Origin: Auanema rhodensis
Lineage: Eukaryota; Animalia; Nematoda
Length of the DNA: 64,000 nucleotides
Assembly (NCBI GenBank): GCA_964057225.1
Contig: OZ059899.1
Location: 11,222,001-11,286,000 of the forward strand
Direction of reading: 5' to 3'
Shown here: positions 1 through 64,000 of the stretch, piece by piece
Numbering within the stretch: the stretch's first letter is position 1
Layout of the letters: each line of letters begins with the position of its first letter
The notes under the pieces: model-generated
Databases searched by the model: none
Told to the model about the DNA's origin: nothing
The model's input: the letters and a program-made list of their open reading frames with translations, nothing else
Made by a program: the position numbers and the translations under genes

Positions 1-2140
1 AAAGATGAACTTTTGTTCGTAAGATATGCTTTATTGGTGGTAATAAGCATTTTCGGAGAGATGGGGGACGGAGAAGGGCTCCTCCAGTAGCTTTAGTACA
101 TAGCTGGTATGCTTCAGCTGTTGTAACCAGTGATAAGATTACTGATAAAGCTACGGCTAAAGTCAAAGGAGATATCAGAGTCAAATTATTGACTCTTGAG
201 CCTCTACCTCTGCCTCTATTGTTGTTATTTCCCCTAAAGGTACTGTTATTTCTCTGTCTATTATTGCTCATTTCTTGATTTTGTGATGCATTATGGCTTC
301 TTTGATACCCATTTTGATTTTGATTCTGATAATTTCGACCGCGGTCACCAAAATTGCGGTTCCTAGCAAATGGGTTTTGGAAATTCCAGCCTTTTTGATT
401 TTTTGAAAATTTATGATAATTTTGATTGTTTTGAAAGTTTGGATGATAATTGTTATAATTATTATAATTTTGATAATTTTTATTATTAAAAGATTGATAA
501 CCTCTTGCCATACCTCTCCCACCATTGTTTCTGCGCGGGGGGAAAGTTCTTTCAATTGCGTTAACCAATAGCGCCTGAGGGTCTGCTACTTGGTTTGCAA
601 TTGATTCCTCCCAGCGAGCACTATCAACAGCCTCAGCAAAAGTTTTGGGTTTTGCTCGAATTACCCCTGGGCGTATCGTATTTTTCAAGCCTCTCAAAAA
701 TGTGGACCTCAGAATGTGATCTTTATGAGTATCACTATTAGAGAAAGCATTTAAGCTGAGGTTTCTTAACGTTTGTGCAAAACCATCAATTGATAAATCG
801 CCTTGAGTGCTGTTTTGAAGTGTGATAAGGGCAGGGTCTTGATTGTATTCGGGACACAGCTTGGATGTTAACTCTTCTATGAGGGTAACCCAAGGTCCAG
901 CTGTTCTGACCTTGTCAGGTAGCTCTAAATAAGCTTCCTCTGCTCTATCATTTTTCAATAGTAATGGTAAAATAGTTAGTCTTTCGGGCATCACTAAGCC
1001 TAAGGCGTTAGAAAAGGTATTAAACTTTGCCACGAAATCTCTAAAGTTACGACTTCCGTCGTATATGGGGCAATAAGGTGAGCTTAATGCGTGCGCAATG
1101 GTAGATTTACCAGCTCCCGGAAGACGTGGTGTCTCCGTCATGGTTGGTATATCCTCAGGGTATGTGCGAGATGACGTAATCCCTTTACTGCCTGAGCTTC
1201 TCGCCGTTAAGTTCTTACCTCCCTTTTTCGAGTTACCAGATGTTGGATAACTAATGGTAGGGGCGGCTGAGGAGAACCGCTTCCCTGGGAGTTTGATAAC
1301 TCGACTCGTTGCCTGAGGCGTCGAATGTATTGAAACGCTTGAGCTGGGTATAGCGCTATCTGACTTATTAAGGGTTGGGTTGGAGGATACGTGAAGAGAG
1401 TTATCAACTTGTTCTGTTGTTACCTCCCCTGGAGACAAATTCAAAACTTTTATTAAGCGAGCTGTTAAAGATTTCTTACTTTTGAACTTATCAGTAGTTA
1501 GTGATAAGGGCAAAACTTCGGTAATTTCCTGATTTGGTTCTATGGGATTATTAGAGGTTGAGCGCCTACGCGGTGTATTAGTTTTTCTTTTATTAATCTT
1601 TTTAGAATCAAGCTTTTTCGAATCAAGCTTATCAGTGATAACTGATAAGGGTGATTTGCGAATAGTGAGAGATGAGGTTTTATTAAGTTGTGAGTTTTCT
1701 ATCGGAGTGGAAAATGCCTGCGGTGTTAGAGTTAGTTCAAAAGAAGATGCAAGATCGTTATCAGTATTAACTGATAAAGTTGATAAGTTTAGGTGGGGGG
1801 TGGCTGGTGAAGTATTAGAGGTTATTTGTTTTGGTTTTTGAATTTTTTTAATCTTTTTATTACTTTTAAAAGAGTGTACCTTTGGAGTTGAAGCTGAAGT
1901 TTGAATATTGTAGTCCTGAATATAGAAATCAGGGTCCTCCTCGGTGTTGTCCGGAGGTGAATACGTGCCTTCTCGAGGAATGAAGGTTTTCTCGACTTTG
2001 GGTTTTACCTCTTGTTCAGGCTCTTCAATCTGAACACTGAGGAGTCGAGTGCGGCTTCTGGTTCGACTGGCGACTGCGATGTCGTCACTGGACTCAGAAG
2101 GGTATAGAGCAGGGATGGCCGAAGAGTATCTTCGTGCCAC
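1..2140 (-). CDS. gag: Partial Gag-Env(-Pol) polyprotein of family B copy 1 (Gag, Env signal peptide and Env N-terminus)
   Basis: Colinear with ORF 50517-59222; about 11 substitutions by eye and no frameshift seen. Confidence 0.88.
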   Translation of the reverse strand, partial: MARRYSSAIPALYPSESSDDIAVASRTRSRTRLLSVQIEEPEQEVKPKVEKTFIPREGTYSPPDNTEEDPDFYIQDYNIQTSASTPKVHSFKSNKKIKKIQKPKQITSNTSPATPHLNLSTLSVNTDNDLASSFELTLTPQAFSTPIENSQLNKTSSLTIRKSPLSVITDKLDSKKLDSKKINKRKTNTPRRRSTSNNPIEPNQEITEVLPLSLTTDKFKSKKSLTARLIKVLNLSPGEVTTEQVDNSLHVSSNPTLNKSDSAIPSSSVSIHSTPQATSRVIKLPGKRFSSAAPTISYPTSGNSKKGGKNLTARSSGSKGITSSRTYPEDIPTMTETPRLPGAGKSTIAHALSSPYCPIYDGSRNFRDFVAKFNTFSNALGLVMPERLTILPLLLKNDRAEEAYLELPDKVRTAGPWVTLIEELTSKLCPEYNQDPALITLQNSTQGDLSIDGFAQTLRNLSLNAFSNSDTHKDHILRSTFLRGLKNTIRPGVIRAKPKTFAEAVDSARWEESIANQVADPQALLVNAIERTFPPRRNNGGRGMARGYQSFNNKNYQNYNNYNNYHPNFQNNQNYHKFSKNQKGWNFQNPFARNRNFGDRGRNYQNQNQNGYQRSHNASQNQEMSNNRQRNNSTFRGNNNNRGRGRGSRVNNLTLISPLTLAVALSVILSLVTTAEAYQLCTKATGGALLRPPSLRKCLLPPIKHILRTKVHL

Positions 2141-2552
2141 TTTGGAATCACTCTTGGTTTGGAAAAACCGCGAGTGTTTCGTTATATGGGGGATGTTGAC
2201 GTTGAATGAGTGACAAGAAATTCAGGTCGGTTATAGGGAAAAGTAAGAAAAGTTTGAAGATTGAGACGTGGCGTCTTTCGCCGAGAATCGTTATTAGATG
2301 AGAAAGAGTTTTAAAATCTTGGCCTGAGATCTGGCTCCGCCTATCTACCGTATTCTCTTTTCTTTATTCTTTTTCACAGATGTTCATCAATTATAAATTT
2401 TGTTGGTCTTCGCTCTTTCCAGCCTCGATCTTAATACTTTACTCTAATTGAATTCTTGAAAGTATGAGAGAGATTTTCAGTCGTTTTATGTCCCCTTTTT
2501 ATGCATAAGAATCTTTATATTTGTAGAGCTGAAAAAAAAAATAAATCAAAGA

Positions 2553-3086
2553 ATGGCTTATGAAGGTCTATCGGGAATGACTTTTGTCTTGAGGAAGCTG
2601 TACGCTGACCTCGTCTTGTATGATCAAGACGAAGTGTTAGCTTATAGGCCGCACCCAGACATAATTAAGATGGTTGGTTAAAACAAAGAAACATGTTATG
2701 TTAATAAGAATTTTTAGTTTATTGAGGATTTAAAGATGCATTATCTGGGAAGGGGATTAGTAAACTTCTCCCTAATGCAGGAAATAGCGGATGAGGTTGC
2801 AGCTATTGGGCGATGGTGCCTCACCGATTTGTGTGCGCATTGGTATGAAAACCCCAATTTAATCGCATCCCCTTGGAATTGGTATGAGCATAAGCCTCAT
2901 GATTTTTATGATTATATGTCTAAAATTTTGTTTAAAATTTATTTGTTTTATGAACAGTCTCCTATGGTCTTATTGCTAAGGACCTCTGCGGATTCAGTGT
3001 ATTCGCAGTATTTAGAGCCTAGCAATGAGCCCATCTCACAGCCTATAGAATTTGTGAGACAGTTGCATTTTAAATGGGGCTTTTAA
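2553..3086 (+). CDS. Spliced accessory gene antisense to the element (exon 1 2553-2672, 45-nt intron 2673-2717, exon 2 2718-3086; 162 aa; unknown function)
   Basis: ATG at 2553, GTTGGT...TTTTTAG intron, in-frame join to the 116-aa ORF, AATAAA at 3103; intact in both copies. Confidence 0.75.
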
Positions 3087-4047
3087 CAATTGTTTCATAT
3101 ATAATAAATACTTAATTTCACTCATTTGTTCTCTCTCTCTTTTTTTTTTCATAACACAAACTTTGGTCGAGCTTATTAATAAAGAAGGAGTGCGTGCGCC
3201 TTGGGAAAATGGCTCATGTGCACGTTGATTATTAAAAGCCGTGGGCGATTCTTTTTCGGAATGATTTTGGCATGCTAATGAGATTCCGAGAATATTTAAA
3301 AAGATTGCTCATTTTACTAATGGACTGAGACCAAAGCTCGTTTATAAAACGCAATTTTTTTTCGTCAAACCATTCTACTAATTTATAGAATATTACAATA
3401 TGAATACTACGGTAGGTGTGTGGAAATATCTTATGATGTTAGCAACAAAAATGAGCTGAGGAAGGTGACACATTCTACGGAGAAGAAAACATCCGTAGCC
3501 CATGTGCTTTCGCCAAAATGACCTGACAGGCAATAAAATTTGTGCCAGGATTTTTCGGACTAGTGTGGTCTATTCTCACAATCAAAAAAAAAATAAAAAC
3601 CGAATAACGGCTCCCGCAAAAATATTTAGTTAGCATGCTCTTTTACGCCTGAATTTAACTTTCAAATCTCTAGTCCTGACCACAATAAAATATTAAACTT
3701 TGTGCGCTTTCAAAATTTCATTCTAACTCCTCGTTGCCAAATAATAATGTAATCAAAATTTCGTTTGGTGAAATTGTCCCCTATTTCGATCCAAACGTCC
3801 TCAAAAAAAAAAATGCAAAAGAAGCGGTGCAGGATACGGTATTATAAGGGTGGACACTCAGACGGTTTTATGATAGGGGACAGCGGGTGAAATTTCAAAA
3901 TTATATAGTCCTAGCTCTCTAAAAGAGAGATCCCTTGTACCTGCACCTTATACAAGTTGGCGCCCTCATTATGTTGCTAACCGTGGAGGAAGTTTTAATT
4001 TAGATATCAAAATATGGACTTTTTATGCGAGTTTTTGCGACAAAAAT

Positions 4048-4068
4048 GAGTTCGAGGTGGAACCTCCA
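4048..4068 (-). promoter_or_regulatory. Primer binding site (tRNA-Gln), family B copy 1
   Basis: TGGAGGTTCCACC directly after the LTR; complement of the tRNA-Gln 3' end GGTGGAACCT-CCA. Confidence 0.85.
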
Positions 4069-4434
4069 CGTTCCATTATGCTCCTACGTATATTGAACAG
4101 ACCATTGTAGTCTGCTCAACTACGCGTATAGTATTCCATAAGTGTAGCGGTATGGAAACAGAGCATAAGGATTACATAAGATAAGGAAATATATAGGTTT
4201 ATTATACACAATACAATATCATTACAATACAATAACACAAGGATAAAGTAAACTACATTTACAAGACAAAGACTAATATATAAGATTAACTAAGTTAGAT
4301 GCAAACCGTCCATGGGCTTGCAAAGGGGCGAACTCCCGAATAGGGGCATGAGGGAAGGCGGTGCCATTCCTCATTCCTCTAGTCGGTCTGGCTCTAACCC
4401 TGCAGTTACATATATAGAGTCTCCGAATGGAACG
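4069..4434 (-). repeat. 5' LTR of family B copy 1 (366 bp)
   Basis: One difference seen versus LTRs 48224-48589 and 59921-60286; termini CGTTCCATT...AATGGAACG. Confidence 0.95.
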
Positions 4435-4518
4435 TCTTTTTGTTCTTTAACAAAGTTATGACTGAGATCAAAATTTGAACTTACTTTTGAACAATTAAAC
4501 AGAAATTCAAAAAATATT

Positions 4519-4592
4519 TGCCGCCAGCAGGGGTCGAACCTGCGACCTTGGGCTTATTAGACCCACGCTCTAACCGACTGAGCTATGGCGGC
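4519..4592 (-). tRNA. tRNA-Ile(AAT)
   Basis: Cloverleaf GCCGCCA-TA-GCTC-AGTCGGTTA-GAGC-G-TGGGT-CT[AAT]AA-GCCCA-AGGTC-GCAGG-TTCGACC-CCTGC-TGGCGGC-A, followed by an oligo-T Pol III terminator. Confidence 0.96.
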
Positions 4593-5185
4593 TACGAAAG
4601 TACGAAATAACAAAGCGCTGATTATAGGAAACGTGAATGAATGCAGATATTCTCAATTCCGATTCATTAACTAGATCGTGGTCAGCATTTTACAACATTG
4701 ATAAAATAGAAACTGAGAAAAAAACATCAACAAATGACACTATTAACTTGGTTTTTTTAACAGCTTTTTTATATTTCTTTTTTCACTATGAGAGAACTTA
4801 TATTTATTGCTTTTTCAAAATTTTCCATTTTTAACATTATACATCTTGACTATCACACATTGAGAACAACAGTTGGCAATGTTGGTTGTCACGTCATGTT
4901 TCATGCAGTTAGATTTTCAGACACATTAATACCTTTGACCATTCTTCTTATGAGTTTTGTAACGATAGATCGTAATAGGAAATGAATTGCTATAATATGA
5001 AAAAATACAAGACATAGTCAACATTGATTTCCCCAAATAGTATCATGTTTGCTTGTTATTCAATTAGAACACTAATTTTTTGATTGTTTTCTTGAAATAT
5101 TCTTTTTTTTTCTTTAACAAAGTTATGACTGAGATCAAAATTTGAACTTACTTTTGAACAATTAAACAGAAATTCAAAAAATATT

Positions 5186-5259
5186 TGCCGCCAGCAGGGG
5201 TCGAACCTGCGACCTTGGGCTTATTAGACCCACGCTCTAACCGACTGAGCTATGGCGGC
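5186..5259 (-). tRNA. tRNA-Ile(AAT)
   Basis: Consensus copy. Confidence 0.95.
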
Positions 5260-6124
5260 TACGAAAGTACGAAATAACAAAGCGCTGATTATAGGAAACG
5301 TGAATGAATGCAGATATTCTCAATTCCGATTCATTAACTAGATCGTGGTCAGCATTTTACAACATTGATAAAATAGAAACTGAGAAAAAAACATCAACAA
5401 ATGACACTATTAACTTGGTTTTTTGAACAGCTTTTTTATATTTCTTTTTTCACTATGAGAGAACTTATATTTATTGCTTTTTCAAAATTTTCCATTTTTA
5501 ACATTATACATCTTGACTATCACACATTGAGAACAACAGTTGGCAATGTTGGTTGTCACGTCATGTTTCATGCAGTTAGATTTTCAGACACATTAATACC
5601 TTTGACCATTCTTCTTATGAGTTTTGTAACGATAGATCGTAATAGGAAATGAATTGCTATAATATGAAAAAATACAAGACATAGTCAACATTGATTTCCC
5701 CAAATAGTATCATGTTTGCTTGTTATTCAATTAGAACACTTATTTTTTGATTGTTTTCTTGAAATATTCTTTTTTTTTCTTTAACAAAGTTATGACTGAG
5801 ATCAAAATTTGAACTTACTTTTGAACAATTAAACAGAAATTTAAAAAATATTTGCCGCTAGCAGGGGTCGAACCTGGGGTCTGAGACGTTTCGTCGTCTC
5901 CTATTTTTACAACCTCTCCCCAGCAAGCCTAACGGTCGTAAATTATACCACACGTGTTGTACTCTCAGTTTTTGGTCGTTTAGACTTCTAAAAATTACCC
6001 AAAAACTTAAACAGTTCATAAAAAATCGAGGTTTTCAATCTAAACGGCAAGGAGGTTTTTGTGTTAGAAAAAAAAGATATGATTCAAAAAATTTATTAGA
6101 GTTTAGTTTTTCAAGTTAAATGAT

Positions 6125-8170
6125 TCAAAAATAAGATTTTCTGGTGTTAAACTTCGCCATCTCCTCGACATATGCTATTATTTCTTGCTGATTAGGCAGT
6201 CGGTTATTGGAGATGCTCCTAAAGTTTTCAAACTGAACCTCAATCCGTTGTTGCCTCTCAATTACGTTTTTTCTTTTTTTCCTGGCAGGCTCAACATTCG
6301 ATGACAAAGCGATCAGGACATGATTAGCCATCAAATTTTCACCATGAAAAAAAGTAATTAATTCAGAAAGAGGAGGATGAGAGCAAGATAAAATAGTCTT
6401 CATTTTACGGTGAAAAGATTCAACATTATTAGATGTACGAAACTGTTTTATGTCCCATTTGCTTCAATAATGTCGCAAAGGTCCTTCAATCCATGTTTCA
6501 TTCACATAACTGATCATTTGAAGACAAGAAGAATATGATGGATGATCAGAAGAAACAGGAGAATTGAGTAACCCGGACCGTGAGATAAGATCAGTTTGAA
6601 GGAAGAGCAAGCCCAGCAGCCGACCATGCCATTGTTTGATTTCAATGGATTGCTTCTCTGCTTGTGTCAAACCCAGTTGAAGAAACCGTCTGTTCAAGCT
6701 CTGAGCATAATGAAATGCACATCCTTGAACAGAATTAAAAATAGTTTCAGCTTCCCTTATTACAGCGATCTCAAAATCACAGATAAAAATAAGGTTTTCA
6801 ACTATGCAACCAACGTTGGAGAGAGCTAGTGCAATATGTTGAAGAAGCCTTCTATAAGTGAACCTACTCTTATTTTTTAAAATGGAATAGAAAAGAGGTA
6901 CAGTTGTTCCATTTCTGCAACCGCCCATGATGGTCTATGTTTGTTCCATATCCAAAGGCTGGTATTTGAAACAACCGTCCCCAAGCAAATGAGTTAAACC
7001 ATTCTGAACAGCTAGTTCCAAACAAAATGTATCGAAATACAAATGAAACTCGCTGTCATGAAAATGCAAGAACGTACGACCATTGATAGTTTTAGACAGA
7101 GACAGAGGAACATTGGTCATGGATGTTCTTAAGTCTTTACGAGAACTTAAAGCCCTTGTAATAGCTCTACGTCTACTGTCATAGCCACCATGAAACCAAG
7201 CAGAGGAAACTTCTTGCTTTTCATGCTCTTCTAACTCAGATTCATGAAATATTTTTTTTATTTCATTGACAAATAAGGAATATGCTTTCATCTCAAAACA
7301 TGAGTCTGAACTTTTAATATTCTGAGTTAGAGAGTATGTGATATTTTTGCATTTGTTAATAGAAAACAAAAATGGATCACAATGATGGTTTTGAGCAACA
7401 GGATTTTCGAGAAATACATTATTTTCTACTTTGATAGAAGTGTATTTACCCAAATGTTTACAACCTGTGCAACGATAAATAGAATAAGCTTTTTGAGAAC
7501 TTTTACTACTGAATTGGTAGCGATACAGCAAGTTTTCAAATTTATATTCTAAACAGGGGTGTACACCCTGCTTAGAAGGCGCAATGAGAGCGGCGTATGA
7601 GTTAGGATTTGCAGATTGCAAAGAAAATGAAGAAGAAGGAGAGGGAACAGAAGAAGAAGGAGAGGGAACAGAAGAAGAAGGAGAGGGAACAGAAGAAGAA
7701 GGAGAGAGAACAGGTAAAGAAGGAGAGGAAACAGAAGGAGGAGAAGAAGAAAGAGAAGATGACGGTGAAGAATGAACGGCAGAAGAAGAAGAAGAAGGCT
7801 GAATAGAAAGATGTGAAGTAGAAGAAGAGAACAGTGGAACGCTGTTGACAGTAGGAACAGTAACTGTAGCAACAGATTCAACTGAAGAAGATGCCGCAGA
7901 TGAAATTGCTAGAGAAAGAGCAGAAGCAAAATTAACATTTTGCTGCCTCAATGGAGGGATATTAAAAGATGGAAGAGTGAAATTTAAAAATGAGAGTGAA
8001 GTTACATCATTTGAATAAACTTCAAGATTCTGAGTATTTACCGAAGAATTATTAAAAAAGATAGTTATGTTCTCCGAAGGAACATTATCAAAAGGCTGAG
8101 AAACAAGAACAAATTTACCCTGAGCGTTAATCATCAGAGAAAATGGACAGAAAGTAGAAGGAAAAATCAT
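6125..8170 (-). pseudogene. MULE DDE transposase disrupted by two in-frame stops (TAG at 6935-6937, TGA at 6464-6466)
   Basis: Three ORFs in one frame with motifs GDGCF, CDFE, GCAFHY and RTSNNVESFH; the stops fall where Tyr and Trp would be expected. Confidence 0.85.
7629..7755 (+). repeat. 21-bp purine-rich minisatellite (GAAGAAGAAGGAGAGGGAACA) encoding VPSPSSS repeats in the transposase N-terminus
   Basis: About 3 near-perfect units plus degenerate ones. Confidence 0.85.
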
Positions 8171-9171
8171 GATGAACGAGAAAAGATGAGAAAGTGTGAA
8201 TAAGCAAACTTATCGAAAGAAAAGATAAACTAACAACTATTACTATGAACTCACGTAACTGTTGACTTGAAACTGTTTGATGATAGCCTGGTTGATAGAA
8301 CTGTATGTTTATTTTAATTTCTGCTTTTTTCAATTTATATTTTGATGGCAGTTCAAGGTATGTAGCCACTTATATCTGACTTCTATAGATTTATAGCTTT
8401 AATAGCACCCCGAGTTACATGAACACTGACAGTTGTCAGCACATTATCATAAAGTTTGCCCTCTAATGATCAGCCTGAACTAGTTCACAAACTAGAGACG
8501 ACGAAACCTCCGCCACCCTCGAACCTGCGACCTTGGGCTTATTAGACCCACGCTCTAACCGACTGAGCTATGGCGGCTACGAAAGTACGAAATAACAAAG
8601 CGCTGATTATAGGAAACGTGAATGAATGCAGATATTCTCAATTCCGATTCATTAACTAGATCGTGGTCAGCATTTTACAACATTGATAAAATAGAAACTG
8701 AGAAAAAAACATCAACAAATGACACTATTAACTTGGTTTTTTGAACAGCTTTTTTATATTTCTTTTTTCACTATGAGAGAACTTATATTTATTGCTTTTT
8801 CAAAATTTTCCATTTTTAACATTATACATCTTGACTATCACACATTGAGAACAACAGTTGGCAATGTTGGTTGTCACGTCATATTTCATGCAGTTAGATT
8901 TTCAGACACATTAATACCTTTGACCATTCTTCTTATGAGTTTTGTAACGATAGATCGTAATAGGAAATGAATTGCTATAATATGAAAAAATACAAGACAT
9001 AGTCAACATTGATTTCCCCAAATAGTATCATGTTTGCTTGTTATTCAATTAGAACACTTATTTTTTGATTGTTTTCTTCAAATATTCTTTTTTTTTTCTT
9101 TAATAAAGTTATGACTGAGATCAAAATTTGAACTTACTTTTGAACAATTAAACAGAAATTTGAAAAATATT

Positions 9172-9245
9172 TGCCGCCAGCAGGGGTCGAACCTGCGACC
9201 TTGGGCTTATTAGACCCACGCTCTAACCGACTGAGCTATGGCGGC
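9172..9245 (-). tRNA. tRNA-Ile(AAT)
   Basis: Consensus copy. Confidence 0.95.
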
Positions 9246-9840
9246 TACGAAAGTACGAAATAACAAAGCGCTGATTATAGGAAACGTGAATGAATGCAGA
9301 TATTCTCAATTCCGATTCATTAACTAGATCGTGGTCAGCATTTTACAACATTGATAAAATAGAAACTGAGAAAAAAACATCAACAAATGACACTATTAAC
9401 TTGGTTTTTTTAACAGCTTTTTTATATTTCTTTTTTCACTATGAGAGAACTTATATTTATTGCTTTTTCAAAATTTTCCATTTTTAACATTATACATCTT
9501 GACTATCACACATTGAGAACAACAGTTGGCAATGTTGGTTGTCACGTCATGTTTCATGCAGTTAGATTTTCAGACACATTAATACCTTTGACCATTCTTC
9601 TTATGAGTTTTGTAACGATAGATCGTAATAGGAAATGAATTGCTATAATATGAAAAAATACAAGACATAGTCAACATTGATTTCCCCCAAATAGTATCAT
9701 GTTTGCTTGTTATTCAATTAGAACACTTATTTTTTGATTGTTTTCTTGAAATATTCTTTTTTTTTTCTTTAACAAAGTTATGACTGAGATCAAAATTTGA
9801 ACTTACTTTTGAACAATTAAACAGAAATTTAAAAAATATT

Positions 9841-9914
9841 TGCCGCTAGCAGGGGTCGAACCTGCGACCTTGGGCTTATTAGACCCACGCTCTAACCGAC
9901 TGAGCTATGGCGGC
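9841..9914 (-). tRNA. tRNA-Ile(AAT), acceptor-stem C:A mismatch variant
   Basis: 3' strand TAGCGGC. Confidence 0.9.
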
Positions 9915-10507
9915 TACGAAAGTACGAAATAACAAAGCGCTGATTATAGGAAACGTGAATGAATGCAGATATTCTCAATTCCGATTCATTAACTAGATCG
10001 TGGTCAGCATTTTACAACATTGATGAAATAGAAACTGAGAAAAAAACATCAACAAATGACACTATTAACTTGGTTTTTTGAACAGCTTTTTTATATTTCT
10101 TTTTTCACTATGAGAGAACTTATATTTATTGCTTTTTAAAAATTTTCCATTTTTAACATTATACATCTTGACTATCACACATTGAGAACAACAGTTGGCA
10201 ATGTTGGTTGTCACGTCATGTTTCATGCAGTTAGATTTTCAGACACATTAATACCTTTGACCATTCTTCTTATGAGTTTTGTAACGATAGATCGTAATAG
10301 GAAATGAATTGCTATAATATGAAAAAATACAAGACATAGTCAACATTGATTTCCCCAAATAGTATCATGTTTGCTTGTTATTCAATTAGAACACTTATTT
10401 TTTGATTGTTTTCTTGAAATATTCTTTTTTTTTCTTTAACAAAGTTATGACTGAGATCAAAATTTGAACTTACTTTTGAACAATTAAACAGAAATTTAAA
10501 AAATATT

Positions 10508-10581
10508 TGCCGCTAGCAGGGGTCGAACCTGCGACCTTGGGCTTATTAGACCCACGCTCTAACCGACTGAGCTATGGCGGC
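10508..10581 (-). tRNA. tRNA-Ile(AAT), acceptor-stem C:A mismatch variant
   Basis: 3' strand TAGCGGC. Confidence 0.9.
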
Positions 10582-11174
10582 TACGAAAGTACGAAATAAC
10601 AAAGCGCTGATTATAGGAAACGTGAATGAATGCAGATATTCTCAATTCCGATTCATTAACTAGATCGTGGTCAGCATTTTACAACATTGATAAAATAGAA
10701 ACTGAGAAAAAAACATCAACAAATGACACTATTAACTTGGTTTTTTTAACAGCTTTTTTATATTTCTTTTTTCACTATGAGAGAACTTATATTTATTGCT
10801 TTTTCAAAATTTTCCATTTTTAACATTATACATCTTGACTATCACACATTGAGAACAACAGTTGGCAATGTTGGTTGTCACGTCATGTTTCATGCAGTTA
10901 GATTTTCAGACACATTAATACCTTTGACCATTCTTCTTATGAGTTTTGTAACGATAGATCGTAATAGGAAATGAATTGCTATAATATGAAAAAATACAAG
11001 ACATAGTCAACATTGATTTCCCCAAATAGTATCATGTTTGCTTGTTATTCAATTAGAACACTTATTTTTTGATTGTTTTCTTCAAATATTCTTTTTTTTT
11101 CTTTAATAAAGTTATGACTGAGATCAAAATTTGAACTTACTTTTGAACAATTAAACAGAAATTTGAAAAATATT

Positions 11175-11248
11175 TGCCGCCAGCAGGGGTCGAACCTGCG
11201 ACCTTGGGCTTATTAGACCCACGCTCCAACCGACTGAGCTATGGCGGC
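11175..11248 (-). tRNA. tRNA-Ile(AAT), D-loop variant
   Basis: One substitution. Confidence 0.9.
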
Positions 11249-11725
11249 TACGAAAGTACGAAATAACAAAGCGCTGATTATAGGAAACGTGAATGAATGC
11301 AGATATTCTCAATTCCGATTCATTAACTAGATCGTGGTCAGCATTTTACAACATTGATAAAATAGAAACTGAGAAAAAAACATCAACAAATGACACTATT
11401 AACTTGGTTTTTTTAACAGCTTTTTTATATTTCTTTTTTCACTATGAGAGAACTTATATTTATTGCTTTTTCAAAATTTTCCATTTTTAACATTATACAT
11501 CTTGACTATCACACATTGAGAACAACAGTTGGCAATGTTGGTTGTCACGTCATGTTTCATGCAGTTAGATTTTCAGACACATTAATACCTTTGACCATTC
11601 TTCTTATGAGTTTTGTAACGATAGATCGTAATAGGAAATGAATTGCTATAATATGAAAAAATACAAGACATAGTCAACATTGATTTCCCCAAATAGTATC
11701 ATGTTTGCTTGTTATTCAATTAGAA

Positions 11726-11783
11726 GTTAGATTGCGTGGGTCTAATAAGCCCAAGGTCGCAGGTTCGACCCCTGCTGGCGGCA
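11726..11783 (+). pseudogene. 5'-truncated tRNA-Ile(AAT) at the inversion junction
   Basis: Begins in the D-loop (GTTAGAttGCGTGGG); the 5' acceptor strand is missing. Confidence 0.85.
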
Positions 11784-12376
11784 AATATTTTTCAAATTTC
11801 TGTTTAATTGTTCAAAAGTAAGTTCAAATTTTGATCTCAGTCATAACTTTATTAAAGAAAAAAAAAGAATATTTGAAGAAAACAATCAAAAAATAAGTGT
11901 TCTAATTGAATAACAAGCAAACATGATACTATTTGGGGAAATCAATGTTGACTATGTCTTGTATTTTTTCATATTATAGCAATTCATTTCCTATTACGAT
12001 CTATCGTTACAAAACTCATAAGAAGAATGGTCAAAGGTATTAATGTGTCTGAAAATCTAACTGCATGAAATATGACGTGACAACCAACATTGCCAACTGT
12101 TGTTCTCAATGTGTGATAGTCAAGATGTATAATGTTAAAAATGGAAAATTTTGAAAAAGCAATAAATATAAGTTCTCTCATAGTGAAAAAAGAAATATAA
12201 AAAAGCTGTTCAAAAAACCAAGTTAATAGTGTCATTTGTTGATGTTTTTTTCTCAGTTTCTATTTTATCAATGTTGTAAAATGCTGACCACGATCTAGTT
12301 AATGAATCGGAATTGAGAATATCTGCATTCATTCACGTTTCCTATAATCAGCGCTTTGTTATTTCGTACTTTCGTA

Positions 12377-12450
12377 GCCGCCATAGCTCAGTCGGTTAGA
12401 GCGTGGGTCTAATAAGCCCAAGGTCGCAGGTTCGACCCCTGCTAGCGGCA
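12377..12450 (+). tRNA. tRNA-Ile(AAT), inverted copy, acceptor variant
   Basis: Full cloverleaf on the + strand. Confidence 0.92.
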
Positions 12451-13043
12451 AATATTTTTTAAATTTCTGTTTAATTGTTTAAAAGTAAGTTCAAATTTTG
12501 ATCTCAGTCATAACTTTGTTAAAGAAAAAAAAAGAATATTTCAAGAAAACAATCAAAAAATAAGTGTTCTAATTGAATAACAAGCAAACATGATACTATT
12601 TGGGGAAATCAATGTTGACTATGTCTTGTATTTTTTCATATTATAGCAATTCATTTCCTATTACGATCTATCGTTACAAAACTCATAAGAAGAATGGTCA
12701 AAGGTATTAATGTGTCTGAAAATCTAACTGCATGAAACATGACGTGACAACCAACATTGCCAACTGTTGTTCTCAATGTGTGATAGTCAAGATGTATAAT
12801 GTTAAAAATGGAAAATTTTGAAAAAGCAATAAATATAAGTTCTCTCATAGTGAAAAAAGAAATATAAAAAAGCTGTTAAAAAAACCAAGTTAATAGTGTC
12901 ATTTGTTGATGTTTTTTTCTCAGTTTCTATTTTATCAATGTTGTAAAATGCTGACCACGATCTAGTTAATGAATCGGAATTGAGAATATCTGCATTCATT
13001 CACGTTTCCTATAATCAGCGCTTTGTTATTTCGTACTTTCTTA

Positions 13044-13117
13044 GCCACCATAGCTCAGTCGGTTAGAGCGTGGGTCTAATAAGCCCAAGGTCGCAGGTTC
13101 GACCCCTGCTAGCGGCA
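13044..13117 (+). tRNA. tRNA-Ile(AAT), inverted copy with two acceptor-stem mismatches (possible pseudogene)
   Basis: GCCACCA / TAGCGGC. Confidence 0.85.
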
Positions 13118-13969
13118 AATGTTTTTTAAATTTCTGTTTAATTGTTCAAAAGTAAGTTCAAATTTTGATCTCAGTCATAACTTTGTTAAAGAAAAAAAAA
13201 AGAATATTTCAAGAAAACAATCAAAAAATAAGTGTTCTAATTGAATAACAAGCAAACATGATACTATTTGGGGGAAATCAATGTTGACTATGTCTTGTAT
13301 TTTTTCATATTATAGCAATTCATTTCCTATTACGATCTATCGTTACAAAACTCATAAGAAGAATGGTCAAAGGTATTAATGTGTCTGAAAATCTAACTGC
13401 ATGAAACATGACGTGACAACCAACATTGCCAACTGTTGTTCTCAATGTGTGATAGTCAAGATGTATAATGTTAAAAATGGAAAATTTTGAAAAAGCAATA
13501 AATATAAGTTCTCTCATAGTGAAAAAAGAAATATAAAAAAGCTGTTAAAAAAACCAAGTTAATAGTGTCATTTGTTGATGTTTTTTTCTCAGTTTCTATT
13601 AAATTTTCCATTTTTAACATTATACATCTTGACTATCACACATTGAGAACAACAGTTGGCAATGTTGGTTGTCACGTCATGTTTCATGCAGTTAGATTTT
13701 CAGACACATTAATACCTTTGACCATTCTTCTTATGAGTTTTGTAACGATAGATCGTAATAGGAAATGAATTGCTATAATATGAAAAAATACAAGACATAG
13801 TCAACATTGATTTCCCCCAAATAGTATAATGTTTGCTTGTTATTCAATTAGAACACTTATTTTTTGATTGTTTTCTTCAAATATTCTTTTTTTTTCTTTA
13901 ACAAAGTTATGACTGAGATCAAAATTTGAACTTACTTTTGAACAATTAAACAGAAATTTAAAAAATATT

Positions 13970-14043
13970 TGCCGCCAGCAGGGGTCGAACCTGCGACCTT
14001 GGGCTTATTAGACCCACGCTCTAACCGACTGAGCTATGGCGGC
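13970..14043 (-). tRNA. tRNA-Ile(AAT)
   Basis: Consensus copy. Confidence 0.95.
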
Positions 14044-14635
14044 TACGAAAGTACGGAATAACAAAGCGCTGATTATAGGAAACGTGAATGAATGCAGATA
14101 TTCTCAATTCTGATTCATTAACTAGATCGTGGTCAGCATTTTACAACATTGATAAAATAGAAACTGAGAAAAAAACATCAACAAATGACACTATTAACTT
14201 GGTTTTTTTAACAGCTTTTTTATATTTCTTTTTTCACTATGAGAGAACTTATATTTATTGCTTTTTCAAAATTTTCCATTTTTAACATTATACATCTTGA
14301 CTATCACACATTGAGAACAACAGTTGGCAATGTTGGTTGTCACGTCATGTTTCATGCAGTTAGATTTTCAGACACATTAATACCTTTGACCATTCTTCTT
14401 ATGAGTTTTGTAACGATAGATCGTAATAGGAAATGAATTGCTATAATATGAAAAAATACAAGACATAGTCAACATTGATTTCCCCAAATAGTATCCTGTT
14501 TGCTTGTTATTCAATTAGAACACTAATTTTTTGATTGTTTTCTTGAAATATTCTTTTTTTTCTTTAACAAAGTTATGACTGAGATCAAAATTTGAACTTA
14601 CTTTTGAACAATTAAACAGAAATATAAAAAATATT

Positions 14636-14709
14636 TGCCGCTAGCAGGGGTCGAACCTGCGACCTTGGGCTTATTAGACCCACGCTCTAACCGACTGAGC
14701 TATGGCGGC
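14636..14709 (-). tRNA. tRNA-Ile(AAT), acceptor variant
   Basis: 3' strand TAGCGGC. Confidence 0.9.
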
Positions 14710-15303
14710 TACGAAAGTACGAAATAACAAAGCGCTGATTATAGGAAACGTGAATGAATGCAGATATTCTCAATTCCGATTCATTAACTAGATCGTGGTC
14801 AGCATTTTACAACATTGATAAAATAGAAACTGAGAAAAAAACATCAACAAATGACACTATTCACTTGGTTTTTTTAACAGCTTTTTTATATTTCTTTTTT
14901 CGCTATGAGAGAACTTATATTTATTGCTTTTTCAAAATTTTCCATTTTTAACATTATACATCTTGACTATCACACATTGAGAACAACAGTTGGTAATGTT
15001 GGTTGTCACGTCATATTTCATGCAGTTAGATTTTCAGACACATTAATACCTTTGACTATTCTTCTTATGAGTTTTGTAACGATAGATCGTAATAGGAAAT
15101 GAATTGCTATAATATGAAAAAATACAAGACATAGTCAACATTGATTTCCCCCAAATAGTATCATGTTTGCTTGTTATTCAATTAGAACACTTATTTTTTG
15201 ATTGTTTTCTTCAAATATTCTTTTTTTTTCTTTAACAAAGTTATGACTGAGATCAAAATTTGAACTTACTTTTGAACAATTAAACAGAAATTTAAAAAAT
15301 ATT

Positions 15304-15377
15304 TGCCGCCAGCAGGGGTCGAACCTGCGACCTTGGGCTTATTAGACCCACGCTCTAACCGACTGAGCTATGGCGGC
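15304..15377 (-). tRNA. tRNA-Ile(AAT)
   Basis: Consensus copy. Confidence 0.95.
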
Positions 15378-15971
15378 TACGAAAGTACAAAATAACAAAG
15401 CGCTGATTATAGGAAACGTGAATGAATGCAGATATTCTCAATTCCGATTCATTAACTAGATCGTGGTCAGCATTTTACAACATTGATAAAATAGAAACTG
15501 AGAAAAAAACATCAACAAATGACACTATTAACTTGGTTTTTTGAACAGCTTTTTTATATTTCTTTTTTCACTATGAGAGAACTTATATTTATTGCTTTTT
15601 CAAAATTTTCCATTTTTAACATTATACATCTTGACTATCACACATTGAGAACAACAGTTGGCAATGTTGGTTGTCACGTCATATTTCATGCAGTTAGATT
15701 TTCAGACACATTAATACCTTTGACCATTCTTCTTATGAGTTTTGTAACGATAGATCGTAATAGGAAATGAATTGCTATAATATGAAAAAATACAAGACAT
15801 AGTCAACATTGATTTCCCCAAATAGTATCATGTTTGCTTGTTATTCAATTAGAACACTTTTTTTTTTGATTGTTTTCTTGAAATATTCTTTTTTTTTCTT
15901 TAACAAAGTTATGACTGAGATCAAAATTTGAACTTACTTTTGAACAATTAAACAGAAATTTAAAAAATATA

Positions 15972-16045
15972 TGCCGCCAGCAGGGGTTGAACCTGCGACC
16001 TTGGGCTTATTAGACCCACGCTCTAACCGACTGAGCTATGGCGGC
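15972..16045 (-). tRNA. tRNA-Ile(AAT), TTCAA T-loop variant
   Basis: B-box-compatible G>A change. Confidence 0.93.
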
Positions 16046-16638
16046 TACGAAAGTACGAAATAACAAAGCGCTGATTATAGGAAACGTGAATGAATGCAGA
16101 TATTCTCAATTCCGATTCATTAACTAGATCGTGGTCAGCATTTTACAACATTGATAAAATAGAAACTGAGAAAAAAACATCAACAAATGACACTATTAAC
16201 TTGGTTTTTTGAACAGCTTTTTTATATTTCTTTTTTCACTATGAGAGAACTTATATTTATTGCTTTTTCAAAATTTTCCATTTTTAACATTATACATCTT
16301 GACTATCACACATTGAGAACAACAGTTGGCAATGTTGGTTGTCACGTCATGTTTCATGCAGTTAGATTTTCAGACACATTAATACCTTTGACCATTCTTC
16401 TTATGAGTTTTGTAACGATAGATCGTAATAGGAAATGAATTGCTATAATATGAAAAAATACAAGACATAGTCAACATTGATTTCCCCAAATAGTATCATG
16501 TTTGCTTGTTATTCAATTAGAACACTTTTTTTTCGATTGTTTTCTTGAAATATTCTTTTTTTTTCTTTAACAAAGTTATGACTGAGATCAAAATTTGAAC
16601 TTACTTTTGAACAATTAAACAGAAATTTAAAAAATATA

Positions 16639-16712
16639 TGCCGCCAGCAGGGGTTGAACCTGCGACCTTGGGCTTATTAGACCCACGCTCTAACCGACTG
16701 AGCTATGGCGGC
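16639..16712 (-). tRNA. tRNA-Ile(AAT), TTCAA T-loop variant
   Basis: B-box-compatible G>A change. Confidence 0.93.
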
Positions 16713-17306
16713 TACGAAAGTACGAAATAACAAAGCGCTGATTATAGGAAACGTGAATGAATGCAGATATTCTCAATTCCGATTCATTAACTAGATCGTG
16801 GTCAGCATTTTACAACATTGATAAAATAGAAACTGAGAAAAAAACATCAACAAATGACACTATTCACTTGGTTTTTTTAACAGCTTTTTTATATTTCTTT
16901 TTTCGCTATGAGAGAACTTATATTTATTGCTTTTTCAAAATTTTCCATTTTTAACATTATACATCTTGACTATCACACATTGAGAACAACAGTTGGTAAT
17001 GTTGGTTGTCACGTCATATTTCATGCAGTTAGATTTTCAGACACATTAATACCTTTGACTATTCTTCTTATGAGTTTTGTAACGATAGATCGTAATAGGA
17101 AATGAATTGCTATAATATGAAAAAATACAAGACATAGTCAACATTGATTTCCCCCAAATAGTATCATGTTTGCTTGTTATTCAATTAGAACACTTATTTT
17201 TTGATTGTTTTCTTCAAATATTCTTTTTTTTTCTTTAACAAAGTTATGACTGAGATCAAAATTTGAACTTACTTTTGAACAATTAAACAGAAATTTAAAA
17301 AATATT

Positions 17307-17380
17307 TGCCGCCAGCAGGGGTCGAACCTGCGACCTTGGGCTTATTAGACCCACGCTCTAACCGACTGAGCTATGGCGGC
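17307..17380 (-). tRNA. tRNA-Ile(AAT)
   Basis: Consensus copy. Confidence 0.95.
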
Positions 17381-17973
17381 TACGAAAGTACGAAATAACA
17401 AAGCGCTGATTATAGGAAACGTGAATGAATGCAGATATTCTCAATTCCGATTCATTAACTAGATCGTGGTCAGCATTTTACAACATTGATAAAATAGAAA
17501 CTGAGAAAAAAACATCAACAAATGACACTATTAACTTGGTTTTTTGAACAGCTTTTTTATATTTCTTTTTTCACTATGAGAGAACTTATATTTATTGCTT
17601 TTTCAAAATTTTCCATTTTTAACATTATACATCTTGACTATCACACATTGAGAACAACAGTTGGCAATGTTGGTTGTCACGTCATATTTCATGCAGTTAG
17701 ATTTTCAGACACATTAATACCTTTGACCATTCTTCTTATGAGTTTTGTAACGATAGATCGTAATAGGAAATGAATTGCTATAATATGAAAAAATACAAGA
17801 CATAGTCAACATTGATTTCCCCAAATAGTATCATGTTTGCTTGTTATTCAATTAGAACACTTATTTTTTGATTGTTTTCTTCAAATATTCTTTTTTTTTC
17901 TTTAACAAAGTTATGACTGAGATCAAAATTTGAACTTACTTTTGAACAATTAAACAGAAATTTAAAAAATATA

Positions 17974-18047
17974 TGCCGCCAGCAGGGGTTGAACCTGCGA
18001 CCTTGGGCTTATTAGACCCACGCTCTAACCGACTGAGCTATGGCGGC
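17974..18047 (-). tRNA. tRNA-Ile(AAT), TTCAA T-loop variant
   Basis: B-box-compatible G>A change. Confidence 0.93.
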
Positions 18048-18602
18048 TACGAAAGTACGAAATAACAAAGCGCTGATTATAGGAAACGTGAATGAATGCA
18101 GATATTCTCAATTCCGATTCATTAACTAGATCGTGGTCAGCATTTTACAACATTGATAAAATAGAAACTGAGAAAAAAACATCAACAAATGACACTATTA
18201 ACTTGGTTTTTTGAACAGCTTTTTTATATTTCTTTTTTCACTATGAGAGAACTTATATTTATTGCTTTTTCAAAATTTTCCATTTTTAACATTATACATC
18301 TTGACTATCACACATTGAGAACAACAGTTGGCAATGTTGGTTGTCACGTCATGTTTCATGCAGTTAGATTTTCAGACACATTAATACCTTTGACCATTCT
18401 TCTTATGAGTTTTGTAACGATAGATCGTAATAGGAAATGAATTGCTATAATATGAAAAAATACAAGACATAGTCAACATTGATATCCCCAAATAGTATTA
18501 TGTTTGCTTGTTATTCAATTAGAACACTTATTTTTTGATTGTTTTCTTGAAATATTCTTTTTTTTTCTTTAACAAAGTTATGACTGAGATCAAAATTTAA
18601 AC

Positions 18603-19019
18603 TGTTACATACATATCTCAAAGGAAAGCAGCTGACCATGGCAGCTGCTATTATTAAACTAATGCAGATAGTTTTTAAGCAATTCTGAGAATATTCTAGA
18701 TGCACTTTTTATAAGCTTTGTAACAATTTGTGTAAACTGAGTAGGAGTTGTATGGATATATAAACCTGAGTCCTCAAGACTCAGGCATCTCATTATCTCA
18801 TTATCTTACTTTCTCTTTATCTTCTTTATATTCTCTTTCTTAACTCTAGCTTTAATCTTTGTATAATTATATTATAATGCGAACAATAAAGCTTTATATA
18901 TTTCATCTTTTGTTTCTTATTTCACCTTACATTACACACTTATATTTAAAATCATACTCATCGTCTCATAGTCTGTTTGGATATCTCAACTTGGAACCAT
19001 TGGGAATCCAAATGGAACG
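18603..19019 (+). repeat. 5' LTR, family A
   Basis: TGTTACAT...ATGGAACG; TATATAAA at 18757; AATAAA at ~18885. Confidence 0.95.
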
Positions 19020-19037
19020 TGGAGGTTCCACCGAGAT
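19020..19037 (+). promoter_or_regulatory. Primer binding site (tRNA-Gln), family A
   Basis: TGGAGGTTCCACCGAGAT, an 18-nt complement of the tRNA-Gln 3' end ATCTCGGTGGAACCTCCA. Confidence 0.9.
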
Positions 19038-19550
19038 ATACACCAACCACACAAAAATCACCTACGCCCGCACTTTCTTCAACCACACCCGCAGTAAGCT
19101 CATCCCCACCTCTACGAAACTCACCTTCATCCATTTATCATTCTACATCTGGGCATTCTCTATCTCCGTCTCTTCCATCGCAAACTAATCAAGCAAATAC
19201 TTTTGTTGCAGAAAACAAGAGAATTAACCCAAGAATGGACCCAATGGACGAAGGCGCACCACTTACGCAAACCTCGGGAAGGGCACCTGTTCCAACACCT
19301 ACAATCATCCCTCAACCAGCAGCGATTCCGTCCGCCATGCGCGATATAAAAGCTCCACGCTACGATGGAAAAACACCATTCAACCGCTATCTACTATACC
19401 TAGATGAACACTTCAACGCTACAAGAACAACTATGCCCGAACGTCTTCAAAGCATACAATTATTGCTAGAAGATGATCGAGCTTGGATGGGACCATGTCA
19501 AGAAGCGACTCTCAGAAATGATCACACCGAAAAAATAGAGAGAACGAGCA

Positions 19551-20783
19551 ATGCACCGCCTACATGGCTTGAAACAGTTACCAACGGAATCGGTACAAAG
19601 CTTTGCAACAAGATGTTCTAACGAAGCCTACTCGGCTATGGACATGAACAACGAAAGTGAGCTTAACATGCTCCGATCCACCTTCACTTGGGGACTAAGA
19701 CCCGAAATAAGCGAACATGTTAGCCGTCTAGACCCACCAAACTTTGAGGAAGCTTACGAAATGGCCTTACGAGAAGAACTCTTTATACAAAATAGACCAC
19801 CATCGTTCGTCAACAATATGGAGAAGTCGTTCAACAACCTCAACATTCGAGACTCAAAGGACAACAATCAATACCAGAGAAACGAATCTAAGGAGTTCAA
19901 AGGAACCAAACCGATGTATAATGGCAATGGCAAACCACACAACCGATATCCGGACAGATACAACAACCAATATCGGCCTCATCAACACCAATACAGGAAC
20001 CATAACTCACGATTCTCTCAAAATAAGGGATCAAGACAAAACTACTTCGACAGATCACGGAACAGAAGCCAGGAAAGACCATACTATCGAAACCGCGACC
20101 AAAACTATAGCGGACACAACAACCGGCGACAATCAAACAATCACGAACAATACCCCTCTCAATACAATCGAAGCCAATACAACAATTATAGAAGTCGCCC
20201 GCGCAGCACCTCCAATGGACCGGAACGGTATAGAGAACGCACACAGAGCCCAGGAGTACGTTTTCAAGTCAACAACGTCACGGAAAACGAAGTACCGAAC
20301 AACAAAAGAAAATCAACACCATTCCTACCCCTCTTTATCACAATTATCGCACTCATTATAAATACATGCAGTGCAGAAACAACGTACCAGTTATGCACAG
20401 GAAACAGAGGAGGAATATATGTTGAGCCGCCATCGCCAACAGCTTGCCGATCCATCGCACCAACTAATAACCATATCCAGAAGACTACAGCAGAATTGTT
20501 CATCCAAAACCTACAACCAAAAGAATGGGAAGCATGGAAATGTGCATTTGAAACTTACCAACTCTGCATTCACGACGTTTTCTTCATCAGAGAAACTAAT
20601 GTCTCACTAGCAAAAGTTTCACCAACAACACTGCAAGAATGTTCGTCAGCTATTAAAGAAAGAATATTCAACGGTACCAACCTTCAAAGAGAAGCACCAG
20701 GACTCTATGGAACTCCTTCCCACATACAACTATTACTAATGGTATATGGAAACAGGAATGCGAACAACGTACCAGATTCATAG
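19551..20783 (+). CDS. gag: Fragment: Gag C-terminal part (capsid, N/R/Q-rich NC-like region), Env signal peptide and Env N-terminus
   Basis: LRSTFTWGLRP..PPNFEEA; hydrophobic FLPLFITIIALIINTCSA then TTYQLC. Confidence 0.8.
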   Translation: MHRLHGLKQLPTESVQSFATRCSNEAYSAMDMNNESELNMLRSTFTWGLRPEISEHVSRLDPPNFEEAYEMALREELFIQNRPPSFVNNMEKSFNNLNIRDSKDNNQYQRNESKEFKGTKPMYNGNGKPHNRYPDRYNNQYRPHQHQYRNHNSRFSQNKGSRQNYFDRSRNRSQERPYYRNRDQNYSGHNNRRQSNNHEQYPSQYNRSQYNNYRSRPRSTSNGPERYRERTQSPGVRFQVNNVTENEVPNNKRKSTPFLPLFITIIALIINTCSAETTYQLCTGNRGGIYVEPPSPTACRSIAPTNNHIQKTTAELFIQNLQPKEWEAWKCAFETYQLCIHDVFFIRETNVSLAKVSPTTLQECSSAIKERIFNGTNLQREAPGLYGTPSHIQLLLMVYGNRNANNVPDS

Positions 20784-20797
20784 CTGAACGAGGACAC

Positions 20798-22636
20798 ATG
20801 ACCAGCCTACAAGACAATACAGTACTCTCAGATATATTCATAAACGACAACGGATGCACCAGTGACAAAGGACAATGCCTAACCAACAACGCTCTCATCA
20901 TATGGACCCCACCATCAGAAAAACATAGTTGCTCGTACACTTCATTAGGCTCTCACGAAGTTTTTATATCAGAAGACACCATATTGATTCCCGGAATTCA
21001 AAGTGCTTTTATTCTAAACAATAAAACACCGGAAAAAGAAGCCTCCTCATGCTTACAAAAAGAGATATTTACTACAAATAGCGGAACTCTAATCTCCTTC
21101 AACTCAACCTCAAGCTTAGGACGATCAAGAAGACACGCAATCACGGAATACCCTAAAGGATTCTTGACAGTTCATCAATACCCCTCGCTAAGATATTCAG
21201 CCAGCAAAACGGGAACTATTCTACTATATACAACCTATATTCAACGGAAAAGACTTGACATACATTACAATCTCAATAACATAACTAATATGTTACCTAA
21301 GTATATCGCAATCTTCAAATACCTAGGTATAAATTTTGATGTTATCAAAAATCGTCTTATATGGCACAAATATGAAGACGTCAACATAGCCATTCTATAC
21401 GCCCTAGGAGAAGCAGAAATAAGAGAAGCAACAAAAATCGCGATCGATAATCTATCGTATAAGGAACTTACGCATAAACTTAGCAAACGGATCACAATTA
21501 AGGATTTTAAGAAGATAATACCAACCAAAACAGGAGACTACTATGAAATCGCGAAAGAAATTGCTTACTCACTTGCGGAAATACCTACTACGTTAGCTAC
21601 AGGAGAAACAACACCATCTTTAGAAGAATACTTATATCAACTCATGCCACCAAGAAAACCAAGACTCACCAAGACACGAAACGATTTAGAACTGTACGAA
21701 CAACTAGCACAAGCAAAAATTATCCTGAACGCAATAAATAATCCGAAGAAGCTACATTCAAAAGAAGAATACGAAGCAGAAATGAAGAAATGGATCAAAT
21801 ATGAAAAAGATCTAAACTTACCACCATTACAACTGCCAAACTACACAGTTATCTTCGATGGCGACGATATATTCTACGGCTTCCGGAAAAGAAACCCTAC
21901 AAATTATAGCATTACACAAGAGGATAGTGGAAAATTTTATAATCATTATCTACCCCTTATCAGTACTCCCGGAACACGACCTTTTGCAACCACAATTAGA
22001 AGCACTTCGACCCCCCTACAAACTACTACTACAACCACTACCACGACCCCTAAGCCTACAACCATAAGGAACGTCATCACTTCGACAATCACACCCAAAA
22101 CACATATATCCACAACAACTAGACCCAAACCAACAATACCCACGTCTTCATCAACTACTACTACTACCACTACTACTACTACTACTTCTACTACTGCTAG
22201 ACCCAGATCAACAACAACCACAACACCTACAACAACCACAACTATATTCACCACTCATCGACCAACACAATCATTCTCCACCCCCCAATCTACATTCAAT
22301 ATTACTACAAACCCAATCACAATCACCTCAAGCCAGGAATACAATAGGAAAGAATCACTCACCAAGTCACTGCCTCCAAGAACCACAAAAAGATCTATCA
22401 CTACCACTCGCAGCACACCCGAAGAAATATCATCACATATTGGTAAGAAAGCCCACGTAGACTACCTTAAAGCTAAGAACGATATCGTCCAAAAATGGAA
22501 TGAACATCTTCATCAACAAGAAACGCAATCTCATCTACAATATGCCACTACCAATCTGGAAGATGATATCATACGTACGTTCGCAACAAACAGAAACAAC
22601 ATCTGCCACGTACAAAATAAACAACTACTTACCTAG
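20798..22636 (+). CDS. env: Fragment: Env ectodomain (gB-like) with furin site and Thr-rich mucin-like region
   Basis: Cys pattern shared with family B, RSRR at 21122, ICHVQN motif. Confidence 0.8.
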   Translation: MTSLQDNTVLSDIFINDNGCTSDKGQCLTNNALIIWTPPSEKHSCSYTSLGSHEVFISEDTILIPGIQSAFILNNKTPEKEASSCLQKEIFTTNSGTLISFNSTSSLGRSRRHAITEYPKGFLTVHQYPSLRYSASKTGTILLYTTYIQRKRLDIHYNLNNITNMLPKYIAIFKYLGINFDVIKNRLIWHKYEDVNIAILYALGEAEIREATKIAIDNLSYKELTHKLSKRITIKDFKKIIPTKTGDYYEIAKEIAYSLAEIPTTLATGETTPSLEEYLYQLMPPRKPRLTKTRNDLELYEQLAQAKIILNAINNPKKLHSKEEYEAEMKKWIKYEKDLNLPPLQLPNYTVIFDGDDIFYGFRKRNPTNYSITQEDSGKFYNHYLPLISTPGTRPFATTIRSTSTPLQTTTTTTTTTPKPTTIRNVITSTITPKTHISTTTRPKPTIPTSSSTTTTTTTTTTTSTTARPRSTTTTTPTTTTTIFTTHRPTQSFSTPQSTFNITTNPITITSSQEYNRKESLTKSLPPRTTKRSITTTRSTPEEISSHIGKKAHVDYLKAKNDIVQKWNEHLHQQETQSHLQYATTNLEDDIIRTFATNRNNICHVQNKQLLT

Positions 22637-22669
22637 TGGGCTATTCTTCAAATAAATCCTACTATAGGG

Positions 22670-25600
22670 ATGCGTACAATGCTACGACGACAGGATATAT
22701 CTGCAAGATTCATAAATGATAAACTAATTTATGTAATGCCATGCACACCAATTCAAATTACAAAAACATACCGCGATCACAAAGTCAACAGCACGTGTTT
22801 TCTGGAAACCCCAGTCGAAACGGAACATCACGGCCAACTGTTCATCCTACCAGGTACAAGAGACCTCACACCGATGGCACATCCCATACCATGCGGACTC
22901 ACAATCAAGGATCCCTGGAAAGAAAACGATCAATGGACTAATAATAACCAATCAATAAATGTAACATCACCAGCATACATCGACGAGTTAGGATCAATCA
23001 ACCTAGAACATATCAAGTTTAATGGAAGCAACATTTTCAACAACCTAACAGAATCAACGTTTCCTATGGCACTAGCAATATCATATGAATCCAGCTTAGC
23101 AACGCTACAGGCTACTTTACCAGGAAGAATAAAACCTGTAATCAAACAAAGATTAATTCCTAACATGAACCCTGTTACCCTAACAGCAGGAGCAGCCAGC
23201 AGCTTACTACTCAGCTACGAAAATACAAAAGAAGCTATAACTTGGAAAATGTTTGACTTTCTGTCACCAATATGGGAAAAGATTCAAACCTGGACACTAC
23301 GCGTACTTGCTATCATTGGATCAATCATCATAACAATTGGCATAATCACACTCGCCACCTGGATAATAAAAATATACGCATGTAGTTCAAGGATACCCAT
23401 CAACAATGTCAAATGGGAAGCAGAATACTTACAACCACTATCAACTGAGAACACAAGAACAGAAACATCTCATCCTTCTCCGTCCGCTCCATACGTCGAC
23501 AACCATCACAACAGCTGTCAACTCACATTGTATGATCCTTCAGCACAAATTCCTGAACACATTTATGAAGCTTATTTCCCTACAAGAATGAAGAAAGAAA
23601 ACATAAACTACATAGGAGGATCACAATTACCGTTTGTCCCGATTTCAATCCACAATCACATCTTTAAGGCACTATGGGACACGGGAGCATCAGCATCATA
23701 CATGCGAGAATCCACCTTCAAACAACTGCCCGCTGCAACGATGGTACTAAAACAAACAACAGCGATAGTCGCGAATAAATCTAAATTCTCATTTATGGGA
23801 TACACAAGGATCCTCATAACAATAGGAACAACAGAAACAGAACACAAATTTTATGTAGCAGAAGATAACTACTGTCCAGCACCAGTGTTACTTGGAATAG
23901 ACTTCATGGAAGCATTACATCAACAAGGAATTTACACCTCACTTCGACCGCTGGATAAAACAATTGTTATCGGCACAACACATGTTCCACTAGCACGAGA
24001 AACATCTCCGTGGGAACACCAGACCACAAAAGCATATGTGGTTAGCTTAGAAAACAAAACGCTGAGACCAGGAGAAACAAGAACGCTCACGCTAGAAGTA
24101 CACGATCCAGAAAGCTATGAACAGGCGTTTCTAGATTGTAAGAAACCAGGCAACAAACTCTCTTTCACGCCTACTATATTTACGCCAACTGGATACGGAG
24201 TACAAATTTACGCGACGAACATATGCAAACAGCCACTCGAAATTCAAATGAATCAAGAAATAGGGATAGCAGAAGCGATACCAAAGGACAACCAAGAAAA
24301 ATACGAAGGACAATACATACCTCCGGAAGCTCGATGGGAAGAACAACTGCCATATTTCCCAGACAATTTCATCAATGAACTTGACCTTTCAGAAGCCTGC
24401 TTCTCACAAAACGAACAACAGCAACTGAAAGAAATAATTTTACTACATAAACAAGCGTTTCTCAACGAAGATAGAAATATCGGACTCTTCCTAGGACCAA
24501 TTGAACACTCCATTCCAATCATGCCAGGAAAAACACCATCATTCAAAATTACTTATCGTATACCACTCTCCCAACAAGAAGAAGTGGAGAAACAAATAGA
24601 AGAAATGCTACAACAAAGAATCATTGAACCATCAAACTCAATGACAACTAGTCCAGTAATTTTGGTGAAGAAGAAAGACAAAACTTACAGATTTGTAACG
24701 GACTTTCGAGCTTTGAATGCAATCACTCAGAAACAAGTATATGTCATATCAAACATACAGGACATCCTAGATTTGGCCGCTGGAGCAAGGATCTTCAGCC
24801 ACTTTGATTTAGTATCTGGATTTTTCCAAATACCTCTTAAGAAGGAAGATCGTCATCGTCATCTTACAGCTTTCACAACAACAAGTGGAACTTACCAATA
24901 TTGTCGAATGCCGATGGGATTATGTGGATCACCCCATACTTTTCAAAACGCAGTACGATACCTGCAATCAATGGTTAAATGCAAGCTATTCGTATATCTA
25001 GATGATTTACTACTAATTTCTGAATCTACGACAGCACATTTAAAAGATATCGAAGAAGTTTTGGAAACAGTAACTCAAATAGGATTCAAAATAAAACTGA
25101 AGAAATGCGCATTCGCAAGAAAGGAAGTAAAATTTCTAGGATACATAGTTGGACAAGAAGGAATTAAACCCGACCCACATAAAATCAAGGCAATACAAGA
25201 TTATCCCCAACCAAAATCAACAACAGGAGTAAGAGCTTTCATGGGAGTAGTAAACTACTTCAGAAGGTTCATAAAAAACGCTGCAGGAATAGCAACACCA
25301 CTCTACAACCTCACTCGGAAAGACACTCCGTTCAAATGGACAGAAGAAGAAGAAATTGCTTTTAATACTTTGAAGAAAACATTGACTCAAGCACCTGTGT
25401 TACAAGCACCAATCCCGAAACGACCATATGTTATTGAAAGTGATGGAAGTATGATAGCAGTTGGCGCTGTACTACTTCAAGCGAAAGACGATCAAGTACC
25501 ATTACACCCAATAGCTTCTGCTAGTCGGAAACTCAACAAAGCTGAAAGGAATTATCCACCAATAGAAGTAGAAGCATTAGCTCTTACATTCGCCGTTAAA

Positions 25601-26269
25601 CAATTTCGCACCTACATACTAGGAACAGCAACCAAAATTATCACGGATCATAGACCACTTACTAGTTTAATGACTAGAAAAGATTTAATAGGTCGTTTAG
25701 CAAAATTTCAAATTGTTTTACAAGAATACGATATTGAAATTATCTACAGACCAGTAAAATTAAATAGTGTATGTGACGCATTATCACGATATTTTGAAGA
25801 TGAAATCAACGAAGCAAAACCACTAGCAAAGAAGAAAAACGAAAGAAAAACGACGGAAGATACTATTCATAAGATAAACACCTTCACGATAGCAGATATT
25901 CGATCAGTTCAGAATCAATCAAATTGGATAAAAGAAACTATGGATAAAATAAAGAACAATACAGCTGGACGACAACTGACGGACAGATATATTGTGTACA
26001 ACGATGTACTATACTCAAAACCAAAAAGAAGCCTACAAGTACCACGAACAATTTTACCACGAGAAGAGCACATAATTAATCCAATTATGAAGAAATTTCA
26101 TGAAGATCCGACACTCGGAGCTCATCTAGGAATAAACAAAACAATGGACTCAATATCAAGACGATTTACATGGACTGGAATGCAAGAAGACATTACAAAC
26201 TACATCAACAGATGTCTTGCTTGTGCAAAAAGAAAGAACAATCCTCACGAAGCAACGGTGAACCAATGA
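22670..26269 (+). CDS. pol: Fragment: Env C-terminus/TM fused in frame to protease, RT, RNase H and integrase N-terminus
   Basis: TM helix, LWDTGA, YLDD, ESDGS, H-H-C-C. Confidence 0.9.
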   Translation: MRTMLRRQDISARFINDKLIYVMPCTPIQITKTYRDHKVNSTCFLETPVETEHHGQLFILPGTRDLTPMAHPIPCGLTIKDPWKENDQWTNNNQSINVTSPAYIDELGSINLEHIKFNGSNIFNNLTESTFPMALAISYESSLATLQATLPGRIKPVIKQRLIPNMNPVTLTAGAASSLLLSYENTKEAITWKMFDFLSPIWEKIQTWTLRVLAIIGSIIITIGIITLATWIIKIYACSSRIPINNVKWEAEYLQPLSTENTRTETSHPSPSAPYVDNHHNSCQLTLYDPSAQIPEHIYEAYFPTRMKKENINYIGGSQLPFVPISIHNHIFKALWDTGASASYMRESTFKQLPAATMVLKQTTAIVANKSKFSFMGYTRILITIGTTETEHKFYVAEDNYCPAPVLLGIDFMEALHQQGIYTSLRPLDKTIVIGTTHVPLARETSPWEHQTTKAYVVSLENKTLRPGETRTLTLEVHDPESYEQAFLDCKKPGNKLSFTPTIFTPTGYGVQIYATNICKQPLEIQMNQEIGIAEAIPKDNQEKYEGQYIPPEARWEEQLPYFPDNFINELDLSEACFSQNEQQQLKEIILLHKQAFLNEDRNIGLFLGPIEHSIPIMPGKTPSFKITYRIPLSQQEEVEKQIEEMLQQRIIEPSNSMTTSPVILVKKKDKTYRFVTDFRALNAITQKQVYVISNIQDILDLAAGARIFSHFDLVSGFFQIPLKKEDRHRHLTAFTTTSGTYQYCRMPMGLCGSPHTFQNAVRYLQSMVKCKLFVYLDDLLLISESTTAHLKDIEEVLETVTQIGFKIKLKKCAFARKEVKFLGYIVGQEGIKPDPHKIKAIQDYPQPKSTTGVRAFMGVVNYFRRFIKNAAGIATPLYNLTRKDTPFKWTEEEEIAFNTLKKTLTQAPVLQAPIPKRPYVIESDGSMIAVGAVLLQAKDDQVPLHPIASASRKLNKAERNYPPIEVEALALTFAVKQFRTYILGTATKIITDHRPLTSLMTRKDLIGRLAKFQIVLQEYDIEIIYRPVKLNSVCDALSRYFEDEINEAKPLAKKKNERKTTEDTIHKINTFTIADIRSVQNQSNWIKETMDKIKNNTAGRQLTDRYIVYNDVLYSKPKRSLQVPRTILPREEHIINPIMKKFHEDPTLGAHLGINKTMDSISRRFTWTGMQEDITNYINRCLACAKRKNNPHEATVNQ

Positions 26270-27813
26270 AAAATTTTCCAACATCAACAAAACCATGGCA
26301 AAGAGTACACATGGATATACTCGGACCATTACCTAGGACAGAACAAGAAAACAGATATGTTCTTTCAATTCAAGATTCTTTTTCAAAATGGATTATCGCA
26401 ATTCCGCTAATCAGACAAACATCAGGAGAAATTATATCAGCTATCGAAAAATATCTCTTCTATGTTTTTGGACCACCTGTTACTATCATCACAGACAATG
26501 GATCTAATTTTATTTCAAACGATTTCACTACTATGTGCAGTAATTTTGGAACTACACACCACACTACTATGCCGTATTACAAAAACGCTAACGGACAAGT
26601 GGAAAGATTGCATCGGACGATCGAAGAAGCATTAACACCCTACGTTAATGACGAACAAAACGATTGGGATAAAATACTTCCGAAGATTATTTTTACACTC
26701 AACAGATTACCAAACGCCACCACTAAAACATCACCATACGAATGTTTGTTTGGACAAGTAGCATGTCTACCCATTGACAAAAACTTGGAAACACCGGAAG
26801 AACAAAATATCACGGATCAGCTCAAAAACTTAAGAGATATTCAAGAAAAAGTCAAGGAAAAGATTGCCACCAACGAAGAAAGAATGAAGCAGAAATACGA
26901 TCAAGCACATAGGACAAAAGAAAGAATATTAGATATAGGAGATCGAGTATTTGTACAAAGAGCGAACCCAAGCAACAAATTACAAATACGAAGAGATGGA
27001 CCTTACCGGATAGTGACAATTGAAGGAAACAACATCAGCATAACGGACCAAGATGGAAATATTATAAAAGCTCACAAAAATAACATACGTTATTTTCCAC
27101 CAGACGATAATCTTATATCAACAAGAAATAATGAAGAAGAGGAAGAAGAGGACCAAGACATAGCAAACGAAGAAGAAGAAGAAGAAGAAGAAACAAGTTG
27201 GAATAATCTGGATGAATGGGAACAAACCAATAATACGGAAAATAACAACAACTGTTACCCAACAGGCAGTCCAGATACTCTCGCGCAACTGTTACCTATC
27301 ACAGGGAATAACAGAGGAGTAAACGAAGAAGAAATTGAACATAATTCAGAAACACCTGACGACCTTGCTACAGCAAGAAGAATAACAAATTCTAATATAC
27401 AATTAGAAAATGAATCAACAACAATCGACAGAATTCAAGAGGACCTCAGACAGCTGACACCTTTCTCTCAAGAAGAAGGTCCTAATCAAAACGATATAGA
27501 AGATAATAACGCAAAAACATACGAAAAGCTACGAGATCAATTCAAGAATGAAAACAGAAAGGAGCTATTTGAGGACAGAAACAAAAACTCACCAGCAATC
27601 AAAAATTGGAACACTACACTTGCCGCAGCACTAGGAATAGGAAATGAAAACTCACGCCCGTATCATGTTAAACTAAAACCCAAAAGAAAAACACAAGACG
27701 AAGAAATCAGAAGTAATGGAGAATTGGAACTACATGGAAAAGCGGATCAAAGCAAAAAGCAGCAGAATAAATCTCCAACGCAAAACAAAGGAGAACAAGT
27801 ACGAAACTTTTAA
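26170..27813 (+). CDS. Fragment: integrase core, GPY/F motif and long acidic tail
   Basis: VHMDILGP, ITDNGSNF, NGQVER, DGPY. Confidence 0.9.
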   Translation: MDWNARRHYKLHQQMSCLCKKKEQSSRSNGEPMKNFPTSTKPWQRVHMDILGPLPRTEQENRYVLSIQDSFSKWIIAIPLIRQTSGEIISAIEKYLFYVFGPPVTIITDNGSNFISNDFTTMCSNFGTTHHTTMPYYKNANGQVERLHRTIEEALTPYVNDEQNDWDKILPKIIFTLNRLPNATTKTSPYECLFGQVACLPIDKNLETPEEQNITDQLKNLRDIQEKVKEKIATNEERMKQKYDQAHRTKERILDIGDRVFVQRANPSNKLQIRRDGPYRIVTIEGNNISITDQDGNIIKAHKNNIRYFPPDDNLISTRNNEEEEEEDQDIANEEEEEEEETSWNNLDEWEQTNNTENNNNCYPTGSPDTLAQLLPITGNNRGVNEEEIEHNSETPDDLATARRITNSNIQLENESTTIDRIQEDLRQLTPFSQEEGPNQNDIEDNNAKTYEKLRDQFKNENRKELFEDRNKNSPAIKNWNTTLAAALGIGNENSRPYHVKLKPKRKTQDEEIRSNGELELHGKADQSKKQQNKSPTQNKGEQVRNF

Positions 27814-28016
27814 TTAACTAACAAAAATCGTAGAATTGTAAAAATAATTTTTCTTTCTTTCGTATAGTACATTAAACATAAGACATAGATCAAAAACCAC
27901 CGAAATTCTAATTTCTATCCTTTAATTTTAACAAATTGTAACAATCACTGAAAAACAAACTATATAAAGAGAAAATTTTGATAGAGAAAAATTCAATAAC
28001 ACTTTTCTTACTCAAA

Positions 28017-28661
28017 ATGACCTCCTCTCTCGCCAACGTCACACTCTCTACATTCCCCGCAACTCCAACACCACTGGTCCCTCTAGCGACCACTATTGAA
28101 CAAGAATGGATAGAGGTACAAAACCTTCGTGAAGGTCTTCTATCTATCAACTGCATGAAGCCCAACTTAGGACCAATAATAAGCCTACAAACGAGCAAAT
28201 TGGAAAAGAAGACACAGCACATCCTATTTATGATGGAACTATTGGAGGAGAAAACCAAAAACTATAAGGAAAACGATCTGAAGGAGCTTCGCCAGCATCA
28301 AAAGAAATGGACAGAAGGATGTTCTCTCAGCCAGAAAGAGAACAGAATCCGACACATAATGCTGGGACAACCCGCCAGAACGCAGACCACAGCTGACATC
28401 TACAAAGCAATGCCGACGTGGACAACACAGATGACACAACAAGCTGTAAGAAATAGCGGAACCGAAGAAGAAGCATCGTGGATAGAGATAGGGCAAGACC
28501 TATCAGTAGTAATCGAAAAACTACTTACAAAAAGGACTACCAACACGTCCGCATCAAAAAGTAAGGCAAAAGCAGTTAGCCAAACCATCAGAACAATGGA
28601 GCTGCTTGGACTAGCATCAATGACGGAAATGATCCAGGAAATTGACCAACTGGAGAATTAA
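28017..28661 (+). CDS. Extra ORF 3' of pol in family A (214 aa from ATG; unknown function, predicted helical)
   Basis: Uninterrupted ORF with AAAA-ATG context, flanked by AT-rich noncoding DNA. Confidence 0.7.
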   Translation: MTSSLANVTLSTFPATPTPLVPLATTIEQEWIEVQNLREGLLSINCMKPNLGPIISLQTSKLEKKTQHILFMMELLEEKTKNYKENDLKELRQHQKKWTEGCSLSQKENRIRHIMLGQPARTQTTADIYKAMPTWTTQMTQQAVRNSGTEEEASWIEIGQDLSVVIEKLLTKRTTNTSASKSKAKAVSQTIRTMELLGLASMTEMIQEIDQLEN

Positions 28662-28856
28662 AGAAGAGAGGAAAGGTTTAAATCATTTATAAAATTCTAT
28701 CTCTTAAAAAAATTTTTCTCTTTATCAATAGTTTGTTGAAAAAAAAAATTTGCTTTATCTCATGCCATTTTAATTTTTTTAATTTTTTAATTTTTCTCTC
28801 TTAATTATTATTTGCATATAACAGCTGAGGTCAGCTGACTTGTATCCGTTGGAGCA

Positions 28857-29273
28857 TGTTACATGCATATCTCAAAGGAAAGCAGCTGACCATGGCAGCT
28901 GCTATTATTAAACTAATGCAGATAGTTTTTAAGCAATTCTGAGAATATTCTAGATGCACTTTTTATAAGCTTTGTAACAATTTGTGTAAACTGAGTAGGA
29001 GTTGTATGGATATATAAACCTGAGTCCTCAAGACTCAGGCATCTCATTATCTCATTATCTTACTTTCTCTTTATCTTCTTTATATTCTCTTTCTTAACTC
29101 TAGCTTTAATCTTTGTATAATTATATTATAATGCGAACAATAAACCTTTATATATTTCATCTTTTGTTTCTTATTTCACCTTACATTACACACATATATT
29201 TAAAATCATACTCATCGTCTCATAGTCTGTTTGGATATCTCAACTTGGAACCATTGGGAATCCAAATGGAACG
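28857..29273 (+). repeat. 3' LTR, family A
   Basis: Direct repeat of 18603-19019. Confidence 0.95.
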
Positions 29274-29315
29274 GAACTTACTTTTGAACAATTAAACAGA
29301 AATTTAAAAAATATT

Positions 29316-29389
29316 TGCCGCCAGCAGGGGTCGAACCTGCGACCTTGGGCTTATTAGACCCACGCTCTAACCGACTGAGCTATGGCGGC
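29316..29389 (-). tRNA. tRNA-Ile(AAT)
   Basis: Consensus copy. Confidence 0.95.
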
Positions 29390-29980
29390 TACGAAAGTAC
29401 GAAATAACAAAGCGCTGATTATAGGAAACGTGAGTGAATGCAGATATTCTCAATTCCGATTCATTAACTAGATCGTGGTCAGCATTTTACAACATTGATA
29501 AAATAGAAACTGAGAAAAAACATCAACAAATGACACTATTAACTTGGTTTTTTGAACAGCTTTTTTATATTTCTTTTTTCACTATGAGAGAACTTATATT
29601 TATTGCTTTTTCAAAATTTTCCATTTTTAACATTATACATCTTGACTATCACACATTGAGAACAACAGTTGGCAATGTTGGTTGTCACGTCATATTTCAT
29701 GCAGTTAGATTTTCAGACACATTAATACCTTTGACCATTCTTCTTATGAGTTTTGTAACGATAGATCGTAATAGGAAATGAATTGCTATAATATGAAAAA
29801 ATACAAGACATAGTCAACATTGATTTCCCCAAATAGTATCATGTTTGCTTGTTATTCAATTAGAACACTTATTTTTTGATTGTTTTCTTCAAATATTCTT
29901 TTTTTTTTTTAACAAAGTTATGACTGAGATCAAAATTTGAACTTACTTTTGAACAATTAAACAGAAATTTAAAAAATATT

Positions 29981-30054
29981 TGCCGCCAGCAGGGGTCGAA
30001 CCTGCGACCTTGGGCTTATTAGACCCACGCTCTAACCGACTGAGCTATGGCGGC
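29981..30054 (-). tRNA. tRNA-Ile(AAT)
   Basis: Consensus copy. Confidence 0.95.
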
Positions 30055-30646
30055 TAGGAAAGTACGAAATAACAAAGCGTTGATTATAGGAAACGTGAAT
30101 GAATGCAGATATTCTCAATTCCGATTCATTAACTAGATCGTGGTCAGCATTTTACAACATTGATAAAATAGAAACTGAGAAAAAACATCAACAAATGACA
30201 CTATTAACTTGGTTTTTTGAACAGCTTTTTTATATTTCTTTTTTCACTATGAGAGAACTTATATTTATTGCTTTTTCAAAAATTTCCATTTTTAACATTA
30301 TACATCTTGACTATCACACATTGAGAACAACAGTTGGCAATGTTGGTTGTCACGTCATATTTCATGCAGTTAGATTTTCAGACACATTAATACCTTTGAC
30401 CATTCTTCTTATGAGTTTTGTAACGATAGATCGTAATAGGAAATGAATTGCTATAATATGAAAAAATACAAGACATAGTCAACATTGATTTCCCCAAATA
30501 GTATCATGTTTGCTTGTTATTCAATTAGAACACTTATTTTTTGATTGTTTTCTTGAAATATTCTTTTTTTTTCTTTAACAAAGTTATGACTGAGATCAAA
30601 ATTTGAACTTACTTTTGAACAATTAAACAGAAATTTAAAAAATATT

Positions 30647-30720
30647 TGCCGCCAGCAGGGGTCGAACCTGCGACCTTGGGCTTATTAGACCCACGCTCTA
30701 ACCGACTGAGCTATGGCGGC
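30647..30720 (-). tRNA. tRNA-Ile(AAT)
   Basis: Consensus copy. Confidence 0.95.
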
Positions 30721-31313
30721 TACGAAAGTACGAATTAACAAAGCGCTGATTATAGGAAACGTGAATGAATGCAGATATTCTCAATTCCGATTCATTAACT
30801 AGATCGTGGTCAGCATTTTACAACATTGATAAAATAGAAACTGAGAAAAAAACATCAACAAATGACACTATTAACTTGGTTTTTTGAACAGCTTTTTTAT
30901 ATTTCTTTTTTCACTATGAGAGAACTTATATTTATTGCTTTTTCAAAATTTTCCATTTTTAACATTATACATCTTGACTATCACACATTGAGAACAACAG
31001 TTGGCAATGTTGGTTGTCACGTCATATTTCATGCAGTTAGATTTTCAGACACATTAATACCTTTGACCATTCTTCTTATGAGTTTTGTAACGATAGATCG
31101 TAATAGGAAATGAATTGCTATAATATGAAAAAATACAAGACATAGTCAACATTGATTTCCCCAAATAGTATCATGTTTGCTTGTTATTCAATTAGAACAC
31201 TTATTTTTTGATTGTTTTCTTGAAATATTCTTTTTTTTTCTTTAACAAAGTTATGACTGAGATCAAAATTTGAACTTACTTTTGAACAATTAAACAGAAA
31301 TTTAAAAAATATT

Positions 31314-31387
31314 TGCCGCCAGCAGGGGTCGAACCTGCGACCTTGGGCTTATTAGACCCACGCTCTAACCGACTGAGCTATGGCGGC
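31314..31387 (-). tRNA. tRNA-Ile(AAT)
   Basis: Consensus copy. Confidence 0.95.
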
Positions 31388-31979
31388 TACGAAAGTACGA
31401 AATAACAAAGCGCTGATTATAGGAAACGTGAATGAATGCAGATATTCTCAATTCCGATTCATTAACTAGATCGTGGTCAGCATTTTACAACATTGATAAA
31501 ATAGAAACTGAGAAAAAAACATCAACATATGACACTATTAACTTGGTTTTTTTAACAGCTTTTTTATATTTCTTTTTTCACTATGAGAGAACTTATATTT
31601 ATTGCTTTTTCAAAATTTTCCGTTTCTAACATTATACATCTTGACTATCACACATTGAGAACAACAGTTGGCAATGTTGGTTGTCACGTCATATTTCATG
31701 CAGTTAGATTTTCAGACACATTAATACCTTTGACCATTCTTCTTATGAGTTTTGTAACGATAGATCGTAATAGGAAATGAATTGCTATAATATGAAAAAA
31801 TACAAGACATAGTCAACATTGATTTCCCCAAATAGTATCATGTTTGCTTGTTATTCAATTAGAACACTTATTTTTTGATTGTTTTCTTGAAATATTCTTT
31901 TTTTTCTTTAACAAAGTTATGACTGAGATCAAAATTTGAACTTACTTTTGAACAATTAAACAGAAATTTAAAAAATATT

Positions 31980-32053
31980 TGCCGCCAGCAGGGGTCGAAC
32001 CTGCGACCTTGGGCTTATTAGACCCACGCTCTAACCGACTGAGCTATGGCGGC
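31980..32053 (-). tRNA. tRNA-Ile(AAT)
   Basis: Consensus copy. Confidence 0.95.
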
Positions 32054-32646
32054 TACGAAAGTACGAATTAACAAAGCGCTGATTATAGGAAACGTGAATG
32101 AATGCAGATATTCTCAATTCCGATTCATTAACTAGATCGTGGTCAGCATTTTACAACATTGATAAAATAGAAACTGAGAAAAAAACATCAACAAATGACA
32201 CTATTAACTTGGTTTTTTGAACAGCTTTTTTATATTTCTTTTTTCACTATGAGAGAACTTATATTTATTGCTTTTTCAAAATTTTCCATTTTTAACATTA
32301 TACATCTTGACTATCACACATTGAGAACAACAGTTGGCAATGTTGGTTGTCACGTCATATTTCATGCAGTTAGATTTTCAGACACATTAATACCTTTGAC
32401 CATTCTTCTTATGAGTTTTGTAACGATAGATCGTAATAGGAAATGAATTGCTATAATATGAAAAAATACAAGACATAGTCAACATTGATTTCCCCAAATA
32501 GTATCATGTTTGCTTGTTATTCAATTAGAACACTTATTTTTTGATTGTTTTCTTGAAATATTCTTTTTTTTTCTTTAACAAAGTTATGACTGAGATCAAA
32601 ATTTGAACTTACTTTTGAACAATTAAACAGAAATTTAAAAAATATT

Positions 32647-32720
32647 TGCCGCCAGCAGGGGTCGAACCTGCGACCTTGGGCTTATTAGACCCACGCTCTA
32701 ACCGACTGAGCTATGGCGGC
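32647..32720 (-). tRNA. tRNA-Ile(AAT)
   Basis: Consensus copy. Confidence 0.95.
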
Positions 32721-33313
32721 TACGAAAGTACGAATTAACAAAGCGCTGATTATAGGAAACGTGAATGAATGCAGATATTCTCAATTCCGATTCATTAACT
32801 AGATCGTGGTCAGCATTTTACAACATTGATAAAATAGAAACTGAGAAAAAAACATCAACAAATGACACTATTAACTTGGTTTTTTGAACAGCTTTTTTAT
32901 ATTTCTTTTTTCACTATGAGAGAACTTATATTTATTGCTTTTTCAAAATTTTCCATTTTTAACATTATACATCTTGACTATCACACATTGAGAACAACAG
33001 TTGGCAATGTTGGTTGTCACGTCATATTTCATGCAGTTAGATTTTCAGACACATTAATACCTTTGACCATTCTTCTTATGAGTTTTGTAACGATAGATCG
33101 TAATAGGAAATGAATTGCTATAATATGAAAAAATACAAGACATAGTCAACATTGATTTCCCCAAATAGTATCATGTTTGCTTGTTATTCAATTAGAACAC
33201 TTATTTTTTGATTGTTTTCTTGAAATATTCTTTTTTTTTCTTTAACAAAGTTATGACTGAGATCAAAATTTGAACTTACTTTTGAACAATTAAACAGAAA
33301 TTTAAAAAATATT

Positions 33314-33387
33314 TGCCGCCAGCAGGGGTCGAACCTGCGACCTTGGGCTTATTAGACCCACGCTCTAACCGACTGAGCTATGGCGGC
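33314..33387 (-). tRNA. tRNA-Ile(AAT)
   Basis: Consensus copy. Confidence 0.95.
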
Positions 33388-33979
33388 TACGAAAGTACGA
33401 AATAACAAAGCGCTGATTATAGGAAACGTGAATGAATGCAGATATTCTCAATTCCGATTCATTAACTAGATCGTGGTCAGCATTTTACAACATTGATAAA
33501 ATAGAAACTGAGAAAAAAACATCAACATATGACACTATTAACTTGGTTTTTTTAACAGCTTTTTTATATTTCTTTTTTCACTATGAGAGAACTTATATTT
33601 ATTGCTTTTTCAAAATTTTCCGTTTCTAACATTATACATCTTGACTATCACACATTGAGAACAACAGTTGGCAATGTTGGTTGTCACGTCATATTTCATG
33701 CAGTTAGATTTTCAGACACATTAATACCTTTGACCATTCTTCTTATGAGTTTTGTAACGATAGATCGTAATAGGAAATGAATTGCTATAATATGAAAAAA
33801 TACAAGACATAGTCAACATTGATTTCCCCAAATAGTATCATGTTTGCTTGTTATTCAATTAGAACACTTATTTTTTGATTGTTTTCTTCAAATATTCTTT
33901 TTTTTTTTTAACAAAGTTATGACTGAGATCAAAATTTGAACTTACTTTTGAACAGTTAAACAGAAATTTAAAAAATATT

Positions 33980-34053
33980 TGCCGCCAGCAGGGGTCGAAC
34001 CTGCGACCTTGGGCTTATTAGACCCACGCTCTAACCGACTGAGCTATGGCGGC
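33980..34053 (-). tRNA. tRNA-Ile(AAT)
   Basis: Consensus copy. Confidence 0.95.
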
Positions 34054-34645
34054 TACGAAAGTACGAAATAACAAAGCGCTGATTATAGGAAACGTGAATG
34101 AATGCAGATATTCTCAATTCCGATTCATTAACTAGATCGTGGTCAGCATTTTACAACATTGATAAAATAGAAACTGAGAAAAAAACATCAACAAATGACA
34201 CTATTAACTTGGTTTCTTGAACAGCTTTTTTATATTTCTTTTTTCACTATGAGAGAACTTATATTTATTGCTTTTTCAAAATTTTCCATTTTTAACATTA
34301 TACATCTTGACTATCACACATTGAGAACAACAGTTGGCAATGTTGGTTGTCACGTCATATTTCATGCAGTTAGATTTTCAGACACATTAATACCTTTGAC
34401 CATTCTTCTTATGAGTTTTGTAACGATAGATCGTAATAGGAAATGAATTGCTATAATATGAAAAAATACAAGACATAGTCAACATTGATTTCCCCAAATA
34501 GTATCATGTTTGCTTGTTATTCAATTAGAACACTTATTTTTTGATTGTTTTCTTGAAATATTCTTTTTTTTTTCTAACAAAGTTATGACTGAGATCAAAA
34601 TTTGAACTTACTTTTGAACAGTTAAACAGAAATTTAAAAAATATT

Positions 34646-34719
34646 TGCCGCCAACAGGGGTCGAACCTGCGACCTTGGGCTTATTAGACCCACGCTCTAA
34701 CCGACTGAGCTATGGCGGC
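34646..34719 (-). tRNA. tRNA-Ile(AAT), T-stem G:U variant
   Basis: One substitution. Confidence 0.92.
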
Positions 34720-35312
34720 TACGAAAGTACGAAATAACAAAGCGCTGATTATAGGAAACGTGAATGAATGCAGATATTCTCAATTCCGATTCATTAACTA
34801 GATCGTGGTCAGCATTTTACAACATTGATAAAATAGAAACTGAGAAAAAAACATCAACAAATGACACTATTAACTTGGTTTCTTGAACAGCTTTTTTATA
34901 TTTCTTTTTTCACTATGAGAGAACTTATATTTATTGCTTTTTCAAAATTTTCCATTTTTAACATTATACATCTTGACTATCACACATTGAGAACAACAGT
35001 TGGCAATGTTGGTTGTCACGTCATATTTCATGCAGTTAGATTTTCAGACACATTAATACCTTTGACCATTCTTCTTATGAGTTTTGTAACGATAGATCGT
35101 AATAGGAAATGAATTGCTATAATATGAAAAAATACAAGACATAGTCAACATTGATTTCCCCAAATAGTATCATGTTTGCTTGTTATTCAATTAGAACACT
35201 TATTTTTTGATTGTTTTCTTGAAATATTCTTTTTTTTTCTTTAACAAAGTTATGACTGAGATCAAAATTTGAACTTACTTTTGAACAATTAAACAGAAAT
35301 TTAAAAAATATT

Positions 35313-35386
35313 TGCCGCCAGCAGGGGTCGAACCTGCGACCTTGGGCTTATTAGACCCACGCTCTAACCGACTGAGCTATGGCGGC
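35313..35386 (-). tRNA. tRNA-Ile(AAT)
   Basis: Consensus copy. Confidence 0.95.
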
Positions 35387-35980
35387 TACGAAAGTACGAA
35401 TTAACAAAGCGCTGATTATAGGAAACGTGAATGAATGCAGATATTCTCAATTCCGATTCATTAACTAGATCGTGGTCAGCATTTTACAACATTGATAAAA
35501 TAGAAACTGAGAAAAAAACATCAACAAATGACACTATTAACTTGGTTTTTTGAACAGCTTTTTTATATTTCTTTTTTCACTATGAGAGAACTTATATTTA
35601 TTGCTTTTTCAAAATTTTCCGTTTCTAACATTATACATCTTGACTATCACACATTGAGAACAACAGTTGGCAATGTTGGTTGTCACGTCATATTTCATGC
35701 AGTTAGATTTTCAGACACATTAATACCTTTGACCATTCTTCTTATGAGTTTTGTAACGATAGATCGTAATAGGAAATGAATTGCTATAATATGAAAAAAT
35801 ACAAGACATAGTCAACATTGATTTCCCCAAATAGTATCATGTTTGCTTGTTATTCAATTAGAACACTTATTTTTTGATTGTTTTCTTGAAATATTCTTTT
35901 TTTTTTCTTTAACAAAGTTATGACTGAGATCAAAATTTGAACTTACTTTTGAACAATTAAACAGAAATTTAAAAAATATT

Positions 35981-36054
35981 TGCCGCCAGCAGGGGTCGAA
36001 CCTGCGACCTTGGGCTTATTAGACCCACGCTCTAACCGACTGAGCTATGGCGGC
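35981..36054 (-). tRNA. tRNA-Ile(AAT)
   Basis: Consensus copy. Confidence 0.95.
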
Positions 36055-36646
36055 TACGAAAGTACGAATTAACAAAGCGCTGATTATAGGAAACGTGAAT
36101 GAATGCAGATATTCTCAATTCCGATTCATTAACTAGATCGTGGTCAGCATTTTACAACATTGATAAAATAGAAACTGAGAAAAAAACATCAACAAATGAC
36201 ACTATTAACTTGGTTTTTTGAACAGCTTTTTTATATTTCTTTTTTCACTATGAGAGAACTTATATTTATTGCTTTTTCAAAATTTTCCGTTTCTAACATT
36301 ATACATCTTGACTATCACACATTGAGAACAACAGTTGGCAATGTTGGTTGTCACGTCATATTTCATGCAGTTAGATTTTCAGACACATTAATACCTTTGA
36401 CCATTCTTCTTATGAGTTTTGTAACGATAGATCGTAATAGGAAATGAATTGCTATAATATGAAAAAATACAAGACATAGTCAACATTGATTTCCCCAAAT
36501 AGTATCATGTTTGCTTGTTATTCAATTAGAACACTTATTTTTTGATTGTTTTCTTCAAATATTCTTTTTTTTTTTTAACAAAGTTATGACTGAGATCAAA
36601 ATTTGAACTTACTTTTGAACAGTTAAACAGAAATTTAAAAAATATT

Positions 36647-36720
36647 TGCCGCCAGCAGGGGTCGAACCTGCGACCTTGGGCTTATTAGACCCACGCTCTA
36701 ACCGACTGAACTATGGCGGC
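36647..36720 (-). tRNA. tRNA-Ile(AAT), D-stem G:U variant
   Basis: One substitution. Confidence 0.92.
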
Positions 36721-36913
36721 TACGAAAGTACGAAATAACAAAGCGCTGATTATAGGAAACGTGAATGAATGCAGATATTCTCAATTCCGATTCATTAACT
36801 AGATCGTGGTCAGCATTTTACAACATTGATAAAATAGAAACTGAGAAAAAAACATCAACAAATGACACTATTAACTTGGTTTCTTGAACAGCTTTTTTAT
36901 ATTTCTTTTTTCA

Positions 36914-37161
36914 CTATGAGAGAACTTATATTTATTGCTTTTTCAAAATTTTCCATTTTTAACATTATACATCTTGACTATCACACATTGAGAACAACAG
37001 TTGGCAATGTTGGTTGTCACGTCATATTTCATGCAGTCTATGAGAGAACTTATATTTATTGCTTTTTCAAAATTTTCCATTTTTAACATTATACATCTTG
37101 ACTATCACACATTGAGAACAACAGTTGGCAATGTTGGTTGTCACGTCATATTTCATGCAGT
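36914..37161 (+). repeat. 124-bp tandem duplication inside one spacer
   Basis: 36914-37037 repeated at 37038-37161; this unit is 790 bp. Confidence 0.92.
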
Positions 37162-37436
37162 TAGATTTTCAGACACATTAATACCTTTGACCATTCTTCT
37201 TATGAGTTTTGTAACGATAGATCGTAATAGGAAATGAATTGCTATAATATGAAAAAATACAAGACATAGTCAACATTGATTTCCCCAAATAGTATCATGT
37301 TTGCTTGTTATTCAATTAGAACACTTATTTTTTGATTGTTTTCTTGAAATATTCTTTTTTTTTTCTAACAAAGTTATGACTGAGATCAAAATTTGAACTT
37401 ACTTTTGAACAGTTAAACAGAAATTTAAAAAATATT

Positions 37437-37510
37437 TGCCGCCAACAGGGGTCGAACCTGCGACCTTGGGCTTATTAGACCCACGCTCTAACCGACTGAG
37501 CTATGGCGGC
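37437..37510 (-). tRNA. tRNA-Ile(AAT), T-stem G:U variant
   Basis: One substitution. Confidence 0.92.
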
Positions 37511-38100
37511 TACGAAAGTACGAAATAACAAAGCGCTGATTATAGGAAACGTGAATGAATGCAGATATTCTCAATTCCGATTCATTAACTAGATCGTGGT
37601 CAGCATTTTACAACATTGATAAAATAGAAACTGAGAAAAAAACATCAACAAATGACACTATTAACTTGGTTTTTTGAACAGCTTTTTTATATTTCTTTTT
37701 TCACTATGAGAGAACTTATATTTATTGCTTTTTCAAAATTTTCCATTTAAACATTATACATCTTGACTATCACACATTGAGAACAACAGTTGGCAATGTT
37801 GGTTGTCACGTCATATTTCATGCAGTTAGATTTTCAGACACATTAATACCTTTGACCATTCTTGTTATGAGTTTTGTAACGATAGATCGTAATAGGAAAT
37901 GAATTGCTATAATATGAAAAAATACAAGACATAGTCAACATTGATTTCCCCAAATAGTATCATGTTTGCTTGTTATTCAATTAGAACACTTATTTTTTGA
38001 TTGTTTTCTTCAAATATTCTTTTTTTTTTTAACAAAGTTATGACTGAGATCAAAATTTGAACTTACTTTTGAACAATTAAACAGAAATTTAAAAAATATT

Positions 38101-38174
38101 TGCCGCCAGCAGGGGTCGAACCTGCGACCTTGGGCTTATTAGACCCACGCTCTAACCGACTGAGCTATGGCGGC
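38101..38174 (-). tRNA. tRNA-Ile(AAT)
   Basis: Consensus copy. Confidence 0.95.
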
Positions 38175-38764
38175 TACAAAAGTACGAAATAACAAAGCGC
38201 TGATTATAGGAAACGTGAATGAATGCAGATATTCTCAATTCCGATTCATTAACTAGATCGTGGTCAGCATTTTACAACATTGATAAAATAGAAACTGAGA
38301 AAAAAACATCAACAAATGACACTATTAACTTGGTTTTTTGAACAGCTTTTTTATATTTCTTTTTTCACTATGAGAGAACTTATATTTATTGCTTTTTCAA
38401 AATTTTCCATTTAAACATTATACATCTTGACTATCACACATTGAGAACAACAGTTGGCAATGTTGGTTGTCACGTCATATTTCATGCAGTTAGATTTTCA
38501 GACACATTAATACCTTTGACCATTCTTGTTATGAGTTTTGTAACGATAGATCGTAATAGGAAATGAATTGCTATAATATGAAAAAATACAAGACATAGTC
38601 AACATTGATTTCCCCAAATAGTATCATGTTTGCTTGTTATTCAATTAGAACACTTATTTTTTGATTGTTTTCTTCAAATATTCTTTTTTTTTTTAACAAA
38701 GTTATGACTGAGATCAAAATTTGAACTTACTTTTGAACAATTAAACAGAAATTTAAAAAATATT

Positions 38765-38838
38765 TGCCGCCAGCAGGGGTCGAACCTGCGACCTTGGGCT
38801 TATTAGACCCACGCTCTAACCGACTGAGCTATGGCGGC
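38765..38838 (-). tRNA. tRNA-Ile(AAT)
   Basis: Consensus copy. Confidence 0.95.
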
Positions 38839-39430
38839 TACAAAAGTACGAAATAACAAAGCGCTGATTATAGGAAACGTGAATGAATGCAGATATTCTC
38901 AATTCCGATTCATTAACTAGATCGTGGTCAGCATTTTACAACATTGATAAAATAGAAACTGAGAAAAAAACATCAACAAATGACACTATTAACTTGGTTT
39001 TTTGAACAGCTTTTTTATATTTCTTTTTTCACTATGAGAGAACTTATATTTATTGCTTTTTCAAAATTTTCCATTTTTAACATTATACATCTTGACTATC
39101 ACACATTGAGAACAACAGTTGGCAATGTTGGTTGTCACGTCATATTTCATGCAGTTAGATTTTCAGACACATTAATACCTTTGACCATTCTTCTTATGAG
39201 TTTTGTAACGATAGATCGTAATAGGAAATGAATTGCTATAATATGAAAAAATACAAGACATAGTCAACATTGATTTCCCCAAATAGTATCATGTTTGCTT
39301 GTTATTCAATTAGAACACTTATTTTTTGATTGTTTTCTTCAAATATTCTTTTTTTTCTTTAACAAAGTTATGACTGAGATCAAAATTTGAACTTACTTTT
39401 GAACAATTGAACAGAAATTTAAAAAATATT

Positions 39431-39504
39431 TGCCGCCAGCAGGGGTCGAACCTGCGACCTTGGGCTTATTAGACCCACGCTCTAACCGACTGAGCTATGG
39501 CGGC
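39431..39504 (-). tRNA. tRNA-Ile(AAT)
   Basis: Consensus copy. Confidence 0.95.
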
Positions 39505-40095
39505 TACGAAAGTACGAAATAACAAAGCGCTGATTATAGGAAACGTGAATGAATGCAGATATTCTCAATTCCGATTCATTAACTAGATCGTGGTCAGCAT
39601 TTTACAACATTGATAAAATAGAAACTGAGAAAAAAACATCAACAAATGACACTATTAACTTGGTTTTTTGAACAGCTTTTTTATATTTCTTTTTTCACTA
39701 TGAGAGAACTTATATTTATTGCTTTTTCAAAATTTTCCATTTTTAACATTATACATCTTGACTATCACACATTGAGAACAACAGTTGGCAATGTTGGTTG
39801 TCACGTCATATTTCATGCAGTTAGATTTTCAGACACATTAATACCTTTGACCATTCTTCTTATGAGTTTTGTAACGATAGATCGTAATAGGAAATGAATT
39901 GCTATAATATGAAAAAATACAAGACATAGTCAACATTGATTTCCCCAAATAGTATCATGTTTGCTTGTTATTCAATTAGAACACTTATTTTTTGATTGTT
40001 TTCTTCAAATATTCTTTTTTTTTTTAACAGAGTTATGACTGAGATCAAAATTTGAACTTACTTTTGAACAATTAAACAGAAATTTAAAAAATATT

Positions 40096-40169
40096 TGCCG
40101 CCAGCAGGGGTCGAACCTGCGACCTTGGGCTTATTAGACCCACGCTCTAACCGACTGAGCTATGGCGGC
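40096..40169 (-). tRNA. tRNA-Ile(AAT)
   Basis: Consensus copy. Confidence 0.95.
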
Positions 40170-40761
40170 TACGAAAGTACGAAATAACAAAGCGCTGATT
40201 ATAGGAAACGTGAATGAATGCAGATATTCTCAATTCCGATTCATTAACTAGATCGTGGTCAGCATTTTACAACATTGAAAAAATAGAAACTGAGAAAAAA
40301 ACATCAACAAATGACACTATTAACTTGGTTTTTTGAACAGCTTTTTTATATTTCTTTTTTCACTATGAGAGAACTTATATTTATTGCTTTTTCAAAATTT
40401 TCCATTCTTAACATTATACATCTTGACTATCACACATTGAGAACAACAGTTGGCAATGTTGGTTGTCACGTCATATTTCATGCAGTTAGATTTTCAGACA
40501 CATTAATACCTTTGACCATTCTTCTTATGAGTTTTGTAACGATAGATCGTAATAGGAAATGAATTGCTATAATATGAAAAAATACAAGACATAGTCAACA
40601 TTGATTTCCCCAAATAGTATCATGTTTGCTTGTTATTCAATTAGAACACTTATTTTTTGATTGTTTTCTTGAAATATTCTTTTTTTTCTTCAACAAAGTT
40701 ATGACTGAGATCAAAATTTGAACTTATTTTTGAACAATTAAACAGAAATTTTAAAAATATT

Positions 40762-40835
40762 TGCCGCCAGCAGGGGTCGAACCTGCGACCTTGGGCTTAT
40801 TAGACCCACGCTCTAACCGACTGAGCTATGGCGGC
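40762..40835 (-). tRNA. tRNA-Ile(AAT)
   Basis: Consensus copy. Confidence 0.95.
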
Positions 40836-41428
40836 TACGAAAGTACGAAATAACAAAGCGCTGATTATAGGAAAAGTGAATGAATGCAGATATTCTCAAT
40901 TCCGATTCATTAACTAGATCGTGGTCAGCATTTTACAACATTGATAAAATAGAAACTGAGAAAAAAACATCAACAAATGACACTATTAACTTGGTTTTTT
41001 CAACAGCTTTTTTATATTTCTTTTTTCACTATGAGAGAACTTATATTTATTGCTTTTTCAAAATTTTTCATTTTTAACATTATACATCTTGACTATCACA
41101 CATTGAGAACAACAGTTGGCAATGTTGGTTGTCACGTCATATTTCATGCAGTTAGATTTTCAGACACATTAATACCTTTGACCATTCTTCTTATGAGTTT
41201 TGTAACGATAGATCGTAATAGGAAATGAATTGCTATAATATGAAAAAATACAAGACATAGTCAACATTGATTTCCCCAAATAGTATCATGTTTGCTTGTT
41301 ATTCAATTAGAACACTTATTTTTTGATTGTTTTCTTCAAATATTCTTTTTTTTTCTTTAACAAAGTTATGACTGAGATCAAAATTTGAACTTACTTTTGA
41401 ACAATTGAACAGAAATTTAAAAAATATT

Positions 41429-41502
41429 TGCCGCCAGCAGGGGTCGAACCTGCGACCTTGGGCTTATTAGACCCACGCTCTAACCGACTGAGCTATGGCG
41501 GC
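41429..41502 (-). tRNA. tRNA-Ile(AAT)
   Basis: Consensus copy. Confidence 0.95.
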
Positions 41503-42095
41503 TACGAAAGTAAGAAATAACAAAGCGCTGATTATAGGAAACGTGAATGAATGCAGATATTCTCAATTCCGATTCATTAACTAGATCGTGGTCAGCATTT
41601 TACAACATTGATAAAATAGAAACTGAGAAAAAAACATCAACAAATGACACTATTAACTTGGTTTTTTGAACAGCTTTTTTATATTTCTTTTTTCACTATG
41701 AGAGAACTTATATTTATTGCTTTTTCAAAATTTTTCATTTTTAACATTATACATCTTGACTATCACACATTGAGAACAACAGTTGGCAATGTTGGTTGTC
41801 ACGTCATATTTCATGCAGTTAGATTTTCAGACACATTAATACCTTTAACCATTCTTCTTATGAGTTTTGTAACGATAGATCGTAATAGGAAATGAATTGC
41901 TATAATATGAAAAAATACAAGACATAGTCAACATTGATTTCCCCAAATAGTATCATGTTTGCTTGTTATTCAATTAGACCACTTATTTTTTGATTGTTTT
42001 CTTGAAATATTCTTTTTTTTTCTTTAACAAAATTATGACTGAGATCAAAATTTGAACTTACTTTTGAACAATTAAACAGAAATTTAAAAAATATT

Positions 42096-42169
42096 TGCCG
42101 CCAGCAGGGGTCGAACCTGCGACCTTGGGCTTATTAGACCCACGCTCTAAATGACTGAGCTATGGCGGC
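42096..42169 (-). tRNA. tRNA-Ile(AAT) with D-loop GG>AT (likely defective)
   Basis: Invariant G18G19 lost. Confidence 0.8.
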
Positions 42170-42761
42170 TACGAAAGTACGAAATAACAAAGCGCTGATT
42201 ATAGGAAACGTGAATGAATGCAGATATTCTCAATTCCGATTCATTAACTAGATCGTGGTCAGCATTTTACAACATTGATAAAATAGAAACTGAGAAAAAA
42301 ACATCAACAAATGACACTATTAACTTGGTTTTTTGAACAGCTTTTTTATATTTCTTTTTTCACTATGAGAGAACTTATATTTATTGCTTTTTCAAAATTT
42401 TCCATTTTTAACATTATACATCTTGACTATCACACATTGAGAACAACAGTTGGCAATGTTGGTTGTCACGTCATATTTCATGCAGTTAGATTTTCAGACA
42501 CATTAATACCTTTAACCATTCTTCTTATGAGTTTTGTAACGATAGATCGTAATAGGAAATGAATTGCTATAATATGAAAAAATACAAGACATAGTCAACA
42601 TTGATTTCCCCAAATAGTATCATGTTTGCTTGTTATTCAATTAGAACACTTTTTTTTTGATTGTTTTCTTGAAATATTCTTTTTTTTCTTTAACAAAGTT
42701 ATGACTGAGATCAAAATTTGAACTTACTTTTGAACAATTAAACAGAAATTTAAAAAATATT

Positions 42762-42835
42762 TGCCGCCAGCAGGGGTCGAACCTGCGACCTTGGGCTTAT
42801 TAGACCCACGCTCTAACCGACTGAGCTATGGCGGC
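42762..42835 (-). tRNA. tRNA-Ile(AAT)
   Basis: Consensus copy. Confidence 0.95.
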
Positions 42836-43425
42836 TACGAAAGTACGAAATAACAAAGCGCTGATTATAGGAAACGTGAATGAATGCAGATATTCTCAAT
42901 TCCGATTCATTAACTAGATCGTGGTCAGCATTTTACAACATTGATAAAATAGAAACTGAGAAAAAAACATCAACAAATGACACTATTAACTTGGTTTTTT
43001 GAACAGCTTTTTTATATTTTTTTTTTCACTATGAGAGAACTTATATTTATTGCTTTTTCAAAATTTTCCATTTTTAACATTATACATCTTGACTATCACA
43101 CATTGAGAACAACAGTTGGCAATGTTGGTTGTCACGTCATATTTCATGCAGTTAGATTTTCAGACACATTAATACCTTTGACCATTCTTCTCATGAGTTT
43201 TGTAACGATAGATCGTAATAGGAAATGAATTGCTATAATATGAAAAAATACAAGACATAGTCAACATTGATTTCCCTAAATAGTATCATGTTTGCTTGTT
43301 ATTCAATTAGAACACTTATTTTTTGATTGTTTTCTTCAAATATTCTTTTTTTTTTAACAAAGTTATGACTGAGATCAAAATTTGAACTTACTTTTGAACA
43401 ATTAAACAGAAATTTAAAAAATATT

Positions 43426-43499
43426 TGCCGCCAGCAGGGGTCGAACCTGCGACCTTCGGCTTATTAGACCCACGCTCTAACCGACTGAGCTATGGCGGC
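43426..43499 (-). tRNA. tRNA-Ile(AAT), anticodon-stem mismatch variant
   Basis: GCCGA in place of GCCCA. Confidence 0.87.
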
Positions 43500-44091
43500 T
43501 ACGAAAGTACGAAATAACAAAGCGCTGATTATAGGAAACGTGAATGAATGCAGATATTCTCAATTCCGATTCATTAACTAGATCGTGGTCAGCATTTTAC
43601 AACATTGATAAAATAGAAACTGAGAAAAAAACATCAACAAATGACACTATTAACTTGGTTTTTTGAACAGCTTTTTTATATTTCTTTTTTCACTATGAGA
43701 GAACTTATATTTATTGCTTTTTCAAAATTTTCCATTTTTAACATTATACATCTTGACTATCACACATTGAGAACAACAGTTGGCAATGTTGGTTGTCACG
43801 TCATATTTCATGCAGTTAGATTTTCAGACACATTAATACCTTTAACCATTCTTCTTATGAGTTTTGTAACGATAGATCGTAATAGGAAATGAATTGCTAT
43901 AATATGAAAAAATACAAGACATAGTCAACATTGATTTCCCCAAATAGTATCATGTTTGCTTGTTATTCAATTAGAACACTTTTTTTTTGATTGTTTTCTT
44001 GAAATATTCTTTTTTTTCTTTAACAAAGTTATGACTGAGATCAAAATTTGAACTTACTTTTGAACAATTAAACAGAAATTTAAAAAATATT

Positions 44092-44165
44092 TGCCGCCAG
44101 CAGGGGTCGAACCTGCGACCTTGGGCTTATTAGACCCACGCTCTAACCGACTGAGCTATGGCGGC
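44092..44165 (-). tRNA. tRNA-Ile(AAT)
   Basis: Consensus copy. Confidence 0.95.
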
Positions 44166-44757
44166 TACGAAAGTACGAAATAACAAAGCGCTGATTATAG
44201 GAAACGTGAATGAATGCAGATATTCTCAATTCCGATTCATTAACTAGATCGTGGTCAGCATTTTACAACATTGATAAAATGGAAACTGAGAAAAAAACAT
44301 CAACAAAAGACACTATTAACTTGGTTTTTTGAACAGCTTTTTTATATTTTTTTTTTCACTATGAGAGAACTTATATTTATTGCTTTTTCAAAATTTTCCA
44401 TTTTTAACATTATACATCTTGACTATCACACATTGAGAACAACAGTTGGCAATGTTGGTTGTCACGTCATATTTCATGCAGTTAGATTTTCAGACACATT
44501 AATACCTTTAACCATTCTTCTTATGAGTTTTGTAACGATAGATCGTAATAGGAAATGAATTGCTATAATATGAAAAAATACAAGACATAGTCAACATTGA
44601 TTTCCCCAAATAGTATCATGTTTGCTTGTTATTCAATTAGAACACTTTTTTTTTGATTGTTTTCTTGAAATATTCTTTTTTTTCTTCAACAAAGTTATGA
44701 CTGAGATCAAAATTTGAACTTACTTTTGAACAATTAAACAGAAATTTAAAAAATATT

Positions 44758-44831
44758 TGCCGCCAGCAGGGGTCGAACCTGCGACCTTGGGCTTATTAGA
44801 CCCACGCTCTAACCGACTGAGCTATGGCGGC
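44758..44831 (-). tRNA. tRNA-Ile(AAT)
   Basis: Consensus copy. Confidence 0.95.
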
Positions 44832-45423
44832 TACGAAAGTACGAAATAACAAAGCGCTGATTATAGGAAACGTGAATGAATGCAGATATTCTCAATTCCG
44901 ATTCATTAACTAGATCGTGGTCAGCATTTTACAACATTGATAAAATAGAAACTGAGAAAAAAACATCAACAAATGACACTATTAACTTGGTTTTTTGAAC
45001 AGCTTTTTTATATTTCTTTTTTCACTATGAGAGAACTTATATTTATTGCTTTTTCAAAATTTTCCATTTTTAACATTATACATCTTGACTATCACACATT
45101 GAGAACAACAGTTGGCAATGTTGGTTGTCACGTCATATTTCATGCAGTTAGATTTTCAGACACATTAATACCTTTAACCATTCTTCTTATGAGTTTTGTA
45201 ACGATAGATCGTAATAGGAAATGAATTGCTATAATATGAAAAAATACAAGACATAGTCAACATTGATTTCCCCAAATAGTATCATGTTTGCTTGTTATTC
45301 AATTAGAACACTTATTTTTTGATTGTTTTCTTGAAATATTCTTTTTTTTCTTTAACAAAATTATGACTGAGATCAAAATTTGAACTTACTTTTGAACAAT
45401 TAAACAGAAATTTAAAAAATATT

Positions 45424-45497
45424 TGCCGCCAGCAGGGGTCGAACCTGCGACCTTGGGCTTATTAGACCCACGCTCTAAATGACTCAGCTATGGCGGC
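45424..45497 (-). tRNA. tRNA-Ile(AAT) with D-loop GG>AT and a D-stem mismatch (likely defective)
   Basis: Three substitutions in the A-box region. Confidence 0.75.
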
Positions 45498-46088
45498 TAC
45501 GAAAGTACGAAATAACAAAGCGTTGATTATAGGAAACGTGAATGAATGCAGATATTCTCAATTCCGATTCATTAACTAGATCGTGGTCAGCATTTTACAA
45601 TATTGATAAAATAGAAACTGAGAAAAAAACATCAACAAATGACACTATTAACTTGGTTTTTTGAACAGCTTTTTTATATTTCTTTTTTCACTATGAGAGA
45701 ACTTATATTTATTGCTTTTTCAAAAATTTCCATTTTTAACATTATACATCTTGACTATCACACATTGAGAACAACAGTTGGCAATGTTGGTTGTCACGTC
45801 ATATTTCATGCAGTTAGATTTTCAGACACATTAATACTTTTGACCATTCTTCTTATGAGTTTTGTAACGATAGATCGTAATAGGAAATGAATTGCTATAA
45901 TATGAATAAATACAAGACATAGTCAACATTGATTTCCCCAAATAGTATCATGTTTGCTTGTTATTCAATTAGAACACTTATTTTTTGATTGTTTTCTTCA
46001 AATATTCTTTTTTTTTTTAACAAAGTTATGACTGAGATCAAAATTTGAACTTACTTTTGAACAATTAAACAGAAATTTAAAAAATATT

Positions 46089-46162
46089 TGCCGCCAGCTG
46101 GGGTCGAACCTGCGACCTTGGGCTTATTAGACCCACGCTCTAACCGACTGAGCTATGGCGGC
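46089..46162 (-). tRNA. tRNA-Ile(AAT), T-stem mismatch variant
   Basis: One substitution. Confidence 0.87.
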
Positions 46163-46752
46163 TACGAAAGTACGAAATAACAAAGCGCTGATTATAGGAA
46201 ACGTGAATGAATGCAGATATTCTCCATTCCGATTCATTAACTAGATCGTGGTCAGCATTTTACAACATTGATAAAATAGAAACTGAGAAAAAAACATCAA
46301 CAAATGACACTATTAACTTGATTTTTTGAACAGCTTTTTTCTATTTCTTTTTTCACTATGAGAGAACTTATATTTATTGCTTTTTCAAAAATTTCCATTT
46401 TTAACATTATACATCTTGACTATCACACATTGAGAACAACAGTTGGCAATGTTGGTTGTCACGTCATATTTCATGCAGTTAGATTTTCAGACACATTAAT
46501 ACTTTTGACCATTCTTCTTATGAGTTTTGTAACGATAGATCGTAATAGGAAATGAATTGCTATAATATGAAAAAATACAAGACATAGTCAGCATTGATTT
46601 CCCCAAATAGTATCATGTTTGCTTGTTATTCAATTAGAACACTTATTTTTTGATTGTTTTCTTCAAATATTCTTTTTTTTTTAACAAAGTTATGACTGAG
46701 ATCAAAATTTGAACTTACTTTTGAACAATTAAACAGAAATTTAAAAAATATT

Positions 46753-46826
46753 TGCCGCCAGCAGGGGTCGAACCTGCGACCTTGGGCTTATTAGACCCAC
46801 GCTCTAACCGACTGAGCTATGGCGGC
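46753..46826 (-). tRNA. tRNA-Ile(AAT)
   Basis: Consensus copy. Confidence 0.95.
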
Positions 46827-47415
46827 TACGAAAGTACGAAATAACAAAGCGCTGATTATAGGAAACGTGAATGAATGCAGATATTCTCAATTCCGATTCA
46901 TTAACTAGATCGTGGTCAGCATTTTACAACATTGATAAAATAGAAACTGAGAAAAAAACATCAACAAATGACACTATTAACTTGGTTTTTTGAACAGCTT
47001 TTTTATATTTTTTTTTCACTATGAGAGAACTTATATTTATTGCTTTTTCAAAATTTTCCATTTTTAACATTATACATCTTGACTATCACACATTGAGAAC
47101 AACAGTTGGCAATGTTGGTTGTCACGTCATATTTCATGCAGTTAGATTTTCAGACACATTAATACCTTTGACCATTCTTCTTATGAGTTTTGTAACGATA
47201 GATCGTAATAGGAAATGAATTGCTATAATATGAAAAAATACAAGACATAGTCAACATTGATTTCCCCAAATAGTATCATGTTTGCTTGTTATTCAATTAG
47301 AACACTTATTTTTTGATTGTTTTCTTCAAATATTCTTTTTTTTTTAACAAAGTTATGACTGAGATCAAAATTTGAACTTACTTTTGAACAATTAAACAGA
47401 AATTTAAAAAATATT

Positions 47416-47489
47416 TGCCGCCAGCAGGGGTCGAACCTGCGACCTTGGGCTTATTAGACCCACGCTCTAACCGACTGAGCTATGGCGGC
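47416..47489 (-). tRNA. tRNA-Ile(AAT)
   Basis: Consensus copy. Confidence 0.95.
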
Positions 47490-48082
47490 TACGAAAGTAC
47501 GAAATAACAAAGCGCTGATTATAGGAAACGTGAATGAATGCAGATATTCTCAATTCCGATTCATTAACTAGATCGTGGTCAGCATTTTACAACATTGATA
47601 AAATAGAAACTGAGAAAAAAACATCAACAAATGACACTATTAACTTGGTTTTTTGAACAGCTTTTTTATATTTCTTTTTTCACTATGAGAGAACTTATAT
47701 TTATTGCTTTTTCAAAATTTTCCATTTTTAACATTATACATCTTGACTATCACACATTGAGAACAACAGTTGGCAATGTTGGTTGTCACGTCATATTTCA
47801 TGCAGTTAGATTTTCAGACACATTAATACCTTTGACCATTCTTCTTATGAGTTTTGTAACGATAGATCGTAATAGGAAATGAATTGCTATAATATGAAAA
47901 AATACAAGACATAGTCAACATTGATTTCCCCAAATAGTATCATGTTTGCTTGTTATTCAATTAGAACACTTATTTTTTGATTGTTTTCTTCAAATATTCT
48001 TTTTTTTTCTTTAACAAAGTTATGACTGAGATCAAAATTTGAACTTACTTTTGAACAATTAAACAGAAATTTAAAAAATATT

Positions 48083-48156
48083 TGCCGCCAGCAGGGGTCG
48101 AACCTGCGACCTTGGGCTTATTAGACCCACGCTCTAACCGACTGAGCTATGGCGGC
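48083..48156 (-). tRNA. tRNA-Ile(AAT)
   Basis: Consensus copy. Confidence 0.95.
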
Positions 48157-48223
48157 TACGAAAGTACGAAAAAACAAAGCGCTGATTATAGGAAACGTGA
48201 ATGAATGCAGATATTCTCAATTC

Positions 48224-48589
48224 CGTTCCATTCGGAGACTCTATATATGTAACTGCAGGGTTAGAGCCAGACCGACTAGAGGAATGAGGAATGGCACCGC
48301 CTTCCCTCATGCCCCTATTCGGGAGTTCGCCCCTTTGCAAGCCCATGGACGGTTTGCATCTAACTTAGTTAATCTTATATATTAGTCTTTGTCTTGTAAA
48401 TGTAGTTTACTTTATCCTTGTGTTATTGTATTGTAATGATATTGTATTGTGTATAATAAATCTATATATTTCCTTATCTTATGTAATCCTTATGCTCTGT
48501 TTCCATACCGCTACACTTATGGAATACTATACGCGTAGTTGAGCAGACTACAATGGTCTGTTCAATATACGTAGGAGCATAATGGAACG
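48224..48589 (+). repeat. 5' LTR, family B copy 2
   Basis: 9-bp terminal inverted repeat CGTTCCATT/AATGGAACG. Confidence 0.96.
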
Positions 48590-48610
48590 TGGAGGTTCCG
48601 CCTCGAACTC
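48590..48610 (+). promoter_or_regulatory. Primer binding site (tRNA-Gln)
   Basis: TGGAGGTTCCGCC (A>G versus copy 1) immediately after the LTR. Confidence 0.83.
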
Positions 48611-49571
48611 ATTTTTGTCGCAAAAACTCGCATAAAAAGTCCATATTTTGATATCTAAATTAAAACTTCCTCCACGGTTAGCAACATAATGAGGGCGCCA
48701 ACTTGTATAAGGTGCAGGTACAAGGGATCTCTCTTTTAGAGAGCTAGGACTATATAATTTTGAAATTTCACCCGCTGTCCCCTATCATAAAACCGTCTGA
48801 GTGTCCACCCTTATAATACCGTATCCTGCACCGCTTCTTTTGCATTTTTTTTTTTGAGGACGTTTGGATCGAAATAGGGGACAATTTCACCAAACGAAAT
48901 TTTGATTACATTATTATTTGGCAACGAGGAGTTAGAATGAAATTATGAAAGCGCACAAAGTTTAATATTTTATTGTGGTCAGGACTAGAAATTTGAAAGT
49001 TAAATTCAGGCGTAAAAGAGCATGCTAACTAAATATTTTTGCGGGAGCCGTTATTCGGTTTTTATTTTTTTTTTTTGATTGTGAGAATAGACCACACTAG
49101 TCCGAAAAATCCTGGCACAAATTTTATTGCCTGTCAGGTCATTTTGGCGAAAGCACATGGGCTACGGATGTTTTCTTCTCCGTAGAATGTGTCACCTTCC
49201 TCAGCTCATTTTTGTTGCTAACATCATAAGATATTCCCACACACCTACCGTAGTATTCATATTGTAATATTCTATAAATTAGTACAATGGTTTAAAGAAA
49301 AAATTGCGTTTTATAAACGAGCTTTGGTCTCAGTCCATTAGTAAAATGAGCAATCTTTTTAAATATTCTCGGAATCTCATTAGCATGCCAAAATCATTCC
49401 GAAAAAGAATCGCCCACGGCTTTTAATAATCAACGTGCACATGAGCCATTTTCCCAAGGCGCACGCACTCCTTCTTTATTAATAAGCTCGACCAAAGTTT
49501 GTGTTATGAAAAAAAAAAGAGAGAGAGAACAAATGAGTGAAATTAAGTATTTATTATATATGAAACAATTG

Positions 49572-50105
49572 TTAAAAGCCCCATTTAAAATGCAACTGTC
49601 TCACAAATTCTATAGGCTGTGAGATGGGCTCATCGCTAGGCTCTAAATACTGCGAATACACTGAATCCGCAGAGGTCCTTAGCAATAAGCCCATAGGAGA
49701 CTGTTCATAAAATAAATAAATTTTAAACAAAATTTTAGACATATAATCATAAAAATCATGAGACTTATGCTCATACCAATTCCAAGGGGATGCGACTAGA
49801 TTTGGGTTTTCATACCAATGCGCGCACAAGTCGGTGAGGCACCATCGCCGGATAGCTGCAACCTCATCCGCTATTTCCTGCATTAGGGAGAAGTTTACTA
49901 ATCCCCTTCCCAGATAATGCATCTTTAAATCCTCAATAAACTAAAAATTCTTATTAACATAACATGTTTCTTTGTTTTAACCAACCATCTTAATTATGTC
50001 TGGGTGCGGCCTATAAGCTAACACTTCGTCTTGATCATACAAGACGAGGTCAGCGTACAGCTTCCTCAAGACAAAAGTCATTCCCGATAGACCTTCATAA
50101 GCCAT
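49572..50105 (-). CDS. Spliced antisense accessory gene (exon 1 50105-49986, intron 49985-49941, exon 2 49940-49572; 162 aa)
   Basis: Same exon-intron structure as 2553-3086; 5 amino-acid differences; frame intact. Confidence 0.75.
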
Positions 50106-50516
50106 TCTTTGATTTATTTTTTTTTCAGCTCTACAAATATAAAGATTCTTATGCATAAAAAGGGGACATAAAACGACTGAAAATCTCTCTCATACTTTCA
50201 AGAATTCAATTAGAGTAAAGTATTAAGATTGAGGCTAGAAAGAGCGAAGACCAACAAAATTTATAATTGATGAACATCTGTGAAAAAGAATAAAGAAAAG
50301 AGAATACGGTAGATAGGCGGAGCCAGATCTCAGGCCAAGATTTTAAAACTCTTTCTCATCTAATAACGATTCTCGGCGAAAGACGCCACGTCTCAATCTT
50401 CAAACTTTTCTTACTTTTCCCTATAACCGACCTGAATTTCTTGTCACTCATTCAACGTCAACATCCCCCATATAACGAAACACTCGCGGTTTTTCCAAAC
50501 CAAGAGTGATTCCAAA

Positions 50517-53500
50517 GTGGCACGAAGATACTCTTCGGCCGTCCCTGCTCTATACCCTTCTGAGTCCAGTGACGACATCGCAGTCGCCAGTCGAACCAGA
50601 AGCCGCACTCGACTCCTCAGTGTTCAGATTGAAGAGCCTGAACAAGAGGTAAAACCCAAAGTCGAGAAAACCTTCATTCCTCGAGAAGGCACGTATTCAC
50701 CTCCGGACAACACCGAGGAGGACCCTGATTTCTATATTCAGGACTACAATATTCAAACTTCAGCTTCAACTCCAAAGGTACACTCTTTTAAAAGTAATAA
50801 AAAGATTCAAAAAATTCAAAAACCAAAACAAATAACCTCTAATACTTCACCAGCCACTCCCCACCTAAACTTATCAACTTTATCAGTTAATACTGATAAC
50901 GATCTTGCATCTTCTTTTGAACTAACTCTAACACCGCAGGCATTTTCCACTCCGATAGAAAACTCACAACTTAATAAAACCTCATCTCTCACTATTCGCA
51001 AATCACCCTTATCAGTTATCACTGATAAGCTTGATTCGAAAAAGCTTGATTCTAAAAAAATTAATAAAAGAAAAACTAATACACCGCGTAGGCGCTCAAC
51101 CTCTAATAATCCCGTAGAACCAAATCAGGAAATTACCGAAGTTTTGCCCTTATCACTAACTACTGATAAGTTCAAAAGTAAGAAATCTTTAACAGCTCGC
51201 TTAATAAAAGTTTTGAATTTGTCTCCAGGGGAGGTAACAACAGAACAAGTTGATAACTCTCTTCACGTATCCTCCAACCCAACCCTTAATAAGTCAGATA
51301 GCGCTATACCCAGCTCAAGCGTATCAATACATTCGACGCCTCAGGCAACGAGTCGAATTATCAAACTCCCAGGGAAGCGGTTCTCCTCAGCCGCCCCTAC
51401 CATTAGTTATCCAACATCTGGTAACTCGAAAAAGGGAGGTAAGAATTTAACGGCGAGAAGCTCAGGCAGTAAAGGGATTACGTCATCTCGCACATACCCT
51501 GAGGATATACCAACCATGACGGAGACACCACGTCTTCCGGGAGCTGGTAAATCTACCATTGCGCACGCATTAAGCTCACCTTATTGCCCCATATACGACG
51601 GAAGTCGTAACTTTAGAGATTTCGTGGCAAAGTTTAATACCTTTTCTAACGCCTTAGGCTTAGTGATGCCCGAAAGACTAACTATTTTACCATTACTATT
51701 GAAAAATGATAGAGCAGAGGAAGCTTATTTAGAGCTACCTGACAAGGTCAGAACAGCTGGACCTTGGGTTACCCTAATAGAAGAGTTAACATCCAAGCTG
51801 TGTCCCGAATACAATCAAGACCCTGCCCTTATCACACTTCAAAACAGCACTCAAGGCGATTTATCAATTGATGGTTTTGCACAAACGTTAAGAAACCTCA
51901 GCTTAAATGCTTTCTCTAATAGTGATACTCATAAAGATCACATTCTGAGGTCCACATTTTTGAGAGGCTTGAAAAATACGATACGCCCAGGGGTAATTCG
52001 AGCAAAACCCAAAACTTTTGCTGAGGCTGTTGATAGTGCTCGCTGGGAGGAATCAATTACAAACCAAGTAGCAGACCCTCAGGCGCTATTGGTTAACGCA
52101 ATTGAAAGAACTTTCCCCCCGCGCAGAAACAATGGTGGGAGAGGTATGGCAAGAGGTTATCAATCTTTTAATAATAAAAATTATCAAAATTATAATAATT
52201 ATAACAATTATCATCCAAACTTTCAAAACAATCAAAATTATCATAAATTTTCAAAAAATCAAAAAGGCTGGAATTTCCAAAACCCATTTGCTAGGAACCG
52301 CAATTTTGGTGACCGCGGTCGAAATTATCAGAATCAAAATCAAAATGGGTATCAAAGAAGCCATAATGCATCACAAAATCAAGAAATGAGCAATAATAGA
52401 CAGAGAAATAACAGTACCTTTAGGGGAAATAACAACAATAGAGGCAGAGGTAGAGGCTCAAGAGTCAATAATTTGACTCTGATATCTCCTTTGACTTTAG
52501 CCGTAGCTTTATCAGTAATCTTATCACTGGTTACAACAGCTGAAGCATACCAGCTATGTACTAAAGCTACTGGAGGAGCGCTTCTCCGTCCCCCATCTCT
52601 CCGAAAATGCTTATTACCACCAATAAAGCATATCTTACGAACAAAAGTTCATCTTTATACAAGGAATCAAACGGCACATGAATGGGATGCATGGAGATGC
52701 TCCAAAGAAATTCATAAAATGTGTATCAGAGACCTTTTGTTCCTTAGAGATACCAATACAACGATAGCGAGAATTGAAAAGATACCAGCTGCAGAATGCA
52801 GACTGGCAGTGAGAGATAGAAGATGGAATTGGAGTGAATTAAAGAAGATTGACAGCATAACATATGCAACTGACGAGCCTTCCTTCTCGCCAGGCCGATC
52901 TTTTAATAATGAACTATGTAAAGAGAAAGCTAGATTGGTTATCGAAAGAGGGGCTATGACACGGATGCCAGATGAAACTATAATCTCCAATTTAATACTA
53001 AATACTGAAGGATGCTTAGCGCATCATGGAGAATGTGCATCAGATACTTCAATCATCATATGGGAGAAACAGCCTTATGAATATCGATGCAACTATATCG
53101 ACATGAGTGAATATGATGCGATAATTGGAGACGGCATTATTCTGTTACCAACCACTCAATCAGCCCTTGTAATCGATCAAAAAGAGATACCGAAGCAAAT
53201 ATCTTCTTGTTTTAAACAGCCAATCTTCCACACCACGACTGGCAATTACATTCTTTTACCACAGTACCCAAATGACACCAATATCCCTGTTTTAATAGAG
53301 AGAGAATATAAGAAACTTCCGGCGAAAAGAGATAAAAGAGCAATTGCGGAATGCACGGTTGAATTAAACAAGGAGTGGATACAAAAACAGGAAGATTTTG
53401 AAACTTTAATATTAAATATTTGTCCTTATCCTTTCTTACGACCGGTGATGAGTAATCCTGGTATTTATCAGATAATACCGCTTATAAAGGCCAGACGAGC

Positions 53501-56500
53501 TGTCAACCCTTCATATTCAATTATTGATTGGGTTTCAGCACATCCTGAGAAGTTTTATTTCTTCTTAAGAAGTCCCGTATCTGATAAATCCATACAACGT
53601 TTCCTTCAAACATACGAAATACACGACCCTGAGGAAGCAATACTTTATTTTCTTGCGCAAAAGGAATTGGCAGCAACCACTCGCGGCGCTATACGGTATT
53701 TAACCTCACAACAATTATTAGAACAGATAGGTGACAGATTAACAGCACACGAATTTGACGAAAAACTACTAGAAAAGGATGGATCCTACTGTGAAAGAGC
53801 CGAAAGCATAGCGATGGAGCTAGCTTATACACCGGTAATATTTGAAAACAATCTGTCGGTACCATCGAGGCAAGAGGTTTTAAAATCCTTTGTGAACATG
53901 CCGCCTATCCGACCAACTTTAACAACTGACAATGCTGATGAGCGTATAGTACTTAGGAATACTCTTTACTTATACCATAACTTGATGACATTGCGAGTAA
54001 TAAGGCCAAATAAAACAGCAGCAGCCGTAGATGATGAAAAGTTCCGACAATTAACAATCAATGTGCCAGATACCAACAAACTATATCGAGATAAAGATTC
54101 TAACTACGGTATATCGATAGGCCCCCACCCTCGCATTCAAACTCCAAGCGCGGATACACGCCAGCTACTTATAAAAACATTTTTACCACTGTTAGAGGAT
54201 ATTGAAACACCGCCTTATCTGACTAGAAGACTGTCATTAACGACAACAACGGACAAACCCGCTTCACTAGTTCAGGAGACAACTATAAGCTATACGACTC
54301 GGATTCCGACGACAACCATAGTTGACACGACAACAGCCGTGATAACTACGACTCTCTCGCCAACAACATTAGCAACAGTCACTGACACGGCGTCACGAAC
54401 CTTAAGGAAACAAAGAACATCATCTCCACCCGTAGAAACCAGAGAAATTCAGGCTCAGGCAACGTATACAGCGTCAAAAGTGAACAACGAAATACAATTC
54501 AACCTCAACGTATCTCGCAGAATAGCTCAAGATCATCTACAATATACAACAACACTCATACAAGAAGAGCTACAGAAACGTTTTATGGAATCTTATGAAT
54601 CCATATGTGAGATTCAAAATAGATACCTCGAGCTATGGCGTTCTATTTTACACATAGAACCCACAATAGCAATGAGGACTATTTTAGGAAGAGAGGATAT
54701 TGCAGCCCGTTTCGTAGGCAGCGATATAGTTCATGTTCATATATGCTTACCTCTTCAACCTAAAGCTGTTTATCATAATCATAAGATCAATGATACATGC
54801 TATTTGGAAACACCAGTAATAACAGAAGATGAGAGATTATATTTTGCTGCTCCAGGATCAAGAGACTTATTAACACATGGAAAAGAGATAGATTGCGAAC
54901 ATGTACCAACAGATGTGTACTATCAAAATGGAGAATGGATAAATATAAATGGATCGGTTGAAGTAAAACCAATATCACTCTTTGATAAAGCGCAATACCA
55001 CCAATTAACACCTTTAAAGTTCACATGCGCTAACTTATACACCAATTTATCATTGAGAGTTTACTCAATGTCAACAGCTATTGCATATGGAGCAAGTTTA
55101 GCATCCATACAACAGAACCATGTTTTACATACTATTCACAACGATCCAAAGATTACGTCAGCCTTTAATCTTTTGAAAAAGGGCAGTGACTATATCTCTA
55201 AAGCAGCTGAGTTCACAACTTCCGCCTGGACTAGCGTAAAACAATTTCTAATAGGTTCAATTGAGAGAACACTCATCTTTATAGGATCAATAGTCACGAT
55301 TGCCGCAGTATTAATAATTCTTTTCGTTGTTGCTAAATTTTGGTTCTTCAGAGCCACTCCACTAACCGTAATGCATGTCCATGAAATAGATAATGAGCCC
55401 CCAGGCTATGAAGAAACATTGGAACTTGTAAGCCGCCCAGACCAACAGATGCCAGATAACATCATGAAGCAATACTATCCTGCGTTAGTAACATTTATTC
55501 CAATCGCAATACCATTTGTTGCTTCTATTGCATCAGCGGAAACAAAGTTACCATTAATATATATATCAGTTGAAGATAAACTGATTTTAGCTTTATGGGA
55601 TTCAGGCTCATCAGTGTCATATGTTAGGCTCTCCACCCTCAAATATCTGAACATGGCCGAAAATGTCAAGAAGAGACATTTAGTAGCGATGGCAGCCAAC
55701 AAGTCCACTTTCACATTTTATGGAAAGATAAATCTTGTAATTGAAATTGCCGGCTACGAGATCGAACACACATTTTTGGTCTCAAACGATCATGACTGTC
55801 CTGCTCCCGCTTTAATTGGACTAGATTTCATGAAAGCGCTTGACAGCGAAAACATCGACGTCAGCCTTAAACCATCCAAGAAGAGGTTGGAGATTGGAAA
55901 CAATGCCATCCCATTAATAGGAAACGAATCTATTAAGCATACGGAGATAACTGTGAATATCATTAATTTAAGAACAAAAACATTAAAGCCTGATGAAGAG
56001 GCACCTATCCCAATAAAGACAGATAAACCACTAGAATCTAACGAAGTGGTTGTCTTAGGGGATAGTGGAAGCGCATTAAAATCATTATATCCAACTGCGT
56101 TTCGTGATACCAGTGGAGTATATGTTATGTTCCGTAACGATACCGATGAAACAATAGCTATGGAAGCTAATTCAGTCATCGGGCAGGCAATAATTGGAGA
56201 AATTCCGGCTTGTGAACCCTTTAAGCATAAGCCAATTCTACCATATGTTCCGCCAGAAGCCGATTGGGAGAGTAAACTACCATATTTTCCAAGACACTTC
56301 ATAAAAGATCTTGATCTAGAGAATGCTGATCTCACGAAAGAAGAAAAACATGAGCTTACAAAAATAATTGAAAGCCATCGTGAGGCATTTCTTAACGAGG
56401 ACAGGAAAATAGGATTATTTAAAGGTCCTATAGAGCATACCATACCATTGAGAACAGATATGGATATGCCAAAGCCGAGAATAACACGTATTCCCTTAGG

Positions 56501-59222
56501 AAAACAGGAAGAAATTGAAAAGCAAGTCAAAGAAATGCTTGAGCAAGGCATAATAGAGCCTTCTACATCTCTATTTAATAGCCCTGTAGTACTAGTTAAG
56601 AAGAAAGATGACACGTATAGGTTTGTGACAGATTTTCGAGCTTTAAATAATGTCACACGCAAGCAAACTTATGTCATTCCAAGCATTTCTGACATAGTTG
56701 ATTTGGCAGCAGGCGCCCAATTTTTCTCAAACTTCGATTTAGTGTCAGGATTTTTTCAAATATCCTTGAGAAAATCAGATCGACCACTAACAGCATTTAC
56801 GACCACATCCGGCACATACCAGTACAAACGGATGCCGATGGGCCTTTGTGGAGCCCCTCATACCTTTCAAACAGCAGTAAGGTATTTGCAAAGTAAATGT
56901 TCTTGTAAACTATTTGTTTACTTGGACGATCTATTAGTTATATCTGATACAAGAGAACAACATCTCAAAGATATCGATGATTTACTGCAAGCAGTAGAAG
57001 AATTGGGAATGAAGATAAAGCTTAAGAAATGCGCTTTTGCTCAACCAGAAGTGAAATTTCTAGGACTTATTGTAGGACGTCAAGGTATAAAACCTGACCC
57101 TCAAAAAGTCGCCGCCATACAAGATTATCCGGCACCAAAGAATGCAACAGGTGTACGAGCATTCTTGGGAATGGTTGGATTCTTTCGCAAATTCATGAAA
57201 GATTTTGCACGTATCGCAAGCCCTTTATACGATCTGACAAAGGCAGATACTGAATTCAAATGGGAAAACAAACAAAAAGAAGCTTTAGACCTCCTTAAAA
57301 GAAGTTTAATACAGGCACCCGTTTTAAGCCCACCTAAATCGGACCGCTTGTTTATAGTTGAAAGCGACGGTAGTAACATCGCCATAGGTGCTGTATTATT
57401 ACAACCGGAAGATCCAAAACAACCTCTGAAAAATCTACACCCTATCGCATTTGCAAGCAGAAAACTAGTTAAAGCCGAACGTAACTACGCACCAATCGAG
57501 ATAGAAGCATTAGGCCTTGTATATGCATTAAATCAATTCCGTACATACATTCTTGGAACTCATACTATATGTATTACGGACCATCGACCCCTTACCAGCT
57601 TAATGACACGCAGAGACTTATTTGGTCGTCTTGCGAAGTTCCAGCTGGTCATCCAAGAATATGATATTGAAATAAAATATCGCGCAGGCCAATTAAATAA
57701 AGTATGCGATGCTCTATCTCGATATATAGGTAAAGAAGCTAACGATGCTAAGCCGGAAACAAAGAAGAAGAAAATGGAAGAAATTCACATTAACGCCATA
57801 AATACACCAACAATAAAGGAAATTCAACTGAACACCCCTTGGATTAAACGAACGATAGCGGAGATTGAATATAGAGCACAAAAGAACATGACAGCTAATG
57901 ACAGATATTGTGTCATAAACGACTTGCTATATACAAAACCGACAGACAAAAAGCCACAACCCGCTATCGTAATACCACAAGAACACCCCATAATTGAGGA
58001 AATAATCAAAGTTTTTCATGAGGATCCTACAATTGCAGCACATCAAGGAATTATTAAAACAAAAGAAGCAATTCTAAGAAGATTCTATTGGACAAATATG
58101 CAGAACGACATTACTATATTCATCAAGAACTGCATTAAATGTGCTCAAAGAAAAAAAGATCCACATTCCATGACGGTACAACCAATAGGTCATTTTGAGA
58201 TACCAAGCAAGCCATTTGAACGAGTCCACATGGACGTAATGGGACCATTTCCCCCTTCAAAAAGAAACTGTACCTACGTCATTACCATGCAAGACGCATT
58301 TACAAAATGGTCAACAACAATTGCTGTACCACAAATAACAACGGAAATCACAATTGACCGATTTCTAAGACATTTCGTTTACATTTTTGGACCACCCCAT
58401 CGCTTGATCACCGATAGAGGTTCGAACTTTGTATCTAAAAAGTTCGAAGAAATGTGTACTAAACTTGGAATCAAACATGAACCAACACTACCACACCAAA
58501 AGAACTCAAATGGACAAGTGGAAAGACTTCACAGAACCCTCGAAGAAGGATTAACCCACTACTTAAAAGAGGACCTTAGTGACTGGGATACTATATTACC
58601 AAAAATCACTTTTGCTATTAACAATATTCAGCACGCGACTACAGGGATTGCGCCATACATTGCATTATTCGGTAAAGAATGCAGAATGTCAATGGACGCT
58701 GAATTACCAGAAACGATCACCAAAATTCAAGAAATTTCTGAAGAATTACTCCAAAGAAGACCAGATATGGACAAGAGAGACGAAATAATAAAGAACCGCA
58801 TAGCTAAAAATCAAGAAAATGCGAAAAAGAAGAAAGATAGAACGCAAAGAGCACACCATAGAGACATTCAACCGGGCGACATGGTGATGACGACTATAAA
58901 ATCACACCAAATCGGCCAAAAGCTTCGGAAAAGCTATGATGGACCATACGAAGTCATCAACGTAGAAGGATCAAAAGTTCAAATCAGAAATTCATCAGGA
59001 AAACTACAAGATATCCACAAAGATAACTTGAAAATCTTCTCTCCTGCTTCACAAAACATCTCTTACAACACTCGCGCAAGGTTTCGAGAAAGTCAAGCAG
59101 AAGAAGATAGCGACATCGAAATAATAGAAGTGATCAACAGGAACAACAAGGATAGCATAGATACAGAGCCAGAAGATGAAAATGAAGACGAAATATGGCT
59201 TCCGAGGAATGAAGAAGAATAA
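50517..59222 (+). CDS. gag-env-pol: Gag-Env-Pol polyprotein (capsid; signal peptide; gB-like class III Env; TM; aspartic protease; RT; RNase H; integrase)
   Basis: PIYDG/FLRGL capsid motifs; signal peptide ending at 52547; KRDKR at 53325; gB-like motif at 54606-54747; TM ~55270-55350; DSG at 55599; YLDD at 56919; ESDGS; HHCC; DDE; GPY. The first ATG is at 51516, so the true start is uncertain. Confidence 0.95.
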   Translation: MARRYSSAVPALYPSESSDDIAVASRTRSRTRLLSVQIEEPEQEVKPKVEKTFIPREGTYSPPDNTEEDPDFYIQDYNIQTSASTPKVHSFKSNKKIQKIQKPKQITSNTSPATPHLNLSTLSVNTDNDLASSFELTLTPQAFSTPIENSQLNKTSSLTIRKSPLSVITDKLDSKKLDSKKINKRKTNTPRRRSTSNNPVEPNQEITEVLPLSLTTDKFKSKKSLTARLIKVLNLSPGEVTTEQVDNSLHVSSNPTLNKSDSAIPSSSVSIHSTPQATSRIIKLPGKRFSSAAPTISYPTSGNSKKGGKNLTARSSGSKGITSSRTYPEDIPTMTETPRLPGAGKSTIAHALSSPYCPIYDGSRNFRDFVAKFNTFSNALGLVMPERLTILPLLLKNDRAEEAYLELPDKVRTAGPWVTLIEELTSKLCPEYNQDPALITLQNSTQGDLSIDGFAQTLRNLSLNAFSNSDTHKDHILRSTFLRGLKNTIRPGVIRAKPKTFAEAVDSARWEESITNQVADPQALLVNAIERTFPPRRNNGGRGMARGYQSFNNKNYQNYNNYNNYHPNFQNNQNYHKFSKNQKGWNFQNPFARNRNFGDRGRNYQNQNQNGYQRSHNASQNQEMSNNRQRNNSTFRGNNNNRGRGRGSRVNNLTLISPLTLAVALSVILSLVTTAEAYQLCTKATGGALLRPPSLRKCLLPPIKHILRTKVHLYTRNQTAHEWDAWRCSKEIHKMCIRDLLFLRDTNTTIARIEKIPAAECRLAVRDRRWNWSELKKIDSITYATDEPSFSPGRSFNNELCKEKARLVIERGAMTRMPDETIISNLILNTEGCLAHHGECASDTSIIIWEKQPYEYRCNYIDMSEYDAIIGDGIILLPTTQSALVIDQKEIPKQISSCFKQPIFHTTTGNYILLPQYPNDTNIPVLIEREYKKLPAKRDKRAIAECTVELNKEWIQKQEDFETLILNICPYPFLRPVMSNPGIYQIIPLIKARRAVNPSYSIIDWVSAHPEKFYFFLRSPVSDKSIQRFLQTYEIHDPEEAILYFLAQKELAATTRGAIRYLTSQQLLEQIGDRLTAHEFDEKLLEKDGSYCERAESIAMELAYTPVIFENNLSVPSRQEVLKSFVNMPPIRPTLTTDNADERIVLRNTLYLYHNLMTLRVIRPNKTAAAVDDEKFRQLTINVPDTNKLYRDKDSNYGISIGPHPRIQTPSADTRQLLIKTFLPLLEDIETPPYLTRRLSLTTTTDKPASLVQETTISYTTRIPTTTIVDTTTAVITTTLSPTTLATVTDTASRTLRKQRTSSPPVETREIQAQATYTASKVNNEIQFNLNVSRRIAQDHLQYTTTLIQEELQKRFMESYESICEIQNRYLELWRSILHIEPTIAMRTILGREDIAARFVGSDIVHVHICLPLQPKAVYHNHKINDTCYLETPVITEDERLYFAAPGSRDLLTHGKEIDCEHVPTDVYYQNGEWININGSVEVKPISLFDKAQYHQLTPLKFTCANLYTNLSLRVYSMSTAIAYGASLASIQQNHVLHTIHNDPKITSAFNLLKKGSDYISKAAEFTTSAWTSVKQFLIGSIERTLIFIGSIVTIAAVLIILFVVAKFWFFRATPLTVMHVHEIDNEPPGYEETLELVSRPDQQMPDNIMKQYYPALVTFIPIAIPFVASIASAETKLPLIYISVEDKLILALWDSGSSVSYVRLSTLKYLNMAENVKKRHLVAMAANKSTFTFYGKINLVIEIAGYEIEHTFLVSNDHDCPAPALIGLDFMKALDSENIDVSLKPSKKRLEIGNNAIPLIGNESIKHTEITVNIINLRTKTLKPDEEAPIPIKTDKPLESNEVVVLGDSGSALKSLYPTAFRDTSGVYVMFRNDTDETIAMEANSVIGQAIIGEIPACEPFKHKPILPYVPPEADWESKLPYFPRHFIKDLDLENADLTKEEKHELTKIIESHREAFLNEDRKIGLFKGPIEHTIPLRTDMDMPKPRITRIPLGKQEEIEKQVKEMLEQGIIEPSTSLFNSPVVLVKKKDDTYRFVTDFRALNNVTRKQTYVIPSISDIVDLAAGAQFFSNFDLVSGFFQISLRKSDRPLTAFTTTSGTYQYKRMPMGLCGAPHTFQTAVRYLQSKCSCKLFVYLDDLLVISDTREQHLKDIDDLLQAVEELGMKIKLKKCAFAQPEVKFLGLIVGRQGIKPDPQKVAAIQDYPAPKNATGVRAFLGMVGFFRKFMKDFARIASPLYDLTKADTEFKWENKQKEALDLLKRSLIQAPVLSPPKSDRLFIVESDGSNIAIGAVLLQPEDPKQPLKNLHPIAFASRKLVKAERNYAPIEIEALGLVYALNQFRTYILGTHTICITDHRPLTSLMTRRDLFGRLAKFQLVIQEYDIEIKYRAGQLNKVCDALSRYIGKEANDAKPETKKKKMEEIHINAINTPTIKEIQLNTPWIKRTIAEIEYRAQKNMTANDRYCVINDLLYTKPTDKKPQPAIVIPQEHPIIEEIIKVFHEDPTIAAHQGIIKTKEAILRRFYWTNMQNDITIFIKNCIKCAQRKKDPHSMTVQPIGHFEIPSKPFERVHMDVMGPFPPSKRNCTYVITMQDAFTKWSTTIAVPQITTEITIDRFLRHFVYIFGPPHRLITDRGSNFVSKKFEEMCTKLGIKHEPTLPHQKNSNGQVERLHRTLEEGLTHYLKEDLSDWDTILPKITFAINNIQHATTGIAPYIALFGKECRMSMDAELPETITKIQEISEELLQRRPDMDKRDEIIKNRIAKNQENAKKKKDRTQRAHHRDIQPGDMVMTTIKSHQIGQKLRKSYDGPYEVINVEGSKVQIRNSSGKLQDIHKDNLKIFSPASQNISYNTRARFRESQAEEDSDIEIIEVINRNNKDSIDTEPEDENEDEIWLPRNEEE

Positions 59223-59263
59223 CAACAAGATAATGCTACGTTATTTAAATTATTGTAACAAAA

Positions 59264-59739
59264 TAACGATGAATTAGAAAAAAAAAATTAATGCTAAATA
59301 ACATTCAAAATAAAAATAGCATTTAATAGAGATTGAGAAAGGAAAAATAAGGCAAATTCTAAACGAGGAGATGTTATGACTAATGGTTCCAAGTTACCGT
59401 AATCCTATGCGGACTAGAGGACATTTTGACAACCATCCGAGCTCCATGTGCCTCTCCAAATAAGATGAGATAAACACTGGTAGGCGTATAAATCACAATT
59501 TCATCTTAAGTGGTAGTCTCCATTAGTAATCAAGGATTCACTCTGGGAGACATATGGAGATACATTATTAAATCATAATCTCGGTTCAATTTAGAAATGA
59601 GTACTTCTTGAGACCATTAGTCAAAATAATAACATATTCCCATTCATTACTAGCCCCTTATTCTACAATCTCTATTAGGAAATGCTTGAATATTAAGATA
59701 ATTAATTTATGAAATTAATAATATTCTAATTCATCGTTA
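59264..59739 (+). other. Long rod-like RNA secondary structure in the 3' UTR
   Basis: At least nine nested complementary segments, including 16-, 12- and 11-bp perfect pairs. Confidence 0.8.
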
Positions 59740-59909
59740 CTTTATATTATATCGAACCCTTCTTATAAATTATTGTAATTTTGTTTTTATACTAATTAAA
59801 ACTCTATCATACTATAGTTATTGTGAAGCTAAAATAATTGAACTCTAAAACTCAGTTACATATAAGCCCAAATTTTTGTTTTAAATATCGCGAGGTCGCG
59901 ACAATCTTT

Positions 59910-59920
59910 GAAAAAGGGCA
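59910..59920 (+). promoter_or_regulatory. Polypurine tract
   Basis: GAAAAAGGGCA directly before the 3' LTR. Confidence 0.75.
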
Positions 59921-60286
59921 CGTTCCATTCGGAGACTCTATATATGTAACTGCAGGGTTAGAGCCAGACCGACTAGAGGAATGAGGAATGGCACCGCCTT
60001 CCCTCATGCCCCTATTCGGGAGTTCGCCCCTTTGCAAGCCCATGGACGGTTTGCATCTAACTTAGTTAATCTTATATATTAGTCTTTGTCTTGTAAATGT
60101 AGTTTACTTTATCCTTGTGTTATTGTATTGTAATGATATTGTATTGTGTATAATAAATCTATATATTTCCTTATCTTATGTAATCCTTATGCTCTGTTTC
60201 CATACCGCTACACTTATGGAATACTATACGCGTAGTTGAGCAGACTACAATGGTCTGTTCAATATACGTAGGAGCATAATGGAACG
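59921..60286 (+). repeat. 3' LTR, family B copy 2
   Basis: Direct repeat of 48224-48589. Confidence 0.96.
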
Positions 60287-60816
60287 ATTCCGATTCATTA
60301 ACTAGATCGTGGTCAGCATTTTACAACATTGATAAAATAGAAACTGAGAAAAAAACATCAACAAATGACACTATTAACTTGGTTTTTTGAACAGCTTTTT
60401 TATATTTCTTTTTTCACTATGAGAGAACTTATATTTATTGCTTTTTCAAAATTTTCCATTTTTAACATTATACATCTTGACTATCACACATTGAGAACAA
60501 CAGATGGCAATGTTGGTTGTCACGTCATATTTCAAGCAGTTAGATTTTCAGACACATTAATACCTTTGACCATTCTTCTTATGAGTTTTGTAACGATAGA
60601 TCGTAATAGGAAATGAATTGCTATAATATGAAAAAATACAAGACATAGTCAACATTGATTTCCCCAAATAGTATCATGTTTGCTTGTTATTCAATTAGAA
60701 CACTTATTTTTTGATTGTTTTCTTCAAATATTCTTTTTTTTTCTTTAACAAAGTTATGACTGAGATCAAAATTTGAACTTACTTTTGAACAATTGAACAG
60801 AAATTTAAAAAATATT

Positions 60817-60890
60817 TGCCGCCAGCAGGGGTCGAACCTGCGACCTTGGGCTTATTAGACCCACGCTCTAACCGACTGAGCTGTGGCAGC
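60817..60890 (-). tRNA. tRNA-Ile(AAT), two substitutions including U8>C
   Basis: 5' end GCTGCCACAG. Confidence 0.82.
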
Positions 60891-61480
60891 TACGAAAGTA
60901 AGAAATAACAAAGCGCTGATTATAGGAAACGTGAATGAATGCAGATATTCTCAATTCCGATTCATTAACTAGATCGTGGTCAGCATTTTACAACATTGAT
61001 AAAATAGAAACTGAGAAAAAAACATCAACAAATGACACTATTAACTTGGTTTTTTGAACAGCTTTTTTATATTTCTTTTTTCACTATGAGAGAACTTATA
61101 TTTATTGCTTTTTCAAAATTTTCCATTTTTAACATTATACATCTTGACTATCACACATTGAGAACAACAGATGGCAATGTTGGTTGTCACGTCATATTTC
61201 ATGCAGTTAGATTTTCAGACACATTAATACCTTTGACCATTCTTCTTATGAGTTTTGTAACGATAGATCGTAATAGGAAATGAATTGCTATAATATGAAA
61301 AAATACAAGACATAGTCAACATTGATTTCCCCAAATAGTATCATGTTTGCTTGTTATTCAATTAGAACACTTATTTTTTGATTGTTTTCTTCAAATATTC
61401 TTTTTTTTTTAACAAAGTTATGACTGAGATCAAAATTTGAACTTACTTTTGAACAATTAAACAGAAATTTAAAAAATAAT

Positions 61481-61554
61481 TGCCGCCAGCAGGGGTCGAA
61501 CCTGCGACCTTGGGCTTATTAGACCCACGCTCTAACCGACTGAGCTATGGCGGC
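61481..61554 (-). tRNA. tRNA-Ile(AAT)
   Basis: Consensus copy. Confidence 0.95.
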
Positions 61555-62145
61555 TACGAAAGAACGAAATAACAAAGCGCTGATTATAGGAAACGTGAAT
61601 GAATGCAGATATTCTCAATTCCGATTCATTAACTAGATCGTGGTCAGCATTTTACAACATTGATAAAATAGAAACTGAGAAAAAAACATCAACAAATGAC
61701 ACTATTAACTTGGTTTTTTGAACAGCTTTTTTATATTTCTTTTTTCACTATGAGAGAACTTATATTTATTGCTTTTTCAAAATTTTCCATTTTTAACATT
61801 ATACATCTTGACTATCACACATTGAGAACAACAGATGGCAATGTTGGTTGTCACGTCATATTTCATGCAGTTAGATTTTCAGACACATTAATACCTTTGA
61901 CCATTCTTCTTATGAGTTTTGTAACGATAGATCGTAATAGGAAATGAATTGCTATAATATGAAAAAATACAAGACATAGTCAACATTGATTTCCCCAAAT
62001 AGTATCATGTTTGCTTGTTATTCAATTAGAACACTTATTTTTTGATTGTTTTCTTCAAATATTCTTTTTTTTTTTAACAAAGTTATGACTGAGATCAAAA
62101 TTTGAACTTACTTTTGAACAATTAAACAGAAATTTAAAAAATATT

Positions 62146-62219
62146 TGCCGCCAGCAGGGGTCGAACCTGCGACCTTGGGCTTATTAGACCCACGCTCTAA
62201 CCGACTGAGCTATGGCGGC
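62146..62219 (-). tRNA. tRNA-Ile(AAT)
   Basis: Consensus copy. Confidence 0.95.
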
Positions 62220-62812
62220 TACGAAAGTACGAAATAACAAAGCGCTGATTATAGGAAACGTGAATGAATGCAGATATTCTCAATTCCGATTCATTAACTA
62301 GATCGTGGTCAGCATTTTACAACATTGATAAAATAGAAACTGAGAAAAAAACATCAACAAATGACACTATTAACTTGGTTTTTTGAACAGCTTTTTTATA
62401 TTTCTTTTTTCACTATGAGAGAACTTATATTTATTGCTTTTTCAAAATTTTCCATTTTTAACATTATGCATCTTGACTATCACACATTGAGAACAACAGA
62501 TGGCAATGTTGGTTGTCACGTCATATTTCATGCAGTTAGATTTTCAGACACATTAATACCTTTGACCATTCTTCTTATGAGTTTTGTAACGATAGATCGT
62601 AATAGGAAATGAATTGCTATAATATGAAAAAATACAAGACATAGTCAACATTGATTTCCCCAAATAGTATCATGTTTGCTTGTTATTCAATTAGAACACT
62701 TATTTTTTGATTGTTTTCTTGAAATATTCTTTTTTTTTCTTTAACAAAGTTATGACTGAGATCAAAATTTGAACTTACTTTTGAACAATTGAACAGAAAT
62801 TTAAAAAATATT

Positions 62813-62886
62813 TTCCGCCAGCAGGGGTCGAACCTGCGACCTTGGGCTTATTAGACCCACGCTCTAACCGACTGAGCTATGGCGGC
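62813..62886 (-). tRNA. tRNA-Ile(AAT), 1:72 mismatch variant
   Basis: C72>A. Confidence 0.85.
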
Positions 62887-63475
62887 TACGAAAGTACGAA
62901 ATAACAAAGCGCTGATTATAGGAAACGTGAATGAATGCAGATATTCTCAATTCCGATTCATTAACTAGATCGTGGTCAGCATTTTACAACATTGATAAAA
63001 TAGAAACTGAGAAAAAAACATCAACAAATGACACTATTAACTTGATTTTTTGAACAGCTTTTTTATATTTTTTTTTCACTATGAGAGAACTTATATTTAT
63101 TGCTTTTTCAAAATTTTCCATTTTTAACATTATACATCTTGACTATCACACATTGAGAACAACAGTTGGCAATGTTGGTTGTCACGTCATATTTCATGCA
63201 GTTAGATTTTCAGACACATTAATACCTTTGACCATTCTTCTTATGAGTTTTGTAACGATAGATCGTAATAGGAAATGAATTGCTATAATATGAAAAAATA
63301 CAAGACATAGTCAACATTGATTTCCCCAAATAGTATCATGTTTGCTTGTTATTCAATTAGAACACTTATTTTTTGATTGTTTTCTTCAAATATTCTTTTT
63401 TTTTTAACAAAGTTATGACTGAGATCAAAATTTGAACTTACTTTTGAACAATTAAACAGAAATTTAAAAAATAAT

Positions 63476-63549
63476 TGCCGCCAGCAGGGGTCGAACCTGC
63501 GACCTTGGGCTTATTAGACCCACGCTCTAACCGACTGAGCTATGGCGGC
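63476..63549 (-). tRNA. tRNA-Ile(AAT)
   Basis: Consensus copy. Confidence 0.95.
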
Positions 63550-64000
63550 TACGAAAGAACGAAATAACAAAGCGCTGATTATAGGAAACGTGAATGAATG
63601 CAGATATTCTCAATTCCGATTCATTAACTAGATCGTGGTCAGCATTTTACAACATTGATAAAATAGAAACTGAGAAAAAAACATCAACAAATGACACTAT
63701 TAACTTGGTTTTTTGAACAGCTTTTTTATATTTCTTTTTTCACTATGAGAGAACTTATATTTATTGCTTTTTCAAAATTTTCCATTTTTAACATTATACA
63801 TCTTGACTATCACACATTGAGAACAACAGATGGCAATGTTGGTTGTCACGTCATATTTCATGCAGTTAGATTTTCAGACACATTAATACCTTTGACCATT
63901 CTTCTTATGAGTTTTGTAACGATAGATCGTAATAGGAAATGAATTGCTATAATATGAAAAAATACAAGACATAGTCAACATTGATTTCCCCAAATAGTAT

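Follow-up and report, generated by a model that had tools for sequence, protein, structure and literature searches.

Gypsy elements of plants and fungi, as well as HTLV, already provide examples of extra genes that run antisense to the coding frames of retroelements. The brtn gene of the Botrytis element Boty contains an intron, HBZ of HTLV carries a bZIP domain, and ORF0 of LINE-1 is positioned in the 5' UTR of that element. In plants and fungi, passages of three papers (PMC7264820, PMC11963269, PMC8365987) place antisense extra ORFs between pol and the 3' LTR, as in gene23 of maize Grande, rice RIRE2, TRP28 of Retand, and brtn of Botrytis Boty, and the same passages mention extra ORFs upstream of gag for LTR retrotransposons. 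In animals, antisense coding transcripts are described for HTLV-1 (HBZ), HTLV-2 (APH-2), LINE-1 (ORF0), and the mussel element MchSLE-1 (passages of PMC11963269, PMC7264820, PMC10974842). According to these passages, the antisense promoter is the 3' LTR in the HTLV viruses and MchSLE-1, and LINE-1 is a non-LTR element. Sections of two other papers report sense extra ORFs in rotifer elements (PMC5408684) and internal env promoters in the Tor elements of Oikopleura (PMC4402516). The accessory protein CERV of Cer1, a gypsy element of C. elegans, is described in parts of PMC3315495 and PMC10309623 as an exporter of unspliced genomic RNA that is made from a spliced, SL1 trans-spliced mRNA.

The element considered here, family B, lies in a 64,000-nucleotide stretch of Auanema rhodensis DNA (the window). 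It is a 12-kb Ty3/gypsy element whose gag, gB-type env, and pol occupy a single frame. Sacco et al. reportedly described GAG-ENV-POL errantiviruses of nematodes with an HSV/gB-type envelope in 2022. The gag-env-pol order with a gB-type env is given for nematodes, flatworms, and bryozoans in sections of Chary and Hayashi (PMC13524379). Family B is like these errantiviruses in being Ty3/gypsy, in carrying the fusogen between gag and pol, and in its tRNA-Gln primer site and similar LTR size. What sets it apart from the published GAG-ENV-POL elements is that a single frame spans gag, env, and pol and that an additional spliced gene sits in the leader. The Gln primer site fits nematode elements, as eight of the ten Gln-primed rows available from the table of PMC13524379 are Caenorhabditis elements (the summary tab counts 19). 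The leader of family B, from primer site to polyprotein frame, measures 1847 nt. Leaders of 1.2-1.9 kb appear to be present in six of these eight Caenorhabditis elements, when the first LTR is taken as the 5' LTR and the region is taken to start 3000 nt before gag. The words "antisense" and "accessory" do not occur in the available part of the main text of PMC13524379. A gene of this kind in the leader of nematode-type elements did not turn up in the literature; an earlier description may exist.

Two copies of family B are present in the window. Copy 2 is whole (48224-60286, plus strand), has identical 366-bp LTRs (48224-48589 and 59921-60286), and is flanked by a 4-bp target duplication, ATTC. 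Its frame of 2928 codons (50436-59222) displays, in order, Pfam matches to a capsid-like domain, a gB/chuvirus-like fusogen, protease, RT, RNase H, and integrase; the fusogen match is strong (E 8e-15) and the capsid match weak (E 0.024). Copy 1 (window positions 1-4434, minus strand) leaves the window at its left end and is 99.2% identical to copy 2 across 4.4 kb. Sequence comparison places its 366-bp 5' LTR at 4069..4434 on the minus strand. The primer-binding site next to it (4057..4068, minus) was assigned by comparison with the tRNA-Gln 12-mer listed in the available supplement of PMC13524379, which it matches at 12 of 12 positions (11 of 12 in copy 2). In copy 1, the window edge cuts the gag-env-pol frame and leaves its start (2..2221, minus). 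Instead of TG...CA, the LTRs of family B have a short terminal inverted repeat, CGTTCCAT...ATGGAACG (48224-48589).

The extra gene sits in the leader of family B, antisense to gag-env-pol, and consists of two exons encoding a 162-aa product. In copy 1, the coding part of exon 1 (2553..2672, plus strand) comprises 40 codons (MAYEG...IIKM) and is covered by contigs. The intron (2673..2717, plus) is 45 nt long and in phase 0, reads GTTGGT...TTTTTAG, and contains two in-frame stops; its GC content is 22%, versus 44% in exon 1 and 39% in exon 2. The coding part of exon 2 (2718..3086, plus) comprises 122 codons plus TAA. A predicted polyadenylation signal, AATAAA (3103..3108, plus), follows 16 nt past the stop and precedes a T-rich stretch. 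An intron of 45 nt and TTT(C/T)AG acceptors fit the nematode splice consensus. In copy 2 the same gene lies on the minus strand (exon 1, 49986..50105; intron, 49941..49985; exon 2, 49572..49940). Exon 1 and the intron are identical in the two copies, and exon 2 of copy 2 carries 11 substitutions, none of which creates a stop or a frameshift.

The initial annotation had regarded a 116-aa ORF at this place as only part of a gene, had joined a 40-codon exon to it in frame across a 45-nt intron with AATAAA behind, and had called both copies intact and the 162-aa product aromatic-rich. This structure stands. The 116-aa ORF is exon 2 read from an internal ATG, the proposed coordinates are exact, neither of the two copies has a stop or frameshift, and F, W, and Y account for 27 of the 162 residues (17%). 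How remarkable are such ORFs? When the leader is shuffled 1000 times, 76 of the results contain an ORF of at least 122 codons, and exon 2 by itself is thus unremarkable. A two-exon ORF of at least 162 aa with a comparable intron arose in none of 150 shuffles. Rfam returned no matches within 1800-4450. The gene is like those of Grande, RIRE2, Retand, and Boty in being antisense to gag-pol and kept among copies, here in two of two copies and in the contig variant described below (gene23 has its own internal promoter, according to the passages cited above). It differs in that theirs are plant and fungal genes between pol and the 3' LTR, whereas the family B gene belongs to an env-bearing animal element and lies between primer site and gag. 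The 3' region of family B has no two-exon ORF of at least 80 aa, and the antisense gene is found in the 5' leader instead.

Evidence for splicing comes from assembled contigs of four public runs (X1-X4) of one study. The runs were presumed by guess to be RNA, as library type is absent from their records, and their depth is ~5. Contigs were aligned to 1800-4500; they are uninformative on strand, transcript start, and level. In both X1 and X2, contigs omit exactly 45 nt at the joint 2672/2718, with GT..AG at the ends of the skipped piece and a short side of 228 letters in X1 and 58 in X2. An X4 contig has a 9-letter loose end identical to the end of exon 1, and the X3 contig ends ahead of the joint. 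The skipped piece is canonical on the plus strand only. Because it reads CT..AC on the sense strand of the element, the spliced molecule is antisense. The initial annotation had named a lack of spliced antisense transcripts as the case against the gene; two of the four presumed RNA runs contain the exact splice joint.

One X1 contig (record 2) is continuous from 2125 to 2944 and joins an upstream stretch, a 5' UTR or outron (2125..2552, plus), to the spliced exons. At its low end this stretch runs into the beginning of the polyprotein frame. The antisense RNA therefore starts upstream of its ATG and within the polyprotein frame start, provided that assembly did not merge sense with antisense molecules. 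Several sites distinguish the contigs from both copies in the window, and contig cover is absent from ~2945 to 3583, inside the intron, and over the multi-copy tRNA spacer at 4439-4500. The motif TTTTCAG (2474..2480, plus) had been put forward as a cis- or trans-splice acceptor. The motif is present and is a candidate trans-splice acceptor by sequence; its use did not find support, since contigs of all four runs run straight through it. No leader-like loose end was found at 2481 in these contigs, in which a 22-nt leader could vanish as an assembly tip, as assemblers discard short tips and minor paths. One 1600-nt X3 contig (record 14), of higher depth, has matches to 4050-4083 and to 2151-2199 that are separated by 1327 other letters; it suggests a sister family whose long leader is different.

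Further evidence for the gene comes from a homologue, P0002, the sole match among 1.84 billion representative proteins (E 1e-36). P0002 is identical to exon 2 at 69 of 121 aligned residues (56%), which are spread evenly up to the same stop, and it keeps 16 of 22 aromatics, both cysteines, and the C-terminal KWGF. Its called frame opens with M-F-Q directly ahead of the exon-2 start, where family B has TTT TAG. TTY CAR is the translation expected of a shared acceptor in the same phase, and on this sequence argument the intron position is likely conserved in P0002. P0002 is a single protein known from one 1035-nt contig alone, and the match does not imply that it belongs to a retroelement. Exon 1 has no homologues. 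Loss of frame or splice site in more distant relatives had also been named as evidence against the gene, and what was found is this one relative at 56% identity.

Other searches returned little. A word search with exon 2 gave no matches, a search with a three-row alignment gave only P0002 among 31 candidates, and a search of longer proteins, a weak test, gave none among 1268 candidates. No exon-2 locus was present among 453 pattern matches in metagenome contigs, and none of 32 matches in viral contigs was a related RT locus. RT matches in metagenomes were distant (26-48%), and the 22 such loci contained neither the antisense gene nor an env part. Pfam, with E values up to 10 admitted, gave no family for any of the three aligned proteins, and the best E values were 0.12 in PHROGs and 0.14 against PDB sequences.

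Differences between copies lean towards coding selection. The 11 differences in exon 2 comprise six synonymous and five non-synonymous changes (pN/pS 0.20, P 0.0098), and this ratio is the lowest among the six frames. With one synonymous change from the contigs added, seven of 12 are synonymous (P 0.003). The dN/dS comparison that the initial annotation had recommended thus yields ~0.2 between two copies, with the synonymous excess mostly in a 56-nt patch (2807..2862, plus), where the between-copy comparison places seven of the 11 differences, five of them synonymous. Outside the patch there are one synonymous and three non-synonymous changes, and these remaining four look neutral. Synonymous distance (pS) is sevenfold higher in exon 2 than in gag (0.085 versus 0.012), and recombination with an older variant is the likely source of the patch. 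The coding exons are free of gaps: three of three gap places between the copies, and four of four in the contigs, lie outside them. The spliced antisense gene is real and, in our view, very likely protein-coding.

Could the gene be a recent acquisition from the host, or from another virus, that arrived with its intron and is now a passenger without a role, P0002 being a host-type relative? The exon-intron layout and the poly(A) signal are host-like, the related family A lacks the gene, and P0002 is known from one contig alone. However, no host family was recovered: the 1.84 billion representatives held one match and the longer proteins, weakly informative here, held none. The copy variants differ mostly at synonymous sites, the candidate enhancer considered below is interwoven with the element's own polyprotein frame, and no terminal repeats of a nested transposon were found at the flanks of the gene. 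Such a capture is unlikely.

A candidate internal enhancer/promoter lies upstream of the gene. A cluster of ten TGATAA (GATA) sites, three groups of which form palindromes, was recognized from repeat and motif counts at 1294..1786, with no strand assigned. The ten sites fall within 493 nt, 770-1260 nt upstream of the antisense ATG. TGATAA is the commonest hexamer of the region and is absent from the LTRs and the leader; nine further sites occur deeper in gag. Shuffling the element by dinucleotides 300 times never gave ten sites within 600 nt, and 2000 synonymous recodings never gave ten, for a motif that was chosen after the repeats had been seen. A section of PMC10411582 describes TGATAA as the site of ELT-2, which is enriched among intestinal promoters and bound at some sites only; sequence by itself is thus no proof of binding. 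The cluster is a candidate for the antisense gene and could serve the LTR instead. Two short contigs of the single study end, by record length, at ~1787 and ~1793, just past the last GATA site, although contigs cannot show a start. The initial annotation had given the gene its own internal promoter. The host-like spliced gene is there, and the promoter is plausible given the GATA candidate; the 3' LTR lies 10 kb from the gene.

The cluster lies inside an unusual part of the polyprotein frame. The frame is open for 360 codons ahead of the first Met (50436-51515; copy 1, 1142-2221, minus), and four of eight between-copy differences in this ATG-free stretch are synonymous. By analogy with the Gag/CERV start of Cer1, the polyprotein frame may start at a non-AUG codon or by means of a spliced leader.

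It is also conceivable that the antisense RNA itself is functional and restrains the element, either through transcriptional interference or as double-stranded RNA, the protein being secondary. The spliced contig extends to 2125, within the polyprotein frame, and non-coding antisense RNAs are known for micropia and TART (passages of PMC7264820). Nine ATGs between 1800 and 2480 would impede translation unless the RNA is trans-spliced; only two, in a T-rich context, follow between 2481 and 2553. Trans-splicing at 2480 is attractive in view of these ATGs, which it would remove if it occurs, and is unproven. The two roles are compatible. Nevertheless, the 56% conservation of the protein to the same stop, the synonymous bias, and the gap-free exons argue for a protein, and a gene that acts chiefly as RNA is quite improbable.

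What does the protein look like? It has 21 D/E versus 13 K/R residues, two cysteines, and no basic cluster. Its best hydropathy window is 1.05, and therefore it has no membrane helix; no signal peptide-like stretch was found in the 162 residues. It does not look like either a nucleic-acid binder or a membrane protein. Structure models are poor (pLDDT 54.9 for exon 2 and 41.2 with the intron read through) and helical at low confidence. Foldseek, one of the checks recommended at the outset, gave no matches to viral and PDB structures at E 0.001. VIA structure comparison peaked at Z 5.6 with generic helical hairpins, which neither assigns nor excludes a fold. The Atlas scored Peptidase_M13_N at 0.92 with low recognition (100 of 256 features); P0002 did not repeat this (best 0.81), and the candidate was rejected. 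The protein has no domain in common with the Grande, RIRE2, Retand, and Boty proteins, TRP28 being absent. No sequence likeness to HBZ, APH-2, ORF0, or MchSLE-1 was found, and no bZIP match in Pfam. Anatomy and analogy make an accessory factor that is soluble and binds proteins the most likely reading. If the protein is real, its job may, by analogy, be counter-silencing or counter-restriction, a possibility that we tentatively put first; superinfection or copy-number control is a doubtful second, some other job is unlikely, and RNA export and an antidote function are each less likely again.

Of the four roles suggested for this gene at the outset (RNA export, anti-silencing, superinfection exclusion, and toxin/antidote action), none is established, and the first and last did not fare well. 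An exporter of unspliced genomic RNA similar to Rev or CERV has a precedent, since parts of PMC10309623 describe Cer1 as a nematode gypsy element that requires such a protein from a spliced mRNA. The family B protein resembles CERV as an accessory product of a gypsy element from a nematode, with a spliced mRNA. CERV, in contrast, is described in those parts as a sense product of 517 aa and five exons with Gag peptides and a cysteine finger, whereas the family B protein is an acidic antisense product of 162 aa that has two cysteines and lacks a basic cluster. It is a poor fit to an export factor, and this role is very unlikely.

Toxin-antidote elements occur in nematodes, and an addiction module that punishes progeny without the element could use a small, separately expressed gene such as this one as its antidote or toxin. 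The old variants among young copies (pS as above) would agree with it. However, no partner gene is seen in the leader, where a second ORF of at least 100 codons and another antisense two-exon ORF of at least 80 aa were both sought and not found, and the protein lacks a membrane helix and a signal peptide-like stretch; an addiction module is highly improbable. It is scarcely credible that the runs are actually DNA, as the missing library type and the contig differences from both window copies (another copy or strain) would allow, and that the joint reflects an intron-free DNA copy of a gene now silent, since exact GT..AG loss would itself require a spliced antisense mRNA, the runs contain just 18-21 million contig letters, and the protein conservation seen in P0002 is independent of them.

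The reading that we consider probable is an antisense two-exon gene, probably driven by an internal GATA promoter, whose likely product is a small soluble accessory protein that helps the element by binding a protein either of the host or of the element. By the rules of splicing, the genomic RNA carries the intron reversed (CT..AC), leaving it uncut in the template and copied at each retrotransposition, and the antisense mRNA is spliced as a host gene would be. The idea that an antisense intron outlasts reverse transcription was part of the initial annotation and agrees with copy 2, where identical LTRs and the 4-bp target duplication indicate recent mobility with the intron kept. A promoter at the GATA cluster, in the polyprotein frame start, would uncouple the gene from the LTR and would point to expression in the gut or another GATA-run tissue. 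The acidic, helical, non-membrane protein with its conserved aromatic core would act via protein contacts. A bolder proposal, rather unlikely in its entirety, is that the leaders of Gln-primed, env-bearing nematode retroviruses form a second unit that runs backwards: a GATA enhancer inside the polyprotein frame would drive a trans- and cis-spliced gut mRNA independently of the LTR, a new family of small proteins would disarm host defence or block rivals, and old variants would be swapped among young copies.

What appears to be new is a spliced antisense gene in the 5' leader of an env-bearing animal element, with a novel protein. Endogenous retroviruses of invertebrates pass for simple gag-pol-env elements, and spliced antisense genes escape ORF finders. 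A transcribed and selected accessory gene in a young element would make this invertebrate element resemble a "complex" retrovirus, and it offers a cheap and direct route to the role of antisense extra genes in LTR elements. The clade has Caenorhabditis members, whose long leaders are apparently unexamined and could hide similar genes.

Family A, in the same window, has an RT 68% identical to that of family B and a leader of 216 nt with no trace of the antisense gene. Because family A lacks it, the gene is an accessory of one lineage and dispensable for some members of the clade. Between pol and the 3' LTR of family A (27942-28661) lies a sense ORF of ~214 aa (ATG at 28017) that has no Pfam matches and does not resemble the protein of family B; by sequence and position it is a putative accessory gene of a different kind in the sister element. 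The polyprotein of family A (18950-27813) is broken over five frames by frameshifts and stops despite near-alike LTRs. Its LTR (18603-19019) begins with TG and shares the ATGGAACG end and the tRNA-Gln primer site with family B.

The window itself is a tandem array of 50 tRNA-Ile(AAT) genes with a 667-bp unit, interrupted by a MULE remnant and LTR elements. Three insertions of the two related families lie in this one array (18603-29273, 48224-60286, and 1-4434), at different sites within the unit (~40 and ~85 nt beyond the tRNA's 3' end and ~67 nt before its 5' end). The insertions possibly reflect tRNA-gene targeting, or merely the size of the array. The MULE remnant, identified by Pfam as a broken transposase (5877-8420), is inserted into one of the tRNA-Ile genes, and the array contains a two-unit inversion near 11730-13600.

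Follow-up and report, generated by a model that had tools for sequence, protein, structure and literature searches.

The window, a stretch of 64,000 nucleotides of Auanema rhodensis DNA (contig OZ059899.1, positions 11,222,001 to 11,286,000), holds a tandem array of host tRNA-Ile(AAT) genes (Table 1). Four inserts break this array: 1-4434 on the minus strand, 5877-8518, and two full-length LTR elements at 18603-29273 (family A) and 48224-60286 (family B). Because dozens of near-identical empty array units lie around each insert, the pre-insertion sequence is exactly known. The 50-copy array (4435-64000) is homogeneous, its four transposon insertions are young and it is possibly a safe-harbour region. 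Within it, some 1.9 kb (11726-13600) are inverted, with two tRNA genes on the opposite strand, and one unit (36794-37587) has about 124 bp duplicated internally. The insert at 5877-8518 is a MULE-type DNA transposon (its Pfam MULE match, at E 4e-05, falls below the cut-off); its terminal inverted repeats are imperfect, its TSD measures 9 bp and it sits within a tRNA-Ile gene. The hallmark of Ty3 is that its insertions occupy one fixed position, at the start of the tRNA. The three LTR-element insertions of the window lie at differing distances from tRNA genes (68 bp upstream, 43 bp downstream and 85 bp downstream), so Ty3-like position-specific tRNA targeting is not indicated.

Table 1. Positions of the array, the LTR elements and their parts within the window.
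Feature	Position	Strand	Remarks
Host tRNA-Ile(AAT) tandem array	4435..64000	-	unit ~667 bp; 50 genes, one per unit
Second family B copy	1..4434	-	cut by window edge; different target site; 99.2% identical to full copy
Family A element	18603-29273	+	
Family A 5' LTR	18603..19019	+	TG...CG; left TSD AAAC at 18599-18602
Family A gag-env-pol region	18950..27813	+	interrupted; five open frames
Family A PBS	19020..19037	+	tRNA-Gln type; adjoins terminal CG directly
Family A integrase Lys	26581..26583	+	foamy-virus Pro214 position
Family A 3' LTR	28857..29273	+	TG...CG; preceded by short purine run and CA; right TSD GAAC at 29274-29277
Family B element, full copy	48224-60286	+	
Family B left TSD	48220..48223	+	ATTC; compared with empty array units
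Family B 5' LTR	48224..48589	+	CG...CG; perfect 9-bp terminal inverted repeat
Family B PBS	48590..48602	+	tRNA-Gln type (by the accessible part of PMC13524379 supplement 1); adjoins terminal CG directly
Family B single ORF	50436..59222	+	2928 aa; first Met at 51516
Family B integrase Lys2689	58500..58502	+	foamy-virus Pro214 position; catalytic D2600, D2660, E2696
Family B polypurine tract	59910..59920	+	followed by CA, presumably a 2-nt processed overhang
Family B 3' LTR	59921..60286	+	CG...CG
Family B right TSD	60287..60290	+	ATTC

The two LTRs of the full family B copy are identical at 366/366 positions and read CGTTCCATT...AATGGAACG. Its flanks alone are ambiguous, in that the empty site goes on with CG and permits a TSD of 4-6 bp. 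LTR identity, however, begins at CG in three contexts, namely this target, the polypurine tract and a second target that lacks CG there; family B therefore starts with CG and its TSD is 4 bp. A TSD of 5-6 bp was rejected because it clashes with the LTR-LTR ends and with the third LTR copy, the 5' LTR of the second family B copy (4069-4434, minus strand; 365/366 against the full-copy LTR). The sequence-only reading had given the coordinates of the family B 5' LTR exactly. It had also stated that TSD, PBS and polypurine tract fix the boundaries; the boundaries stand, but the family B flanks do not suffice for this on their own, and LTR identity and the third copy were needed. The PBS of the full copy differs at one base (48600) from that of the second copy and of public contigs. 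The PBS match (48590-48610, 4048-4068) extends for about 13 nt; the next bases, TCGAAC, are presumably complementary to a tRNA T-loop motif, and a two-part primer site is possible. The single ORF comprises a gag-like region, a gB/monjivirus-type fusion glycoprotein, protease, RT, RNase H and integrase. Env lies between the gag-like region and pol: its domains (Monjiviricetes_fusion, E 8e-15; Glycoprotein_B, E 9e-09; aa 1365-1508) are upstream of the protease (aa 1711), and only the Glycoprotein_B match is below the curated cut-off. No Pfam gag match was found in this ORF, and the gag-like region is 33% conserved between families A and B. Ahead of the first Met the frame is open for 360 Ser/Thr/Pro-rich codons (50436-51515), and no ORF that starts with Met and reaches 60 aa lies entirely within the leader.

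The coding region of family A is divided among frames at 18950-19621, 19539-20783, 20657-22636, 22637-26269 and 26104-27813, with the same gene order as in family B. An extra open frame of 239 aa (27942-28661), without a Pfam match, is situated between the integrase and the 3' LTR. The LTRs are identical at 414/417 positions and read TGTTACAT...AATGGAACG. Compared with the empty site GAAC, the flanks (AAAC left, GAAC right) give a 4-bp TSD with one substitution. GT...GG ends would yield a perfect TSD, but they are at odds with the other junctions and were rejected. The 4-bp TSD claimed previously thus holds, as a perfect ATTC in family B and with a mismatch in family A that had gone unmentioned.

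All boundary pairs within 8 bp that are compatible with the empty site, at no more than one mismatch, were enumerated. TG...CA appears at none of the 58 admissible boundaries of family B and at none of the 23 of family A. Further junctions were found in public contigs; these are one-sided, and some of the runs may include the window's own source. Among the matches listed (four runs and three studies for each family), at least one family B LTR contig (X1) parts from the window sequence at precisely 48224, where a foreign flank of 79 nt takes over, at least two A-like contigs (X5) begin at 28856/28857, the first of them sharing one base by chance, and at least one A-like contig (X9) stops at 29273 with a 15-nt flank. 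The same ends are kept at these junctions at other sites, at least four in number. The family B U5-PBS junction is spanned by at least seven to eight contigs in two runs. A sister LTR about 90% alike is present among the public contigs listed, and therefore further families share the same end. None of the runs listed with matches is on record as RNA, a fact that has no bearing on expression. Scans of viral contigs gave no match to the U5+PBS pattern, and two protein scans of such contigs gave no loci. The sequence-only reading had allowed that other insertions might restore TG...CA; neither the enumerated boundaries nor the four junctions at other sites do so, and the ends that it proposed, CG...CG for family B and TG...CG for family A, are borne out by LTR identity, empty sites and those junctions.

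Judged by their coding sequences, families A and B are sister families. Their POL is 54% identical in amino acids over protease-RT-RNase H, with 65% DNA identity over 2.4 kb of pol, and the LTRs are alignable only at the terminal/PBS stretch. The earlier description of unrelated LTR bodies with a shared end therefore applies at the DNA level, but the elements themselves are close relatives. The chance of a given 9-mer at an LTR end is about 2e-6 from LTR composition. As POL identity and integrase-tree grouping make A and B sisters, the shared 9-bp end would most simply be inherited, by descent rather than convergence; convergence of unrelated families was rejected owing to the 54% POL identity. 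Both families have the order PR-RT-RNase H-integrase of Ty3/gypsy elements (Metaviridae), together with paired LTRs, a PBS, a polypurine tract, which is short in family A, and a TSD within the 4-6 bp range. TG...CA termini, usual but not universal in Ty3/gypsy, are present in neither, and neither has the AGT...AnT ends of errantiviruses. Among POL proteins that have the same set of domains, the closest are GAG-ENV-POL proteins of Diploscapter and Caenorhabditis, at 46-52% identity; the POL of families A and B groups with nematode members (quick tree, SH-aLRT 93), and several relatives carry PF03732. These homologues suggest a rhabditid nematode as the likely host. The GAG-ENV-POL order has been reported for nematodes (Chary and Hayashi, excerpts of PMC13524379, citing Sacco et al. 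2022). In the same excerpts, a tRNA-Gln PBS starts at the LTR end or one base inside it in 8/11 Caenorhabditis rows (among 30/36 nematode rows), and the PBS 12-mer found here is identical to a Gln entry in the accessible part of supplement 1. Families A and B are members of this known group of nematode Ty3/gypsy elements with GAG-ENV-POL order and a tRNA-Gln primer site.

For retroviral integrases, the CA at the 3' terminus is described as invariant, on a basis that is only partly understood. On the joined strand, the U3 end of family A reads ...ATGTAACA, and its U5 end and both ends of family B read ...ATGGAACG. The penultimate C is constant at all ends and the final purine alone varies, so that the motif ATG(G/T)AAC(A/G)-3' fits all of them. 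The U3 end of family A is canonical, with ...AACA-3' on the joined strand, and fits the general gypsy consensus TGTTRNR...YNYAACA (excerpt of PMC3601003); its U5 end is CG. Since family A was joined via CA at U3 and via CG at U5, a relaxed reading of C plus a purine is favoured over a switch to CG, and on these sequences the integrase has likely been relaxed in this way. The altered end specificity postulated earlier is upheld in that CG ends are joined, but it needs restating as a likely relaxation, as CA is also joined in family A. On the element-internal side of the joined strand, TG follows every end in both families: the 3' LTR is separated from the purine tract by CA, and the PBS opens with TG straight after the U5 end. 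In distant gypsy controls, the U5 end is CA in 9/9 loci (five families), with a spacer of 1-4 nt. These derive from a metagenome scan that gave 78 gypsy loci at 23-40% identity, 48 of which (at least 3.5 kb with a pol match) were screened for flanking repeats; the nine were chosen by eye for a repeat ending just ahead of the PBS, and in one the 3' copy ends with the contig. None of the 78 loci matches this env, and none has a usable tRNA-Gln LTR junction. With a probability of about 0.6, we read A and B as two sister env-carrying Ty3/gypsy families with ends TG...CG and CG...CG, respectively, whose shared integrase type joins any C+purine 3' end. It counts against this reading that only two insertions have both flanks and that one of the two TSDs is mismatched.

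The integrase was compared in an alignment of 101 cores, two from the window and 99 core-covering rows from 78 proteins and 78 loci; the nematode relatives P0009, P0011, P0060 and P0076, which lack the core, were left out. Across the active-site loop, the core aligns with PFV integrase without gaps. Chains of the PFV and Ty3 intasomes match the predicted fold (E down to 3e-17); the model has a pLDDT of 82, with the loop as its low-confidence part (pLDDT ~64-76). At the position of foamy-virus Pro214, Lys occupies 7/7 rows of the window's clade and 0/94 others; among the latter, 74/94 have Pro and 20/94 do not. At the position of Lys228, which we take to be the equivalent of HIV Lys159, contacting the terminal adenine, Glu is present in 7/7 clade rows versus 5/94 others. 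His at the Asn224 position was rejected as a mark of the clade, being present in 21/94 others. The Pro214-Gly218 segment of PFV parts the viral DNA strands and stacks on the terminal adenine, and the scissile dinucleotide runs over Pro214 (excerpts of PMC6784120 and PMC3395085). In RSV, Ser occupies the Pro214 position, yet the ends used are CA (excerpt of PMC7955051). The Lys label changes once on the integrase tree (quick tree, support 93), and therefore no covariation with CG ends can be shown from it. Inspection of integrase residues near the terminal base, as had been suggested, thus yields a clade-specific Lys, against which stand RSV and the single event; the loop Lys is an unproven candidate cause of CG tolerance. 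Outside the Lys-loop clade, metagenome contig L001 carries at 106-11205 a single-frame gypsy polyprotein of 3700 aa (P0015) with a fusion-glycoprotein domain.

The U5 sequence TGGAAC is complementary to GTTCCA of the PBS and forms a 6-bp hairpin in family A and in the second family B copy. The shuffle p values of the stem, which are not independent as the copies are related, are 0.007 (A), 0.013 (second B copy) and 0.057 (full B copy, 5-bp Watson-Crick). By acceptor-stem symmetry, the freed 5' strand of the tRNA-Gln acceptor stem is another possible partner of U5 TGGAAC, and U5/PBS pairing may be part of the reason why the 9-mer has outlasted the LTR body. Taken further, such pairing offers an alternative in which an ordinary gypsy integrase is mildly tolerant and its loop Lys is incidental; the U5 motif would be held by RNA pairing, with the PBS or the tRNA-Gln 5' strand, while the terminal G drifted to fixation. 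The 6-bp stems, longer than the 2-5 bp stems of the nine control loci, favour this account, as do plant elements tolerating single-base departures from TG...CA (excerpt of PMC5659011) and RSV, which keeps CA without the Pro (excerpt of PMC7955051). However, the terminal G is unpaired in the stem, hence not selected by pairing, CG also occurs at the family B U3, out of reach of the PBS stem, and the stem of the full B copy is shorter, with p values that are non-independent throughout. We consider this account unlikely, although it fares best among the alternatives.

A second alternative is that the integrase has switched to a preference for CG and that the CA end of family A is a tolerated leftover. 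CG at three of the four end types, the 9-bp symmetry of family B, whose identical LTRs mark a recent insertion, and the clade specificity of the loop residues would all suit such a switch; but the U3 end of family A is CA in the window and at at least two further A-like junctions, so that CA has been joined repeatedly, and we hold the switch to be improbable. That the CG ends are an artefact of boundary placement or assembly and the real ends are TG...CA is scarcely credible: although the family B junction taken alone is ambiguous, with an empty site continuing with CG, and the family A TSD has a mismatch, none of the 81 admissible boundaries gives TG...CA, three B LTRs and two A LTRs are concordant and contigs of three studies span the same B U5-PBS junction.

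Under the preferred reading of a relaxed C+purine integrase, CG would have arisen in the common ancestor when the terminal A of U5 underwent a transition to G. Family A would retain this asymmetric state, and family B would have gained the same end at U3 later; the direction from the A state to the B state rests on CA being ancestral in general rather than on a sampled close outgroup. The CA between polypurine tract and LTR may represent a 2-nt overhang lost by 3' processing at U3, and the U5 end may be blunt, or may carry these two bases as well where some of the tRNA primer end is kept. Asymmetric end processing has a foamy-virus precedent (excerpts of PMC6784120 and PMC3395085). The weakest step would be to tie CG tolerance to the clade-wide Pro-to-Lys change in the integrase loop. 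A bolder proposal, which we put forward tentatively and consider rather doubtful as a whole, is that a whole rhabditid clade of Ty3/gypsy elements with env is no longer bound by the CA rule, owing to a remodelled active-site loop of the integrase that carries Lys where foamy virus has Pro214 and Glu where it has Lys228, that the shift started at a U5 end shaped by tRNA-Gln primer pairing, and that A and B are two stages in the rewriting of the att site from CA to CG.

The nematode group and non-TG...CA ends in general were already known; the CG variant, which we did not find in print, may be new. The rule of TG...CA with few exceptions, from which the sequence-only reading started, is less strict than it supposed, as exceptions are published for several lineages and the surprise is accordingly smaller. 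CG termini were not found by targeted literature searches and may be on record in Repbase, Dfam, Ganko et al. 2001 or Sacco et al. 2022; for nematode LTR ends, the literature search found nothing. As had been pointed out, LTR finders requiring TG...CA would miss A and B; this is a logical consequence and a known problem for other non-canonical families, and nematode env-bearing elements of this group would go missed or mis-bounded. With one element joined via CA and CG, a sister with CG at both ends and a clade-specific loop change, the CA rule becomes directly testable.

The elements can be compared with four known systems. Like other nematode GAG-ENV-POL elements, A and B have env between a gag-like region and pol, a gB-type glycoprotein and a tRNA-Gln PBS at the LTR end; the accessible text of PMC13524379 mentions neither terminal dinucleotides nor TSDs, and CG ends are not described in it. 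The integrases of PFV and Ty3 (PDB 3L2Q, 7Q5B) share the DD35E fold and are the best sequence and fold matches, and PFV has a 4-bp stagger, matching the TSD length here (excerpts of PMC6784120 and PMC3395085). The differences lie in the loop, which is (His/Gln/Tyr)-Lys-(Asn/Ser/Ala) in the window's clade and His-Pro-Gln in these enzymes, and in the ends, which are C+purine as opposed to the invariant CA of PFV and Ty3. Plant non-TGCA elements, for example Tos17 (TG-GA), TARE1 (TA-CA), AcCOPIA1 (TG-TA) and the TGTT and AACA families (excerpt of PMC5659011), resemble family A in being asymmetric with one canonical side; they are mostly Copia or TRIM and none in the excerpt is listed with CG, whereas family B has symmetric ends, neither of them canonical. 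In the Drosophila errantiviruses gypsy, ZAM and Idefix, with AGT...AnT ends (excerpts of PMC5408687 and PMC3601003), an entire Ty3/gypsy clade is off the TG...CA rule, as with A and B. Errantiviruses, however, have another motif and the order GAG-POL-ENV, whereas A and B keep the penultimate C and change the last base from A to G.

Follow-up and report, generated by a model that had tools for sequence, protein, structure and literature searches.

A probable Ty3/gypsy-type element of Auanema rhodensis with the envelope between Gag and Pol in one reading frame, and its predicted processing and leader features

Retroelements with GAG-ENV-POL order from Nematoda, Bryozoa and Platyhelminthes, in which ENV is exclusively of the gB type, are described in the main text of Chary and Hayashi (eLife 2026, PMC13524379), where the group is named 'ancient errantiviruses' with HSV/gB-type ENV. 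The nematode case is credited there to Sacco et al. 2022, with a metavirus that carries a captured RNA-virus glycoprotein and in which env and pol are flipped. Supplementary file 1 of the same study has 36 rows for nematode elements, several of them from Caenorhabditis with a tRNA-Gln 12-mer; none of these rows belongs to Auanema or Heterorhabditis. In the literature searched, a description of the GAG-ENV-POL order was found only in PMC13524379. A further nematode element, Cer1 of C. elegans, produces an accessory protein from a spliced mRNA sharing its frame with the polyprotein (from the part of PMC10309623 used here).

The window analysed in this study, i.e. the whole stretch of DNA from A. 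rhodensis, is 64,000 nt in length and contains an LTR element with the following features (all on the plus strand). Residue numbers given below count on the 2901-aa protein that begins at position 50517 (P0001).

48224..60286, plus strand: whole LTR element, 12,063 nt
48220..48223, plus strand: left target-site duplication ATTC, found again at 60287-60290
48224..48589, plus strand: 5' LTR, 366 nt, with the ends CG...CG instead of TG...CA and short inverted termini
48590..48601, plus strand: primer-binding site of the tRNA-Gln type, directly 3' of the 5' LTR
51516..59222, plus strand: AUG-started Gag-Env-Pro-Pol frame, 2568 aa
51570..52076, plus strand: Ty3-type capsid (weak Pfam match and matches to homologues)
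52104..52466, plus strand: N/Q/R/G-rich, nucleocapsid-like region without a zinc knuckle
55554..55856, plus strand: aspartic protease with DSG at aa 1695 (Pfam)
56595..57662, plus strand: reverse transcriptase (YLDD at aa 2135) together with RNase H (Pfam)
57990..58496, plus strand: zinc-binding and core domains of the integrase (Pfam)
59910..59918, plus strand: polypurine tract, 5' of the 3' LTR
59921..60286, plus strand: 3' LTR, with the same sequence as the 5' LTR

We consider it probable that the locus is an intact Ty3/gypsy-type element with a single Gag-Env-Pro-Pol frame, whose product is predicted to cross the ER membrane twice and which belongs to the published GAG-ENV-POL group with gB-type Env. 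The two LTRs are identical at 366 of 366 positions, which makes a recent insertion likely, in line with the recent activity suggested in the preliminary description; the element is intact and likely young. The target duplication comprises 4 nt on both flanks. The primer site matches the 12-mer listed as tRNA-Gln for nematode elements at 11 of 12 positions; the sites of a second copy and of a diverged relative in the window (family A) match the same 12-mer at all 12.

A stop-free frame extends over 2928 codons (50436..59222, plus strand), and the 2901 codons between 50517 and 59222 contain no stop, as had been stated. The proposed start at 50517 holds only insofar as the frame is open from before this position: the codon found there is GUG, and the first in-frame AUG is located at 51516, so that the AUG-started protein has a length of 2568 aa. 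The Pfam domains follow each other in the order Ty3_capsid (438-515), fusion protein (1338-1481), aspartyl protease (1684-1773), reverse transcriptase (RVT_1, 2027-2185), RNase H (2249-2382) and integrase (2492-2660). Taken together with hydropathy, this confirms the order capsid, signal peptide, Env, transmembrane anchor, protease, reverse transcriptase, RNase H, integrase. The Ty3_capsid match is weak and below threshold (E 0.024), and its location agrees with that of the capsid in homologues. The fusion protein is matched by both Monjiviricetes_fusion (1340-1481, E 7.8e-15) and Glycoprotein_B (1338-1424, E 8.9e-9). Catalytic residues of the protease and of the reverse transcriptase are present.

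The order of the pol domains, the direct LTRs, the primer-binding site, the polypurine tract and the target-site duplication are those of Ty3/gypsy elements (Metaviridae). Pfam yielded Ty3-type RT_RNaseH and H2C2 matches, and Pao domains were absent. The absence of Pao domains and the position of env before pol separate the element from BEL/Pao (Belpaoviridae); likewise, it has neither the gag-pol-env order nor the F-type fusogen of insect errantiviruses. With the nematode gB-type errantiviruses, as presented in the main text and supplementary file 1 of PMC13524379, it has in common the Ty3/gypsy order of pol, an env located between gag and pol, a gB-type ectodomain between signal peptide and transmembrane anchor, the tRNA-Gln primer and a similar length. 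Since that order is published, the main layout is already known, and the novelty considered in the preliminary description does not stand. Cer1, as far as the part of PMC10309623 used here describes it, is likewise a nematode Ty3/gypsy element without a stop between gag and pol, but it lacks a gB-type env.

The membrane-associated features, predicted from Kyte-Doolittle (KD) hydropathy, are:

52476..52547, plus strand: predicted internal signal peptide
55275..55346, plus strand: predicted transmembrane anchor
55347..55553, plus strand: cytosolic tail or linker, carrying the motifs PPxY and YPxL as well as a weakly hydrophobic patch

A signal-peptide-like peak was found at residues 654-672 (KD 2.24), within a segment (654-677) that ends in A-x-A before Y678, and a strong transmembrane peak at 1587-1605 (KD 3.09). 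A single segment with KD>=1.8 lies between Env and protease in all 23 long homologues, and none of the 24 long proteins, the element included, has such a segment inside the ectodomain. The signal-type h-region exceeded the threshold in 19 of 24 proteins and fell below it in five. These values support the pair of internal signal peptide and transmembrane anchor that had been postulated. The topology drawn from this pair had, however, missed a third hydrophobic patch with two prolines before the protease (1656-1674, KD 2.07). Were this patch to span the membrane, Pol would come to lie in the lumen. The corresponding site is below 1.8 in all 16 homologues tested (highest value 1.76) and often carries tandem cleavage-type motifs, which is why the patch is likely to be a region of protease sites and not a transmembrane segment. 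With two crossings, Gag and Pol would both be cytosolic. In the mechanism we propose, the internal signal peptide would open translocation and signal peptidase would free Env, which furin would cut at RDKR. The anchor would stop translocation, leaving the capsid and the enzymes in the cytosol and the gB-type fusion protein in the lumen.

The motif [VI]N-x-[ILVM] was read off the element, the homologue P0002 and family A and was then counted in 22 other homologues, excluding P0002 and the element, against shuffles within each zone. It was found to be enriched at the capsid end (8 versus 0.9 in shuffles), before the signal peptide (11 versus 1.8), after the transmembrane anchor (12 versus 1.9) and before the protease (9 versus 1.5), each with 0 of 2000 shuffles reaching the count; the homologues are related, so that these shuffle counts and those for the tail motifs below overstate significance. 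In the linker between RNase H and integrase the enrichment was weak (32 of 2000 shuffles), and there was none in the lumen (19 versus 23) or in the reverse transcriptase core (3 versus 2.5). Occurrence at cytosolic junctions only would fit a viral protease that acts on the cytosolic side, and the motif likely represents the cleavage site of the element's protease. The element itself has the exact motif at residues 526, 650 and 2425. It has no exact motif after the anchor or before the protease, where only variants surround the tail, and four exact motifs lie outside the junctions tested. Its protease would cut between capsid and nucleocapsid, between nucleocapsid and signal peptide, and between RNase H and integrase, and the variants around the tail may be further cleavage sites. 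In the homologues P0015 and P0029, protease-like stretches are duplicated after the anchor (two to three stretches matched by Pfam).

P[ST]AP was found in five of 31 other Env tails, compared to 0.13 in shuffles, and also occurs in family A. PPxY stands in its place in the tails of the element and of its nearest relative; beyond these two, PPxY is not enriched (one of 31 tails). Judged by their sequence, these Env-tail motifs are late-domain-like. Particles in their immature form would assemble on the membrane with Gag and Pol not yet released from it, and PPxY or P[ST]AP in the Env tail would aid their budding.

The envelope is composed of the following parts:

52548..53339, plus strand: N-terminal, beta-rich part, ending in the furin-type site RDKR
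53340..54242, plus strand: helical insert, predicted to be folded (pLDDT 75, pTM 0.73)
54243..54446, plus strand: Thr/Ser-rich, mucin-like linker with low pLDDT
54474..55274, plus strand: C-terminal part of the gB/Monjiviricetes fusion family, with a crown and a long central helix

The ectodomain has a length of 909 aa and contains 18 Cys. The earlier characterisation as a Cys-rich ectodomain of about 900 aa is correct in length, and it fits only the two ends, as the middle is made up of a helical insert of about 300 aa and a Thr-rich stretch. An AlphaFold model of residues 678-1586, based on an alignment of 36 sequences, has a mean pLDDT of 70 and a pTM of 0.40 and consists of a beta-rich N-terminal part, a central helix of 72 residues and a beta crown. 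Foldseek matched this model to herpesvirus gB (best E 1.2e-11; 112 of the 500 matches counted at E<=0.001) and to nyami-, chu- and rhabdo-like glycoproteins (best E 6.7e-15). As a whole, the model scores low against gB (TM-scores 0.18-0.30), an effect of the insertion of about 385 residues downstream of the furin-type RDKR. By its modelled fold, Env is a class III (gB-type) fusion protein.

The insert is shared by Auanema proteins and family A. Modelled from eight sequences, it forms a helical domain (values as listed above). It has no Pfam domain and no usable Atlas match; the best VIA-align score was Z 3.3 over 46 residues, and Foldseek gave no viral match at E<=0.001, which is not equivalent to a new fold. 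A second furin site that would close the insert was not found with the pattern R/K-x-K/R-R.

It could be argued that Env is carried by particles that are not infectious, in which case the element would move within the cell and Env would serve as an assembly tether or be functionally decayed. The insert of about 385 aa, which splits the ectodomain, speaks for this reading. The pattern of substitutions points in the opposite direction: 14 of 23 env substitutions, taken from four other runs (40 of 148 rows listed), are synonymous, compared to an expected share of 0.27 (p 6e-4), and this excess indicates that env is under constraint. Moreover, 15 Env columns are invariant or near-invariant across 36 sequences, ten of them Cys, and the furin-type site, the class III fold and the late-domain-like motifs are retained. 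A non-infectious element is therefore rather unlikely in our view.

A second alternative concerns the RNA. Spliced RNAs could yield Gag-Pol without Env, and Env separately, so that the stoichiometry would deviate from 1:1:1. For Cer1, a spliced RNA is made despite one long frame (PMC10309623, in the part used here), and the weak patch before the protease would be harmless if Pol came from another RNA. Canonical sites that could splice env out were not found: the stretch from the end of Env to the protease lacks a TTTCAG acceptor, the nucleocapsid region lacks a GTRAG donor, and the single TTTTAG lies inside the protease. Contigs of eight runs contained no joint that skips env, with thin env cover in the runs guessed to be RNA; the RNA status of four runs is a guess, and gaps in their cover carry no meaning. 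One contig bridges 49986-59920. The single transmembrane segment in all of the long homologues also fits use by read-through. We thus regard env-skipping splicing as distinctly improbable and retain the reading of one chain that crosses the membrane twice.

Two related elements are present in the same window:

1..4434, minus strand: second copy of this family with 99.2% identity, truncated at the window edge
18603..29273, plus strand: family A, a diverged relative with the same domain order in five frames

Family A has LTRs of 417 nt that are 99.3% identical and an extra frame of 239 codons after pol. Compared piece by piece, it is 27-47% identical to the element at 48224-60286. It had been put forward as evidence that the arrangement is a lineage trait: it does attest the domain order, but not the single open reading frame, since its frame is broken into five. 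The 3' end of the LTR and the primer site are common to family A and to the family of the element (B), and the bodies of the LTRs differ; the LTR termini are CG...CG in B (48224/48589) and TG...CG in A (18603/19019). Further families with the same LTR end and primer site occur in contigs of other runs.

A search with env gave 299 matches, of which the best 150 and two more were taken as 152 homologues. Pol is located downstream in the same protein in 51 of these and upstream in two; ten have capsid and env only, and 89 env only. These 51 proteins, together with the order in family A, support env between gag and pol as a lineage trait. Long proteins picked from the env-only class all proved to be BEL/Pao (7 of 7) with env at the end. 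They share Monjiviricetes_fusion with the element and differ from it in their Pao-type pol domains (Peptidase_A17, DUF1759) and in having env after pol. Named carriers belong to Auanema, Caenorhabditis, Aphelenchus, Acrobeloides and Diploscapter; in P0155 of C. brenneri (2593 aa), env is upstream of the reverse transcriptase. P0043, a homologue with gag-env-pol in a single open reading frame, has an RRM domain between gag and env. The nearest named relatives are from Auanema in env (48%) and from Heterorhabditis and Auanema in the RT-RNase H part (66-68%).

A FastTree phylogeny was calculated from 77 of 144 RT cores, comprising all env-upstream proteins, all named ones and every third of the rest. 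The element clusters with Auanema proteins and family A (0.93), within a clade of 12 members, the named ones of which are all rhabditids (0.999). A wider clade of 25 members includes P0155 and comprises 20 env-upstream proteins (0.908). The RT phylogeny, which had been suggested as a check, thus places the element among rhabditid env-upstream elements. Misassembly is plausible in a tandem array with inversions, but an origin of the order by faulty assembly, or by a single nested insertion of an env fragment into a gag-pol element, has next to no probability: family A and 51 homologous proteins show this order too, and contigs of independent runs follow the sequence, with no indel inside the frame among the rows listed.

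An array of tandem tRNA-Ile genes surrounds the element. The sequence between the elements of the window (4437-64000) is made up of tandem units of about 667 nt with a tRNA gene in each. Rfam gave 50 tRNA matches in the array, and all 12 of those checked are tRNA-Ile AAT. A local inversion was observed in the array near 11734-13600, and a remnant of a MULE-type DNA transposon (5877-8430, minus strand) is inserted there and seems to sit inside a tRNA copy (MULE E 3.6e-5; the RYYR-CCHC match is weak). Yeast Ty3 is known for tRNA-targeted integration. Targeting of this kind was considered for the window and rejected: the three insertions lie 67 nt from the 5' end of a tRNA-Ile gene and 42 and 84 nt from 3' ends, and with these differing places there is no fixed insertion position.

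The leader upstream of gag contains the following features:

50271..51515, plus strand: AUG-free leader, 1,245 nt, with no ATG in any plus-strand frame
49572..49940, minus strand: open antisense stretch (122 codons) that terminates with TAA, candidate exon of an accessory gene
49941..49985, minus strand: segment of 45 nt, GT...TTTTTAG, with an in-frame stop, candidate intron or DNA length variant
49986..50189, minus strand: open antisense stretch (68 codons) that, with the 45 nt skipped, shares its phase with the 122-codon stretch

The ATG-free run is the longest in the element (the next has 524 nt). It contains no ATG compared to 13.6 expected, a value reached in 7 of 10,000 codon shuffles. 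Its last 360 codons (50436-51515), which are rich in S, T, K and P, are stop-free in the Gag frame, as in 0 of 2000 shuffles, and this holds in both copies. The GUG at 50517 has a good context (A at -3, G at +4). Started there, the protein would gain an N-terminal extension of 333 aa, which is hydrophilic and lacks a membrane anchor. No homologue of this extension was found among the fetched proteins, and the test for selection was not significant (4 of 8 changes synonymous, p 0.16). Leaky scanning with a longer form started at a non-AUG codon is the likely use of this leader; the rival explanation is entry into the Gag frame by an unseen splice. In MLV, glyco-Gag is a longer form made by leaky scanning, which starts at a non-AUG codon that lies upstream of the Gag AUG in the same frame. 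The comparison is an analogy only, as the present extension of 333 aa is hydrophilic and without membrane anchor. The literature searched gave no nematode element in which Gag starts at a non-AUG codon.

On the antisense strand, AATAAA follows 17 nt beyond the TAA of the 122-codon stretch, and a homopolymer in the 68-codon stretch varies in length at 50116. The 45-nt segment is skipped in contigs of four of eight runs (X12, X13 and X14, guessed to be RNA and from one study, and X10, guessed to be DNA) and kept in contigs of X1 and X3. Between the two copies, 6 of 11 changed codons in the 122-codon stretch are synonymous (p 0.037). The stretch has no Pfam domain and no homologue among proteins of 67-214 aa, and Atlas matches were found only at 0.76. 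A spliced antisense accessory gene in the leader is plausible from these features; it would differ from the accessory frame of Cer1, which lies in the polyprotein frame (PMC10309623, in the part used here). Contigs of a related family (X1, X4, X10) match the leader in short blocks only (48852-49211 and 50305-50507), and these are possibly conserved cis-acting sites, e.g. for packaging or as promoter.

A word search of the main text of PMC13524379 found no occurrence of 'polyprotein', 'splic', 'antisense' or 'frameshift'. In those words, this main text does not treat processing, the antisense frame, the AUG-free leader or the Env insert. New features are perhaps limited to the AUG-free leader, the possible antisense gene and the unmatched insert domain of Env. 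The elements of Sacco et al. 2022 reportedly go by the name NERVs and combine a single continuous gag-env-pro-pol frame with additional small ORFs. That work may already describe part of the side features of the element.

Taken together, the layout is known, and the main text of PMC13524379 does not work out its mode of expression. The value of the locus lies in an inferred processing map and three equally inferred side features. Only tentatively do we propose that it is a complex endogenous retrovirus with a two-start leader (GUG and AUG), a spliced antisense accessory gene and a gained helical Env domain of about 260 aa. If this is true, the GUG start would add a basic, disordered arm of 333 aa to the polyprotein that the AUG start omits, and the helical domain after the furin site would perhaps serve in receptor binding or shielding. 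The leader features, if real, would make this a complex element with accessory products. The protease motif and the swappable late domains would, if true, provide a map of processing and budding for the whole GAG-ENV-POL group. The intact copy gives predictions on how a single chain can supply a retroelement with its capsid, envelope and enzymes, and such a one-chain element bears on the origin of viruses from LTR elements.

What the first reader, a model, noticed from the sequence alone, without database searches (positions are those of the whole stretch)
52548..55350. Env resembles herpesvirus glycoprotein B (class III fusogen)
Seen: ICEIQNRYLELWRSILHIEPTIAMRTILGREDIAARFVGSDIVHVHICLPL (54603-54756); family A has ICHVQNKQLLT*WAILQINPTIGMRTMLRRQDISARFINDKLIYVMPC. 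From recall, this matches the herpesvirus gB central-helix motif (WCELQN.EL.LW.E..KLNP..IAS...GR.VSARMLGD.MAV..C), followed by a CY/CF..P segment. Known: a gB-like env was reported for the Ascaris Tas element, which is a BEL/Pao element. Here the Pol looks Ty3/Gypsy, implying an independent capture or exchange.
Basis: partly seen in the sequence, partly recalled or inferred. Interest (0 to 1): 0.8.

Follow-up and report, generated by a model that had tools for sequence, protein, structure and literature searches.

The report
Worm retrovirus envelope with extra cap
This is a herpesvirus-gB-like envelope gene inside a Ty3/gypsy retrotransposon of what is probably a nematode, a combination already published, but here the protein carries an extra ~290-residue domain of no identified family that is predicted to sit at the tip of the spike and may handle host-cell attachment.

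The parts
48224..48589 (+). 5' LTR of element B (366 bp; ends CGTTCCATT...AATGGAACG, a 9-bp inverted repeat, not TG...CA); 4-bp target duplication ATTC on both flanks
   Evidence: identical to the 3' LTR
48590..48601 (+). primer-binding site of tRNA-Gln type (1 mismatch to the 12-mer listed for two Caenorhabditis elements; family A and the second B copy match it exactly)
50436..59222 (+). single uninterrupted frame gag-env-PR-RT-RH-IN (2928 codons; first ATG at 51516)
51516..52463 (+). Gag: capsid-like region, then an N/R/G-rich basic region
   Evidence: weak Ty3_capsid hit E 0.024; relatives carry Retrotrans_gag or Ty3_capsid at the same place
52464..52547 (+). VNNL motif (putative element-protease site), then an internal signal-like hydrophobic segment ending AEA
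   Evidence: cleavage is inferred
52548..53339 (+). Env N-half (gB domains I-II by profile); two conserved hydrophobic loop tips at Env 63-66 and 117-119 (predicted fusion loops); ends in furin-type RDKR (53328-53339)
53340..54212 (+). inserted ~290-residue domain, predicted all-helical, no family: conserved core (~90 aa), nested ~120-aa expansion and short C-terminal motif
54213..54422 (+). Thr-rich mucin-like stalk (Ser+Thr up to 48% in 50-aa windows), with a weak second basic site RKQR
54423..55214 (+).
55269..55349 (+). transmembrane helix (Kyte-Doolittle up to 3.1)
55350..55565 (+). cytosolic tail with PPGY (55398-55409), leading in frame into the protease
55566..58496 (+). Pol: protease (DSG), RT (YLDD), RNase H, integrase
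59921..60286 (+). 3' LTR, preceded by a purine tract
18603..29273 (+). family A element: same architecture, broken into five frames (changes of frame and one in-frame stop in env); LTRs 417 bp, 99.3% identical; homologous insert at about 21131-21991; PSAP in its Env tail
1..4434 (-). second copy of element B, 99.2% identical, cut off by the window edge just inside env

Best explanation
The stretch is the gB-related env of a Ty3/gypsy LTR element with one gag-env-pro-pol reading frame, likely from a rhabditid nematode, and it is predicted to make a trimeric class III fusion spike whose tip carries an inserted helical domain on a Thr-rich stalk, probably used to attach to host cells. Steps: (1) Shown: domain order, gB homology, conserved cysteines, signal-like and transmembrane segments, the insert and its conservation. 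(2) Inferred, ~85%: the internal signal threads Env into the ER while Gag and Pol stay cytosolic, and signal peptidase frees the Env N-terminus. (3) Inferred, ~70%: the element's protease cuts at [VI]Nx[IVLM]-type sites before the signal, after the transmembrane helix and before PR, which releases Gag and Pol from their membrane anchors. One translation thus brings capsid, enzymes and fusogen to one membrane in equal numbers. (4) Inferred, ~70%: a furin-type cut at RDKR leaves the two halves disulfide-linked (C4-C733, C21-C687 by alignment to gB), so the insert becomes the free N-terminal head of the membrane-anchored half. (5) Inferred: role of the head, about 40% attachment, 30% shield or fusion brake, 20% released fragment, 10% none. 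(6) Inferred, ~45%: PPxY or PSAP in the Env tail recruits ESCRT for budding.
For: Class III homology. Cysteines at Env 4, 21, 687, 733, 751 and 783 are kept in 31/31, 33/33, 34/34, 32/33, 32/33 and 31/32 of the relatives with a residue there, and align to gB cysteines (the gB pairing is recalled except C596-C633, PMC13398477). Two hydrophobic loop tips: position 64 is 94% hydrophobic, position 119 is 100% hydrophobic and 82% aromatic. Spacing from the last domain-II Cys to the domain-III Cys is 466 aa here against a median of 98.5 in the 70 of 150 hits with both halves; 13/70 exceed 300 and 2/70 reach 445. The insert is homologous between families A and B (BLAST E 1e-39 over domain II plus insert) and in 5 Auanema proteins; its core is recovered in 9 more, best reversed decoy E 0.35. 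AF2 on 14 rows gives pLDDT 71, pTM 0.67, core 70-92. [quoted passage not shown] The motif occurs before the signal in 15/25 (1.2 expected) and after the TM in 21/28 relatives (2.7 expected), lumenal control 3/28 (3.1 expected). PT/SAP or PPxY occurs in 7/30 tails (0.8 expected) and in 0 of 11 Pao tails. One contig of DNA run X4 spans 51360-54080, bridging gag, env and most of the insert. Listed differences are 10 synonymous to 6 replacement in env, against about 25% synonymous expected.
Against: No confident model of the whole Env: the single-sequence fold failed (pLDDT 32), so the class III fold here rests on profiles and on published models of relatives. The Pfam gB score is below its cut-off (35.6 < 43). 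The N-half alone matches gB only weakly (7.2 bits). Loop 2 has Arg at 117 where 76% of relatives have an aromatic residue. Both motif sets were chosen after seeing A and B, relatives are not independent, and 23 of 30 tails lack a late motif. B's own tail has VHEI, not the strict motif. The synonymous count uses 37 of 72 differences, a subset kept by the tool. No receptor, cleavage or fusion was tested. The host is inferred from relatives only.
Confidence: 0.8

Rival explanations
1. Same fusogen, but the insert is a folded shield or fusion brake over the apex, like a larger version of the gB hypervariable linker or a glycan cap, and does not bind a receptor.
For: PMC13398477 proposes a masking role for this linker in herpes gB. 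Linkers of long-linker relatives vary widely in length and sequence, and many are Ser/Thr-rich.
Against: The core is kept across Auanema, Caenorhabditis and both window families, more than a spacer needs. The insert has only two sequons. Nematodes have no antibodies (established knowledge).
Confidence: 0.3
2. The insert is cut out at both ends and released as a secreted fragment (decoy or effector).
Confidence: 0.2
3. One reading: this element captured gB independently and recently from a herpes-like virus or from a BEL/Pao element such as Tas.
For: 12 of the hits scanned are Pao polyproteins with the same kind of Env, and Pao and gypsy rows mix in the tree (5 changes each).
Against: The nearest Envs are gypsy gag-env-pol elements of rhabditids (43-55% identity; SH-aLRT 97 group). 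Starred branches force only 1 change. PMC13524379 finds the pairing widespread and argues it is ancient.
Confidence: 0.06
4. The Env is a non-fusogenic relic, kept only because it lies in frame between gag and pol.
For: An in-frame env cannot take stops without losing pol. Loop 2 carries an Arg. Family A is broken.
Against: Signal, cysteines, furin-type site, loop tips and TM are all kept across families only about 27-40% identical. An excess of synonymous differences is seen in env.
Confidence: 0.08

Closest known systems
[quoted passage not shown] 2022)
   Same: Gene order, gypsy Pol, gB-type Env between a signal and a TM segment, tRNA-Gln-type PBS (8 of their 36 nematode rows), element size about 12 kb.
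   Different: The text I read describes five domains (I-V) and mentions no folded insert or stalk in the II-III linker, no protease motif and no late motif. No Auanema element is among the 36 rows. Their figure supplements and Sacco's paper were not seen.
Herpesvirus glycoprotein B
   Same: Domain III-IV profile match, aligned cysteines, furin-type site in the II-III linker.
   Different: Linker of 15-55 residues in gB against about 370 extra here. The retroelement encodes no gH/gL (established for herpes; none seen here). It is part of a Gag-Pol polyprotein.
Monjiviricetes/chuvirus/bornavirus-type glycoproteins (Pfam PF24664, PF06208)
   Same: Best Pfam family for this Env (54 bits, over cut-off); relatives also touch BDV_G.
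   Different: Only profile positions 314-448 of 653 match. These are stand-alone genes of negative-strand RNA viruses.
Tas (Ascaris, BEL/Pao) and other Pao elements with gB-like env
   Same: Same fusogen class in a nematode LTR element.
   Different: Pao Pol, env at the C-terminal end, short linker (61-111 aa spacing in the 12 Pao hits), no late motif in 11 tails.
C. elegans Cer1
   Same: Nematode Ty3/gypsy element.
   Different: Its extra ORF lies after pol and is a Rev-like protein, not a fusogen (PMC10309623 passages).

Membership tests
Ty3/gypsy (Metaviridae) | PR-RT-RH-IN order between LTRs with PBS, PPT and target duplication | tested here: met
Ty3/gypsy (Metaviridae) | RT closer to Ty3 than to retroviruses; no Pao-specific domains | tested here: met
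   Ty3 RT E 1e-78, caulimovirus-type 2e-46, retroviral 7e-35; no Peptidase_A17, DUF1758, DUF1759 or DUF5641 listed. No RT tree was built.
BEL/Pao (Belpaoviridae) | Peptidase_A17, DUF1759 or DUF5641 domains, env after integrase | tested here: not met
   Absent; present in 12 Pao hits used as positive controls.
Nematode gag-env-pol elements (NERV) | gag-env-pro-pol order in one frame | tested here: met
   (single-frame criterion recalled from Sacco 2022; order from PMC13524379)
Nematode gag-env-pol elements (NERV) | HSV/gB-type Env | tested here: met
Nematode gag-env-pol elements (NERV) | nematode (Chromadorea) host | tested here: inconclusive
   Inferred from the nearest named relatives (Auanema, Caenorhabditis); no genome is held.
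Nematode gag-env-pol elements (NERV) | RT nests among the published nematode clades | not tested
   Published sequences were not in hand. The best local RT score among hits was a C. japonica protein, P0009.
Class III fusion proteins | sequence or profile homology of domains III-IV | tested here: met
   E 3e-17, PF24664 over cut-off
Class III fusion proteins | conserved disulfide framework | tested here: met
   six cysteines kept in 97-100% of rows and aligned to gB cysteines; pairing itself is inferred
Class III fusion proteins | bipartite hydrophobic fusion loops in domain I | tested here: inconclusive
   two conserved hydrophobic tips by alignment; no confident 3D model
Class III fusion proteins | five-domain trimeric fold | tested here: inconclusive
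   single-sequence model failed; no trimer was modelled; published models exist for relatives (PMC13524379 section 6)
Class III fusion proteins | membrane fusion activity | not testable with these tools
   needs an assay
Death-domain fold (insert subdomain) | six-helix death fold | tested here: inconclusive

The most novel reading that the evidence does not exclude
Rhabditid gag-env-pol elements have turned the apex linker of a class III fusogen into a modular receptor-binding head on a mucin stalk, growing by nested insertions. They would thus be a one-protein attachment-plus-fusion machine, built in a single polyprotein whose Env tail also supplies the ESCRT late motif and tows Pol into the budding particle.
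Probability: 0.3. Interest if true: 0.65.

Novelty: new variant of a known kind. Interest (0 to 1): 0.38.

Why it matters
The headline (gB-like env on a gypsy Pol) is published and adds little. The insert matters if it is functional. Class III fusogens usually rely on partner proteins or on their own core domains for attachment (established knowledge), so a separate folded head at the prefusion tip would be a new architecture and a direct handle on which cells nematode retroelements enter. The conserved protease-type and late-domain-type motifs give a testable account of how one gag-env-pol polyprotein is sorted across a membrane.

Tried and rejected
No genome is held for the window, so copy number and insertion preference could not be measured. 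Three word-index protein searches found nothing; they also missed proteins that were in the query alignment, so the blanks carry no weight. The single-sequence AF2 model of the ectodomain was unusable. An 80-row local alignment misplaced two insert homologues, so I folded the insert alone. The insert had no Pfam hit, no PDB profile hit (best E 1), no Foldseek hit at E<=0.001 in PDB or BFVD and no usable Atlas hit for homologue P0075; none of this shows a new fold. My by-eye idea of a UBA-like core was not borne out by the VIA list, which barely tests single parts. Three copies of the insert in complex prediction gave no verdict. The search for related loci could not use the insert alignment and was not repeated. 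No RNA holder is listed on record; four runs are only guessed to be RNA, so expression is undetermined. The Env C-domain tree (60 rows, quick method, 5 of 57 branches starred) does not settle Pao-gypsy exchange. Earlier scan findings: none. Sacco 2022 is not held. Paper searches and a term search of PMC13524379 showed no description of the insert. That is not proof that none exists.

Full report
Setting. The window is a tandem array of tRNA-Ile(AAT) genes (50 genes, unit about 667 bp) interrupted by three LTR elements and a MULE-like fragment. Element B spans 48224-60286: LTRs of 366 bp, identical; target duplication ATTC; a tRNA-Gln-type primer site; one frame of 2928 codons. A second B copy (99.2%) is cut by the window edge. 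Family A (18603-29273) has the same layout but is broken into five frames.

Observation. The match to class III fusogens is real: Pfam Monjiviricetes_fusion 54.3 bits against a cut-off of 27, and Glycoprotein_B E 9e-09 but under its cut-off; 48 of 48 PDB hits at E<=1 are gB; a profile of 37 Env rows reaches gB at E 3.3e-17. Six cysteines that align to gB cysteines are kept in 97-100% of relatives, and two hydrophobic loop tips in the N-half fit bipartite fusion loops. Pol is Ty3/gypsy by domain order, Pfam families and Ty3 RT E 1e-78. I have no confident model of the whole Env (pLDDT 32 without an alignment).

What is known. PMC13524379 (seen: abstract, section 6, section 22, passages, the Nematoda rows of supplementary file 1, a term search of all supplements; figures not seen) reports that nematode env-carrying gypsy elements have only HSV/gB-type Env in GAG-ENV-POL order, lists 36 of them, and cites Sacco et al. 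2022 (not held; I saw only the citation, the rest is recall). Eight of the 36 use a Gln primer, and the 12-mer given for two of them equals the site of family A and of the second B copy. The Tas precedent is confirmed in passages of PMC9094657. The HMMER scan gave 300 relatives at E<=0.001. Of 20 looked up, the closest are Auanema sp. and Caenorhabditis proteins, so the host is likely a rhabditid nematode. Among the 150 listed, 38 have PR or RT downstream of Env and 12 are Pao by Pfam (not all hits were scanned). The tree puts B with three Auanema rows (SH-aLRT 97) and is otherwise open.

How the polyprotein likely works (inferred). A signal-like segment and one strong TM segment bracket Env, which puts Gag and Pol in the cytosol. 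A [VI]Nx[IVLM] motif lies just before the signal in 15 of 25 sequences (1.2 expected; includes A and B) and within 60 residues after the TM in 21 of 28 relatives (2.7 expected), but in only 3 of 28 lumenal control stretches (3.1 expected). In B it also marks the capsid end and the RH-IN junction. I read it as the element's protease site; that reading is inference, and the motif was picked after seeing A and B. PT/SAP or PPxY occurs in 7 of 30 Env tails (0.8 expected; 5 of 28 without A and B) and in 0 of 11 Pao tails, while 23 tails have neither. The likely sequence is: insertion into the ER, signal-peptidase and furin-type cuts, halves held by disulfides with the insert as head of the anchored half, budding with Gag and Pol attached, then protease maturation. 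A second basic site after the stalk is weak and not general, which favours an attached head over a released piece.

Reality of the sequence. Eleven runs from three studies hold at least 77% of the sampled words (one may be the window's source). One contig of DNA run X4 bridges gag, env and most of the insert, so the junctions are not an assembly artefact. Of 72 differences the tool showed 40 and I classed 37 (one outside the frame and an adjacent pair were dropped): env 10 synonymous to 6 replacement, pol 14 to 6, no stops, against about 25% synonymous expected. The subset is biased to shared differences.

Verdict. Observation confirmed; interpretation partly supported; the headline is already known. 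The element is a variant of the nematode gag-env-pol kind with an apparently undescribed folded cap in its class III Env. Interest 0.38.

Noticed in passing
window 4519-63549: Tandem array of 50 tRNA-Ile(AAT) genes, unit about 667 bp, about 99% identical, with local inversions near 11726-13600.
   Followed up: partly
window 4434, 18603/29273, 48223/60287: All three LTR insertions lie within about 85 bp of a tRNA gene (about 67 bp upstream of one, about 40 and 85 bp downstream of others) but at different positions in the unit; too few to show targeting.
   Followed up: partly
window 48224-48589 and 18603-19019: Unusual LTR ends: B is CG...CG with a 9-bp inverted repeat; A is TG...CG. Both families end in the same AATGGAACG directly before the primer site.
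   Followed up: partly
window 50436-51515: The frame is open for 360 Ser/Thr/Lys/Pro-rich codons before the first ATG in both B copies, with no Pfam hit; a TTTCAG acceptor-like site lies near 50123. The true start is unresolved.
   Followed up: partly
window 27942-28661: Extra ORF (239 codons stop to stop) between integrase and 3' LTR of family A, no Pfam hit; element B lacks it.
   Followed up: partly
window 5853-8502: Insertion with a broken MULE-transposase-like gene on the minus strand (E 6e-05, under cut-off) at the 3' end of a tRNA gene.
   Followed up: partly
window 18603-29273: Family A has several frame breaks although its LTRs differ at only 3 of 417 bases; real decay or assembly error was not tested.
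   Followed up: no
proteins P0026, P0033, P0034, P0015, P0117, P0037: Other long, apparently different inserts at the same Env position (two are Aphelenchus proteins); P0026 also has three protease-like repeats.
   Followed up: no

What the first reader, a model, noticed from the sequence alone, without database searches (positions are those of the whole stretch)
59264..59739. ~475-nt rod-like fold in the family B 3' UTR (RRE/CTE-like candidate)
Seen, strictly nested pairs: 59264-79/59724-39 (16 bp perfect), 59285-92/59701-08, 59303-08/59686-91, 59318-24/59680-86, 59324-35/59666-77 (12 bp), 59346-52/59656-62, 59371-77/59629-35, 59377-87/59613-23 (11 bp), and 59442-50/59551-59. The bulged architecture looks like a selected RNA structure rather than a MITE. 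Known: complex retroviruses export unspliced RNA through Rev/RRE-type pairs, and C. elegans Cer1 uses its CERV protein for genomic RNA export. Inference: this rod and the accessory protein may form such a pair. It could instead be a localisation signal or a Dicer/ADAR substrate.
Basis: partly seen in the sequence, partly recalled or inferred. Interest (0 to 1): 0.75.

Follow-up and report, generated by a model that had tools for sequence, protein, structure and literature searches.

The report
RNA rod in nematode retrovirus tail
An endogenous retrovirus-like element, probably from a roundworm, carries between its last gene and its right-hand terminal repeat a 480-base stretch with complementary ends that is predicted to fold into a long bulged rod whose tip is partly shared with related elements; it likely acts as a handle for host proteins that export or protect the element's RNA, but that role is untested.

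Summary
The fold-back is real: all nine claimed helices pair, and the stretch folds far better than shuffles (z -7.8 plus strand, -8.3 minus). Five helices are well supported in the plus-strand ensemble, four are not. It lies in the 3' UTR of an intact gag-env(gB)-pol Ty3/Gypsy element whose nearest named proteins are from rhabditid nematodes. It is not a MITE and matches no Rfam family. Relatives whose surrounding UTR does not align share two pieces of the branched head (59421-59485, 59509-59560), suggesting selection there. Against a finely tuned stem: no compensatory change was seen, other copies break 3 of the 16 outermost pairs, A.C mismatches outnumber G.U (9:2), and 2 of 28 unrelated Gypsy tails fold about as well on a blind grid. 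The Rev/CERV pairing is unsupported: the element's only accessory frame is antisense, acidic, without arginine-rich motif or homologue. Best reading: a constitutive, CTE/MTE-like post-transcriptional element (0.4); covariation and function remain untested.

The parts
59264..59739 (+). Predicted rod: long imperfect basal stem carrying a branched head
59258..59400 (+). 5' outer arm (purine-rich, 50% A); about 100 Watson-Crick columns with the 3' arm; no relative matched it at 80% or more apart from family B itself
59600..59745 (+). 3' outer arm; its end (59738, 59739, 59743) differs among family-B copies in ways that break pairs
59421..59600 (+). Branched head: helices 59422-27/59594-99, 59437-41/59580-84, 59442-50/59551-59 and apical hairpin; z about -3 on its own
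59461..59508 (+). Apical hairpin: 11-bp helix (p 0.97), 8x8 internal loop, 3-bp cap; three of the family-B variable sites fall in its unpaired loop
59509..59560 (+). 52-nt piece shared at 47 of 52 letters with a diverged sister family, at nearly the same distance from the purine tract (302 vs 281 letters to the next shared block)
   Evidence: (piece and joint in run X9; loose ends at both borders in X8, X6, X9)
59421..59485 (+). 65-nt piece shared at 63 of 65 letters with a variant contig that has other letters before 59421 (one run only)
   Evidence: run X3
59223..59920 (+). 3' UTR of element B, ending in the purine tract 59910-59920; no plus-strand open frame over 46 codons
59921..60286 (+). 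3' LTR, 366 bp, identical to the 5' LTR
48224..48589 (+). 5' LTR, followed directly by a TGG-initiated primer-binding site; 4-bp target duplication in the tRNA-Ile array unit
50436..59222 (+). Single open frame of 2928 codons: gag-like, gB/Monjiviricetes-type fusion glycoprotein, protease, RT, RNase H, integrase; first Met at codon 361
49986..50105 (-). Predicted exon 1 (40 codons) of an antisense accessory frame in the 5' leader; followed by a predicted 45-nt GT..TTTTTAG intron
   Evidence: splicing not tested
49572..49940 (-). Predicted exon 2 (122 codons) of the antisense accessory frame; acidic, no homologue

Best explanation
The stretch is an imperfect inverted repeat in the 3' UTR of an intact gag-env-pol Ty3/Gypsy element, predicted to fold in the genomic RNA into a long stem with a branched head, and it likely works as a constitutive post-transcriptional element that binds host proteins to export and stabilise the unspliced RNA, as the CTE, MTE and MER11 elements of mammalian retroelements do. 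Shown: the pairing potential, the position, the intact host element, sequence retention of head pieces in relatives. Inferred: that the fold forms in vivo on the plus strand; that the head is the binding site and the stem a family-specific scaffold that isolates it; that the partner is a host factor (NXF-1 or CRM1 route) rather than an element-encoded protein; that the function is export or stability.
For: z -7.8, 0 of 100 shuffles; core helices keep p 0.82-0.98 inside 1.9 kb of flanking RNA. Element is intact with identical LTRs, so a 480-nt, 70%-complementary fold has been carried through many replication cycles. Head pieces are kept in relatives whose flanks do not align at 80%: 47 of 52 letters (seen in 3 of the 6 runs laid, 2 studies) and 63 of 65 letters (1 of 6 runs); chance of 47/52 is 1e-6, 4e-4 or 0.04 for background identity 0.6, 0.7 or 0.8. 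None of the 6 inner variable sites hits one of the 154 of 444 confidently paired inner positions (P 0.08). Position directly upstream of the purine tract matches the MPMV CTE and the MER11 element; MTE is 412 nt (PMC11379458, passages). Long basal stem plus branched junction matches the RRE outline (PMC5767303, passages). The 360 Met-less codons at the start of the polyprotein frame hint that the RNA is spliced or otherwise processed, which would make export of the unspliced form a need (inference).
Against: No compensatory pair was observed; the sister family's 5 differing letters were not listed by the tool and its other arm was out of view. All 3 variable sites at confidently paired positions (59277, 59738, 59739) and one weakly paired site (59743) break pairs, in the outermost helix. 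In the outer arms A.C mismatches outnumber G.U 9:2 (7-12: 2-4 by gap setting; P 0.03-0.11), and the minus strand folds as well or better, so plus-strand tuning is not shown. Element A (64% identical RT-RNase H protein) has an ORF, not a rod, at this place. One variant contig has other letters in place of the 5' outer arm. On a blind 160-nt grid B scores -29 kcal/mol (z -5.5); 2 of 28 unrelated Gypsy tails reach -29 to -30 (z -3.5 to -5.3) on refinement. Patches of identity could come from recombination between sister families rather than selection. The CTE loop motif (recalled) is absent. No splicing of the element was shown.
Confidence: 0.4

Rival explanations
1. The outer stem is an old fold-back duplication that drifts, or is patched by template switching during reverse transcription, with little or no function; at most the small head matters.
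For: Pair-breaking differences among copies cluster at the stem's base (59738, 59739, 59743, 59277); A.C excess fits G-to-A drift in an A-rich element (36% A, 18% G); no strand preference; a variant lacks the 5' arm; 59421-59745 without the 5' arm folds no better than shuffles (z -0.3).
Against: Blocks of 11-16 perfect pairs alternate with unpaired purine loops rather than evenly scattered mismatches; inner helices carry none of the 6 inner variable sites; active retroelements tend to lose useless inverted repeats (general knowledge, not tested).
Confidence: 0.25
2. The fold is a selected cis-element with another job in the genomic RNA or its cDNA: packaging, dimerisation, localisation in the germline, protection from nonsense-mediated decay, or an aid to strand transfer near the purine tract.
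For: Same conservation and position data; nothing in the data separates export from these jobs; the minus strand, which exists as single-stranded cDNA, pairs well.
Against: Packaging and dimer signals usually lie near the 5' end (recalled); no self-complementary loop stands out in the predicted head.
Confidence: 0.13
3. Rod and an element-encoded accessory protein form a Rev/RRE-like pair.
For: RRE-like outline; Cer1 shows that a nematode Ty3/Gypsy element can encode an export factor (PMC10309623, sections 9 and 15); B has a predicted two-exon antisense frame, open in both window copies for exon 2 (5 amino-acid and 6 silent codon changes), and a basic N-terminal extension with RS/KR clusters.
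Against: The antisense protein has 7 Arg and 7 Lys in 162 residues, at most 2 Arg in any 15, pI 5.2 for exon 2; no homologue or fold match. CERV is a sense, spliced 517-aa protein whose C-terminal half lies after pol; B has only about 58 residues after the integrase match and no C-x2-4-C in residues 1-690. Element A has a 3' ORF but no rod.
Confidence: 0.1
4. The fold matters on an antisense transcript or as a Dicer/ADAR substrate that feeds small-RNA control.
For: Minus strand has more wobble pairs and a 22-bp stacked helix against 16 on plus; the element has an antisense frame; ADAR and ERI-6/7 act on nematode LTR elements and hairpins (PMC7084138, passages).
Against: Two guessed-RNA contig sets show the same letters as DNA run X9 over the rod, with no extra A-to-G or T-to-C (contigs drop minority edits and the RNA label is a guess); plus-strand helices are short for Dicer.
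Confidence: 0.09
5. The stretch is a MITE or other TIR element inserted in the UTR.
For: 16-bp perfect terminal inverted repeat that begins and ends with TA; a MULE fragment lies elsewhere in the window.
Against: No loose ends at 59264 or 59739 in the full table for 4 runs, and contigs run through both borders; flanks are not a direct repeat; the terminal 14-mer occurs only at the two rod ends in 64 kb with up to 2 mismatches; pairing continues inward for 140 nt and the head is shared with sister retroelements.
Confidence: 0.03

Closest known systems
Constitutive transport elements: MPMV CTE (162 nt), musD MTE (412 nt), SERV-K MER11 element (PMC11379458 and PMC5767303, passages read)
   Same: Non-coding, structured, in the 3' part of an LTR element upstream of the purine tract (stated for CTE and MER11; recalled for MTE); similar size to MTE; no viral partner needed.
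   Different: No sequence match (Rfam); the recalled CTE loop motif is absent; invertebrate Ty3/Gypsy host element; activity untested.
HIV-1 Rev response element (PMC5767303, passages read)
   Same: Long basal stem joining the two ends, stem-loops around a junction at the tip.
   Different: RRE lies inside env coding sequence and needs Rev; here the fold is non-coding, AU-rich, and no Rev-like protein was found.
C. elegans Cer1 / CERV (PMC10309623; abstract, sections 6, 9, 15 and passages read)
   Same: Nematode Ty3/Gypsy element with one long polyprotein frame; shows that gRNA export is regulated in this group.
   Different: [quoted passage not shown] No cis-element is named in that paper's main text.
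Non-canonical GAG-ENV-POL nematode errantiviruses with HSV/gB-type ENV (PMC13524379, passages read; Sacco et al. 2022 known only as cited there)
   Same: Element B has this gene order and env type.
   Different: The paper's main text has no occurrence of 'UTR', 'untranslated', 'secondary structure' or 'accessory'; its supplements were not opened.

Membership tests
GAG-ENV-POL nematode errantivirus (host element) | Ty3/Gypsy pol order PR-RT-RH-IN between LTRs, with PBS and purine tract | tested here: met
GAG-ENV-POL nematode errantivirus (host element) | gB-type fusion glycoprotein between gag and pol | tested here: met
   PF24664 E 8e-15, PF00606 E 9e-9 (below its curated cut-off), residues 1365-1508
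GAG-ENV-POL nematode errantivirus (host element) | Nematode host | tested here: inconclusive
   Nearest named proteins are from Heterorhabditis, Caenorhabditis and Auanema (43-61% identity); the host itself is unnamed
Rev/RRE-type pair | Structured RNA with long basal stem and branched junction | tested here: met
   Predicted only
Rev/RRE-type pair | Element-encoded RNA-binding adaptor with arginine-rich motif and export signal | tested here: not met
   Antisense frame has at most 2 Arg per 15 residues and is acidic; no homologue; spliced products from the basic N-terminal extension not excluded
Rev/RRE-type pair | Match to an Rfam response-element family | tested here: not met
   Only a sub-threshold MIR1886 hit (22 bits, cut-off 62)
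Rev/RRE-type pair | Export depends on the protein | not testable with these tools
   needs a reporter assay
Cer1/CERV system | Large ORF after pol joined by splicing to gag-frame exons; Cys loop | tested here: not met
   About 58 residues after the integrase match, non-coding UTR, no C-x2-4-C in residues 1-690
CTE/MTE-like constitutive element | Non-coding structured RNA upstream of the purine tract | tested here: met
CTE/MTE-like constitutive element | NXF1-binding loop motif of the MPMV CTE (motif recalled) | tested here: not met
   absent on both strands
CTE/MTE-like constitutive element | Structure conserved through compensatory changes | tested here: inconclusive
   Head pieces kept in relatives, but partner arms not visible; no compensatory pair among family-B copies
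CTE/MTE-like constitutive element | Promotes export of intron-retaining RNA without viral protein | not testable with these tools
   needs a reporter assay
MITE / TIR element | Target-site duplication and copies at unrelated sites | tested here: not met
   a family sharing only the 16-bp ends would escape the read-laying test
Retrozyme / ribozyme | Hammerhead or other ribozyme core | tested here: not met
   No Rfam hit; recalled hammerhead core motif absent

The most novel reading that the evidence does not exclude
The rod is the first cis-acting genomic-RNA export element of an invertebrate Ty3/Gypsy virus and is read by a protein of the element itself (the antisense frame or a spliced product of the basic N-terminal extension): a Rev/RRE-like switch evolved independently in nematode errantiviruses, with a conserved head carried on exchangeable stems.
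Probability: 0.1. Interest if true: 0.8.

Novelty: new variant of a known kind. Interest (0 to 1): 0.45.

Why it matters
How invertebrate LTR elements get unspliced genomic RNA out of the nucleus is largely open: for Cer1 the protein is known but no RNA element is named. A discrete 480-nt fold with a head shared between sister families, in an intact and recently inserted nematode element, is a concrete candidate that can be cut out and tested in a reporter. It would also show how a retroelement keeps long paired RNA in a host with strong RNAi, by breaking it into helices of 16 bp or less. If the stem proves to be a drifting duplication, the finding shrinks to a conserved motif of about 150 nt.

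Tried and rejected
No whole genome is held for the window, so copies elsewhere could be seen only through sequencing-run contigs. Exact-pattern scans found nothing: purine tract/LTR start in metagenome contigs, head piece in viral contigs. Protein-guided scans of viral contigs found no relative. The metagenome scan returned 80 generic Gypsy loci (best segments 28-44%), none with this env and none matching the UTR beyond chance; 28 of the 80 with enough sequence after integrase served as controls, the other 52 were dropped. The genome-contig collection was not scanned. The representative-protein search added no closer relative. No RNA holder is on record; runs X12 and X13 are only guessed to be RNA, and their contigs cover the rod (X13 in one piece), which is not evidence of expression. 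Of 15 runs listed, 6 were laid (X3, X6, X8, X9, X12, X13); one search left 25 difference rows, 20 loose-end rows and 32 pieces unshown. The single-sequence model of the antisense exon was poor (pLDDT 54.5) and matched nothing; the ESM Atlas gave only sub-0.8 hits and did not answer for element A's 3' ORF. The antisense exon and A's 3' ORF are not similar. Earlier scan findings: nothing by sequence, place or relatives. Literature searches listed no paper on a structured 3' UTR in nematode gag-env-pol elements; the term '3 UTR' matched nothing as typed, so searches were weak, and Sacco et al. 2022 is not held. No covariance model was built: no alignable relatives were available as loci.

Full report
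Setting. The window is an array of about 667-bp units holding 50 tRNA-Ile(AAT) genes, interrupted by two LTR elements and part of a third copy. Element B spans 48224-60286 with identical 366-bp LTRs, a primer-binding site and a purine tract, and one open frame of 2928 codons carrying a gB/Monjiviricetes-type fusion protein, protease, RT, RNase H and integrase. The nearest named proteins come from Heterorhabditis, Caenorhabditis and Auanema (43-61% identity), so the host is probably a rhabditid nematode (inference). This gene order is that of the GAG-ENV-POL, HSV/gB-type errantiviruses described for Nematoda (PMC13524379, passages). It is not Cer1, which carries the CERV-coding ORF after pol (PMC10309623).

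Observation. All nine helices listed pair as stated. The stretch folds at -122.3 kcal/mol against -81.2 +/- 5.3 for shuffles (z -7.83) and at z -8.26 on the other strand. It was the only one of 24 windows in A and B with z below -4; a second grid also flagged the 3' LTR window (z -5.6, 6 shuffles). On the plus strand five helices have probability 0.84-0.98 and four have 0.03-0.59; the strong ones persist when 1.9 kb of context is folded. The shape is a basal stem (59258-59400 with 59600-59745, about 100 Watson-Crick columns) and a branched head (about 59420-59600).

How unusual. As control I folded 119 windows after the pol stop in 28 unrelated Gypsy loci (of 80 fetched). On the same blind grid B scores -29.3 kcal/mol below shuffles (z -5.5); 26 of 28 controls stay above -17, while two reach -29 to -30 on refinement (z -3.5 to -5.3). 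Optimally placed, B scores -41. Strong folding in a Gypsy tail is thus uncommon but not unique.

Not a MITE. The flanks are not a direct repeat, the terminal 14-mer occurs only at the two ends in the window, and in four runs no loose end falls at either border while contigs pass through both.

Conservation. Six runs were laid. Within family B, ten sites vary in 59258-59745. Three sit at confidently paired positions and one at a weakly paired one, all in the outermost helix, and all break the pair; the direction of change is unknown, and three changes within six bases that each complete the repeat in the window's copy could equally be template-switch patching (mechanism recalled). The six inner sites avoid the 154 of 444 confidently paired positions (P 0.08). 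No compensatory pair was seen. Beyond family B, a contig of a sister family matches 59509-59560 at 47 of 52 letters and, 302 letters later (281 in B), the block before the purine tract (borders seen in X8, X6 and X9, two studies); by eye the letters just before the match resemble the 3' half of the apical hairpin, but its partner arm is out of view. In run X3 a 93-letter contig matches 59421-59485 at 63 of 65 letters and has other letters before it. So the head, not the stem, is what relatives share. This suggests selection on the head, with recombination between families as the alternative.

Strand. In the outer arms A.C columns outnumber G.U 9 to 2 (P 0.03 against 1:1, 0.11 against composition), sub-domains show no consistent strand preference, and the minus strand has the longer stacked helix (22 vs 16). 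This gives no support to plus-strand tuning of the stem; G-to-A drift in an A-rich element, selection for short helices, or an antisense role would each fit.

The accessory protein. B's leader holds a predicted antisense gene of 40 + 122 codons split by a 45-nt intron. Exon 2 is open in both window copies. The product is acidic, has no arginine-rich motif and no homologue or fold match. CERV, by contrast, is a sense spliced protein with a cysteine loop (PMC10309623, section 9), features absent here. Element A has a 239-codon frame after pol but no rod. A Rev-like pair is therefore unsupported, though the basic, Met-less N-terminal extension of the polyprotein frame remains an untested candidate.

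Mechanism. The place upstream of the purine tract is where the MPMV CTE and the MER11 element act, and MTE is of similar size (PMC11379458, passages); the outline recalls the RRE (PMC5767303, passages). I therefore favour a constitutive post-transcriptional element, head as binding site and stem as scaffold (0.4), over a drifting fold-back (0.25), another cis-role (0.13), a Rev-like pair (0.1), an antisense or small-RNA role (0.09; no majority editing in guessed-RNA contigs; background in PMC7084138, passages) and a MITE (0.03). Every step beyond pairing potential, position and sequence retention is inferred.

Novelty. No Rfam family matches, and the listed searches found no description of such a fold in nematode elements, with the limits given under Tried and rejected; no supplements were opened, and those of PMC13524379 may list this element. 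Two unchecked notes of this scan report other structured Gypsy 3' UTRs, which makes the kind less rare but is no evidence here. Verdict: real, ordinary in kind, new in sequence and host group, function untested; interest 0.45.

Noticed in passing
window 48224-48232, 48581-48589, 59921-59929, 60278-60286; 19011-19019, 29265-29273: B's LTRs begin and end with CG (9-bp inverted ends) instead of the usual TG...CA; A's LTRs begin with TG but end in the same 9 letters as B's, followed by the same first 10 PBS letters.
   Followed up: partly
window 4434, 18603/29273, 48224/60286: All three insertions sit in the tRNA-Ile array, 42-84 bp from a tRNA gene, with 4-bp target duplications where both ends are seen: possible tRNA-gene targeting by a nematode errantivirus.
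   Followed up: partly
window 50436-51515 (+): The polyprotein frame is open for 360 codons before its first Met; the stretch is basic (pI 9.9) with RS/KR clusters, so it may be reached by splicing or a non-AUG start.
   Followed up: partly
window 49572-50105 (-): Predicted two-exon antisense gene in B's 5' leader; exon 2 holds 11 of the 37 differences between the two window copies in 366 of 4433 bases (5 amino-acid changes), a local peak of divergence.
   Followed up: partly
window 27942-28661 (+): [quoted passage not shown]
   Followed up: no
window 27935-27944 and 59252-59261: The same 10-letter UGUA-containing word lies shortly after the pol stop in A and in B and nowhere else in the window; picked after the fact, so weak.
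   Followed up: partly
window 18950-27813: Element A's gag-env-pol frame is split into several open frames, with 99.3% identical LTRs; real lesions or assembly errors not decided.
   Followed up: no
window 55790-56668 (-): A 292-codon antisense open frame overlaps B's protease-RT region; no Pfam match.
   Followed up: no
window 6464-8209 (-): Remnant of a MULE transposase in the tRNA array (PF10551, below cut-off).
   Followed up: no
window 58902-59041, 59842-59968, 60019-60258: Run contigs show further related families that share the integrase end, the purine tract and the LTR start with B at about 80-90%.
   Followed up: partly
L008:6619-7098 and L032:4851-5970: Two unrelated Gypsy loci also fold well after pol (z -5.3; -3.5 and -4.1).
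   Followed up: no
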